From: Octopus sinensis | Taxonomy: Eukaryota | NCBI RefSeq assembly: GCF_006345805.1 | Contig: NC_043001.1 | Span: 105,958,001 to 106,022,000, forward strand | Direction of reading: 5' to 3' | DNA length: 64,000 nt | Part shown: positions 1 to 64,000 of the stretch, in pieces | Numbering within the stretch: position 1 is the first letter of the stretch | Layout: each line of letters begins with the position of its first letter | Translations under genes and position numbers: made by a program | Notes under the pieces: generated by a model | The model's database searches: none | Told to the model about the DNA's origin: nothing | Seen by the model: the letters and a program-made list of their open reading frames with translations, nothing else

Positions 1-815
1 CGTTTGTTTTCAATGTCCTCAGCTGCTTTCTTAATTGTATCACTTTGTGCTGTGCAGTTGTTGATTTCTACTCGTAGATCTTTGTCTGTTGGTTATTCTT
101 AACATATCGAATGCTGCGGTTGATTCTTGTTGTTGTTAAGCAACAAGACAGGTAAGGGTGATTTCAGTGCGTCCGTTCTGTGGGTTGGGAGACGTCTGAC
201 AGGTCGGGAGCGGAAGTCCACTTTTCCCAGATCTGAAGGACAAGGAGAGGGTCACTGGCCAGAGTGACTGGGAGGGTTCTGTCTATACCTCGTTCGATCT
301 TGTAGAGCCAGTACCTGAGGTCCGGGTGAGTCTACTTGAAGTCTGCTGAGTGTTACCTGCTGCCTGGTTAGAGACGACGACGACGACGACCAATGCTGCT
401 GCTGATGCCAAAACTGCAGCAATCAATATCAATTGTTGTAGACCAATTGCTTGATTCGTCTCTTTCGATAAGCTCTTGTGTTTCTCCGTGACATCGGCTG
501 GTTTCTCAAATCCCATTCCATTTCAAACTGCTTGAACTCTCTGTTTGACATCTTTTGATTTTGTATTTTATTTTTGTTTTTCAGTTTCCGTTTCGTCATA
601 TCGATTTGGTATCTGGGAATAATCTTGTGTGGGGTTTCCTCGGTTTTCCCCACTTGCCCCCCCCCCCCCGCGTTGTTGCAGGAACAATGTAGGATACTCT
701 ACATATCATGTACTCTGATATGTAGGATACTCTGCATATCAAAAGCAAATGCTGCTGTGGGCACGGATAAGGTACCGGAAAGAGCAGGAATTGTTACTTA
801 AATCCTTATTTCATT
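1..815 (-). mobile_element. Possible 5' end (UTR plus decayed ORF start) of a non-LTR retrotransposon, truncated by the window edge
   Basis: GC-richer than its flanks. The minus strand gives a protein-like frame with few stops (...RTDALKSPLPVLLLNNNKNQPQHSIC*E*PTDKDLRVEINNCTAQSDTIKKAAEDIENK). The motif GTAGGATACTCT(A/G)CATATC is duplicated near 689 and 722. No diagnostic domain is visible, so the family is unassigned. Confidence 0.3.
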
Positions 816-1062
816 CTCATCGAATACATATGTTAAGGCGGAATGTTTCCCCACAAGCGAAGCATTCGATGTTCAGAGAATAGACAATACCACACGACAG
901 CGTCTGATGCAAGAATTTTCCCCATGACATTCATCTGTAACTAAAACACGGAATGCAATAAACAAAACAGTTTTTTGTTAATATTTTAAATATTTTTCTC
1001 CGCACTCATCGAAAACTGTCCTTTTACAAAACATTCTATCATAAAGACACAACTGAGGAAGG

Positions 1063-1275
1063 TTTCAAATTGCGGCACATGGCTAGCAAATTTGAAACAG
1101 AGAGTAAGTGTTTTCATAACGCCCAGCTTTCAAGTGGTGTTTATGTTATAGATCTTAAGAAAAGGTGAAAGACAATTTCAACATGGCCGAAACTTTAACG
1201 CAGAACGTGAAGCCGGATGAAATGTTAAAAAGTATTATGTTCAGCGTGCTAACAATTCCGCTTGCTTGTCGCCTT
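1063..1275 (-). mobile_element. Degenerate tRNA-derived SINE, family B
   Basis: Aligns by eye with the better copy at 5611-5824 (cagaacgt...cagcgtgctaac...gcctt). Confidence 0.6.
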
Positions 1276-1292
1276 GAAGAGCTCAGTTTCTA

Positions 1293-1505
1293 GGGCGACG
1301 AGCTGCCAGAATCGTTTGCACTCCGGGCAAAATTCTTACAGTATTTCGTCCACCACTACATTCTGAGTTCCAATTTTGCAGAGGTCAAATTTGCCTTTCA
1401 TCCTTTCGGGGTCAATTAGACAAGTACCAGTAACGCACTGGGATGGATGTAGTCGAATTAATCCGTTTCCCAAAGTCTGAGGCCTTGAGGTTCCTGTAGA
1501 AATTA
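1293..1505 (+). mobile_element. tRNA-derived SINE, family B
   Basis: ggcgacgagctgccagaatcg...ttctgagttccaatt...tttgcctttcatcctttcggggtc...aagtaccag is the reverse complement of the 5611-5824 and 46243-46440 copies. Confidence 0.75.
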
Positions 1506-1611
1506 TTTTAGTAAGAGTTTCTAATTTCGCGACAACACCAGTAATTTTTTGTGGGTAGAGGCATTTGTAGAATTAATCGATAGTACCGATCCGAGTACTA
1601 GAATAATCTTA

Positions 1612-1890
1612 CATGTTTCAGTCATTAGACTGCGGCCATGCTGGGACACTGCTTTGAAGAACTTTAGTCAAACGAACCGACCCCATTACTTTGTTATATT
1701 TTGCCGAACCACTAACTAGCGAAGAAGTAAAACCTAACACCTGTTTTCAATACTCGGTCTACCAAATCCATTCACAAGGTTTTGGTTGGCCTGAAGCTAT
1801 TGTAGGAGTCACATGCCCAAGGTGGAATGCAAGGGACTGAACCCACGTGGCTGAAAAGCAGACTTCTTGTCGCACAACCAACAGCCCTTT
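1612..1890 (-). mobile_element. Degenerate, internally deleted SINE, family A
   Basis: gtttcagtcattagactgcggccatgctgg and gtctaccaaatccattcacaagg are reverse complements of parts of the full copy at 4370-4833. Confidence 0.7.
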
Positions 1891-2552
1891 GGAGATAAAA
1901 AGTAATTTGATCTCAGTGAGGTTTGAACTCAGAATCCAAAAAGCCAGCGGAAATGTCGTAAATAGATTTTTCTCACGCTTTGATACTTTTGCGAATATTC
2001 CATTTGCTGTACTTAATTATTCGGATACACATCTATAGACATTATTGAATATCATTATTTTTTCTCCCGAGAAATTAGTTCCTGCCCGTTTTCACAAATG
2101 AAAGCCTCAAATACAGAAGTGCTTACACTGAAATTAATGACAGAACCGTAATAAAATTCTGTTTCTTTATTGATGTAATGATGCTGTAATTACAAAACAC
2201 ATTATTTCAGAATTTTTCATTGATTTCGGTTTGTCTATTTTTAGGCTTCGCGAAATTAATTTCGAACTCTACAGTATTTCATGGGAAACAGTCTGGAACA
2301 ACTTCGGAGAAGACACTCAATGTTCATGCGATGATAGCAAGCAGATTAGAAAGATTGTTTAATCTCATGCTGAAATGAAGAGCTGATATAAAAACATATT
2401 AATGGATTTGTGGATGAATATGTCTACGTATATTATAATGTGTTATTTACTTTATATAATAAACGTATCTGTTACATTTATTACTTTACCTCTTTGAGAT
2501 TCTTAGCGATATATAATGTAGGAAATACTATACACACATATATGCAGACATA

Positions 2553-2608
<56 letters not shown>

Positions 2609-2615
2609 ATATATA

Positions 2616-2826
2616 CATTCAAGTACCTACATCTAATAAACTGTTTAAGTATCTTTCTATGTGTAGAAAGGCGCAGGTGTGGCTGTGTGGTAACTTGCTT
2701 GCCAACCACATAGTTCCGGGTTAAGCCCCACTGCTTGACACATTGGCAAGTGACATCCACTATTACCTCGGGCCGACGAAAGCCTCGTAAGTGGATTTCA
2801 TAGACGGAAAGTGAAAGAAACCCGTC

Positions 2827-2891
<65 letters not shown>

Positions 2892-3122
2892 TATATATAT
2901 ATTTATATACATTCAAGTACCTACATCTAATAAACTGTTTAAGTATCTTTCTATGTGTAGAAAGGCGCAGGTGTGGCTGTGTGGTAACTTGCTTGCCAAC
3001 CACATAGTTCCGGGTTAAGCCCCACTGCTTGACACATTGGGCAAGTGACATCCACTATTACCTCGGGCCGACGAAAGCCTCGTAAGTGGATTTCATAGAC
3101 GGAAAGTGAAAGAAACCCGTCG
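2616..3122 (+). repeat. Tandem duplication (units 2616-2827 and 2910-3122), each carrying a family A SINE head (2669, 2963)
   Basis: The two 212/213-nt units are identical except for one G indel (ttggc vs ttgggc) and are separated and flanked by (TA)n. Confidence 0.95.
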
Positions 3123-4369
3123 TATATATATATATATATATATATAGGTAACGTATGCTATAATTACAAACAGCAAATTTTAGCTATTTTTCCGCAGAAT
3201 GAAAAAAAAATGATGAACTGCCTTAATCAAATATTCGAACCTTATTGTCTTATCAGAAGGCGTCCACATTACTTTGGGAATCGCCAGAAAAACAAACAGC
3301 CAAACTGTTTATATACTGAACAAATGCAGCAGTTTCTCTATGAAGGTGTCTAATTTGCATACCGAAAATTTTTAACACTATGAATACCAGCGGCCTGTTA
3401 ACGAGGATCTTAATCCACACATTATCAACATGTGATGTAGTATATACGTAACATATGGTATAATTATAAACAGGGAAAATTTTAACCGTTTCTGAGCAGA
3501 CTGAATAAATGAAGAACAACCTTAATCGATTTTCGAACCTTATTGGGTTAGAGAGGCACATACGTTCACACACGTTCGTACATATTTACATGTGTTTGTT
3601 ACAACTGCCTGGATTTCTCGATTATCCCTCTGAATATTATTTTCATTATATGATATTCAAGCAAAGGCGGGACTCGAAGCAATACAACATCCCAGGGACA
3701 ATTACCTCAAATCAAAGTTTGACCTTCGAAAATGATTGAAAATTAAAGTTTTTATATGAATATGTGTGTGTATGTGAATGTGTATGTATATTGGTGTGGG
3801 TTTTGTAAGATGGCCGCTTAATATTGGACTGCTTATCATTGTACTAGATTTAATAAGGATAATTGGTGTCTGACGCTTCATTCTCGTTACATGTATTGCT
3901 TGAATGACCTAAGGATTGAACTCACGCCTGCTAAATATGCTTCTCTCAAACACATCCATTTTCCATATGTTTACTTTCTCGCTCTCTCATATTTTCGTAG
4001 GGTGAGTAATGAATCGAAATTAACAGCTAAGGTCAAGTATTTTAACTTACAATTCTTCGTGGAGTTTGAGGAGAATTTCGAGGCAGGCTCTTACTTGGGA
4101 GGGGATTCGTGATAACCGATGACTGAAATGTTAGTTACAAAATGAATACTAAACCGAACACAACCATTCCTAAATAGAATAACATAAGCCGTGTATAAAA
4201 ACTGTATTCATCACTATCTAAGTCTTGCAAACATGAATTTGATTGGGTCAAAGGATTGAAAAGTGTTGAAAGCTAATAGTATAATGTAATGCGCTCAACA
4301 TTGCTCAATGAAAAAAAAAATTAATATCAGCAAGTGCTGATTAATTACTTATGTTCACAAAATGCTAAC

Positions 4370-4535
4370 AGACGCAGAAGTGGCTGTGTGGTAAGTAGCT
4401 TGCTAACCAACCACATGGTTCCGGGTTCAATCCCACTGCGTGGCATCTTAGGCAAATGCCTTCTGCTATAGCCCCGGGCCGACCAATGCCTTGTGAGTGG
4501 ATTTGGTAGACGGAACCTGAAAGAACCCTGTCGTA

Positions 4536-4613
<78 letters not shown>

Positions 4614-4833
4614 TTGTGTGTCTGTGTTTGTTCCCCTACCATTGCTTGACAACCGATCCTGGTGTGTTTACGTCCCCGTCACTTAGCGGTTCGGCAAAAA
4701 GGGACCGATAGAATAAGTACTGGGCTTACAAAAAGAATAAGTTCCGGGGTCGAGTTGCTCGACTAAAGGCGGTGCTCCAGTATGGCCGCAGTCAAATGAC
4801 TGAAACAAGTAAAAGAGTAAAAGAGTAAAAGAG
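4370..4833 (+). mobile_element. Full-length composite tRNA-derived SINE, family A
   Basis: A-box-like tggctgtgtggtaag, B-box-like ggttcaatccc, internal (TA)n(TG)n, then a 3' module ending in (gtaaaaga)n. Many homologous copies occur in the window. Confidence 0.9.
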
Positions 4834-5434
4834 ACGTTCTCCTCAAAATCCAACAAATCCGTTCCGAACACTTATTAAATCCGCGTTTTGCAATTTCAAA
4901 ATGTTACTGCTTATTTAGTGTATAAGTCTTATGGAATATAGCATAGTATTTATGTTTTAATATTACGACGAAACATCTGAACATGTCGACGTAACTGACA
5001 GAAGATAAGTCAGTAAGTAGATAAACATCATGTCGGATGACAAAATAGATATTTCATGATAGCTTACATACTGTAGGATGTGTTAAACAGTGAAAAAAGG
5101 AAAAAAAAAGAAAAGAAACTACCTGTTATATTTAATATCAGACAGTTTCACTGAGATTAATTTACAACATTTCTCGATGTATTAGAAATCTCCTTATAAG
5201 AGCATTAGAGTTGGTGATAAAATAAATAACAAGTTTTACGATTCACAAATATGCGATCGACAAAGCAGATATCGCGGTAAACTAATATTCCAAAGATTTC
5301 GCACTTACTTATAATACGCAGCAGTCGCCTGATTTGTGTTTTTATCTGTATACAGCGTTTCCATTTCTATCCAAAGCTAAAGAATTCGCAATAGTCTAAC
5401 TCAAATTCATATCATATAATTTGGAGATTCGCAA

Positions 5435-5436
<2 letters not shown>

Positions 5437-5514
<78 letters not shown>

Positions 5515-5518
5515 TTGA

Positions 5519-5559
<41 letters not shown>

Positions 5560-5590
5560 ATGGTGGTGGTAGTAGTTGTAGTTGTGATGA
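5437..5590. repeat. (TAG)n/(TGG)n microsatellite
   Basis: Direct reading; source of the poly-T and poly-L ORFs. Confidence 0.95.
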
Positions 5591-5610
5591 CAATGATTGA
5601 AATAATAGTT

Positions 5611-5824
5611 TCAAATTTTGCCGCAAGGACAGTAAGATTCGGGGTGGAGGGGATGAGTCGATTTTTTTCGACCCAAGTGTTCAACTGGTACTAAATTTGT
5701 CAATCTTGAAGGGATGAACGGCAAAGTCGACTTCGGCAGAATTTGAACTCAGAACGTAGCGGTGGGCGAAACACCGCTAAGTATTTCGTTCAGCGTGCTA
5801 ACGATTCTGGCAGCTAGCCGCCTT
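5611..5824 (-). mobile_element. tRNA-derived SINE, family B
   Basis: ggcaaagtcgacttcggcagaatttgaactcagaacgtag...gcgtgctaacgattctggcagctagccgcctt; the minus strand carries gttctgagttcaaatt (B-box-like). Confidence 0.85.
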
Positions 5825-5864
5825 AACAATGATAGTAATAATAGTAGCAGAAACGATGATAGGG

Positions 5865-6095
5865 AGGTGGTGCTGGTGGTGTCGGTGGTTGTGGCGGTGG
5901 TGGTGGTGGTGGTGGAGGTGGTGGTGGTGGTGATGGTGGTGGTGGTGATGGTGGTGGTATTGGTGGTGGTGGATGTGGTGGTGGTGGTGGTGGTGTCGGT
6001 GATGCTGGTGGTGTTGGTGGTTGTGGTGGTGGTGGTGGTGTTGGAGGTGGTGGTGGTAGTGGTGGTGGTGGTCGTGATGGTGGTGGTGGTAGTAA

Positions 6096-6148
<53 letters not shown>

Positions 6149-6175
6149 TCAGCAGCAGCAACAGCAGCAGCACCA
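5865..6175. repeat. Compound (GGT)n-(TAG)n-(CAG)n microsatellite
   Basis: Direct reading; source of the poly-V, poly-P and poly-T ORFs. Confidence 0.95.
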
Positions 6176-6589
6176 TATATTGTCTGGGAAATTTTCATGA
6201 ACACCAGATGGTATTTCCTTGCATATATCTTACCATCAAATAAATGTTTACTTGTATTGTTGTGTTCTTTGTCGGAAAGTCGAAGTTAAAGAAAAATATA
6301 TATTGTTTTTTTATTGTTGCAGATCATTCTTAGGCTAAGACCATTACAGAAAGCACAAACAAAATAAATACATTAGATACAGGCATATCAGAAAGATTTC
6401 ATTACTTGTGTTCAAAGATTCATTTGGTAAACATGTGATATTCGCTTCAATCCACACTGCAGGGAAATAATCAACCATTTTCTCACGGTGTACGTATAAA
6501 CTTAATATATAAGGGGGTCAAATCGTACAGTGTAGCACTTACCGGAAATCTGTTGGAACGACAATTATCTTTTATATTTCATTTTTTTA

Positions 6590-6808
6590 CTTCTTTCGTC
6601 ATTAGACTGCGGCCATTCTGGGGCAGCGCCTTATAGATACTGTCTGTCGAATGAATCGCCGCTAGTACTTTATAAGACTAGTATTTATACTATCCGGACT
6701 TTCCGTCGAACCACAAAGTCCCAAAAACATAAACAGTCCAGCTCCTATTGTTAACCGATGGGGGAGAAGAAACACAGCTCCCAAGACACACGCACACACA
6801 CAGACACA

Positions 6809-6849
<41 letters not shown>

Positions 6850-6870
6850 CACACACACACACACATATAT
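6590..6870 (-). mobile_element. Family A SINE 3' module plus (CA)n
   Basis: gtcattagactgcggccattctgg...aaacacag followed by (CA)n. Confidence 0.6.
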
Positions 6871-6975
6871 ATATATAATATATATATATATACATATTAG
6901 AGGAAAAACCACTATGTGGACACCCTTATGCAAGAAATAGATCCGCTATGGTCTTACTTCTAAGAAATGTTCTCA

Positions 6976-7333
6976 ACAAAAATTTAGCAAAACAACCAAA
7001 ACGTAATCTAGCAAGACAAAAGAAAAAGCAATACAAATATGGATTATTCGCATACATGTTTCACTATTAATATATTATCTAATTTTACTTACATAAATGT
7101 CCGTAGATCATCGGTGCGACCGTCCAGATGAATATAATTTGCAGGACTGCATACTCAGACGTCCGCACAAAGTCAGACTGTTTTACAAGTCTGACCGATG
7201 ATCTAAGGACTTTTATGTAAGTAAACGTACGCAATATGGTAATAGTGAAACATGTATGCGAATAATCCATATTTTTATTGCTTTTTTTTTTGTCTTGCTC
7301 GATTACGTTTTGGTTGTTTTGCTAAATTTTTGT
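6976..7333. mobile_element. Fold-back / MITE-like element with 140-bp inverted arms
   Basis: 6976-7115 is the reverse complement of 7194-7333 apart from a few point mismatches and one 14-nt mismatched patch; 78-nt spacer; no TSD seen. Confidence 0.8.
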
Positions 7334-7558
7334 AAAATAATTTTACCATGAACAACAATTTAGTACCGGTTTCAGTCATTGCGACTTTTCCAATTTTTTC
7401 AGTAAACTATGAAAAACAATTAAATTGTGAAAAAATTAAATGAAATGATTTTTAAAATATATATATCTCCATAGTTTTCAAATGCAAAGTATAGCTTGAG
7501 ATGAATTCTTGTCTTTCATTGTTTAAGCAGCAGTAGTAGCACAGAAAGGAGGTGACAG

Positions 7559-7630
7559 AGAAGAAGAAGAAGAAGAAGAAGAAGAAGAAGAAGAAGAAGA
7601 AGGTGGAGGAGGAGGAGGAAGTGGAGGAAG
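7559..7630. repeat. (GAA)n/(GGA)n microsatellite
   Basis: Direct reading. Confidence 0.95.
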
Positions 7631-8528
7631 TTGTCTGTTCAGAGCCTTGTAACTTGCTATTTGCCCATGACACAATGATCCACTGATTCTGCTTCTACTC
7701 TTTAAGACGACCTTTATTATACATGAAACAGATTTTTGCAGCCGAAACTGATAAAATATATTTCATATCGATAATTATGTTACTATGTGTCCAGTATCAA
7801 TTTCTATGTAAAGACTTGCTTCACGAATCTCTGTGGTTGCAGCACAAGCCTGGAGTATGATTGTTATATTGCTATCGTAATCCTAAGTATATTATATGTG
7901 TGTATATTATATGGGTGTATGCGTGCTAATAATCTCTTACAAAAAATGGATAACTAATATTATTGTTATGTGATTTTTCTGTTTCATGTATTTTTTCCAA
8001 CAAAATATTTTACTATGATAAGAAATGTTTAACAAACCTACAGTTTCTCATTTCAAAATCAATATGTTTAAAAGTCTTGTTGCATAACACGTGACAATAA
8101 ACAAAAAAAAATTAGATACTTATAGATATATAAATATACACAGTGTAATTCATAAACTAATAAACAGGCTTGCTGTTTCGAATTAAAATATTAAAATGAG
8201 ATCTTCAAATAAAAAACAACATAGGTTTTAAAATTGATATTTTTTTTCAATTCCTATCACGTATGATATTTCGACAGCTACATGGTAATGCCATTAAGAT
8301 GATTAAAATAATGTAATCAAAATAACATTTCTTTCCCGAAGAAAGTATTTCATGATTTACTTTCGCCTACAAAAGTAAATTATACATGATAATTGATAAA
8401 TTGCAATAAAATAAATAGAGTAAATATGTATAAATATACTCAAAATACATAGTTACATTCACGAACACAGGATTTCAAAATATACACGCATAAACACACA
8501 AACACGCAAAGATGTACATACGTGTGAG

Positions 8529-8559
<31 letters not shown>

Positions 8560-8560
<1 letters not shown>

Positions 8561-8587
8561 ATAATAATAAAAATAATAATAATAATA

Positions 8588-8642
<55 letters not shown>

Positions 8643-8645
8643 GTA

Positions 8646-8704
<59 letters not shown>

Positions 8705-8747
8705 TATAATAATAATAATAATAATTTTAATAATAATAATAATAATA
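8560..8747. repeat. (AAT)n microsatellite
   Basis: Direct reading; source of the poly-N ORF. Confidence 0.95.
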
Positions 8748-9001
8748 TGAGGGAATATTATTCCAAACTTACAGGAAAAAATTTAATTCAGAAATACTAA
8801 ATCAAATTTCACAAAATATAATATATATATCTTATATTTTCATAGTGACGTATAAGTACATAAGTGGGTCCGCGAGCGCACATGTGAGCGTATGAGTAGC
8901 CATGTTTACGTGTTTACTATGAACTTTTAATCTTAATTTATATAAGTAGCAGAATTTCCCTTTATATAACAGTATTCTTTCATAGCGTTTTTCAGATGGC
9001 C

Positions 9002-9064
9002 AGATAACCGAAGAGATGGTGTTGTGGATTTCCACTTCGGCATCTGAAACTCGGAGTTTTATCT
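9002..9064 (+). ncRNA. Type-I hammerhead-like motif, variant core (CCGAAGA), in a probable Penelope-type repeat end (~8860-9168)
   Basis: AGAUAA | CCGAAGA | GAUG...CAUC | U GAAA | C UCGGA G U U | UUAUCU. Stem I 6 bp; stem II closes with GAUG/CAUC around an inner GUGGA/UCCAC; near-palindromic stem III ACUCGGAGU. Confidence 0.45.
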
Positions 9065-9163
9065 TGACTATTGAGTAATTGTAACATATTAATGTATAGG
9101 GAATTTCCTCTATTTGCATAATATTGAGGTCCCTTTCTTTCTTTTGTTATCTTACCGTTTTTA

Positions 9164-9230
<67 letters not shown>

Positions 9231-9365
9231 TAGAAAAAAAAACAGCTTTATCAATTCAATAATGAAAAATTAGGTTTTAACTTTTACAAGAATTACATAT
9301 TATAGAAAGATTATATATATATATATATATATAGTGAGAGAGAGAGAGAGAGAAAGAGAGAGAGC

Positions 9366-9401
<36 letters not shown>

Positions 9402-9761
9402 GTAGTGAGGGAAAGAGTGCGTGGATTTTCATGTACAATTAGATGAACGACTGCTACTATTGAGTATGTATAGATCTCCACGTAGATTAATATCATCCAG
9501 TCTTTTTCATGTATTGTAGTTTATCTAGCACTATACCTTAAAGCATTTCTGCGTTTGATATACGGAGCAAATTTAGAAATTACTTTAGACACGCGATTAT
9601 ATCGTTTGTTTCTATTTACATTGACCTTTGTAAGACGAAGCAGCACCAAAGTTGTCCCCGTGATTACCAGTGGTTCATTATCCAGTTATGCTTTCAACAA
9701 CCAATGCTGCGTTCCAAACAGCCAGAATAATAAAACAGACATAAATGCACATATTATTATT

Positions 9762-9859
9762 GTGACGTAGTTGTTAAGAACGAGGGCTAATAACCCCAAA
9801 GTTCAGAGATCGATTTCAGGCAGTGATAGGATGATAATAATAATAATAATAATAATAAC

Positions 9860-9898
<39 letters not shown>

Positions 9899-10093
9899 TT
9901 TAACATCGAAATATTAACACACCTTAGGAAGAGAACCAGGTTCGAAATTTCCCCAATACACCTGATGAAGCCTTGGGGGGTATATCAGCGGAAACTTTGT
10001 GTCAACAACAAAAAAGATGAAGACACATATTCATCAATTTTAAATAATGTAAAAAGTATACATAATTTCTCATCTCTTAAATATAGAACTGTA
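9762..10093 (+). mobile_element. Degenerate family D SINE: tRNA-like head, (AAT)n, Penelope-type tail with a decayed hammerhead (9956-10003)
   Basis: Collinear with 53672-54022 (aacatcgaaa...ccaggttcgaaatttcccc...cctgatgaag...ctcttaaatatagaactgt). Confidence 0.75.
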
Positions 10094-11564
10094 GATATTT
10101 CTCTCTTAACGTTACAAATGACTTGACGGGATGCTGATACAATCATTCCAAAAATGAAACTATATTTCTTTTCCATGAACTTAGGATACTGCAGCTCCCC
10201 GTAGATCTTATGGATATCATCAATGACATGAGTCAAAACGTTTCTATTCAATATAAACTGCAATGTATTTTTAACCGAGAGGAGATTAAAGGCGAAGATG
10301 AAGTATTCACTTCATATAACATCACGAGTGACATGTATTTTCTTTCATATTTCCCAAGATCTAGTATTGCAAAGATATTTCGACCTCCTGTCAACAAATA
10401 CTTTTCCTGCTAAACGCACGAACAGAAAAGGCTTTGAAACGATTTAACATGAAAACATAAACGCGAAAAGTCAATTGTATCTTTAATACGTGATGCAAGA
10501 GGAAGAATATTACAATGAAATTACTCTGAGCATCGACACGGTAATATTATTTTTTGACACTATTTACATGAAAGGAAAACTGAAGCTACGATAAAATTTC
10601 ATCCCGGAATACAGGGAAACATAACCAGATAATAAAGACAACGTTACGCAAATCACACACTTGTAGTCTATGCGTGCGGTCAGTTTTGGATTCGTACGTT
10701 GACAAATGGACGTAAAACCTTTTACGAAAGTAACAGGCATCATGGGAAAAAACTGAAGATATTAAGTTGCCATTGATATACACTCAGATGGTTTTATCAA
10801 ATAAACATACTGCATTTTAAAAGATTCTGATATAAGATCATTGACCTAACACATTGTGTCTGTTCATTCCTTCAAGTTCCATAATTAGAGCTTATTTTTT
10901 GAGGCTCCATAATATAAAATATACTGTACCAGTTGTGCTAGACCACAGTTTCGAAAATAAAAGCATCGCTGGGTTACTAGGTCGACTAAATTCACTATAG
11001 GCCAGTCTGCATAAACAAATGAGATATAGAACTCGTTATGAGCAGTGTCAAAAATAATTTTAGTCGTATTACACCAATCAGCAGAAGCGGCAGCAGCGCA
11101 GCTGAGATTATTCTAATAAAACGTACGAGGAGGAGTGGAAACCGCTCCATTCAGAGGAGTAATATTGCAGTGATATTAGTAAATTTATTTTATTTAGATT
11201 TTATGGTGGTGCGCAGAAAATATATTAATTATAATTTGATCAAAAGTTTACCTACCAAATTTTATTTCATGTGTTATTGCTTCAAGGTTTAGTAACTACG
11301 TTTGAATTCTACTTCTTTTATTGCCTTAAGAGATAACTTTCGTTCAGTATACATGCACATATATAAATACATATATAAATACATATATACATATATAAAC
11401 CCACACATACATTTATATATGTGTTTGTATGTATGTATGAATTTATTTATACATACATTCATATATTTATATAAGTGTGTGTGTATGCATATATGTATAT
11501 ATGCAAGTATGCAAGCATATTTAGGTACCTTTCTTTCTCTCTCTCTCTCTATGTATATGTGTGC

Positions 11565-11611
<47 letters not shown>

Positions 11612-11649
11612 TACATATATATACATGTATATACATATATAAACATACG

Positions 11650-11709
<60 letters not shown>

Positions 11710-12479
11710 CATGTGTGTTTGTTTACTATTGCTATGGAGTTTTATTATTTTAGCTGCAGCGCTTTCTAGAACTATGAAAGTTTCTGAGAAGTAAAAAGAA
11801 GGAATTAACATAATGAAAAAAGACATGAAGAACATCGAAGAGACCATTATGTGGCTAATAATTTGCAGTATTGTGGTAATACGCCAAAATTTCTTTACTT
11901 TTTGGAACTGTTTCAGGAAGAAGCAAATATAATGTAGAACAGCCAAAACAAAAAAATAAAAACAATAGACAAAAAGGAGTTTAATAATTCAGAGAATTAT
12001 AAGTTGCACACCTTTTTTTTCCTCTGTAAATATTTCTCCTCAGAACACAATGTAATTGCAACTGTATTTATCCAGATATTTTCCTTCCTTTATTGCTTGT
12101 ATTTTTGTAGAGATAACTGGGAGACGAGGAGGGCGCTATTTTTATACATGATTCATATTACATTTTGCAAAGAATAGTTAATAGTTGGTATGACATTACA
12201 CTACTTGAATGCAATGAGATTTACTGGCATTTTCCTTGATTATGACATTCTGTGATATTTTGCGTCAGCAAATGCTTGTATGTGTGATGCTGTAATTGGG
12301 ATTGACATTTAACAAAGTTAACATGAAGGAGAAAAAAAATGGTTAATACGTGAAACAAAGTCAAAAAAGTAAAAGCGAAAGAAACGAGCCGGCAAAAACG
12401 ACAATCAAATATATTATTCACTAGGAAATCCGAAGATTACCGAAAACAAAGCTAAGTAACTATAACAACAACAACAACC

Positions 12480-12536
<57 letters not shown>

Positions 12537-12875
12537 GTAATAATAAAGTAGGAACAATAACAATAATAAAGCTATTATTACTTAGCATTAGACTTAAGTA
12601 TTCCTATTAAGAAAACACAAGTCGTTATAAGACTACGGCACAAAGAAAAAATCTAAAGGAGATGTAAAACATAACTGACGTTCTCTCAAGACAATGACAC
12701 TAATTATAAATCATCCTATTGTGAAGTGAAAACTTCTAGTGAATCCTACGCGATTTATAAATAGAAGTAGAAGGAAAGAGATTATACATGTCTATATCTA
12801 CATACTACATGCGCATATAAATATATATAAATTATATACACATACATATATATGTAAATGCATACACTCACACAC

Positions 12876-12922
<47 letters not shown>

Positions 12923-13107
12923 GAACGTTGGAATATATATATATATGTATATACACGTAGAACATTGGAATGAGTGCTCAAGACCGCATTGGTGGATAAA
13001 TAATTTATTTGTGAATTAATTCACAAACGAAGTAAATATATATATATTTGTGTGTATCTATTTATGTATAACTCTCTCTCACCCCCTCTCTCTCTCTCTC
13101 TCTCTCG

Positions 13108-13145
<38 letters not shown>

Positions 13146-13444
13146 ATCTATTTATGTATAACTCTCTCTCACCTTCTCTCTCTCTCACCCTCTCTCTCTC
13201 TCTCGTCATATATATATATCTATATATCTTGATACCTAGTGGAAGGAGACAGAGAAAAAGAGAATGACATGTAATCGCTCTTACGTTTTTTGTCTCTTCA
13301 ATATACACTGAATCTATGCATTTCCTGTAACGAACACGTTTTCCGCTGGATTATCATTGCCCGAATCAGGTGGGTTGAATTTATAAAACTGGACTAATAC
13401 AGGGTTCATTTTTTATAAACTTATACAAGTTTCTTCTCACCCTC

Positions 13445-13481
<37 letters not shown>

Positions 13482-15269
13482 GGCAAAAAGAAAATGAAGG
13501 AGATATAGAAGAGATTTTGACAGGCGGGATTGTGGCTCGTGACAGAATGCGAGGGTACACTCCCTTATTTCTCTATCGCAATGTACGGCTAATGTTATGG
13601 ACGTTAAAATCCGAAGATTAGTATAAAGACGATATTTACTTGGAATGCAATATTTGCAATCAATATTCGTATGTCAATAAGATCTTTACACATGATTTAA
13701 GCGATTACCTGTTAATTAAAAGAAAATGAAAAAATGGTTTATTATTGCTATATTGAAGGCTACTCAATAAATATGAAGCGAAGATGTATAAAAGTATATA
13801 ACAACTTAGCTTGTGGTGGAACATAAATAGTGACAGCAGTCCAGCTAGAGAGGATTGAAAGCCTTCGGAAACGAATTACTAACTAAAAGATTTATACATT
13901 TGGCCATTTAATTCATGGACACACACGCAGGCTATATGTTTGTATGTATGTATGTATATACATCTTCATATTTATACACTCTGCTCACACTTTTACACAA
14001 CTAAGTGCGAGCAGACTTACTTAAAGTACGATCGGTGCCGCTATTTAAGTACAAAATGCTATTTCTCGTCAGACATGCAATGTTAATAGTGTTGCTCTAC
14101 TGTGCCATCGCATGACTTTATGTCTCATACATGCCCTACTTTATAATCTCGTTTGGTTATATATTGAAGACAGTCTATTGTTACCGCAGTAAGTTTTCAC
14201 CTAGTCTTTTGTCTTTCCTCATTTATTTACAATACGTTCAGTAATATAAAACATCCCGCCATTCTATTTAATATTATATTTAATTTTCAGACATTTATTT
14301 CTAATGTGCGGATTCTCTAGCATTCAATAAATATATAATGGCGTTATTATATTGTGTTTTAGATCATTCGGAAGATTGTGAAGAAGGAAATATTTTTTTG
14401 TATTTTTATCGGAGCTCAGATCGTACCGTAAAAGAAATTATTTTCTATACAACACGATAAAATTAAAACGGAATAAAATATATAAATGACTTTACAGAAT
14501 TTTTAAAACTTCAAATAAATGTTGACAAACTTCGTATTCTTTTATATAACTATTAATACTGTATAATGTGTAATAGAATGTTTTTGTGCTGGTGTTATAT
14601 AAAACATTAGCATTATATATAATTTTATTGAAGACAAGTAACACCTATTTTTAACTCCTCACTTCTTTGTCTTTACACACACACATATGTAATGTATACA
14701 CAGGCATAGAGAAAGATAAAGATATACATGCACATACACATTTCTTGCCTTGATACATATATATTCATAAATCAATGTATGCTTATATATACACACACAT
14801 GTGTATACAAACATACATGCATACGCACGCATCAATAAATAAGTAGACTGTGTGTGTGTGCTTGAGTCAATACATTTGTCCGTAAGTATTTATTGTATGA
14901 CTTATAACTTGCTTCATCAGAAAATAAAAATATTAGAATTTATCACGATATCCTTAAGGACAGAACTACATAATCAAATGTTTTTCAAATATTTGGTCTA
15001 TTATAAGCACTTAAATGTCTTCATTACAAGAAAACATATCGAACATTATAATAAAACAAAACTTAGCTGCAATATGTTGGACAAAATCCTTACTCTATGT
15101 CTCTTCCATTATCTATGTACAAACACATTCAGTGATTTGATCGAAGAAATCCGCTTTTTCCCACTTCTCCTTCAATAATCAATGTATACAGCTCAGAACC
15201 TTCTCATTGAATATTCTAACATACATTCTAGTTAACAATGAAGTCAAAACTTTTGCCCAGCTTCATATG

Positions 15270-16083
15270 CAGGGCGCGTCGGGTAAATTTTCGCCATTAA
15301 TGTTTTGAATTTCATGCACAGGATAGTAGAGTCAGTTGGGCACCATCTGTGAGAAAAACAGCACCCTGAAGCAATTCACTCAGCCAGATATTTGGAAACG
15401 ATAGGCAGTACTACTTGGCATTCTAGCCAGAAACCAATCTTACGAACAGATGGGGAACAAACTGTACAACAGTTGCCTTTCCGTGTCACCAAAAAATCAA
15501 ACATCCAGTCAACCTCTTGGTGTGTGGAGTGATCACTAGTGAAAACAACGTTTTGCCTCCATTTTTTTTACCATACGGGCTCACATTCAACATGGAAGGC
15601 TACAGCAAGTGCCTGAAAGAGGTAGTGCAGCTCTGAGTCGCTGCTGAAAGATACTATGTCCTGCAACAGGACTCTGTACCGTGCCACACAATTAGGAGAA
15701 CTCAGTCATGGTTGTAAGGCAATTTTTGCGACAACATCACCCCTAACATATGTCCACCTAACTCCATCGATTATTATGTGTGGAACGCAGTTGAAGCGGG
15801 AGACCAACAAAATTCCTTGTAACAGCAAAGATGAACTGAAAGCAAGGATTATGGCCACATTCACCGATTTAAACCAGGAGACCGTCCCATGAAGAAGCGC
15901 TTCAGGAGATTCCGATGCCGTCTACAGACCGTGATTGAAGTCAACGGCGATTTCATTGAAAAAATTTACTGTTTAGTGTTTTAAGACATTTTTATGTAAT
16001 TTTGATAAATACATCTCTTAAAATGAGATATCAGTCTTATTTTCACTTCTGCGTAATTTAGACGGCAATATTTTCACTGCACC

Positions 16084-16086
<3 letters not shown>
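15270..16086 (+). mobile_element. Internally deleted Tc1/mariner-superfamily transposon (DD37D/maT-like), transposase pseudogene
   Basis: Ends CAGGGCGC / GCACCCTG followed by TA on the right. Broken frames give KHPVNLLVCGVITSENNVLPP, QQDSVPCHT, PPNS..DYYVWNAV and ETNKIPCNSKDELKARIMATFTDLNQETV. DD37D is inferred from family resemblance because this copy is deleted at PPNS-D. Confidence 0.85.
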
Positions 16087-16130
<44 letters not shown>

Positions 16131-16239
16131 GTGTGTGTGTGTGTGTGTAAATATATATACAGCAAAAACTGTCCGATGAACGGCAACGCGAAACTCAGAG
16201 TAACAGGTTTTGTAGAATTTTCTGCTGCTTTAAATAAAG

Positions 16240-16274
<35 letters not shown>

Positions 16275-16279
16275 TATAT

Positions 16280-16440
16280 ATAGGGAGAATTCGCAAACAA
16301 AAACAAAAGAGGAAGACAGGTGGTGTAGACAACAAACAGATGTATTAGTATAGCGATCGGGAAGTGAAGAAGTCTTTAACGTTTCGACCCTACGCTCTTC
16401 CACAGAAAGGAACACAGAAAGAAACAAGGAGAGAAAATGT
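16280..16440 (-). mobile_element. Penelope-type short repeat with hammerhead-like motif (16374-16409); duplicate at ~18243-18402
   Basis: Minus strand CUUU CUGUGGA A GAGC GUAG GGUC GAAA CGUU AAAG. A homolog lies at ~41588-41770 and a related repeat at ~40035-40230. Confidence 0.55.
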
Positions 16441-16500
16441 GTGTGCGTGTGTGTACACACACACACACACACACACACCACACATATATATATATATATA

Positions 16501-16720
16501 TTTCTTTATTGCCCACAAGGGGCTAAACACAAACAAGGACAGACAAAGGGATTAAGTCGATTATATCTACCCTAGTGCGTAACTGGTACATATTTAATCT
16601 ACCCCGAAAGTATTAAAGGTAAAGTCGACCTCGGTGGAATTTGAACTCAGAACGTAACGGCAGACGAAATACCGCAGAGCATTTCGCCTGGCGTGCTAAT
16701 GATAATGCCAGCTCGCCGCC
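16501..16720 (-). mobile_element. SINE family B (duplicate at 18461-18680)
   Basis: aaagtcgacctcggtggaatttgaactcagaacg...gcgtgctaat...gccagctcgccgcc. Confidence 0.85.
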
Positions 16721-16810
16721 ATATATACATACCGGTTCTTCTCTAAGTGAATATCGAATATCTGCATAAATATAAGCTTGAAAGTTGGGCACTATACCTG
16801 CAATTCCGCC

Positions 16811-16981
16811 GGAGTCATTTACATCGACTCCATAGTTCCACTAACACATCTTTTATCGATTTCCTAAAAGATGAATGGCAAAGTCGACCTCAGCAGATTT
16901 TGAAATCAGAATGTAAAAATGGATGACATGAAGCTGAGCAATATCTCCGGCCTTTTAACAATTCTGCCAGCTGGCTGCCTT
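16811..16981 (-). mobile_element. Degenerate SINE family B (duplicate ~18771-18941)
   Basis: ggcaaagtcgacctcagcagattttgaaatcagaatg...ttctgccagctggctgcctt. Confidence 0.7.
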
Positions 16982-17136
16982 GTCTACACAATTAATACAG
17001 TCAGATAAATGACTAATAAGAAATTTTCCGATTCTTAATCACTGGGATTTTTCCTATACAGGACAGCGCTCTGCATTATTAAAATGGCTATTAATGTTCT
17101 TTTAGTTTATCGTTGCCAACGCTTGATTAATTTATG

Positions 17137-17285
17137 ATGGCAAACTGGCAGAATCGTTAGGAATCTGGGTAAAATTCTCAGCGGTATTTCTTCCGAGGTT
17201 CAGTTAGCTCTTCATCCTTCGGGGTCGATTTAATCAAGTTGTCACATCTCCAAACCTGCAACCTAATGCCAAAATTTCAACCCAA
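17137..17285 (+). mobile_element. Degenerate SINE family B (duplicate ~19097-19245)
   Basis: aactggcagaatcgttag...ttcatccttcggggtcga. Confidence 0.65.
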
Positions 17286-18202
17286 CATTTGATTCATTTA
17301 AAGTCGTGAGTCACAGATAATTCAAATAATTTACCGACGCTATGGTGCATTAATCCATCATTACAGTAAGTAAAACTACACATAATGCAAAATACGATAC
17401 AGCAAAATAGGGCCTGCCCCCGCTCTCTCTTTCCTTCTACCTATCACCTCTTCCTACTTCTGCTTGTTTCCTTCTTTCTCTTTCTCCCCGTTTCCCACCT
17501 TCACTCTCCCTCTATCTATCTCTATCTATATATATATATATGTGTATGTGTGTGTCTGTTCCTGTGAATCATTGAGATTATTAATTATGAGAGCTAGTAT
17601 TATTGCACATATCTTCCCCATAGATAAATAACGATTAAACTCAATTCGTGGAATCCATGCCCAGGCTACGTGACAAAAACTATCGATGGAAGCTTTCCAC
17701 TAACATCATTAGCTCTTTAACAATTTATCTTTCATCTCCTTTCTCTTCTCCCCCCCCCCACAGCTCTTTCTACGTATTTATTTTGATTTTGGGAATCTCT
17801 GACAATGTGTTTTGATTATAAGATAATGCATTGTAGCTTGGTATCGTCCTATCACCGCTGCTCACAATGACTTAAATGCGTGTCACTATTTCTTTGTGCT
17901 CGTCCTTGAAAGGTCATTGGATTAAGGATCTGGGATTTATATTAGCACCGGCTTCGAGAGTAAGTAGCAGTTTATATATATTCTCTGAATTCTAAGATAT
18001 ATTCTCTAACCTTTAGCAAGCCGGATATCATTCAAACTTCCTCTGTGTGTGTTGTGTGTGTGGTATGTAAGTGTGCGTGTTGTGTGTGTGTGTGGTGTGT
18101 GTGTGTGTGTGTAAATATATATACAGCAAAAACTGTCCGATGAACGGCAACGCGAAACTCAGAGTAACAGGTTTTGTAGAATTTTCTGCTGCTTTAATAA
18201 AG

Positions 18203-18237
<35 letters not shown>

Positions 18238-18413
18238 TATATATAGGGAGAATTCGCAAACAAAAACAAAAGACGAAGACAGGTGGTGTAGACAACAAAC
18301 AGATGTATTAGTATAGCGATCGGAAGTGAAGAAGTCTTTAACGTTTCGACCCTACGCTCTTCCACAGAAGGAACACAGAAAGAAACAAGGAGAGAAAATG
18401 TTTGTGCGTGTGT

Positions 18414-18461
<48 letters not shown>

Positions 18462-21400
18462 TTCTTTATTGCCCACAAGGGGCTAAACACAAACAAGGAC
18501 AGACAAAGGGATTAAGTCGATTATATCTACCCTAGTGCGTAACTGGTACATATTTAATCTACCCCGAAAGTATTAAAGGTAAAGTCGACCTCGGTGGAAT
18601 TTGAACTCAGAACGTAACGGCAGACGAAATACCGCTGAGCATTTCGCCTGGCGTGCTAATGATAATGCCAGCTCGCCGCCATATATACATACCGGTTCTT
18701 CTCTAAGTGAATATCGAATATCTGCATAAATATAAGCTTGAAAGTTGGGCACTATACCTGCAATTCCGCCGGAGTCATTTACATCGACTCCATAGTTCCA
18801 CTAACACATCTTTTATCGATTTCCTAAAAGATGAATGGCAAAGTCGACCTCAGCAGATTTTGAAATCAGAATGTAAAAATGGATGACATGAAGCTGAGCA
18901 ATATCTCCGGCCTTTTAACAATTCTGCCAGCTGGCTGCCTTGTCTACACAATTAATACAGTCAGATAAATGACTAATAAGAAATTTTCCGATTCTTAATC
19001 ACTGGGATTTTTCCTATAGAGGACAGCGCTCTGCATTATTAAAATGGCTATTAATGTTCTTTTAGTTTATCGTTGCCAACGCTTGATTAATTTATGATGG
19101 CAAACTGGCAGAATCGTTAGGAATCTGGGTAAAATTCTCAGCGGTATTTCTTCCGAGGTTCAGTTAGCTCTTCATCCTTCGGGGTCGATTTAATCAAGTT
19201 GTCACATCTCCAAACCTGCAACCTTGTGCCAAAATTTCAACCCAACATTTGATTCATTTAAAGTCGTGAGTCACAGATAATTCAAATAATTTACCGACGC
19301 TATGGTGCATTAATCCATCATTACAGTAAGTAAAACTACACATAATGCAAAATACGATACAGCAAAATAGGGCCTGCCCCCGCTCTCTCTTTCCTTCTAC
19401 CTATCACCTCTTCCTACTTCTGCTTGTTTCCTTCTTTCTCTTTCTCCCCGTTTCCCACCTTCACTCTCCCTCTATCTATCTCTATCTATATATATATATA
19501 TGTGTATGTGTGTGTCTGTTCCTGTGAATCATTGAGATTATTAATTATGAGAGCTAGTATTATTGCACATATCTTCCCCATAGATAAATAACGATTAAAC
19601 TCAATTCGTGGAATCCATGCCCAGGCTACGTGACAAAAACTATCGATGGAAGCTTTCCACTAACATCATTAGCTCTTTAACAATTTATCTTTCATCTCCT
19701 TTCTCTTCTCCCCCCCCCCACAGCTCTTTCTACGTATTTATTTTGATTTTGGGAATCTCTGACAATGTGTTTTGATTATAAGATAATGCATTGTAGCTTG
19801 GTATCGTCCTATCACCGCTGCTCACAATGACTTAAATGCGTGTCACTATTTCTTTGTGTTCGTCCTTGAAAGGTCATTGGATTAAGGATCTGGGATTTAT
19901 ATTAGCACCGGCTTCGAGAGTAAGTAGCAGTTTATATATATTCTCTGAATTCTAAGATATATTCTCTAACCTTTAGCAAGCCGGATATCATTCAAACTTC
20001 CTCTGTGTGTGTTTGTGTGTGTGGTATGTAAGTGTGCGTGTTTGTGTGTGTGTATGTGTATGCGCGCGCGTGTGTGTTTGACACATACGACTTTCAGCTA
20101 AAAGTCCACATTGAATTTATGTTCTTTTACACTCTGAGTTCGACAAAGATGACGATCACCTTTGCTTGTTATCTTCATAGAATTCATATGTAAATGTAAG
20201 AGTTATAACTTTGGCGGGAATTATTTAATCCTGTGGTTATTACTAAAACCACTTTTACAAACTTTAATACTCGTATGTGTCTCACTGGAGGATAAATGGA
20301 GCACTGTTTGTGAATCACTTCACCATGGTTAACACCAAATACAACCGGCGAGATTTCCTGTACCAAGTGACCGGCAACAGAATCGTAGCCACAACGTCTT
20401 GTACATGTACCTCAGCCGACTCTGCATTACTGCCACAACTTCTTGATACAGCACTTCAACTATCCAGTACCTTGACGATGAACTGGTATTTACCATCCTT
20501 GTATCTGTAAATTCTTCTAACGTCATATTATAGACTTTTTCAATGCTCTGTACTTATAGCACAGGCATACATCCATGCCTGTACACATACACACTTTGTT
20601 CTCATGACTCACACACATGTTAACATATAAATAAAATCCTTCTCTTAAACTTTCTACCGGTTGTGTCTTTCTTTTCCTTCTGGCACATAGACGCATTTAT
20701 TCTTTTCATATTTATCGTATCGGCCGTGTGATGTGCAAAGGAGCCATTGTCGCCACCTCACTTCGCGCGGTCGTTTACCAGTTTATTGGTTTATAAAATC
20801 GTACAAATATTCAGTTACTATTCATTAAAGGTTGGTGATATTTTGTGAAGTATTAATTTAGTGGGTTGATTTTATAAAATACAGTTCGTCAGATATTTCT
20901 TATTTAAAGTATATATTATGAAGTAAGTTCGGTGAGATATTAGCTTTTTAGATCGTATTTATATATTAATTTTGTTAGAATCTTCTTTACAAATACCTCT
21001 TCAATAAAGTTAAAATTTAGATCATAATTTACGTGCGAAAATTCTGATTAAATGGAAGTAAATGATACAAATAATGAATGGATAGTTAATTAAATCTACC
21101 TATGACAAAAGAAATTCATATTGAAAAGATTGCCCGAAGAAGCTGTTTATGAGAATAAGTATTTTCAGGGTGAGGATAATTTTAAAAGATTTACTTTCAT
21201 AGGTAATCTTCGACAAAATAAATTGTGCGTTTAATTTAGAGAAATGTTAATAAATTTCAGTTGGTTTCATTTTCATAAATATTGCGATTATCTGATATTA
21301 CCTAATGAAGAAATATATTGCGGATATTGTGAGAGAAATATTTCCGCTTGGTGGATATTTCTGCCACAAGAATGAAAATAATTACACACCATTGAGCTTT

Positions 21401-22462
21401 GCACAAAATATTTCAAAGACTGTTCAATATGTCAAACACTTGTGTCTTCTTGTGTATTTCCTTGTCGTACATAAAACCCATTTAATTTAGTCAAATCAGT
21501 CTAAATAAAAGACGACTCGGCAACACTTAGAAAATTAGGTTTGTTCAGTTTTGCTTGTCTCTGTATAACACTTGGCTTCCATTGACTATTGTTTCGGTTA
21601 TATCTACGCTTCATTGTACGGAATCTGCTTTAAAATGTCCTCTTTTAAGTAGATATGCTCTCTTTAGCCTCTAGTTAAAGATATACTCATACAGCTCGAT
21701 TACAAATTAAATTAATTTGCCATAATAAAATGCTATAAAGTTTTTCAGTACAATGAGTTGTACATTATACATTAATCATAGTCTAATATGCAAGGTATTA
21801 CTATCCCACGTGTACATCATCTTTCGAAACCAAATATTAAAATCTATAAAAAAAAAATTATCATTGTTCATAATTTCTCGTTAGATGAATGGGTTCTGGA
21901 CGTGAAAACATTAACTTGTGTGAGATACATTTCATAGTTCAATAATTTAATTCGATGTAACTTAAATTGGATACATAACTAGCAGGAAACAATACCCCCG
22001 AAGAGACATCCACGTTTTATACATTTTACCATCTACTTAAGAACGAATGCGAGAGCAGAAGTGCGTAAGTTATATATTATTTATGGAAATGCATCGTTAT
22101 AACTATTTCTTTCTTTCTCTCTAGCCTTTCCGCTCCGCATTTCTGTGTGTGTGTGCATATGCGTGTGTGTGTGTGTATGTGTGTGTGTTTGATGTAATTA
22201 TAGACAAGACAAAGAGAGCAAGAAAATCTTTTTATTACATCAGTTTACAATTGTTTCATCTGAATTCGATTCCATGAATCCGGGAAAACAACGTTATGAA
22301 CTTATACCTTGGGAAACACTTTGGTACTTTTTCTTCATGTGCGTGGGGGGATGTTTGGGTGTGTATTGTGTATGTGTGTGAGCGTGTGTTTGTGTGTGTG
22401 AATGTGTGTGTGTTTGTGTGTGAATGTGTGTGTTTGTGTGTGAATGTGTGTGTGTTTGTGTA

Positions 22463-23897
22463 TTTGGGTTACTTGATTGGACGCTTTATGAGATCCGAGC
22501 CATTGATGTAAAAATTCGAAAAATACTAACAAGCACACATAATTTCCGCATAAACAGTGACGTAGACTGCCTCTACCTAAAATGAAAACAAAGCGGCAAA
22601 GACTTAACAACGATGCAAAATACCTTTGAATGTCGTATCATATCCCTTCGGCAACATCTTTTAACCACCAAGTGTCGAAGTGCATCCCTTGACCGAGTTG
22701 GCATACATAAGGCTGATAACATCATAAGACTTGGAAGGCAGCTCCTTGAGCAACACTCTTTGTCTAATAACCTAGAATACATGCCCAAAGACGTCGCACG
22801 ACTCTACTGCAATGTATCATCAGAGGAAAGGATGAACCTATATGAGCAGCTGACTATGCATTGATGTATTAGTAGAAAACTCCGAGATGATAGTGACATT
22901 GATCATTAAACCAGCGTATTATGGATCAATAGCCGGATTACTACTTTCCACTTTGAAGGGTGTGCATTTGCAATCCAGAAACAGGGATAGAGATGCAGGA
23001 AGAGCGGTAAAGTGTGACAACCGATGCCGACTTTGTGGAGTTATCAACATCATAAGAAGTCGTCTGAAAATGCCATCACTGTATTATCTGTCGATGAGGT
23101 GTGATGTTATAGCTAAGCCACTCTAATTAAATCCGTTGGAAGGATAAACCCAGGGACAAGGAAATAAGAACCCACAGTATCGTAGAAGCCATAGCCACTC
23201 ATACTAAAAAGAAGTGCTGTAGGAATGTTCCAGTGAAGACCTCAATAAAATGTAAACACAATAGACCTGATATAATGATTTAGGATAGAGAAGAAGAACT
23301 ATGCAGAGTTGTGGAAATAGCTGCCAAGCGGATGTTAACTTAAAGCTAAAGATCAGTGAAAAAGAGAATGCGTACGCTAAACTATTGAAAAATCTGAAGT
23401 TAATCTATCCAGATTACAAGTTCAAGTATATACCTGTAATTATTGTGGCTCTGAGATATGTAAAACACTGCTTAAATATTAATCTTGAGAAATTGGGTTT
23501 CTCAAAACCAGAAAGGAGGAAGCTAATTCGAAGACGACAAATCCAAGCCATCACTGGAACTGTAAAAATCTGTGAAACTTTCCCGAAGTTTAGCAATTAA
23601 GTATATATGAGCATATCTAGGTATACAACAATATGCATGAGAATACATAAATAAAACAAAACGTACAAATCTGCACTTACATACATGTACACACACACAC
23701 ACATACATACATACATACATACATACATACATACATACATACATACATACATACATACATACATACATACATACACACAAAAATACCCTGTTGTTGATGT
23801 TGAAATCTCAATGAAGGAGTCATGGATCTAGGTTAGAAACAGATTTTTTCTCTATTGGAAAGAAATCTTGAAATAAAACACGAATAATGACATACAT
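22463..23897 (+). mobile_element. 5'-truncated R4/Dong-type non-LTR retrotransposon (post-RT region, CCHC knuckle, restriction-like endonuclease, 3' UTR); inactive
   Basis: Broken frames: FGLLDWTLYEIRAIDVKIRKILTSTHNFRINSDVDCLYL; CDNRCRLCGV...MRCDVIAK (decayed CCHC); CKHNRPDIMI*DREEELCRVVE (PD..E motif); KLKISEKENAYAKLL...IPVIIVALRYV...GTVKICETF. The 3' UTR contains (CATA)n and ends gacatacat. Confidence 0.85.
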
Positions 23898-25039
23898 AAA
23901 TCCATGCATACATAAGTAATCTGTCTTCTAATTTTACTCAGAACTCGAGGTTCCTGTACAAAATACATGCGCAGTGTATTGCATCATGATCTAGAACTAA
24001 GCGCAACATTGGTACAAACGACAGCATGTATGGCTAATCTATTTATACACCTTGGTTTCCTACTTACATCTTTTATCGATTACGTAAAACTTTTCCATAA
24101 TTTTATTTTCAATTGTGTAATAATGTAAGACTACAAAAGAAGAAATTATCGAATAGAAAATGTACATTTGTTACCTGACTAAATCCTCTATCCTCTAGTC
24201 ATTTTAGTCGCTTCAGCTTCATTTGATGTTTCTGTTTTCATACATTTCTAATAAAATTTTCCTTCGATTAATTCGTATACTGTTAGGATACCCCCACTGA
24301 GGCGATACTTCAAGCAAACTAGCATTTTAAACGGAGTGTTCTCAGGAGCGTGTCTGAAGTTTAGTTTCAACATAACATGTCTTATTTATCACAGGAAACA
24401 TAATTGAATAGCCATTTAAAACTGCTTAATGACACATCGTGTGTAAAGATACCGGAATCAAATTCCAATTGACGTGAATCACATCAATGCATCTATTTAA
24501 TTCAATGGTACAAGAGTTTAGAGTTCCGGATAAAATTTTCGGAAATTGCCTCTTCAATATAATGAACATTTTATTACATTGTAAATGGATGCAGCGTTTG
24601 TGTTTAATGGATAGGTACTGAATACGTACAAGTGAATTTGTGATGTAAAGAAACCAAACCTTTGTTATATAGCTTTCTACATTCATCCAACATCAATTAC
24701 CAAATGAAGAAAACGAAACGTAATATAATTGAAGCGACTTGTGTCTAACAAAACAAAATACGTGACAATAGGTTTAATAAAAGTATTTGATATAAAGGCA
24801 ATGTCAAAGATTGAGCTCTGTTTTCAGTTCGTGTCAAAAATCATACGATTAACAATAAAGGAAATTATCGGACATTTTATGAAGAACTTTGCAAAACTGT
24901 CCTTTACAACAAATATAGCAATGCAAGCGCACTTCTAAGACATATAAAGTGACAAGAGCGGAGGAATGATTTATCGTTCGCCATCCTATTTCTCTCTCTA
25001 TCTATCATTTTCCCTCTCTCTCTCCTTCTCTCTCTTTCT

Positions 25040-25074
25040 ATCTATCTATCTATCTATCTATCTCTGTCTCTCTA

Positions 25075-25159
<85 letters not shown>

Positions 25160-25170
25160 CTATCTATTTC
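25040..25170. repeat. (TCTA)n microsatellite
   Basis: Direct reading. Confidence 0.95.
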
Positions 25171-25639
25171 TCTCTTTAGAAATGAGATAATATGTATGTC
25201 CATGAAAAACAGATATGTCTCTGGTAATTAAAAGTTCAGATATTAATAATTCAATGAAACTTCAGCACATTCTATCTTTGTAGTAAATCTTGGTGGTAAA
25301 AGTTAACACAATCGTTAAAAGCGTTCCCCAAGAGAAACCTTTGCTCAGAGTAAGAAGCTATAAAACATAAATTTCCCAAATAAACCATAATTTACTTGTT
25401 TTATAGAACTGCTTCCACAAGAATGAACAACATTAATTCTATAATTACGTAATTTCTCTAAAACCATAAAAATCTGAAATCATCAGAAATAATACAAGTT
25501 ATACTAGCCACATTCTGCTGATGGTTTACATGAAAATAACACGAACTGACTCATGTGTGTGTGTGTGTTTGTACACCAGAAGTATGCATATTACGCATAT
25601 ACGCGTATATGCATGCATATATATATAAACATATATCAT

Positions 25640-26080
25640 TCTTGTTGGTGTTGTGACGCCCTTCGGTCATGAATGACCATGGAATTGCACCTAGAAAGTT
25701 ACCCTCAGAGGTACGAGTCTGGGCAAGGTTGTTTATGGAAGACCAGCAGTCTCCCACGCATACCAGCCTCTCCTCCCCAGGCCACCGATGTTGTCCAAGG
25801 GAAAGGCAAAGGGGCCGATACAGCTCCGCACCTGTGACGTCGCAACTCATTTATTAACGTGCTAGTGGGTGAGTACTCCAGAGTCACGTGTACCCTTACC
25901 TTAGTTCTCTGGAAGATTCAGCGTGACACAGAGTGTGACAAGGCTGGCCTTTTGAAATACAGGTACAACAGAAACAGGAAGAAAGTGTGACGGCAAGTTG
26001 TGGCGAAAGTGTACAGCAGGGTTCATCACGACCCATGCTGGAGCCTCGTAGAGCTTTAGGTGTTTTCGCTCAATAAACAA
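25640..26080 (-). mobile_element. Composite SINE-derived repeat: RTE-5'-like segment (25640-25850) plus family C tail (25866-25968)
   Basis: 25866-25968 is the reverse complement of ~45705-45805. 25640-25850 resembles RTE-clade 5' leader sequence (recalled, not searched). Confidence 0.55.
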
Positions 26081-26193
26081 ACACAATGCCCGGTCAGATA
26101 TATAATTTTATACGTATATAAAATATATATTTCAAATATATAATTCAACGGTGGTGCATCAACATGGCCGCAGCTCTGAGCTGAAACTAGAGA

Positions 26194-26243
<50 letters not shown>

Positions 26244-26245
26244 TA

Positions 26246-26315
<70 letters not shown>

Positions 26316-26845
26316 TATATATATATATATATATTGCTTACAAATGTTTTGTCTTTAAACGGAGCGGGACGTTTAAAGCTCGAAACGCACACGAGTTGAT
26401 GATAAAGTGAATATTTTAGAAATTGATGTTACTATCTCCAACTGAAGAGTGCAAAGCATGTCAATTGATATTGGTGTATGTAAACTATCTTCAAATTCCA
26501 TCCTCAAGGTAGGCCTATTTTTTGAAGTACCCATTGCGTTGCTTGTGTGTGTATTTATCGTGGTTTTTAAAGCTTTCGCTTTCATCTTTGGCAAGGGGTA
26601 TTTTTACCCTTCTTTTCTTTAAATATTTCATATTAAACTTATTAAGGTAGGAGTCTCGCCAACCACCTCATTATTACTGTTTTGGACAGTAATAATGCTT
26701 CTATATTATAGGAAATATAATTATAGCTAAGGGTTACTGGAAATGACCATTGCCAATGCTAGAAGCAGATGTAAAATACCTACAAACCACTCTAAAAAGT
26801 ATTGGATAATTATTTACCTCGAGATTTCACGCTCTGAAAACAAAA

Positions 26846-26918
<73 letters not shown>

Positions 26919-27116
26919 CTCATATATATATATATATATATATATATACTCATATATATACTCATATATATATATATTATATATATACTCATATATATAA
27001 ATATATGTGTGTGTATGTATACATACATACATACATACATACATACATACATACAAATTGTGATGAGCGTATGTATTGAGTTTTGTTTCTTATTATCAAT
27101 ATTATACTAAAGCATA

Positions 27117-27705
27117 AAAGAGCGAGCTGGTAAAATATTTGTTATTCGATCTCAGGGCTTAGCGACATTTCAGTATTTGAGTTTTGAGTTCAAAGCGGCC
27201 GGCGTTGACCTTGTCTTTCATCCTTTTGTGGTCGATAAGGTAAATGCCAGCAGAGGGCTGGAGTCAACCACCTCTGAAATTTCTTGCTTTGTTCCATAAT
27301 TGAAACGAATATCATATTTCAACATCAAGACCGTGAGCTGTCAGAATCGTTAGCACGCCGCCGCGCCATATACTTAACGTCAATTCGGTCGTGCGCTCGT
27401 TCTCAGGTCGACGTTGACAATTATCCGTTTCGGAATCGATAAAGTAAGTACCTGGGGTAGATCTAATCGACCTACCACTTTCTCGTTAATTGCTGACATT
27501 TTGCCAAAATTTGTAATCCATACTATGCTTTAAAATAAGGCGGTGAGCTGGCAGAAACGTTAGCATCCCGGGCCGACTTTGCCTTTTATTCTTTCCGTGT
27601 CGATGAAATAAGTACCAGTCTAATACTAGGGTCGATATAATCGACATACCTTCTTCCCTGAAGTTGCTGGCCTCGTGCCACAATCTGGAACCGATATCAT
27701 ATTCC
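27117..27705 (+). mobile_element. Three head-to-tail family B SINE copies (starts ~27117, ~27329, 27537)
   Basis: Each begins with gcgagctgg / gtgagctgtcagaatcgttagc / gcggtgagctggcagaaacgttagc and shares a gtcgataa...taa(a/g)t(g/a)cc motif. Confidence 0.7.
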
Positions 27706-29018
27706 AACATTTCGTTTCGTATAAACGAAATCACTGTTTCTGCGAAGTAAAAATGTCTGAGAATGGCAACATATGGTCAAAATTAGAAACGAGATTGTGA
27801 TCGAAATATATGAATTTAATGGAGATTAGTTGTAGACGACATTAAGTATCTAAAATGTATATAAAAATTAGCTAATAATAGTTAAACATGTCAATAAAGT
27901 TGAATATCACTAAAAATTAATGAACTATTTGTAATTCATCGAATTTAACGTCAATCACGTAACACATCATTATTAATTGTACGTCTATTTGTTAAATTAT
28001 CAATAGCACGCTATGTATAGCGGTTAAACCAGTGTCTTTTAAATGATTACAGTAATTAAGAGAACTTATAACATTTAAAAGTAATTTTTGATTTATTTAT
28101 TTGTCTACCTTGAAATGCTTTCTCTTTATTTATCAATTTCTTATGTAATTTGGATCGATAAATCTTGCGACATTCCGCTGAAGCCGAGGTGTAGTCTATA
28201 CGTTTGTCTTCCTACTTACAATTTGTTACCGTACTCTTCAACCGGTGATGATTTATGTGGAATACGATGCCACAATATAGACATTATGTAATCTCGCCAG
28301 CGTTTAAGAATACCTGATTGCTTTACTGAAAACCACTGCAAAGGTTGCTATCTGGATTAGGTCGAACCAATATGATCATTGTCCTTCTGAACTAATTTTT
28401 TAAGGATGCATTCTACCACAGTGTCTGCATCATTGAGGCTATGGATCTTGTAGCTCTTTCTGTGAGTGTGCATTTCTTTAAGGTTTTCCATCTTCAGCAG
28501 GGTATCTAATACTTTTTAAGGATTTTTCTAGTAGTGTCCCCGGATGTTGTAATATCTATCTGGGCATTTAAGGATTGTTGGTTTGTGATGACAAAAACTG
28601 TGACTTGTGGCACCTGGGGCCACAGACATGGTGCTTCTTATCAACGTTTGTTTATTTAAATATTTTAGTAATTACTTGCTGTTTATGTGAAATACTCACA
28701 CATTTTTATACAACGTAGGGGTAACATGTTTACAGTGAATATATGATACCCGTCATAACTCTCAGTACATTCTTGTATATTTTTCCTTTATATCCTGACT
28801 CAGTTAATTTATTCTATACAAAAGTTTGTTGTTAATTTCATGAAGTTTGATATGACTCCGAATTTGTCTACTGCGTACATGAGACATAAATTATGGAGAA
28901 GGCATAGATGTTTGTTGTTACATTTACATAACTTTGGGAATTTATGGACAATAGTACTATCAGAGTTATTCATGAATGGCAAGGAATTATACTATACATG
29001 TGTGCGTGTTAGTACGTG

Positions 29019-29118
<100 letters not shown>

Positions 29119-29542
29119 GAACCTCATTCGTATGTTTGTATGTTTTTAAATTCGGCGGTACTGGACGTTGAATGTAATCTGTCTGATTCTGTTAGTTGAA
29201 GAGGTACATTCGATTCTTCCAGTGCCTCCAGATTTAACATTTTAATATTATAAAGTCCCATGCTGATGAGGAAAGCGTTCCGAGTAAAGTATAAGTTCTA
29301 CATTCTTTATACCGAACTAATTCTGAAACGCGAACATGGGTAGTCAAATATCGATTGCTTTTCGTTTTTCTTCATCTCTGCCTGCTTGGATTGTTTTCTA
29401 GTACTTTGGAATCTCCTGGAATCTCTTTTTAAAGTAGAAGAAATAGCTAAGGTTCTCTGGCTGCTATTTCTAAACTTCGGTATGTGGTAAAGCAAATCTT
29501 TGCTGAACACTAATTATAATATATATATATATATATACACTA

Positions 29543-29626
<84 letters not shown>

Positions 29627-29719
29627 ATCTTTGAGTGCGAGTGTGAATATTTGTGTACCTATTATATCTAATTTGGCTAATAGAAACGTTGTAAGCAGTT
29701 CCATTATTTTCTGGTGCGT

Positions 29720-30271
29720 TATGTCTATACTCTTATTTTATTAAACGTCTTAACAGTTAATTTATTCTATACTAAAATTTTATTAGCATTATTAATAATA
29801 GTACAATATCTGACAATTTCCCACGCAAAAACACCATAACCAATAAAAGAAGGAATTCTACTTCTGTTTTAATATAAATGTCAGTACATAATTTCATTAT
29901 TATCCTTAATTACTAAATAGTAATTACTAAATTTACATCTAAATAATTAATATTCTTATATTGTTACAATTTCTGGTGGCTATAAGCTCACTGGGGTATA
30001 TTTTCTCAGTAATAATTCAAAGAAACCATAATTAGGTATAAATATATCATATCCATGTATCTGCAGCATCCATTAAGTTGTTTAAGTAAACCAATCTTTT
30101 TCCTCGCACATCGGTCTTTAAGAAAAAGGAACTCGCAAGATGAAAGATAGAGGTCCGCCGACAGAGGACTACAACTGCCATCCATTGAAATTCCCCTAAC
30201 CTGTTTAAACATCACACCTGCAAACATAAACGATTTATTACTAATAAAACTAATCATTTTTATAATCTTTG

Positions 30272-30285
<14 letters not shown>
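29720..30285 (-). mobile_element. Penelope-like element reverse transcriptase remnant (motifs B'/C plus thumb)
   Basis: FKQVRGISMDGSCSPLSADLYLSSCEFLFL...CCRYMD (QxxGIxMGxxxSPxxADLYL; RYxDD), then after frameshifts IYPSELI..., NYLDVNL and YGVFAWEIVRYCTI. Confidence 0.75.
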
Positions 30286-30345
<60 letters not shown>

Positions 30346-30452
30346 TATAATAAATTCAGGGTGAATACTTAATAAATGTAAGCACCTGAATATATCAGCT
30401 AGTGGTATAGGTGATAGGATATTTGTATATGCCAGCTATTGATGCATATATA

Positions 30453-30496
<44 letters not shown>

Positions 30497-31022
30497 GGGT
30501 GTGTGTTTGTGTGTACATATATATATATATGAATATATATATATATATATATGTGTGTGTGCGTGTGTATATATGTGTTTATGAGTGTATATGTATATAG
30601 AGAGATAAAATTAGAACGAAAGATAATGTGTAATCATAAATCCATCTCCACCGCTGGTGATTGAGTCTACGCATACACTCCGAAGTCTTTGAAGTCCGTA
30701 GAGATATGTATTTACGTTTCATTATGTTATGCTGTTTTCTGTGTAATTAATTACTCATTTCTAAACATATAAGAATTAGCTGTATCTCGAGATAATGACA
30801 AATGTCATGACATTCAAGAGATAACATTTGAATAGATTTAATTTCATATATCTATATCTGCATGTTAATTAAGTTAATGAATTTAAAGTATTAATTTACC
30901 GATCATATATTTCTAGAAATACACGATAACCATGTGTGTGTGGGTGTGCATGCATACATGTATATATATATATACCGATATATACATATATATATATAGA
31001 CATACATATACACAGATACACA

Positions 31023-31056
<34 letters not shown>

Positions 31057-31311
31057 TATATATATATATATGAAAAAGTTGCGGAATGGAATAGATAATA
31101 TATGGGTTACATATATGTTTCATAGTGAGTAGAACCTCAGAAGTGACAAATATTTACCGTGAAAAAGAACGTCTTCAGTTTATCGTACCTATATTCGGAA
31201 AAATATGCCCGACCTTCCGTCTCAATAAACAAATATTGTTCCCAAAAGTTGTTTCTAATATCTAATACGGATTGCTTAAAGCTAACTTTCTGTTTACACA
31301 TCGATATCTGG

Positions 31312-31380
<69 letters not shown>

Positions 31381-31469
31381 TGTGTGTGTGTGTGTATGTA
31401 TGTATGTATATAGAAGTATATATATATAAATGTATGCATGCACACACACACATACATTACATGGTTATC

Positions 31470-31503
<34 letters not shown>

Positions 31504-32767
31504 TTTCTTTCTTTATTCATACTTTCCTATGTATGTCTATATATATATATATATATATAGTTCATCTTCAATCCTGTAACGACGTTCTGTTACTATGACA
31601 GCCAAACCGATAATTAATCACCCGTTGCTCGCGCAAAAACAACAGGACTAAACCTTTTAATTAATCCCGGCAGACCCGAGCAAGACTGTCCAAATCCCAT
31701 TCTATAGGGATTCTGGACACCATCTCTTTTTAGAGGCGATCTTGGTAAAAACCTACTCTCTTTGTCGACGTAGGGAGATTAGTGACTCAGCCATGTTTCT
31801 AGCCTATCGTGACTTTTTAAGCAAACCAAGACATGGTTGTATAAATGTAAACTAATGTTTTTTTGGGGGTTTTGTTTTTGTATTGAGTAGAAATTTCCGT
31901 AATGCGAACGGTTAGTCAAAGAGAAATTAATTTCACACGCCCACATAGAATGAAGCCAATAGCAAATATAATTATATGTTACAGACCGGGAGTATACTGA
32001 TCTTTATCGTATTGGGACTTCGAAGTACACGTTCTCCAGTTTGTCGTTGTATTTTCACAAGACACTCAGTTTATTAGCAAAAGAAAACTTTGTAATACGT
32101 TGATGTTTTGACTGGGCTGTCTCCCTCAGTTCAAACCTACCACCTGATTATTGGATCTACATAAACATACTGACATTTTTTACAGCAAGAAGCATATCAT
32201 AAATCATTATCTGATGGCCACTGAATCCGTCTAACCGATACAATTTATGAACATACGAAATTATGTGCGTGTAAAATTTATGTACTGAACAAAGGCAGGA
32301 AAACGATGATATATCTTCTCAGATATCAGATATCTACACCGAAGCACGTGAATCAAAAGAATGCCCTATCAATATATTCCTAGTTCTTTCTCGGTGTCTT
32401 GAATGTTAATATACTGATCGCTGTTTCTCCACTTAGACACGGTTTATGCACCATGCATTCGATATCTTGTCGGCAGAGATGGGGGTGATTCGTTGCATCA
32501 CTGTGTTCTGACATTGTCGTGTCTCTTCAGTATAAAATACGTTCCGGATAATAATTCAAACTACACCGGTTGAATTATTACCCGGTGTAGCTTGCTGAAA
32601 AAAACAAAACACCAAGCAAAATATCTTGTGATGCGTGTTGATCACAGTCGATATCATCACTTGCACCCGACATAGAGAGATACTAAACAATCACATATAT
32701 CTTCGTTCCTTTTTTAGGGACCACCAGAGCTGATCATGAATTACAAAGCTCTATTCTCTTTTGCGTG

Positions 32768-32995
32768 GAGGCGCGTGGCTTAGTGGTTAGGGTGTCAGCA
32801 TCATGATCGTAAGATTGTGGTTTCGATTCCTGAACCGAGCAAAACACTTCATTTCACGTTGCTCCAGTCCATTCAGCTGGTAAAAATGAGTAACACTGCG
32901 ATGGACTGGCGCCCCGTCCAGCTAGGGAACGCATACGCCATTGGAACCGGGAAACTGGTCCCATGAACCTGGCTAGGCTTTAAAAGTGTGCATTT
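32768..32995 (+). mobile_element. tRNA-derived SINE family C, tail type 2, inserted in the array
   Basis: A box tggcttagtgg, B-box-like tttcgattcc, core ttcacgttgctccagtcca.tcagctgg.aaaaatgagt shared with 45562-45889. Confidence 0.8.
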
Positions 32996-34639
32996 ATTTT
33001 TTCTATTATTCTCTTTTGCCTTAGAACAGCTGCTTCATGTAGACGAATTTCATTTCATAACATATTCTATCCATAAACGTCAAAAGACAATGGGATACTA
33101 CAAAGCTTTGCCCAGATGTGTCAGTTCATTCCAAACAACCAACAGATCAATTAATCTAACCAAGATTGACGATCTTCGTTCAAAGAAATCATCAAACACA
33201 TTATATGTCTATGTGTGTTGAGGAGTTCCAAAAGAATGACTCATAATGTACACACAAAACAGAGAAACATAAACGTTGCTGTATCTATCCATTCTTTATA
33301 GATTTTGGTAGACCCGGACGTAAATGAAATAATTGCAGCTTTGTTGGTAAAAATCGAAGAACATCTTCACAACTCAGACGATTGGTGTTGACAGCATTCT
33401 TGTTTGGTTGATATAAGTGGACATTGTAACAGCGAAATGCTAAACAAAAGGATCTAATTTATAGAAAGAAGAAGTAAGCTATTTGCTGATATTTGTTGAT
33501 TACTCACCATCCAATATCCTTTTATCAGAGAAATTTAAAACAATCAAGTAATACGCTGTGGCATCCCGAGCTCATATATAGTAATCGCTGTGTTCATATC
33601 GGCTTGGGAAACATTTCTCTTCCTTTTAAACGATGTTTGTTCATCGCACACTCGGTACATTGACAAAAGATTAATTTGTGATATTGAAGTTAAACAAGAT
33701 TAGTGCACCATGTAAATAGAATTTAGGAATCAAATTATTTGCTGACGTGCGCTGATGTTGGCAAAAAGGATAATGAATCATCGCTCGCATGCAGAATGGC
33801 GAGGATAACTATGGCGTATTTATTCAGTCTTAAAAGAATTTTACAAACACCATCGTGTATAAACTCATCAAATTATGGCTCTTCATCATCTTCGGCGAAC
33901 ATCTATCTTTGAAAAGATGTAAAGAAACTTTCATTGACGTAAAGAAAGTTTTAAGTGACTGTATTTGTTTTTCAGTGGGTGTGTCGTCAAAATTGCACCC
34001 ACATTAACGGACCCAAACGTGAATACAAGCATTTGTTTATAGAATGTAGCATGCACGTTATTTCTCAGTGCGTGCTGAAAGCTTCCATGCCCAGGATTAT
34101 TGCTTGGTTGCACGCAGACAGAGAGAAATAAAGCTAATTATATATCTCTTAATCCTTAATATGTTCTAATTGAAAGGCACGGGTATTGCTAACAGTAGAA
34201 TTATTTCGCGTTTCATGTATCCTCCGTCATTTAATCGAAGTGTACTCAAGACGTCTTTGAGAAGTCGAAGAAATGTGGCCAAGTTGTGTCTGATTTGTCG
34301 ATGCTACCCTATGATGATTGCAAGTATGTAGAAGTAGTGATACTTCTTTTTTTAATATATAAACCAACAATTAAATATCTGCGTGCTGATAGATACCACA
34401 TCAGTTAATAAGTCCCCCAAAACTACGGAGAATCTATACGATGTGGTGTTTATTAATCTCTTGGCACGTTTTGATTGACACGAACGTCAATGCCTTAATC
34501 ACTAACACATTTCGAAATCAGAGACATCTCCCTTTCGCCGATGTTTCTGCACAATACATTTAATACATTTACCGAAGATTGTTTTGTGACACTACACAAT
34601 AATATTAAGTACTGTCTCGATTTGCAGGAATCATGTGGT

Positions 34640-34850
34640 GAGTTACCCGGTTTCTATGCTGTATAAGTAACCGAGAACACGCCTGTACCTGCTGAACCGG
34701 ACGCCTGCTTGTCGAAGGTAATTACCTTATAGCTGAGTAGACTGGTGCAATGTGAAATAAAATGTTTTACTTAAAAGCACAACGCAATGTCGGGATATGA
34801 AAACCAAGATTTTGCAAAGGTGAATGCAATCATTTAATCACCGGAGCTCA
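34640..34850 (-). mobile_element. Degenerate SINE family C, inserted in the array
   Basis: agctgagtagactggtgcaatgtgaaataaa is the reverse complement of the family C core; its length accounts for the 520-nt gap between array units 34517 and 35037. Confidence 0.6.
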
Positions 34851-36036
34851 CACGTAAACTAGAAGAATGCTGTATCTTATTTATGAACACAAGCGAATAC
34901 ATTCTTTGCTATTGGGTACAGACGACATTCACGTGCAGACAGGATAAAGATAATCAGATGACTGACGTTTCTATACATTTTTAATAAGTCTTAGTAGACG
35001 CGATCGTCAGTTTAATCGCCGTTGTTCTATTTCCTTTTCAGAGAAAATCCGCCCATTGAACTTTGGTATTCACATATCATTCGAATTATTTATATAACCC
35101 CACTAAGAGTGACAAAACTTTTTAGAATTCGTTGTATTTTACTGAGACCTATACACTGCGCAACGAATCTAAACAAGAGTAGCAAGTTTTCGTCGTACAA
35201 TGAGCAAACAGTTTGCTAATGTGTATTGATGTAACTTTTCAGGTGTCGGCAAAATAACACGAATTAAAGTATATATTTATTTGATCTTAATACGTTCTGG
35301 GAGACCAGAGTCTGAGAATCCTAAGGGCTGTTGTATTCGCATTTCGGAGAATGTCTCCGTTAAGATGATTCTTGTTAAACACACTCATTCTTCACAGATG
35401 TAAAAGTATTTTGAGGTACTGTTGTGTTTCGACACTGTTTTGTCTTTTCTATTAACGCTAACCCTGGATCAATGGATCTAAAGAAGATTAATGGCTCTTG
35501 GTAATAAAATTTTGCAAACAAATTAATTGCTGGAGCGTGCTGATGTCTGCCAAACCGATAATAATTCATCACGTGCGCACAGAATAGCTGAAATCAAAGC
35601 ACTGGTGATTCTTTTCATTCTTAATGCATTTTAGCAAACCCGAAACCTAAATATACTAGTCGCTATTGTATTTGGAATTCGAAGGTTATCCTCTCCTTTT
35701 AGTCGTTGTGTGTTCACAACTCTATTCATTCACCGAACAACTCTTTGTGATACTGGGGTCGAGATACTGTCTGTGTCTCTTCAGTCAATGCTGCCCTTGA
35801 TCAATAAAGCTAAACCAATGAAATGCTATTTTTTTAAAGGAATCAGTGAACATATTATATTCTAGCGCATAAAGAATTCATCATGTTTAGGCAAAACGGC
35901 GACAACTAAATCGGTGCTATTTCTATGCATTCTCAGAGCTTTATGGCAGACCCGATCACGTATATTGTAATAGAGGTTTTATTTGGTCCTCGGAAAAAAA
36001 ACTTGCTCTAGAAAATTGCTATTTTTTAAATCTCAC

Positions 36037-36213
36037 AACGCAGGAGTTGCTGTGTGGTAAATAGCTTGCTTAATAGCCACATGGTTCCGGGTCCATTCCC
36101 ACTGCGTGGCACCTTGGGAAAGTGTCTTTTAATAAAGCCTAGAGCCGACCAAAACCTTGTGAGTAGATTTGGTAGACAGAAACGGAAAGAAGCCGTCGTA
36201 TATATGTATATAT

Positions 36214-36260
<47 letters not shown>

Positions 36261-36498
36261 GTATGGATGTATGTGTGTGTGTGTTTATGTGAATTCTTTG
36301 TCCTCCCAACATCGTCTGACAACCGATGGTGTGTTTACGTCCCCGTAACTTAGCGGTTCCACAAAAGAGACCAATCGAATAAGTACGAGGCTTACAAAGA
36401 ATAAATCCTGGGGTTTAATTGCTCGACTAAAAAGGCGGTGCTCCAGCATGGCCACAGTCAAATGACTGAAACAATTAAAAGAGTAAAAGAGTAAAGAG
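36037..36498 (+). mobile_element. Full-length SINE family A, inserted in the array
   Basis: Collinear with 4370-4833. Confidence 0.9.
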
Positions 36499-37911
36499 TA
36501 CTCAGCAACAAGAATTTGTAGTAAAGATCGTTTCCCAACATAACCCAGAAATCGCGATACACAGATACTGTTTTGAGCTGAGTGGGTGTGCTAGATTCCC
36601 TTGTTTGAGAATATAAGAACACAGATCGTGTCGTATAGCCAGCTGGAGATGATATCTCGTGGGGCTAAATTAGAGCAAAAGTTATTCTTAAACCAGGACT
36701 GCCATGTTATGTTGGCAAACAATCTTTACTATAACTTACTCTAGGTGTGAGTTTTCAACACAGCTTTAATTGATTAATAGGGATTTGGGACCCTTCAGTT
36801 GTTTGGACGGTTCCGTTCAGTGAAACATACCCCCTGTTCCAGGTACCAGAACGTGTGTAATGCTACGTCATTACACAAATCAACAAAGACTGTACAGGGG
36901 CGTGCACGCGTCTGCAAAAACTAATAATTATTAGGAAGCATAGCATAACCGAGCTAATCGATATAATACCATGCCTATTCATCATTAACACTTGTGGCAG
37001 TGCCGAGGATGGATATAGCAATCCCTATTTTATTTGAACTGTGGAGCACATCTTAGTTTAGACACTGTGTATTTGCAAATCACTTGATTTATTGATACCG
37101 CCGTTAAAGACGATTAAAGGTATTTACTTGTAAAAATCAGTAAATAAATCTTTCTCTGGTTCCCGCTGATGTTTGCCAATGCTATAATAATTCATTGCTT
37201 GCTCGAAGAACAAAGAGAATCTGATCAATAATGCACTGATTCATTCTGGCAGGCCGAGTGTAAATATTATCTATAATGTTGTTTTATTTCGTCTTCGGAG
37301 AACATCTCCTTTAAGATGTTATGTTTTCACAGAGCATTCATTGAGGTAAGGTGAATTCGACAGAACATTGCTTTTCAACCTTACTGTGTTTATTTCATGT
37401 TACACCTGGAAAAACGATCTAAACAAGATTAGTAGCTATTTTTAGCAGTAAGCAGCAAACAACTGAAGGACGGTGATGGCTGTGAAACCGATACAAATTC
37501 ATGATATGTAAGGAGAAGTGAGCAAATCCAAGTGATAATTTAACTATTAAATCTTAATACATTGTGGCAAACACAAGTGTGAGTATTTTATTCACGGTTC
37601 CGTTTCGTTTTCGACGAACATCTCTCTTTAGAAGCTGTGTGTTCACAACACAAGCAATATATCAACGAAGAGCGAATTGGAGAAACCACGGTTAATAACA
37701 CGTTTCGTCTTTTCACTCAAAGTCACACAAGGAACGATAAGTTATTTTCTTTATGCATCCTGGTGTTTGCCAAATCTATAACAACAATTTAACAGACGCA
37801 GCAGAAAGTCAATCAAAACAATATCGCATCTAACCATTTGTACTACATCCTGGGGGGGGGTGAATAATTAATTTATTATCAGAAGCTGGAACTTAACTGT
37901 CAAAGAAGAAA

Positions 37912-38226
37912 TTTTAGTCGAAAACATTGCCACCAGTACTTACTTTTTATAAGCCTGGTACTTACTCTATCGGTCTCTTTTGCCTAGCCACTAAGTCACG
38001 GGAACGTAAACACACCACCACCAGTTGTGGGGCAGCGGTGGGGGGATTAATACAGACGCAAAGGCACATGCACTTAGATAATATATATATATATATACGA
38101 TGGCTCCTTTCTAGGTTCCATCTACCAAATCCATCCACGAGGCTTTGGTTGGGCCACTTTGTGGGACTGAAAGGGGGACCATGCTTTTTGGGATGCAAGT
38201 TTCTTAACATACGGTCAAGTATAACT
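37912..38226 (-). mobile_element. SINE family A, degenerate
   Basis: tacttactctatcggtctcttttgcc...aagtcacgggaacgtaaacac...ccatctaccaaatcca. Confidence 0.75.
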
Positions 38227-39704
38227 CCACCTTTCCATCCTCCTCCCTTACTCCTCCTCCCCGTCTTCGTCCTCCTCATCCTCATCCTCAACATCATCAT
38301 CATTATCATCAGATACATAAAATGCTCCACTGCCTATGACTATGGAGCCATTTTTGTTTTGGCTAGCGTGTACAGATTTTTGGAAACTGAAAACTCGTCT
38401 CACCGTCTTCCGTCTTTGCCTGGGCTTTGTACGAGAAACCAGGATTTTCTTGCGTATAATAACCACACAACCGAAGCCTAAATGCTGCAGTTCCTATAAC
38501 AAGTTTGATGCGATGATACTCAGAGATGAGTGCCATAAATACAGTCTAGTTTTTGATGCGGAATATCTTCACGACTTGCTACTGACATATCTATAATTTT
38601 CTCAAATTATCACTGTTAAACATATCTTAGGCGATAGATAACAATCTTGCAAGAGTGTGAAACAGTTGAAGTGAATTTGCCTGACGTTTCTAATGATAGA
38701 AATTACTACAGGATCCATAATCTGAAATCTAGTAAGTTATCTATATACAAACCAATACCTTGAAAGAGAAGCAAGCGATATGAATATCAGATGTGTGCAT
38801 ATTACATAAGTCCTTTATAAGAGAATATAATACTCAACAAAATGCAGCGAATGTAACAATATTCTAGTATAACATATTTAGATAGGTCACTAATATAAGA
38901 TATCTCTAAGCATTCATTAAATAACACGGAGAGACTGAGGAATTTCAACCGTGTTTCGTGGTCTGCTACCACAACAGCTCCTTTATAGGATCCAATTAGC
39001 TCAAGACATCATCAGGAGGAACCACGTCCGCTTTCGGCCCCTACTCCTCTACCGTTTTGACGTAGCGGAGCCCCCCTTTCAGAGGTGTCTTCAGCTCTGG
39101 TGTTGGGTGCATGTCTGCTTTAATCTTCTTTCTTCTGTTCCCTTGCCTCTTCGATATAAGATGTTCCGGCGGGAATAAGAGAGCGCTAAACTTCATCAAG
39201 TATATATGAAATATAATAGACAAGAGTAAATTATTTTACATAATTTTAAGCAATGTTACAGCATCGTTGCAGCAAGAATAATGTTTATTGCTGGAAAGAT
39301 GTGAAAACTGTTGGTGATGTCAACATATTAGAATAAATTACACTTCATGGATTGTTAGTATTACTAAAGATAATTTCAGATCCATTTAAAAATGAGTCAT
39401 TGTAAAGAGCTGCCGATTCTGCGCAAAAACAAAAACGAAAATCAAGGTCTTTGCATTCATAGAAATAAATAGCAAGTTCTACTCACGGGGAAATATACAA
39501 CATCCACACAATGAATCGGAATCTGTGTGTGACAGATGAATTACATTGGATAATGTCGCTTAAAATATGGGTCGATAGGATCCACTGATGCTCGTAACTG
39601 CTGGAAGGTCTCTGATCAAAATGCATATCGTGTAAACCATGTGAGGCCTGAAAATTCGACATTTACGATATCCAGTGCTGCATTTTTGTTATATTCGTTT
39701 TTCT

Positions 39705-39890
39705 ATTCTTTTATTCTTTGTAATGTTTCAGTCATTTGACTGCAGCCATGCTGGAGTACTACCTTTAGTCGAACAAATTGACTGTCTGTAAGCCTAGTAC
39801 ATATTCTATTGGTCTCATTTGCGGAACCGCTAAGTTACGGGAACGTAAACACACCGACATCAGGTGTCAAGTGATGGTGGGGGACTATCT
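39705..39890 (-). mobile_element. SINE family A 3' module
   Basis: gtttcagtcatttgactgcagccatgctggag...gctaagttacgggaacgtaaacac. Confidence 0.75.
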
Positions 39891-39923
<33 letters not shown>

Positions 39924-39932
39924 ACACACACA

Positions 39933-40009
<77 letters not shown>

Positions 40010-40034
40010 ATATATATATAATATATATATATAT

Positions 40035-40230
40035 AGAAAATCCTAAAGAGAAACAAACAAAAAACAACAACGGGAGGACGTGGTACATGTAATGTATTAG
40101 CAGACTCTCAGGAAAGGAAAGAAAGATGGTTTAACGTTTCGAGTAGGCGCTCTTTTACGGAAACAGAAGAAAGCCCAGAAGAAGGGAAGACGGAGGAAGA
40201 AAATCGCCAACGATTCATATGTGGTTACAT
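40035..40230 (-). mobile_element. Penelope-type short repeat with decayed hammerhead-like motif (40129-40164)
   Basis: Minus strand GUUU CCGUAAA A GAGC GCCU ACUC GAAA CGUU AAAC. Confidence 0.45.
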
Positions 40231-40241
40231 TTTGAAAAATC

Positions 40242-40278
<37 letters not shown>

Positions 40279-41181
40279 TACGTCTACCAAACCCGAAGCT
40301 ATAGTAGAAGACACTTTCTCAAGGTGTAACACCATTGAGAAACAAGCTTTCTACAGTACAACCACTCATATGCGTTGAGGGAAAATTCTATACAGTTTTC
40401 TTTTATTTTAAATGAGTAAACAGATATTTAGCGTGAGAAAACCAGGTGATCTAGCGAATTATTGTCATTTTCTCGAAAAATAACGGAAACAAAAACAGAA
40501 GTCTCAATCATCTTTTTTGTAGGAATTTCTCAAGTTTTCTAGTAATTTTACAAGTTTTCCTCTGCTATTTATATTTTACTAACAAGCAATGTATATTCAC
40601 TCAGATCACTTGCGGCAAGTACGTGTAGATAACTTAAAAGTAGATCGGCTGAACGAATAATGAAAATATCATATCGTTCCGCTGGAAGAACTTAATTGTC
40701 AGTTACCAGAGTTATTATTTAAATTTATGGTTTTCTAGCAGAATTTCAGTACAAGACAAGAAGACTGCAACAGATACTGTGAAGCTACTGAAGAACTCAA
40801 ATGTTTAAAAGCTTTAAGAAGTGCCTCAATAGAAGAAACCGAGAAAAGTGTGTAGTAAAATTAAATGGAAAAAGTTACAAAAATTTGACATTTATAGAAA
40901 TCAATATTACAGGAGTTACCCGACAATGAGAAATTATAATTAATATGAACTTCATTTTCCTGAAATAGCTACTAATTCTATATCAATCAACAATGAAATA
41001 TTGAAGTAAAACTGAGGACTTGAATACCAAATTTCATGCCAGAAAATGGTCGCGAAGAAAACACATGAGAACATAGATTATATCTGATTTTGAAATTAAA
41101 CAAACTCGAAACAGCGTGAATGATGAATCTAGTACATACATCATAACACCGATATATAATATATATGACTGTATATATATA

Positions 41182-41227
<46 letters not shown>

Positions 41228-41315
41228 TATATATATAATATATATATATATATAATAATAATATAATAATAAAATAATAATAATAATAATAATAATATAA
41301 TAATAATAATATATA

Positions 41316-41348
<33 letters not shown>

Positions 41349-41392
41349 AATATATATATATTTATATAATAATAATAATAATAATAATAATG

Positions 41393-41444
<52 letters not shown>

Positions 41445-41542
41445 TAATAATCTATATATATTATATATATATATATATAGATATATATATATATATATAT
41501 TATAATAATTTAATTTTTCATTTTGAATTGATAAAAGGTGTT

Positions 41543-41587
<45 letters not shown>

Positions 41588-41589
<2 letters not shown>

Positions 41590-41770
41590 AATTTACAGAA
41601 AAAGAACAGAAAATAGAGACGAGTGTGTAACCAACAAACAGATTATTAGTTTAACGCTCGGGAAGTTAAAGAGTCGTTTACGTTCTGTGCCTACACTCTT
41701 CAACAGAAAGGAACACAGAAATAAGCAGAGAGAGAAAATCTAAAAGTCTTAGTGGCTAGCGATCAATCAT
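41588..41770 (-). mobile_element. Degenerate homolog of the 16280-16440 repeat
   Basis: caacaaacagattattagt...ctcttcaacagaaaggaacacagaaa aligns with 16330-16420. Confidence 0.6.
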
Positions 41771-42517
41771 GTGTGTGCGTGTGTGCGTGTGTGTGTGTGT
41801 ATGTGCGTGTGTGTGCATCTATATGCAACAATTATCAATTGTAGAAATACATAAAAAATGTGGGTTAAGAGAATTTAAAATTACCATTGGACAGATATTT
41901 TTAAAACATCAAGTGTTCTACTGTTCACAGAAATAGCCTTGTAATTTTAAACTCCTAAAACACCAATTTTTAAAAATATATATATTTGTAACCTTGATAA
42001 AAATATGTCGAAAATAGTTTTGCGTGTGAATAAATTTCTTTAAAAAAACGGCTACGCTTTATTCAGATTTGGGTTGCATTTTAACACCCGAAAACAAATT
42101 CTATATTTCTCCTCCATAGGAATAGACTTCTTCTTTCGATATACGTATACATATTAATTAAGCAGAAAATGTAGAAATCAAGATCAACGACAATTGACTA
42201 AAATCGATTATTATATTTTGATGCAAAACTTTATCCCATCTAACAGCCGTTTCTGCTTCCAATCTCCTACGGTGTTGCCACTGAGAATAATATTCATCAT
42301 ATTGCAGTGTAACACTTCAGGACGTTGGGTAAATGACAAAATTAGAAATATTAATTGGCAGGATAAATTCATTCTTATCTTTGTCATTACCTGTAATCTA
42401 TGAGCATAGTATGCTTGCATATGTATACCCAGGGTTAACATAGGTAATTTATACACCGGCAGCAAAAGCGGATATTTTATCCCTTAGACGGTTATTCCCG
42501 CCTCTAACTCTGCTAAT

Positions 42518-42569
<52 letters not shown>

Positions 42570-43144
42570 GTGTGTGGTGTGTGTGTGTGTGTGTGTGTGT
42601 GTAGTGTGCGTGTATGTATGTATATATGTATGTACGTACGCATGTATGTATGTATGTATGTAGATATACATACAGAGAGAGAGAGAAAGAGAGAGGAAGA
42701 GAAGGAGATAGATACCTAGATAGACCGATACCAACATACAAACACACGCATACACACACACATATACATATGTAGACATATACGTATATTTGTATTAAGA
42801 TATATTTATTTTTTGCGTATACGTTAACGTAAATATACACATACATGTGTGTATCTGTATATATATATATATATCAATCCCACGGAGGAATGAAGACGGT
42901 ACGGTTTCATAATGTTACAATGTCTTATTACAATGTCTTATTATGGCCTAGAATATTTTATTATCAGTTAACTCATTAGTTTATATAAACCGTGCTCCGT
43001 AGAGATGAAACCGTTCCTCTAACCGTTCGAAACGATCATTGCCCTGCAAAATATTTATGTAAGAATGCCTTTTCAACTTTTCGTCTCCTGCTTTTTATAA
43101 TCTGTGGTAAATGCAACAAATTGATGTTGGAATCCCCCTAGGAT

Positions 43145-43693
43145 TTACAATATGCAGGCAATGTTCTGGGGATTTAATCCATACGGTCTTTCAGTTTCTT
43201 CCTTTGGCATTCTGTGAGCCAGATTTTTCGCACGGATTGTTGACTGAGTTATTCGCCTGGATTCCTTTGTAAATGCAAAAGAATGAAAATATTGATGTTT
43301 GCAATACTTCCGACCATGTTCTTGCATAGTCGAACGTGAAAGTGACAATTTCCTGTGAGTTATCACACTGGAGATTGGCATCCTACTGTTCCTTCTAAAT
43401 ATATGGAAACAACACATTTCCACATAGTTTTTAAGCTTAATTTTCAGTGTCCTCCGATGCAATGTTCTGAACTGAAGAGACATTTTCACATATCTCTGTA
43501 TCACCTGTATCGAAGTCAGTAACACATTTGTGTATAACATTTGATGGTGATTATGATGGCGATTATAATGACGATAATACATGTGTATCAATATACATAT
43601 ATTTCTGAGTTTGTGCAGCATGAGTCGATTTATCTTTCTTGGGTAACCGGGAAGATTATACGGATAGCGTTGTGTTAAAAAGAACATTAACAT
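43145..43693 (-). CDS. Uncharacterised 182-codon ORF; no recognisable domain, may be spurious
   Basis: Longest ORF in the window that is not built from a microsatellite. It has a TTG start, no clear splice sites and no homolog I recognise. Confidence 0.15.
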   Translation of the reverse strand: MLMFFLTQRYPYNLPGYPRKINRLMLHKLRNICILIHMYYRHYNRHHNHHQMLYTNVLLTSIQVIQRYVKMSLQFRTLHRRTLKIKLKNYVEMCCFHIFRRNSRMPISSVITHRKLSLSRSTMQEHGRKYCKHQYFHSFAFTKESRRITQSTIRAKNLAHRMPKEETERPYGLNPQNIACIL

Positions 43694-44579
43694 AGGTCAA
43701 TCCAGCTGCGAATTATCTTAACATATTGACTTCTGTGCCTTCCACCATAATCACCTGCTCAGTTCACCAGTTAAAATTTCGCCAAACAAAAATTTTTAAA
43801 ATAGACATATTTTTTTTTTTTTTTTTTTTATTATTATTTTATTTTACAAGAAAATCTGATTTCTTAATAAGACATAACTCTCTTAGTCTATGATTGTTGT
43901 TTGATAACCATGTAATCTTATTTGAAGACATATAAAACGCTACCAGTCTGGATAACTATCAAATTTTAAGAAGAGATAATCATACTTGAGAGAAATACAT
44001 GGACAGAAGCCAATTATAATTATCAATGATTGTTGTTCTGTCAGCAATCTCTCCATTAACGTGATGTACGAAACAATTTCTTGATCTTTGTCTGTTTGAT
44101 CGTTTGTCAAATGAGAGAGCAATATTCAGCCGCACTTTTTAAATCGTGTATTTCAAACACTTTTGAAGTAGTGAAGCATTTACAAATATTTTATAATTAA
44201 TTCCCTCGGTGTTTTGTAAAAGTAGATTCTTTTGTTTCTTGTGGCATGTCTGTTTCAGAAATAACTATGAAATTATACATTGCAAATGCCTTTGATTTTT
44301 TTTTAAAAAGGTGATACATATCCTAATCAAAAGTCTATATAGTTTTTTTTTTCATTTTGTATAATTTAGATATTTGTTTAGTAATAAAATGTAGCTTTTA
44401 TAGTGCAAAGAAAATAAAGTAGAGTCCCTCGAGTAATTAACAAAACCCGCAGTAATGTGTTTGATATGCTTGTGAGTGTGTGTGTGTGTGTGTGCTTATG
44501 CATATATGGTTGTGACGCAAACACGTACGCACACTCACTCATTCATTCACTCACTCATTCTTACACATACACACACACT

Positions 44580-45060
<481 letters not shown>

Positions 45061-45561
45061 GTATATACATATAGAAAATCCTCTGAAATAGATACACATA
45101 TAATGTTTCGTACGAGTGAAAATTTTGCAAGAGTAAAGAACTATGAATATGCAACGACATCAGGTTTGTTCCGCTCTGCTCATTGAGTTGCGGAAACGAC
45201 TTTTAAAGAAAGAAATCAGTCGAGAAAAATAGTTATCTATCCATGAGATATCATTTGAAATTCTCATCACGCTTCTTAATTAGTTCAAGAAAAATTTTAA
45301 ATTTGAATAGATTCTTAAAATATCATGAGCAAACTTTAGTAATTAATAAAACAATATACTTTTCTTAAATAAATTGCATCGCAATCATTTTTTGAATTAT
45401 TGTTGAAAATTAGTTTCAATTGAAATCTTCAAAAACAATGTCACGCAAAGAAAAGAATTTTAACATCGCTTCGTTCTTCGTTCCTTCATCATCCTTTGAC
45501 ATCTGCCGCTAACTATGATAACTAAACATTCGTATGTTGTTACTCTCATATAACCAGGTGC

Positions 45562-45889
45562 TGTGAGGGCGCGTGGCTTAGTGGTTAGGGCATTCGGCTC
45601 ATGATCGTAAGGTTGTGAGTTCGATTCCCGGCGACGCGTTGTGTCCTTGAGCAAGACACTTTATTTCACGTTGCTCCAGTCCACTCAGCTGGCAAAAATG
45701 AGTTGTACTTGTATTTCAAAGGGTCAGCCTTGTCACTCTCTGTGTCACGCTGATTATCCCCGAGAACTACGTTAAGGGTACACGTGTCTGTGGAATGCTC
45801 AGCCATTTGCACGTTAATTTCACGAGCAAGCTGTTCCGTTGATCGTATCAGCTGGGACCCTCGTCGTCGTAACCGGCGGAGTCTTTTTT
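45562..45889 (+). mobile_element. Full-length SINE family C (tRNA-Met-like head) with 11-bp target-site duplication
   Basis: TAACCAGGTGC at 45551-45561 and 45890-45900; A box tggcttagtgg; ggctCATgatc at the anticodon position; B box gttcgattcc. Confidence 0.9.
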
Positions 45890-46242
45890 TAACCAGGTGC
45901 ACGTTTTGTATTCTAAACCCATTTTCTAAATTCGTGGAACGTGGTAAAAATGAATCTTATTCTCAGAATAACAACACATTATTTCTAATATTTTCCCAAG
46001 GACAAAAAATTGGAAGAGAGTTAATTAGTGAACTGGATCCATTCCACTGTTGGAAATTTTATTTTAAAAAGACCAGAAGTTTAATAGGCTTAACATATTG
46101 CATGGTGTTTTGAATTCAGAACGTAGAGAGATGGGTCTAGAATCGGAAGGCATTTGTTTTGATACCTAGACGATTCTCTCAATTCACATCCCTACATTTT
46201 TATTGAATACTTATAACGTGCTGCTGAGAGAAAAGATTCTGA

Positions 46243-46440
46243 ATGGCACAAGGCCTGAATTTTTGGGGGAGGGGCCAGTCGATTAGATCGACTCCTGTTT
46301 GTAAATGATACTTAATTTATCGACCCCCGAAAGTAAGAAAGGCAAAGTCGACCTCGGTGGAATTTGAACTCAGAACGTAGCAGCGGGCGAAATGCCGCTA
46401 AGTATTTCGTCCAGCGTGCTAACGACTCTGCTAGATCGCA
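46243..46440 (-). mobile_element. SINE family B (a more decayed copy precedes it at ~45995-46195)
   Basis: ggcaaagtcgacctcggtggaatttgaactcagaacgtagcagcgggcgaaatgccgctaag. Confidence 0.85.
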
Positions 46441-47489
46441 ACTTAGTGAATGGATAAATGATATAGTGGTAAATATGTCTTAGGAAAATATTGTACTATA
46501 GAAATGAATTGAGTTGCAGAAGTACGAGTTAAGCGTTATTACGAATAAATCTTTGGTTACATGCGTTTGAATCAGTCAGTTTGACGAGCACCAATTTAGA
46601 ATAGTCAGCTCCCATTCAGGGTCAGTATAACTGAAACACTTGTTTCAAATCATATGTGATTCTTCCACTTTCGGAAAGCTAATATAGAACTAATCCAAGA
46701 GATAATAATATACTGTGATTGCTTACTGTAATGGGGATTGTAGCTACACGTCGACGTTGATGCTATTAAACGAAGACAAAATATCCAGCTTAGATATTAA
46801 TATATTTTTCCTAAAGCATATTTGTATAGACAAAATTGCTTTTCTTGCGACACAGGTGTCAGTTGAACATTAACTGTGATATATATTTGATCAAGTTGAC
46901 TGTGAGGGCATATAATATGCATATTTTGCTTATATATAGTTGCATTATTTTAAATCGGTCCATTGCTTTAATATTTAAAGTCTTATATATGTAGTATGCT
47001 ATTTGTCTCAATAAAGCCACAATGTGATCGTTTCAAGCATAAATATTTGTCAGCGTATATACGAAAAGAAACCAAACATAACGCATTTTGTTTCACGAAC
47101 AAAACATATAAGCTATTGATTTATAAGTACACCTACATTCCACATTGGCAGCTGCTGTGTTCATAACTTTATGGAAATAGATATGCCTCTTTATATTATC
47201 TACTTTTTCGTTTCGAAATATCTCCTTTTATCACATGTATCAATATATTATACAGCAAAGAGGCGCTAGTTGTAATGTTTATTGTAGTCTGTAAGAAGTA
47301 ATAAGAGATTTAAAAATATATTGCTTCCATGATCTTACTATTAAACAATTCCGTTGTTTGGCTGCAGGTACTAGCATGTTCATCGTGGGCTGAAGTAATA
47401 TTGGTGAGCGGAAAGTAATTGCGCTTTCAGATTTGAAATTTATTGAAATATCTCTCAACAGATAATATCTTTTTTTACCTTTCTGTTTT

Positions 47490-47765
47490 ACGTTTTTCGG
47501 TCATTTGACTGCGACAGTGTTGGGGCGTGCATCTTGAAAACATTTAGTCAAGAGCGTCGACCGCGGTACTTATTAAAGTATGGTGCTTATTTCCTTCTTT
47601 ATCGCTAAGTTACGGGGCCGTAAACACACCAACACACATTGTCAAGTAGTGCTGCGGGTCTACCACAGACAAAAAGACGCGTACACACACTCATATATTT
47701 ATACGTACACACAGACACACACATGCATACACACATCTACACACACAGACACACACACCTACACA

Positions 47766-47834
<69 letters not shown>

Positions 47835-47960
47835 AGGGCTTCTTCCAGTTTCTGTCCACTAAATCCACACTCAAGTAACTTAGTTAGTCCGAATCTGTAG
47901 TGGGACTGAAACCGGAACAATATGGTTGGGAAGCAAGCTTCTTACCACACAACCACGACA
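47490..47960 (-). mobile_element. SINE family A
   Basis: 3' module at 47490-47640, then (CA)n(TA)n, then a partial head ending cttcttaccacacaaccacg. Confidence 0.75.
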
Positions 47961-47979
47961 GCATCTATATATTTATATG

Positions 47980-48339
47980 CAGGCTATTCAAAAAGTCTTC
48001 TCAGTAACTATTTCATTGCAAAATAAATATTTATAAGATGGTCTGAGGCTACAAAAGAATATATTAGAATTTACAAGACTTTTAAAAACAACTTTATAGG
48101 AGGTATTGAAAATGTCGTCCATTATTTTCAATGCATAAGTTGACTCTTCTACACATCTTTTGAAATACATCTTGGAGAGTCTGACGCGGTACGGAAAGTG
48201 TGAAATTTCGGGCGATTCTTGTACACTGATCCTTTACTTGCTCCCCAGAAACAAAAGTCTGGTGGTTTTAAATCAGGTGATTTGATGCCCAAATCCTTAA
48301 CCGAAACATTCACTGCGGGGAGACTTTTTCAACACCCTG
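47980..48339 (-). mobile_element. Short non-autonomous Tc1/mariner derivative with the transposase C-terminus
   Basis: Imperfect TIRs CAGGCTATTCAAAAAGTCT / AGACTTTTTCAACACCCTG followed by TA. Minus strand gives SPDLKPPDFCFWG...VYKNRP and RRVNLCIENNGRHFQYLL*. Confidence 0.8.
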
Positions 48340-49038
48340 TATCTATTTCTTCATGTCACATTACCAAACATAGCATGACAAGGTTGATATTTAATGCATT
48401 GATAAACATTTACTTTAAGCAGGGAATATTCAATATTTCGTCATTTTTTTCTTGTATCCCTTAACGGTTAAAGAAAACACGATTATTGAATATCTGTTTT
48501 ACTCCTATTTTGCGCAAGGGAGTAAACTATATTGATTAGCATTGACGATAAGAGCACTTCATATTTCATTCTTAAAAACGTTGAGAACAATCAATTTTTG
48601 ATGTCAAATTTATAGGAAATTCTAATCAAGTACTAAAGTGCTTACAATATTCTATCTTTTACTGAGAAATATAACATACTCGATTATAAATACAGACATC
48701 ATTCTTAAACCAAAATCCATTTTAGTATACATCATTATTATAAAACTTGTAGAAATTTGTCAGTCAATTATAAGTTAGAGATTCTAATACAGTAATCGCG
48801 TTCTCATTTTCCAAAGTTTTCGTTTGTTTTCCGATGTTAGTGTAATAATATATTGGTCCCATAAGATGGGGAAATACATAAATTTTTATAACTATATCTT
48901 TCATTCGATTTCGGCATTGGACCAAAAATATATAACTATATGTATGCGTCAATGTTTGTTCAAACACATATTTGTTTATATATGCTTATAAGTCTGTTCC
49001 TCTCTCTCTCTCTCTCTCCCTCTCTCTCTCTCCCTCTT

Positions 49039-49084
<46 letters not shown>

Positions 49085-49156
49085 CCATAAACAATATATA
49101 TATGCATATATACATACGTATATATACATACTTACATTTATACGTATATATATATA

Positions 49157-49187
<31 letters not shown>

Positions 49188-50242
49188 ACGTATATATGTA
49201 TGTATGTATGTATGTTTGTATGTATGTTTGTATGTATGTATGTATATGTGGCCATGGCGTCATGGAACGTGTGCAACAAAAAATACGATGTACGAGTACA
49301 TAGAATAAGAACTATTTTTACGAACAACGAAAGAGACAAATGGAAAACAAGACAAAGAACGACCACTCATCAGTTGTTGGCTGTTTTTTTCTAATTTCGT
49401 ATTTCGAGCATTTAGCAACAATATATGCTTTCGATAAAACAGTTGCTCCCATAAAGCAAATTAAATGAACGTTGGGATTTTGCGGAAGGTCAAAATTGGT
49501 AACACACACAGGAGAGTGAAAGTAAACAGGAAGGGCTGCTAAGCCCTGTTAATGAAGCTTGGACAGGAGACAGACAAGAACACGTCTACCTTGTTCAAGC
49601 TACAACAGAGAGAAAGAAAGAAACACCAGTTAGGAGAAGAAAGATGGCCGATGGTCAAGTAGGAGCCCCGTGAGCAAGGGAAGTGGAGTGAGGGAGAGAG
49701 GGTGACAGAGTAATAGGATAGCATAGTAGGAGAAGAAGAGGTAAAAGAGAAAAAGAGAAAAACGAAAGAGTAAAAAGATTGTATAGAATGCGCATCAGAA
49801 TTATATATATACAATTATGAAGTACTACTAATAGTTAAATGCTTTAAGGTACATTAAAATGGCATATATATATATATATATACACCATTTATTGCTAAGC
49901 AATCTTTTACGTCAGTTCATAACGTTATATGCATTTCCAAACTAGGATACAAGACCATGAATTAAAAAATTGAGTAAAACAACAAATAAATCGTTGCTAT
50001 TATGCAAACACAACGTGAGTCCAAAACGTTGCCTTTTTCAGAAAACGAAAAAATAATTCCACCATTCCAAAGCGAAACCGTTGTACTACACTTAGATACG
50101 TTTTGATATCTTGGCATGTGAAGCAGCTGGAGATACGATGGTTTGACCAAAATAACCAGCTGTTGCAAGCAAAAAAAAAAATGTTTAAAAAAAAACGTAT
50201 TTGGCCAAATTTGGACATACGAGAGTTTAACAAAATAGCAAT

Positions 50243-50282
<40 letters not shown>

Positions 50283-50317
50283 GTATGTATGTATGTATGT
50301 ATGTATATATATATATA

Positions 50318-50630
50318 TGGTCGACTCTCCCGCCGTTAGACGACGTATGATGGATCGACAATTTCATATTAAACATTCACACACATTATTTGTTTATGAT
50401 TATCATACGTTTGTGTAGGCATAAGCTCGCTCCAGCCATCAAATCGATATTACCCGTGAACTTGCTACGGGCGCCACATGTCAGATGATCGCAGAGAAAC
50501 GTGAAATGAAGTGCTTTGCTCAAGAACACAACAAGATATTTCCTTCCAACAAGATATTTCTGGTCGGGGAATCGAACCCACGGTCTCGAAGTCTTGAGTG
50601 CAACGCCTTAACCACTGAGCCATGCGCCTT
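50318..50630 (-). mobile_element. SINE family C-related copy, tail type 3
   Basis: aacgtgaaatgaagtg...ggggaatcgaacccacg...taaccactgagccatgcgcc; internal 14-nt duplication caacaagatatttc. Confidence 0.7.
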
Positions 50631-51499
50631 CACACACACACACATACACACATACATACATACGTATATACACACATACATACGTACATACATATATGAG
50701 ATTATGTGTTGAAGTATAGCTACTAATGTTCTTTTTTAACATCTACAAGGTAACAATATGGATGGCATGATGAAGGAAGGTATTTCGTGAATGATCTTTC
50801 TGAGGTATATATGAGTGTGTGTGTTTCTGTGTGTGTGTCTGTGTGTGTGTGTGTGCGGGCGTATGCCTGCGTGTGTGTTTCTCCTAATGTGTGTTTGCTT
50901 TTGTAGATGTGTAATTGCAACTGCGTGTCTTTAGAAGCTTACATATAGGAATGAATGTATGAGAAATTGACTTTAAACATGTCTTATTGGGTATAAAATC
51001 TTAAATACATCAATTATAATCCAGACAGCGTGTAGGAGGCCACCAAATCAGCCGTCGGTCCAACATAGCTAATATCTCTTCTAATGCTCCGGCACAAACG
51101 GAATGCGGGGCGTGATTGTCCATAAGAATCAATTGTTTTGCAAAGCTGTTTTATCCGTTTTTATAAACAAATTGTTTTTTTTTTCCCGTTTGTTTGTAGA
51201 AAAATAGATTCTAAATCACTCTACCATTTCAACGTCATGCTTGCTTTCCCTATTGCCCCTGGTGTTGGTTATAATATATTACTTTCACAGATCAACGCCT
51301 ATATTTAAAATCTGTATTCATAGTTTGTTATTGTGATTCTAAACTAATGCAAACAGATTACTATTAGCTTATGTTATTGGTTCAATGAATTTCAAACACG
51401 AGTAAGTTTCACTCTACTTTCTCAAGATTTCAAGACAAATAAAACCATTGCTTCCAGCCCTGAAATAGATTGAATTAAAACAGGCAAAACAAACTCTAA

Positions 51500-52700
51500 A
51501 AAGATAAAAAATATTTATCAAAATTGTTTGGTAAACATATTTTCATGGACAGTAATTTGATGCAATGTTATTTTTAATTTAAGAGGATATTGATTTCTAT
51601 AATCATTTAATAAGGAGTCGATACGGAGAAACAATCCAAGCACATTATCTGAACGTTGCTCATAAAACAATGCCTGGAGGCTGTTCGGTTGGAAGAAAGA
51701 CATCATATCTCTTTGTATCTTGGGAGGGTCATTAGGCCGATAGAAATTAAAATATACACTTGCCGATTCAATAATACTTTTTATTTTACCAAATGCCATC
51801 CAAAGTACAATTAATCGATTATTAATTTTCTGACAGAGTCCTTTCGTCGCTGTTCACAACCTCATCAATTACTTGTCCTCACCATCTCAAAAACTATTTC
51901 AGAATCCGATTGATTATCAACCAAAGTATTGGATAGTTACATGATAACATAAAGAAGTCGTATGGAAGCATTACTTTTGTTTATTTTAATTTTCACTTGC
52001 ATAATGACCTTCTCTATGCATAACAAAGTTTGTTTCAAAACGCTATTTCACATCAGGTATCTTGCAAACCAAACACAAAAACGAAGAATCTAAAACTCTC
52101 ACCAATTATTTCTTACAATTATATGTTAATTGCTTCTAATCTAGATCCAAATTTCAATTTTTTCTCTTGCTCAATTTAGTAATTTCTTATTTCAGCACTG
52201 TCTTGATCGATACATTTGAGATCCTTCTTTCATCACAACTATTTGCTGCAATGAATGAAGGAATACACGAAAGAATTGTTAATTAATGTGACGCAAATGA
52301 AGTACAAGAGATAATTATATCATAATTCTCATAACCCACAACGGCAGTTGTATCCGTCACCAATTTCATATGTTTTTGGATAACAACTACTTGCATCAAC
52401 TATATGCTTTTATCATCACTGAACTTGTGGATCGTGTGAGAGGATATGAGATGTTTGACCTTCTAAAGTTATAATAGCAAGGAAAATGGAGGAGTGTTTC
52501 ATACAAATTTGTCTTCTATTGTCCATGGAAGCTATTGGTCTATTTCGAAGCTAACTTTGAGGAAGTTGCACCTTAAATACCGATGAAAGGCTAGCAACGA
52601 GCTACATTTTGCAGATATATGGAGAAAACGGTTTCATACCGAACAAGTGATATTGTAAAATATAGTAATGTGTTTCAGAATACCATTCACAGTTATAAGT
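51500..52700 (-). mobile_element. Highly decayed RTE-clade LINE reverse transcriptase remnant
   Basis: Motif traces in the expected order and rough spacing: NRPI (~52540), GYE (DYEKAFD-like, ~52335), WFA (FADD-like, ~52065), GQVI (~51885), WMAFGKIKSI and NVLGLFLR. The 51518-51799 ORF is part of this. Confidence 0.45.
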
Positions 52701-52891
52701 CCTGACCTGACATCATCCGATACCTCAAGGTTTAACATTAGCAAATGGAAGGAAATATCTCTGTTTACACGTTGTACAGTTTATATATTACTACAGATAA
52801 TGACATCTTCTGTTGTCATTATCCATCAGGCAATATAGGTTACATGATTTGATCTATAAACCCACATCACTAACAATAGAACGTGTTACAT

Positions 52892-53298
52892 AGGCGCAGG
52901 AGTGGCTGTGTGGTAAGTAGCTTGCTTACCAACCACATAGTTCCAGGTTCAGACCCACTGCGTGGCAACTTGATCAGCTGTCTTCTCCTATAGCATCGGG
53001 CCGACGAAAGCCTTGTGAGTGGATTTGGAAGATGGAAAATAAAAGAAGCCCGTCGTATATATGTATATATATATATATGTGTGTGTGTATATGTTTGTGT
53101 GTCTGTGTTTGTCCCCCCAACATCGCTTGACAACCGGTGGTCGTATGACTACGTCCCCGTAACTTAGCAGTTCGGCAAAAGACACCGATAGAATAAGTAG
53201 TAGGCTTACAAAGAATAAGTCCTAGTGTCGATTTGCTCGACTAAAGGTAGTGCTCCAGCATGGCCGCAATCAAATGACTGAAACACGTAAAGAGAATG
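52892..53298 (+). mobile_element. Full-length SINE family A
   Basis: Collinear with 4370-4833; short internal microsatellite. Confidence 0.9.
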
Positions 53299-53516
53299 AG
53301 ACGCATCCAGGGCTTGAATGTATAGCGAACACAAGATTATTGCTGGTGCATGCGTTATATCACGAACTGCAGGCAATCACTACATGCTTCATAATGAGAA
53401 ATTAGATGTCGTTCAAACTGGACATCTTTGTACGAGTAAGTTTTGATTTATACGAGCTTACTACACAACATAGCCTACATCGCATGCATATTGCTTTTGG
53501 AAGACACCTTTCGATT

Positions 53517-53666
53517 TTATTTACATTATTTACATTTGACGGGTATTTGTCCTCATCTTGCTTGATGTTAACACAACGTTTCGGCTGATATACCCTCCAG
53601 CCTTCATCAGGTGTCTTGGGGAAATTTCGAACGTGGGTTCTCATTACTTAACCACTACGCCATATG
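53517..53666 (-). mobile_element. Inverted, internally deleted copy of the family D SINE
   Basis: Reverse complement reads catatggcgtagtggttaag fused directly to taatgagaacccacg...cctgatgaaggctgg...gtaaataatgtaaataa. Confidence 0.85.
53570..53615 (-). ncRNA. Minimal type-I hammerhead ribozyme motif, intact core
   Basis: GACAC CUGAUGA A GGCUG GAGGGUAUAU CAGCC GAAA CG U U GUGUU. Stem I GACAC/GUGUU, stem II 5 bp, palindromic loopless stem III (AACGUU), GUU cleavage triplet. Confidence 0.75.
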
Positions 53667-53671
53667 ACCGT

Positions 53672-53749
53672 GAGCATATGGCGTAGTGGTTACGAGCGCA
53701 GGCTCTTAACCCGAAGATTCCGAGTTCGATTCCAAACAGTGACCTAAAT

Positions 53750-53809
<60 letters not shown>

Positions 53810-54022
53810 TGTAATAATAATAATAATAACATCGAAAAATACCTAAGAAATGAGAACCCAGGTTCGATATTTCCCCAGGACTCCTGATGAAGTCTGGAGG
53901 GTACATCAGCCGAAACGTTGTGTTAACAACAAACACGATGAGGACAAATATCTGTCAAATGTAAATAATGTAAATAATGTAAATAATATATATAATGCCT
54001 CAACTCTTAAATATAGAACTGT
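53672..54022 (+). mobile_element. Family D SINE: tRNA-like head, (AAT)n, Penelope-type tail
   Basis: A box TGGCGTAGTGG, B box GTTCGATTCC, (AAT)n 53753-53829, tail with hammerhead. Confidence 0.85.
53879..53924 (+). ncRNA. Minimal hammerhead motif, core intact, one mismatch each in stems I and II
   Basis: GACUC CUGAUGA A GUCUG GAGGGUACAU CAGCC GAAA CG U U GUGUU. Confidence 0.6.
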
Positions 54023-54054
54023 GTTAACTTTCGAATTCTCTTTGAACAAATTAA

Positions 54055-54465
54055 AGGAGGGGAGTGGGTAGGAATTAAGATGGTTGCTTCCCAACCAAAT
54101 GCTCAAACGTTCGTCCAACTGTGTGACATCATGAATGACTACCTTGAAATATAGTCTCGGGCCAAACAAAATCTTTTGATTGATTTTTGATTGACGGAAA
54201 TTGACAGAAGCACCTCATCTAAATGTGTGTGAGTTTGTGTGTGTGTGTATGTATGTGTGTGTGTGTGCGCGTACCTGCGTGCATGCGTGGTGGTGAGCTT
54301 ACGTTCCCGTAGCTTACAAAACCCTCGAATAAGTATCCCGATAGAATAAGTATAAAGCCTACAAAATAATAAGCCTTGTGGGAGACTCGCTTTTCTAAAA
54401 TTCTTCAAGGCTCTGCTCCTCCCTCCTCATCCCCCCAGCATGTCTGATGACTAAAACAAGTAATA
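54055..54465 (+). mobile_element. Degenerate SINE family A
   Basis: ttgcttcccaacca...tatagtctcgggcc...gacggaaa...acgttcccgtagctta...ccgatagaataagta. Confidence 0.6.
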
Positions 54466-54960
54466 TAGAAAAGCTGAAAGATTAATACAAGGTTCACTGC
54501 TGTAACCATTTCATTAGAAGCATCTTCTTGCACTGTCACCGCTGATGGTGGACCGACCCTGGTATGTAGATGTATTTATGAACTTAGTGCAACAACCTGG
54601 TGAGGCGGGTGCCTTGATTAGTATTATGATATATGCCATATTCCTTGGCACGTCTCTGAAACAGTTCGTAGAGGTGACGTTTATATATTTTTTCTTTCGT
54701 TGGTTTTAATATGTCTTTAATACTTAATCCTTTCAAGTTAAACTTTTAATTTCATCATACAATGTACGATTTTAAATGTAATTAAAACTGATATTTTCTT
54801 AAATTCAATCGTTTCTATTTCAATTCAATCGTGTTTTATGCATTGCATTGACATTATCTATTTATATATATATTTGTGTATTTTGGAATTTTATTTCTAT
54901 TTTATAGAGAATATATGTATTACATAAAATTTCGATGCGTATATTTTAGTATATATATAT

Positions 54961-55064
<104 letters not shown>

Positions 55065-55114
55065 ATATATATGTGTGGTGTGTTTGTGTGTGTGCGTGTG
55101 TGTGTGTATGTATA

Positions 55115-55157
<43 letters not shown>

Positions 55158-55775
55158 ATAAATATATACACCCACATAATGTACCTGTCAGTGCACGAAA
55201 GGTATTTAAAAATGAATATTATATTGATTGTAGTATAAAAAGTTATCGTCGATTATTCCGCAAAACAGAATGAAACTGGATGGGTGGGGGCTAGTTTATA
55301 GATTATTGAGTTATGAGGACAGTGAAATGGGTAGGTTTAATAGCAAATCTTGACATTAGACAAAATGTCCACTGATACTCAATCCAATCAGTTCTGTGAT
55401 TGGTATATTTGAATATTAGTCAAATTATTTCTTCATTGTAAACATTTACTCTTTTATGAGTAGATGTAAAAGTTTAATGCAGGGAAAATTAGCACAGTAG
55501 CGTTTGGTTTTTTAGTTTGGTCTTTTTTTTTACCTTATTAATCATTTAATCGTAATTCAAAAGACTATATTCTGATTGATGTCCTATTTTCAATCTCTAA
55601 TCATGAAATGTTAACTTTTGATGAAAGAAATGTTTCTTCATCACTAATATACATATACACATATATGCATGTATATATTATGCGTATGCATATGTGTGTA
55701 GTGTGTGCGTATATATAAATGCATATATGTACACATATATATATATATATACATACACACACACACACACACACA

Positions 55776-55815
<40 letters not shown>

Positions 55816-57285
55816 CCTACATATATACACACGTATGAGAGAGAAAAGTAATCGGCCTTTCTCTTTTATGAGTTTTTTAGAATGTTAGAAGAGTTAGCAA
55901 AATTAGAATTAAACTGTTTCAGAGAGTTGTATATAAATATACATTATAAACTACCAAATCAATTGGATTGATCTTTTTTAAGCAACTGAATATAAATATA
56001 TATCTTCAATAAGTTTATATTATGAAGAAATATTTGTGATCGATTAGAGTTCAATCAAACGAAATAATACGCATATTGACTTGTTAAATCTAATAAAGAT
56101 TGATTTTGTGTGTCTAAAATAAATCATTTATATTTTAGAGCGGATGTTATTTTTCTTCAATGGAGGCTGTATACTTATCTGTTTTTTTTTGCCGCAGAAT
56201 ACTATGATTTCTGGCAAGTTATGACCAAAATGTTGTTTCGATTATTTCATACTTTCATAGATGACGCATTCGAGAGATTCTTTTCTCTCTTATCCGAAAT
56301 ACAGAATATATATATGTGCCATATAAAGGACTTAATACCGACCAAATGCGACGGAATTGTAGTTTTCCAAACTTTTAAAATTTTGTTCTTTTACTTCCGA
56401 AGCACATGCATCCCACATGTTCTGACGTTATATTTCCATGTAACAAATGAACTTTAGAACAATTACAAACATACAAAAATTAATTATGCAAGCATTCACA
56501 CGCAATCACAAAATGGTGTCTAGTCGAATAAAATCTGTACGTATGTGTAGATTCTCGACTAAGTTGAATTCTCTTAATGTATATCATCAGCTTAGATGTA
56601 AAATTTAACGCCAAGCAATGACGTTATATTCGTGTTAATTATCTGCAAATCGCTTACAATTCAAACACATTTCTCTTAGAAATATAATACTAAAACTATG
56701 GCGGTATAAGCAGTGAAATAACTCAGAAACAATACACTGAGTTATGTTTAAAAAAAAACCTACATTATTACGTAATTTTATAGCAGATGTTTTATACATA
56801 AAACTCAATAGAAACAAAATTAATAATACAATACATTTAAATACTCATTGTTTGCAAAATGGTAAGATACTCTGGATATTTAAATCTACTTTCGATGTTT
56901 CAATATGCATGCACCGATCTTTAAATTAAAGTTACACAATACAAAAACAAATATCATAACGTCACTTTCGTATCAAATCACTGAAGAAGAAAGGAACGAT
57001 GGTTGATATACTGTTATTACATCAGAAAAACCTAATTATTCTCTTCATGGAACGAAAGTATTGGAGAGTTTTTAACATTCAACACACTGTATTGCAATAA
57101 ATAAAATAATAGATCTGTGTATATGTGCGTTGTAGGATGAAAACTAATATGGGCAGGTTAGGTTGGAAAACAATATAATATTGTGCTTTTCTATTGAGGA
57201 CTGATATTTAATAACACATCACGTCATTGAATATGAATGATTGTGCTGAAAATGGTTACACACACACACAAACCTATAGATAGAT

Positions 57286-57326
<41 letters not shown>

Positions 57327-59130
57327 CACAGAGACACACAGACAGATAAATAGATCGAAATATACGTATATCTGTATGTATATCTATATTTACATACACA
57401 TGGATATAATGTATGTATGCGAGTATGTGTATTTGTGTGTGTGTGTGCGTGTATAAGTTGTATAGTTATGCATGCACTTTATGTGAGTTTCTGCGTTTTA
57501 TTCATAAAATGTGGACGAAATGAAAACTCCAATATCACACGAGCAATAAGTTGCCATTTCACGATGTTTTTATAACATGCATCTTGATGGAGATGTTATT
57601 GAACGCAAGAATATTGCTAATCCTGTCAACAAATATTGTATTAGATTCAACTGATTTGGCGTTAAGAATTAAGGAGTACTTCACGGTTAGGCACCTTTTA
57701 ATGGCATAACACTGGAAATACGATACCAGCTTTGTTATGCAGATATCAACTTAATTTTCCAGTGTTAGATTGAATGTCGGCGCGAATGGTTGTAACGGTG
57801 TAAAACCTGAGCATGTGAAACCATGCCAGGTCATGAAAAAGAATTTTTAAAAAATCATAATGTATTGTAGTTTTCATAATATTCTCCGTAAGGTCTTGCG
57901 GATATCACGTTGAAAATATTGCAATGTAAGTATATTCAGGCAGTTTATATAAGATATTATATCAACCGGTAAGTTATATATCACTTAATGCTGAAATCAA
58001 ATATAAATTTTCAAACGATTTTTAAAATAGAATTAGTAAATGCTCTTATGATCTCCCCTTGAGGAAAGCAAGTGAATAAAGACGGCTTACAATAACTCAT
58101 GTCACTAGTGATGTCTACGTAAAGTGAGAAACATCGCTTAGACCAACAAGATGTAAGCATAGATAACACCTGTTTCGATGCATTATGTATCATGAACGTG
58201 GCCACCTATACAGTTAGGAGCTTCATTAAACAATTCGATACTCATGTCAGGCATTAACATAGATTACATAAAATATAAAATATAAAATATACAGAATGAC
58301 TGTCACAGGTATTTTTGCCTCCGAATAATAGGTTCAAACAGTTTCAACTACAAAAAGAAGTCCAGGGACTCGATCTGAGAACTGTTATTTGCGTTATGGA
58401 TGGCCGGATAACATATGTTGACTTCACAAGCGATCAACTTATAGAAAGATCTACTACACACATGATTTCAAGTCTAACGTTATGTTACAGTTATATTTAC
58501 ATGGAATTTAATTGGCCGTGCATAAACTGAAATTTCGCTGATAAAATCATCACATACTGGACAAGGAAGCACATGAAATATCTACTTAACAGCTAAAGGG
58601 AATCTATTAAATTGCCCATAATTCGGGAAACATTCACATAAGCTTCCCATCCAGAGTACTTCAATTTATAGAATATAAAACACATCCTAGTCCCACCATG
58701 ACAGAAATCCTTGCCGCTTGACACAAATAATTTCCCAGCTTATCAACTTTTCCTCAACACCATCAAGTACCCTTTCATATAAGTGGTCATCGAAGGATTA
58801 AGCGCATCCTCACACCACGTTCGCTACCGTGTCCTCTTGAGCACTTCCAGCATCGCCACATATTCATCCTAAAGATTGCATATAGAATGTCATCTAAAGA
58901 CCGTAATAATATTTTCTACTCTAGGCGCCAATCCCGAAATTTGGTGGGATGCGACCGATGGAATTTGAACTCAACGTAAAGAGAGGAATATTTTTTTTTT
59001 TACTCTAAGCACATATAGCGAGAGTGAGAGATATTTAGGAAGCGACTAAGGGATAAAATATCCGTATATACTATCGATGCGCTAATTGATCTATGTTTTT
59101 CTCCATTTTTAATTATATACATGTATATAT

Positions 59131-59188
<58 letters not shown>

Positions 59189-60716
59189 ATATATATATAT
59201 TATAATATATATATATATATATATAAATATATCCTGCTCTATCATTGTCACTTTCTCTTTGTCTCTCACTTCTCTCTCCACACGCACGTACACATACACA
59301 CATATATACATATACATATACATTTATACAAATTTATATATACCTATGTGTGTGCGTGTCCATGTGTGTGCCTGTGTGTGTATGGAAAGAGGATGACACA
59401 GAGAGAGGGAGATAGATAAAAAGACAGGCAGAGAGAGAGAGAGAGAGGGAGATGTGGGCATTTGCGCGTTTGTGAGATATGTATTGCAATTCTAATTCTC
59501 CCCTTTTGTGTACCGGCTTTTTAATCCAAAACTTAAAGATTTTCACCTGTTTATTTAATTCACCATCACTGAAAGGACTTACTGATATCGTTGAAACACC
59601 ATTTAAAATGGCGCACCTAGATTTGATATAAACCTAATCTATCGTTCACACATAAGCCTTCCTATATAATATATAAAGCTTTCGATACAATACATAACCT
59701 TCTAGACACAATTCCCTCTGCCTTTACCTACCAACATTATTAACTGCTAGCGAAGTCTTTTCCTTGAAATTAATATGTTGTATTTCCGCTCGCAAAATCA
59801 CGTAGTCTTTGATAACTACTTCTACTTAATGAAGCCATTTTATATTGGCTTGAGCTTAACTCATACTCTTTGAATTCAATTCATTAAATTTCAGGTAAAA
59901 GATGTTATTAATACCAGTACCATCACATTTGAAGTTAGCTCATTTTACCATGGTTTCATATAACTTTATTCTGTGTTTATTCTTTTTGTTCACAGATTAT
60001 ATATTGTATTCCTTCTTTTCATGCCATCACATATAAATCTTATTTATGATATAGCAATGGCATTCAATGGATCACTGAAATCTGTATTAACACAATAAAC
60101 ACATCGGACAATGACGTTGTTTCATACTAAAGTCATCATTAATTTTCGTAGCGCCTTTCTACTTAGTAGGCCGCCGTTTGCGTCTGTATGCATTTTCTCT
60201 TCCGCTAAACTTTAAAACGCACCTTCGTAAAAGGCACATACCTTTAATGTTTCCTTATTGAATTGAAAGCACATACAATCTGAAACACTTTATCCTGCCC
60301 CAGCAAACATGAGGTTATGATTTTAGATACAAAACGCATGTATTATTCCAATACATACAGTTATGAAACGAATAAGGTCTAGAGTGTCCGGTACAACCAC
60401 TCGATTCGTAGAGGGCAGTATTTTCCAATTCGGCAACAGGAACTTTTCCATATGTTTACAACTAATGGGTATATCACATCTGGGATTCAGTAGTGCGGTG
60501 CAGTTCTTAGATTATTAAGGTACGGATAGTTTGTATTTCTTTTGTTCAATTGATATATGGCACAAATTTTCAACTATTTCTCACCTTTTTCTTTTTGTTT
60601 TGTGGTGTAACGTTAGACTTCGAACCAGATAAGTGTCTAGGCAATTTCGTGGTTTTACATCTGTCCCTACGCTGTGTGTGTGTATGTGTGTGTGTATGTA
60701 TGTATATGTATATATG

Positions 60717-60753
<37 letters not shown>

Positions 60754-61145
60754 GTATGTATATATACGTATGTATATATACGTATGTATGTATATATATA
60801 ATATATAACATATACGTATGATATGATATATATTCATATATAGACATAAAATTCACGAACTCACACTTTAACCTATATAAGCATACACACACACAAATAC
60901 ACACACATATTTTCTTTTATGTTAGTATTTGCAAATTCTTCACCCAACCACCATTCTGTTGTTCTAATCAACCGAAATGATCATTACACCATTGCCAGAT
61001 CGTTATGTGAAATATGGAACTGCTTGCTTAGAACTCATATAAGCTTCTGCACAATCGAGAAAAGAATATTTAAGTCACTTTTTAAAAATTTGTTTCGTTG
61101 TTATGGATATGTGTGTATATATGTCTGTATATATGTGCATGTATG

Positions 61146-61176
<31 letters not shown>

Positions 61177-62132
61177 TGTGTGTGTGTGTGTGTGCGTACG
61201 TGCTTGTCTAATTTCGAAGCCATTACTAATTATTTGAGCTTCATTATCAACGAGTGTATCTCAAACAAAGGGGTGTATACTCTGAAATATTTCATTTTCT
61301 TTTGCAAACGCATTTTTTTCCTATGAAAAAAGAAATACAGCTCCTTATTATGTTTAACAATAAACATTGAATTTGGTTGATTTTTTTCCTGTGAAAAAGT
61401 TATATATCTTTCAGTCTCCTCTGATACAGTTTACGTATGAAAGAAATATGACTGAAGCGGCAATAGATCCATATCTCCAAGTTGATTGTGAAAGTATGAA
61501 AATAATTCGCAACCATTGTTGTAGGTCATTCCTTATCAGAATATTACAGAGAATAAAAAATAAAATAACGGGTAATGTTCTCGCAAAAAGAATATAATTT
61601 TTCTAGGTGGAAATTGATTGAAACTACGATCAATATGTTATTTTCACACGGCTGGTTATTCACACAGATATGTGAACTGCAGGGAGATGGCGCTGTTGAT
61701 GGCGAACATAACAGCCAACCAAGTTTTATGTGGTCTGTATATTTGCTGTTCCTGCTCTATTGAATCTTTAAACAATGTCTTTAACCCCAAGCTTCCCACT
61801 ATACATAGCTATTAGCATATTTTACACGAAGGGAAGAGTCATGTGAGTTACACATGTATAGTAATCAATACTTGACGCGTATTTTATTAATTGTCGGGGC
61901 TGGTAGAGCACCAATTTATAAAGTTAACATTCAATCCTCTACATCTGCATTTTTACCTTTATTTATTTTACGTATTTTATGAATTAACTCCTTAAAACAT
62001 TAATTAAAGACTGCGCATATAAGATATCTACTTCAAAATATTTTCTGTTCTGTAACTCACGTTTTTACACCCAAACAGAGGAGCGTCTGTTTGTCAGCGA
62101 TGCAATAACAACAGCAAAATATTATGTATTAT

Positions 62133-62388
62133 CTTTTACTCGGTTCAATCATTATACTGCGGTCATACTGGAGCACCGATTCAAGGAATATTTATTCGAA
62201 TGTATCAACAGCAGGTTTTATTCTATTATAGCTTGACACATATTGTATCGGGGACTATTATCGAAACTCCAACTTAAGGAGACACCGGGCCGTCAGGCAG
62301 TGGCGGGTATAAGAGATACAAAGACACCCACACATCCACACTTTCACATATATATGTATGTGTGTGTATACACACATATATATGTATG

Positions 62389-62437
<49 letters not shown>

Positions 62438-62518
62438 GTGTATATATATATATATATATTATATATATATACATATATATATATATATACATATATACTA
62501 TATATATATATATATAAT

Positions 62519-62581
<63 letters not shown>

Positions 62582-62772
62582 AATATATATATATACATAT
62601 ATTATATACACGGCGGTCTTCTTTTAATATCCATCTGCCAACCCCGCTTACAAGGCTTTGCTTTAATCGAGGCTATAGTAGAGAACACTTACCTCCTAAG
62701 GTGCCACGCAAAGGGCCTGAACCCGGATCTAAATGGTGGCGAAGCCGCCTCCTTACAACACAGCCACGCCTG
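62133..62772 (-). mobile_element. SINE family A with a greatly expanded internal (TA)n (~260 nt)
   Basis: 3' module 62133-62340; head 62610-62772 ending acagccacgcctg. Confidence 0.7.
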
Positions 62773-63550
62773 AGCCTATACTACGACTTTTGTCCTCGAC
62801 AAAGTTCTTCATGTTTGTTGCTGTTTGTTACTCTTATTGGTACTATTGTGTTCGTGTTTTTACTCTTTGTTCTTTTTTTTCTTCTAGCTGGATTTGGGAC
62901 CTGATTGTCTCGAGGTACAATCACAAGAGATTTTGACTTGAGGATTCTGTACGTATATTTTATTTCCTTCTTTCATTTTGTGACATTTTGTACCACATTT
63001 GCGATTATTTGTTTTATCGTTTATTAAGTTTTGTAGGTGGAGTTTCAGATAATCCCGGGGACTAATTCTACAATCTGAAATGAAGATGTCGGGCTGGCTT
63101 GTTGGTTTGTCAACAGTAACAAAACAGTACACGTTACCATGACTCAGCCATTCTAAAAATAAACGTCTTGTTGTAATTAACTTGTTGAATGTAGATCAAT
63201 TAAAGATAACAGAGCAATCATTGAAACGGATATCGACCTATTCTAATTAGTAGCATCTTTCACTTGCATTACATCGTTTTTAGCTCCTGTAAACATGAAA
63301 TTTTAAAATCGATATAAGTTATATGAATTTGTCCGATACTGTTTTCTTTGTAATTTAAGTATAGACTTGAAAGAAATTCATGACAAAGATTTAAAGATGG
63401 GATGCATGAATTTTGATTAATACGACCAAGAGTTTGCATTTCAGTGAAACCTTTTTTTATATGCTTGAAAGTGGTTTATGTATTTCAGAAAAGGGGGAAT
63501 TTCAATGTAAACGTGGCCTTGTAGTGAGAAGTGTACTTCCATTTATATGA

Positions 63551-63670
63551 AACCGAGTTCAGTTCCACTGCATGACACCTGGTGGGGCGAGTGTCTTCTA
63601 TTAAAGATTAAAGCCGCGTGGATGGATTTGGAAGACGGAAACTGAAAGGAACCTGACGTATATATGTACA
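63551..63670 (+). mobile_element. SINE family A head fragment
   Basis: gagttcagttccactgc...gtgtcttcta...ggatttggaagacggaaactgaaag. Confidence 0.7.
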
Positions 63671-63673
63671 TAT

Positions 63674-63719
<46 letters not shown>

Positions 63720-63789
63720 TAATATATATATATATATATACATAGGAGACAGGGGTACGTTACGCAGCAATAATATATGTATAGAAATT

Positions 63790-64000
63790 AAATATAAATT
63801 ACAAAATGGGACAAGAACGCAAAAACTTGGTTTTTATTTCTATTTTTTGTTTCTTGTATTTATATTCGTGTGGCATCCTGTCCTTCTTTCGTATACATTC
63901 GATCCTCTTTCCAAGAAATCTAATGCCCGTAGCTTAGTTTTTCTTTGGGGCTGGCCGTATCGGAGCAATATCAGGATTAATCAGCCGAAATTGCTAAGAT
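63790..64000. mobile_element. Probable Penelope-type repeat fragment, cut by the window end
   Basis: ggctg...cagccgaaa stem plus GAAA resembles the family D tail; otherwise recognition is from memory only. Confidence 0.3.

What the first reader, a model, noticed from the sequence alone, without database searches (positions are those of the whole stretch)
31560..37850. Hidden ~310-bp tandem array of about 17-18 deeply diverged units with conserved blocks
Seen: four blocks recur in fixed order: (a) TATTTCGTCTTCGGAGAACATCTCC, (b) GATCTAAACAAGATT, (c) GCGTGCTGATGTYTGCCAAACCGATAATAATTCAT and (d) CTTAATACATTYTGGCAGACC. Uninterrupted periods are about 250-340 nt and most are 305-321. The d-to-a spacing is 45 nt in most units (35298/35343, 35944/35989, 37565/37610, 33559/33604, 34167/34212). 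Three SINEs (32768, ~34640, 36037) interrupt the array, and their lengths account for the longer gaps, so the array predates them. Outside the SINEs the 6.3 kb is almost free of the microsatellites that fill the rest of the window. It matches no element I recognise and is invisible in the ORF track. Inference: the alternation of conserved blocks and variable spacers suggests constraint, for example a tandem ncRNA/miRNA-type cluster, a regulatory site array or a relic of a repeated-domain gene. An old unconstrained satellite remains possible.
Basis: partly seen in the sequence, partly recalled or inferred. Interest (0 to 1): 0.85.

Follow-up and report, generated by a model that had tools for sequence, protein, structure and literature searches.

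The report
Old decayed 310-bp tandem repeat array
The region really is about 18 head-to-tail copies of a ~310-bp unit in an octopus-type genome, but every test I could run fits an ancient tandem repeat decaying without constraint, not a hidden RNA, regulatory or protein-coding cluster.

Summary
One unit used as a query finds eight more + strand copies. An iterated profile finds about 18 head-to-tail units from 31595 to 37854 and nothing elsewhere in the 64 kb. The median period is about 311 nt. Three SINE-type inserts from two families explain the long gaps.

The interpretation of constraint is not supported.
- Units are about 52% identical pairwise, with no neighbour or higher-order pattern.
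- Neutral uniform-rate arrays, simulated and run through the same pipeline, give almost the same block and spacer pattern. Only the overall variance is borderline high. Spatial clustering, the best block and indel clustering are within the simulated range.
- The c/d inverted repeat shows no covariation, and RNAalifold finds no consensus structure.
- 100-nt folding z-scores match control DNA, and Rfam and ARAGORN find nothing in the units.
- The consensus has stops in all six frames, with no codon periodicity.

Best reading: one old amplification burst (Jukes-Cantor distance about 0.4 from the consensus, roughly 100 My or more on the published octopus transposon clock), then decay without homogenisation and later SINE insertions. 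Whether a transposon carried it could not be tested, because both flanks are overwritten. No orthologous sequence could be fetched, so cross-species conservation remains untested. Interest is low.

The parts
31560..37870 (+). Whole array: about 18 head-to-tail units (U00-U17) of a ~310-nt repeat. The left end is cut inside a unit by a (TA)n tract. The right end (profile match ends at 37854) runs into a G-run and then a SINE on the - strand.
   Evidence: Profile hits; unit alignment.
31560..31711 (+). U00, a partial unit with blocks c and d only
   Evidence: profile positions 195-297.
31712..32018 (+). U01, strongly decayed (60% identity to the consensus)
32019..32414 (+). U02, with about 80 nt extra at its 3' end
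32415..33017 (+). U03, interrupted near its 3' end by a SINE. It also holds a unit-specific palindrome at about 32546-32598.
32765..33001 (+). SINE insert, family S1. A-box and B-box-like motifs TGGCTTAGTGG and GGTTTCGATTCC are visible by eye. It is flanked by a target-site duplication at 32750-32764 and 33002-33019.
   Evidence: Sequence; other copies at 45563-45709, 50493-50636 and in O. vulgaris locus L001 at 82% identity.
33018..33351 (+). U04, full length
   Evidence: E 1e-44.
33352..33607 (+). U05, strongly decayed (55% identity to the consensus)
33608..33890 (+). U06, with a 51-column internal deletion
33891..34188 (+). U07, full length
   Evidence: E 3e-45.
34189..34516 (+). U08, block a region unrecognisable
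34517..35036 (+). U09, split by an insert of about 240 nt
   Evidence: profile 2-80 at 34518-34595 and 118-299 at 34838-35007.
34596..34837 (-). SINE insert, family S1 in reverse orientation. Similarity was detected over 34623-34772.
   Evidence: E 6e-9.
35037..35342 (+). U10, full length
   Evidence: E 1e-43.
35343..35677 (+).
35678..35988 (+). U12, full length
   Evidence: E 1e-49.
35989..36722 (+). U13, split by a SINE straight after block a. The remainder (36506-36722) is very decayed, with a d-like TTATGTTGGCAAAC at about 36706.
   Evidence: Sequence.
36030..36505 (+). SINE insert, family S3, with an internal TA/TG microsatellite at 36198-36290
   Evidence: 84% identity to 4372-4829.
36723..37039 (+). 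U14
   Evidence: E 7e-40.
37040..37293 (+). U15, 5' half decayed
37294..37609 (+).
37610..37870 (+). U17, the last unit, truncated in block d
   Evidence: profile 1-287.
37912..38213 (-). SINE of family S3 just beyond the right end of the array. It is not part of the array but obscures the original boundary.

Best explanation
This is a fossil tandem repeat: a euchromatic, satellite-like array that is no longer being homogenised. A sequence of about 310 bp was amplified head to tail to at least 18 copies in one episode or a short series of episodes. The mechanism is inferred to be unequal exchange, replication slippage or rolling-circle-type amplification, possibly inside a mobile element. After that the copies evolved independently by point substitutions and small indels, with no further concerted evolution. 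SINEs later inserted at three positions, and a SINE and a microsatellite overwrote the two ends. The 'conserved blocks' are the best-surviving stretches of the ancestral unit, about as expected by chance at this level of decay. The array most likely has no sequence-specific function.

Shown: periodicity, orientation, divergence pattern, the inserts, and the absence of ORFs, RNA structure and known RNA families. Inferred: the amplification mechanism, the age and the lack of function.
For: - Eighteen same-strand head-to-tail units, and none elsewhere in the window.
- Mean pairwise identity is 52% on profile columns, flat with distance along the array (0.50-0.53 for neighbours 1 to 7 units apart), so the genealogy is star-like.
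- Identity to the consensus is 0.55-0.76, giving a Jukes-Cantor distance of about 0.4. The inserted SINEs are 71-84% identical to other copies.
- On the octopus transposon clock quoted in PMC13282606 (distance 0.09 = 25 My, 0.2 = 56 My), the array dates to about 100 My or more, well before the SINEs.
- Neutral simulations (star and burst trees, uniform rates, same nhmmer/hmmalign pipeline) reproduce the mean conservation, the fraction of columns at 80% or more, the autocorrelation and the best 15-column block. Their indel clustering is even stronger: chi-square 38.5 +/- 19 against 28.4 observed.
- No RNA consensus structure was found on the c-d region or on whole units.
- The c/d 10-bp stem is paired in 60% of cells against 63% in shuffles, with no compensatory excess.
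- 100-nt fold z-scores average -0.26 against -0.11 in control DNA.
- The Rfam E-value scan hits only microsatellite-type look-alikes outside the units, and there are no tRNAs.
- There are no shared ORFs. The doubled-unit consensus (about two units) carries 9-16 stops in each of the six frames, and there is no 3-nt periodicity in conservation, p 0.39-0.9.
- CpG observed/expected is 0.97 against 0.92 for the window.
Against: - Column-conservation variance (0.030) and the standard deviation of the smoothed profile (0.058) lie in the upper tail of the neutral simulations, reached by 0-5% and 0-13% of them. Mild rate heterogeneity along the unit is therefore not excluded.
- The simulations omit context-dependent mutation, and about ten statistics were examined.
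- No orthologous or paralogous array could be retrieved, so conservation between species is untested.
- No expression or chromatin data were available.
- The real array aligns over more profile columns (297) than the simulated ones (about 240). I did not explain this.
Confidence: 0.75

Rival explanations
1. The array is the internal tandem-repeat module of an old mobile element. Examples are a Helitron/Helentron-type non-autonomous element or a MITE carrying satellite-like repeats, as is common in molluscs. It was inserted here as a unit or expanded after insertion. This concerns origin only and is compatible with neutral decay.
For: - Short euchromatic arrays of 100-500-bp monomers carried by Helentron-type elements are the dominant pattern in the oyster genome, with up to 29 monomers and a microsatellite in the left flank (PMC7492417).
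- This array has 18 units, sits in repeat-rich euchromatin-like sequence, and abuts a (TA)n/(TG)n tract on its left.
- A star-like genealogy fits a single amplification.
Against: - No flanking sub-terminal inverted repeats or 3' palindrome could be recognised. The left end is cut inside a unit by a microsatellite and the right end runs into a SINE.
- No other copy of the unit occurs in the remaining 58 kb of the window or in 20 kb of O. vulgaris DNA.
- The monomer is about twice the 140-180 bp typical of the oyster elements.
- Microsatellites are everywhere in this window, so the left-flank tract means little.
Confidence: 0.2
2. The array is a functional periodic platform. Either it is a cluster of binding sites (enhancer or insulator type, with blocks a, c and d as the sites), or it is a repeat-derived non-coding transcript or small-RNA source whose units are kept by weak selection.
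For: - There is a borderline excess of between-column variance and of regional contrast over the neutral simulations.
- The d-to-a spacing is steady at 29-35 nt.
- Block a contains a TTCnnnGAA-type palindromic motif that is intact in 6 of about 14 readable units (by eye). About 3.7 would be expected from the per-site conservation.
Against: - There is no significant spatial clustering of conserved columns, and the best block is within the neutral range.
- The blocks as typed recur at 3 or fewer mismatches in only 1 to 5 units.
- There is no RNA structure, covariation or hairpin excess and no Rfam family.
- Three SINE insertions were tolerated inside units.
- Several units (U01, U05, U13) are almost unrecognisable.
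Confidence: 0.07
3. The array is a relic of a repeated-domain protein-coding gene, or an array of alternative (mutually exclusive) exons with short introns.
For: - The unit length of about 310 bp is in the range of a ~100-residue domain or of an exon plus a short intron.
- AG...GTAAG-like motifs flank a stretch of about 30-35 nt after block a in U11 and U16 (sequence).
- The consensus has a 45-codon open stretch across blocks c-d.
Against: - The doubled-unit consensus (about two units) has 9-16 stops in each of the six frames.
- Only 2 of 13 units keep any open frame across c-d.
- Conservation shows no 3-nt periodicity, p 0.39-0.9.
- Period lengths are not conserved modulo 3.
- The splice-like motifs are absent from most units.
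- ORFs in the array are short and share no frame.
Confidence: 0.02

Closest known systems
Degenerate ('dead') satellite-like or macrosatellite arrays in euchromatin
   Same: Head-to-tail copies on one strand, a unit of a few hundred bp, a short array (6.3 kb), no coding capacity, and later interruption by interspersed repeats.
   Different: It is far more diverged than arrays normally catalogued: about 52% pairwise identity, and Tandem Repeats Finder misses it at its most permissive setting. There is no sign of concerted evolution or higher-order structure. Genome-wide copy number is unknown.
Satellite-like arrays carried by Helentron-type non-autonomous elements in molluscs (Cg_HINE and the pearl family; PMC7492417)
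   Same: The host is a mollusc. Both are short dispersed arrays of monomers a few hundred bp long, all in one orientation, with a microsatellite next to one end.
   Different: The defining flanks (sub-terminal inverted repeats, internal inverted repeat, 3' palindrome) could not be found. The monomer is about 310 bp rather than 140-180 bp. No second copy was seen. Divergence between monomers is about 48% here against 8.5-21% in the oyster clusters.
Repeat-derived tandem miRNA clusters (C19MC in primates, the Sfmbt2 intron cluster in mouse; recalled from my own knowledge)
   Same: A tandem array of units a few hundred bp to kb long, interspersed with SINEs.
   Different: No unit folds into a hairpin more stable than background, and there is no conserved stem or covariation. 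There is no Rfam miRNA match inside the units.

Membership tests
Tandem repeat / satellite-like array | Three or more head-to-tail copies in one orientation, with similarity beyond chance | tested here: met
   A single-unit query finds 8 further + strand copies (E 2e-17 to 0.15). The profile finds about 18 units and none elsewhere.
Tandem repeat / satellite-like array | Regular period | tested here: met
   Periods are 254-396 nt after removing inserts, median about 311. The d-to-a linker is 29-35 nt.
Classical satellite DNA | Concerted evolution: high identity between monomers, and neighbours more alike than distant copies | tested here: not met
   Mean pairwise identity is 52%, flat with distance along the array.
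Classical satellite DNA | High genomic copy number, with long arrays in heterochromatin | not testable with these tools
   Only this window and 20 kb of O. vulgaris DNA were available. Neither holds another copy.
miRNA cluster | Each unit holds a hairpin of about 60-100 nt that is more stable than shuffled sequence | tested here: not met
   Mean z-score of 100-nt windows is -0.26 against -0.11 in control DNA, and the fraction below -3 is 3.5% against 2.5%. The only strong hairpin, at about 32515-32600, is specific to one unit.
miRNA cluster / structured ncRNA | A conserved stem supported by compensatory changes | tested here: not met
   RNAalifold predicts 0 pairs. The c/d stem is 60% paired against 63% in shuffles, and its covariation score is below the shuffle mean.
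Known RNA families (Rfam 15), tRNA | A match to a curated covariance model or to the tRNA cloverleaf | tested here: not met
   At E up to 1, only microsatellite-type miRNA look-alikes and weak scaRNA/snoRNA-model matches were found, all on microsatellite-rich DNA (including the SINE's internal microsatellite at 36170-36374) and all far below gathering scores. None lies on unit sequence. ARAGORN finds 0 genes.
Small-RNA or lncRNA locus | Transcription or small-RNA production | not testable with these tools
   No expression data were available.
Repeated-domain coding gene or exon array | A shared open reading frame, codon-position periodicity and frame-preserving lengths | tested here: not met
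   There are stops in all six frames of the consensus. Two of 13 units are open across c-d. Periodicity p is 0.39-0.9.
Helentron-type element carrying tandem repeats (HINE) | Left flank with sub-terminal inverted repeat, internal inverted repeat and microsatellite; right flank with sub-terminal inverted repeat and palindrome | tested here: inconclusive
   A (TA)n/(TG)n tract abuts the left end, but it cuts a unit internally. The right end is followed by a SINE. No recognisable element ends were found.
Helentron-type element carrying tandem repeats (HINE) | Many dispersed copies that share flanks | not testable with these tools
   No cephalopod genome can be searched by DNA. The metagenome pattern scans were empty.
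SINE (the three inserts) | Dispersed copies elsewhere, with a target-site duplication | tested here: met
   Copies occur in the window and in O. vulgaris locus L001 at 71-90% identity. A 15/18-nt target-site duplication flanks 32765-33001.

The most novel reading that the evidence does not exclude
The array is an ancient periodic element held under weak purifying selection. Blocks a, c and d at fixed spacing would act as a repeated docking platform for a DNA- or RNA-binding factor, for example an insulator or enhancer array or a repeat-derived lncRNA scaffold. It would be conserved in register across octopods for more than 100 My while being invisible to standard repeat and gene annotation.
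Probability: 0.05. Interest if true: 0.6.

Novelty: new member of a known kind. Interest (0 to 1): 0.2.

Why it matters
It matters little biologically, if the neutral reading is right. It is one more relic tandem repeat in a genome that is about two-thirds repeats.

There is modest methodological interest. At about 52% identity the array escapes Tandem Repeats Finder and would count as non-repeat DNA. Such fossil arrays may account for part of the unannotated fraction of cephalopod genomes.

The case also shows that apparent conserved blocks in an old array need a neutral simulation before they are read as constraint. If orthologous arrays showed block-specific conservation, the finding would become an interesting candidate for a periodic regulatory or RNA element.

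Tried and rejected
- **Tandem Repeats Finder** at minimum score 30 sees no ~300-nt period. Profile iteration was needed.
- **RNA structure.** RNAalifold on the c-d region and on whole units predicts no pairs. An explicit count on the c/d stem shows no covariation. Sliding-window fold z-scores show no excess. The Rfam E-value scan and ARAGORN find nothing in the units.
- **Coding.** ORF lists, six-frame translation of the consensus, per-unit c-d translations and a 3-nt periodicity test were all negative.
- **Constraint.** Star and burst-tree neutral simulations gave only a borderline variance excess. Indel clustering looked significant by naive chi-square (p 0.0008), but it is a pipeline artefact, because 69% of neutral simulations exceed it.
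- **Microsatellite paucity** has P of about 0.05, which is not remarkable.
- **Fetching relatives:**
  - Exact look-up of three window ORFs found nothing on record.
  - A protein search with 16 concatenated array ORFs found nothing.
  - A search with 4921 aa of concatenated flank ORFs also found nothing. It failed to recover P0001 even though the matching ORF was inside the query. Concatenated queries are therefore insensitive, and the negative is weak.
  - Two exact-pattern scans of metagenome contigs were empty.
  - A transposon-fragment ORF hit an O. vulgaris hypothetical protein. Its locus L001 shares only dispersed repeats with the window and is not collinear with it. It holds no unit copy.
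- **Flanks** were checked for repeated or transposon-like ends, and none was recognisable.
- **Literature searches** for a described cephalopod satellite of this kind found none.
Full report

Yes. Tandem Repeats Finder, even at minimum score 30, reports only microsatellites and short repeats between 29 and 41 kb and no period near 300. A single candidate unit (37285-37609) used as an nhmmer query finds eight more copies, all on the + strand, with E from 2e-17 to 0.15. Five rounds of profile iteration give 19 fragments that assemble into about 18 head-to-tail units from 31595 to 37854. With filters off and E up to 100, nothing else in the 64 kb scores better than E=7.

Start-to-start periods are 254-396 nt after removing inserts, with a median of about 311. 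The distance from profile position 299 (end of block d) to the next position 1 (block a) is 29-35 nt.

The four blocks as typed are each the sequence of the best-preserved unit.
- Block a recurs once at 3 or fewer mismatches.
- Block c recurs once.
- Block d recurs four times.
- Block b recurs five times in the array, against 4.9 matches expected by chance in the whole window.

So the order and periodicity are solid, but the blocks are much less conserved than the finding suggests.

**2. The inserts**

Two interspersed-repeat families interrupt the array.
- Family S1 lies at 32765-33001 (+). It shows tRNA-like A and B box motifs by eye and a 15/18-nt target-site duplication at 32750-32764 and 33002-33019. 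A second S1 copy lies in reverse at about 34596-34837.
- Family S3 lies at 36030-36505 (+) and carries an internal TA/TG microsatellite. It has about ten other copies in the window at 71-84% identity. One of them (37912-38213, - strand) sits just beyond the right end of the array.

Both families also occur in a 20-kb O. vulgaris locus at 72-90% identity. A transposon-fragment ORF at 23301-23597 has an O. vulgaris hypothetical protein as its only homologue. The window is therefore from an octopod genome.

Many of the window's microsatellites sit inside or next to copies of the S3 SINE family. The array's shortage of microsatellites is weak evidence of anything: 1 locus against 4.7 expected, P about 0.05, and 18.5-26.2 kb is equally free of them.

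**3. Divergence pattern**

On profile-aligned columns, the units are 52% identical pairwise (range 37-65%; random expectation 27%). There is no dependence on distance along the array (0.50-0.53 for neighbours 1 to 7 units apart) and no higher-order repeat. Identity to the consensus is 0.55-0.76, giving a Jukes-Cantor distance of about 0.4.

PMC13282606 quotes an octopus transposon clock of distance 0.09 = 25 My and 0.2 = 56 My. On that scale the amplification dates to roughly 100 My or more. The figure is rough, because profile alignment inflates identity and the host species is not pinned down. The picture is one burst of amplification followed by independent decay without homogenisation.

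**4. Is there constraint?**

I simulated 17-unit arrays from the consensus under uniform substitution and indel rates, using a star tree and two burst-type trees. I embedded them in random flanks and ran them through the identical seed, five-round nhmmer and hmmalign pipeline.

| Statistic | Observed | Neutral simulations |
|---|---|---|
| Mean column conservation | 0.681 | 0.676-0.707, set by calibrating the substitution rate |
| Fraction of columns at 80% or more | 0.27 | 0.26-0.31 |
| Lag-1 autocorrelation | 0.063 (lags 2-3: 0.043, 0.073) | 15-50% of simulations reach the observed value (lags 1-3) |
| Best 15-column block | 0.833 | 3-20% of simulations reach it |
| Column variance | 0.030 | 0.020-0.026; 0-5% reach the observed value |
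| Standard deviation of the smoothed profile | 0.058 | 0.039-0.048; 0-13% reach the observed value |

The variance and smoothed standard deviation are a borderline excess among about ten statistics. The simulation also lacks context-dependent mutation.

Small indels look non-uniform by naive chi-square (28.4, p 0.0008). The same statistic on neutral simulations averages 38.5 +/- 19, and 69% of them exceed the observed value, so this is an alignment artefact. I conclude there is no robust evidence that the blocks are constrained.

**5. RNA hypotheses**

In the consensus, blocks c and d contain a 10-bp inverted repeat (GTCTGCCAAA / TTTGGCAGAC). Across 13 units this stem is paired in 60% of cells against 63% in column shuffles, and its covariation score is below the shuffle mean. 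RNAalifold predicts no pairs on the c-d region or on whole units.

Sliding 100-nt windows on both strands have a mean z-score of -0.26 against -0.11 in control DNA from the same window, with similar tails. The only strong hairpin, at about 32515-32600, is a palindrome specific to unit U03.

An Rfam scan at E up to 1 finds only microsatellite-type miRNA look-alikes and weak scaRNA/snoRNA-model matches, all on microsatellite-rich DNA. One of them lies on the internal microsatellite of the SINE at 36030-36505. All are far below gathering scores, and none lies on unit sequence. ARAGORN finds no tRNA. A miRNA, snoRNA or other structured-RNA cluster is therefore not supported.

**6. Coding hypotheses**

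ORFs of 45 aa or more in the array share no frame or position. The doubled-unit consensus, about two units long, has 9-16 stops in each of the six frames. Its longest open stretch is 45 codons across c-d, and it stays open in only 2 of 13 units. Column conservation shows no 3-nt periodicity in any segment, p 0.39-0.9. Splice-like AG...GTAAG motifs after block a occur in a few units only. A relic domain gene or an exon array is effectively excluded.

**7. Origin**

A transposon-borne origin is plausible a priori. In oysters, short euchromatic arrays of monomers are carried by Helentron-type elements with a microsatellite in the left flank (PMC7492417). Here the left end is cut inside a unit by a (TA)n tract and the right end is followed by a SINE. 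No element ends are recognisable, and no second copy exists in the other 58 kb of the window or in 20 kb of O. vulgaris DNA. I leave this as an untested sub-hypothesis about origin.

**8. External evidence**

I could not obtain orthologous sequence.
- Exact ORF look-ups found nothing.
- Concatenated-ORF protein searches found nothing.
- Metagenome pattern scans found nothing.

The concatenated searches are insensitive. One search missed a protein that one search had found with one of the ORFs inside the query. The only retrievable octopus locus (L001) is a paralogous transposon site. Cross-species conservation, expression and chromatin state therefore remain untested. These are the decisive experiments.

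**9. Verdict**

The interpretation of constraint is not supported. The best explanation is an ancient tandem array that is no longer homogenised and is decaying neutrally (confidence 0.75). It may have been delivered by a mobile element. It is a new member of a known kind and of low interest, apart from the methodological point that such arrays are invisible to standard tandem-repeat annotation.

Noticed in passing
window 16117-17960 and 18081-19920: A segment of about 1.96 kb is duplicated in tandem at 99.4% identity over 1844 nt with 4 gaps. It is either a very recent duplication or an assembly artefact. It includes SINE and microsatellite sequence.
   Followed up: partly
window ~32546-32598 (inside unit U03): A near-perfect palindrome specific to this unit (AATAATTCAA...TTGAATTATT nested with CTACACCGG...CCGGTGTAG). 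It gives the strongest fold z-scores in the array (-6.4) and is absent from the other units, so it is a local inverted duplication.
   Followed up: partly
window 1608-1880, 2672-3146, 4372-4830, 36030-36505, 37912-38213, 39703-40035, 47479-47963, 52895-53297, 54062-54481, 62131-62774, 63505-63739: A SINE family of about 470 bp carrying an internal TA/TG(CA) microsatellite. Many of the window's dinucleotide tracts lie inside or next to its copies. Copies are 71-84% identical to each other and 72-90% identical to copies in O. vulgaris locus L001.
   Followed up: partly
window 23301-23901; L001 10150-10589: A transposon fragment with a 99-aa ORF. Its only database homologue is an O. vulgaris 'hypothetical predicted protein' (74% aa identity, 83% nt identity). 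The two loci are not collinear, so these are paralogous insertions. This places the window in an octopod genome.
   Followed up: yes
window 15353-15921: ORF fragments in several + strand frames look like a decayed mariner/Tc1-type transposase. This is by eye from the translations and was not tested against a family library.
   Followed up: no
window 30905-31071 and 31333-31489: Two microsatellite-bearing segments are inverted copies of each other (78% over 172 nt). They bracket about 260 bp of unique sequence immediately left of the array. Similar segments occur at 26845, 11552, 55687 and 60684, so this is possibly another small interspersed element.
   Followed up: partly
window 44551-45160 and 5412-6289: Two long low-complexity tracts. 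One is a minisatellite that gives CLSV/YLSI-type repeat ORFs. The other is a trinucleotide-type tract that gives poly-Thr and poly-Val ORFs of about 150-190 aa. These are artefactual ORFs, not genes.
   Followed up: no
tool behaviour: A 4921-aa query made of concatenated ORFs returned no hit, although it contained the 99-aa ORF that alone retrieves P0001 at E 5e-21. Negative results from concatenated pseudo-proteins in this search tool should not be trusted.
   Followed up: yes
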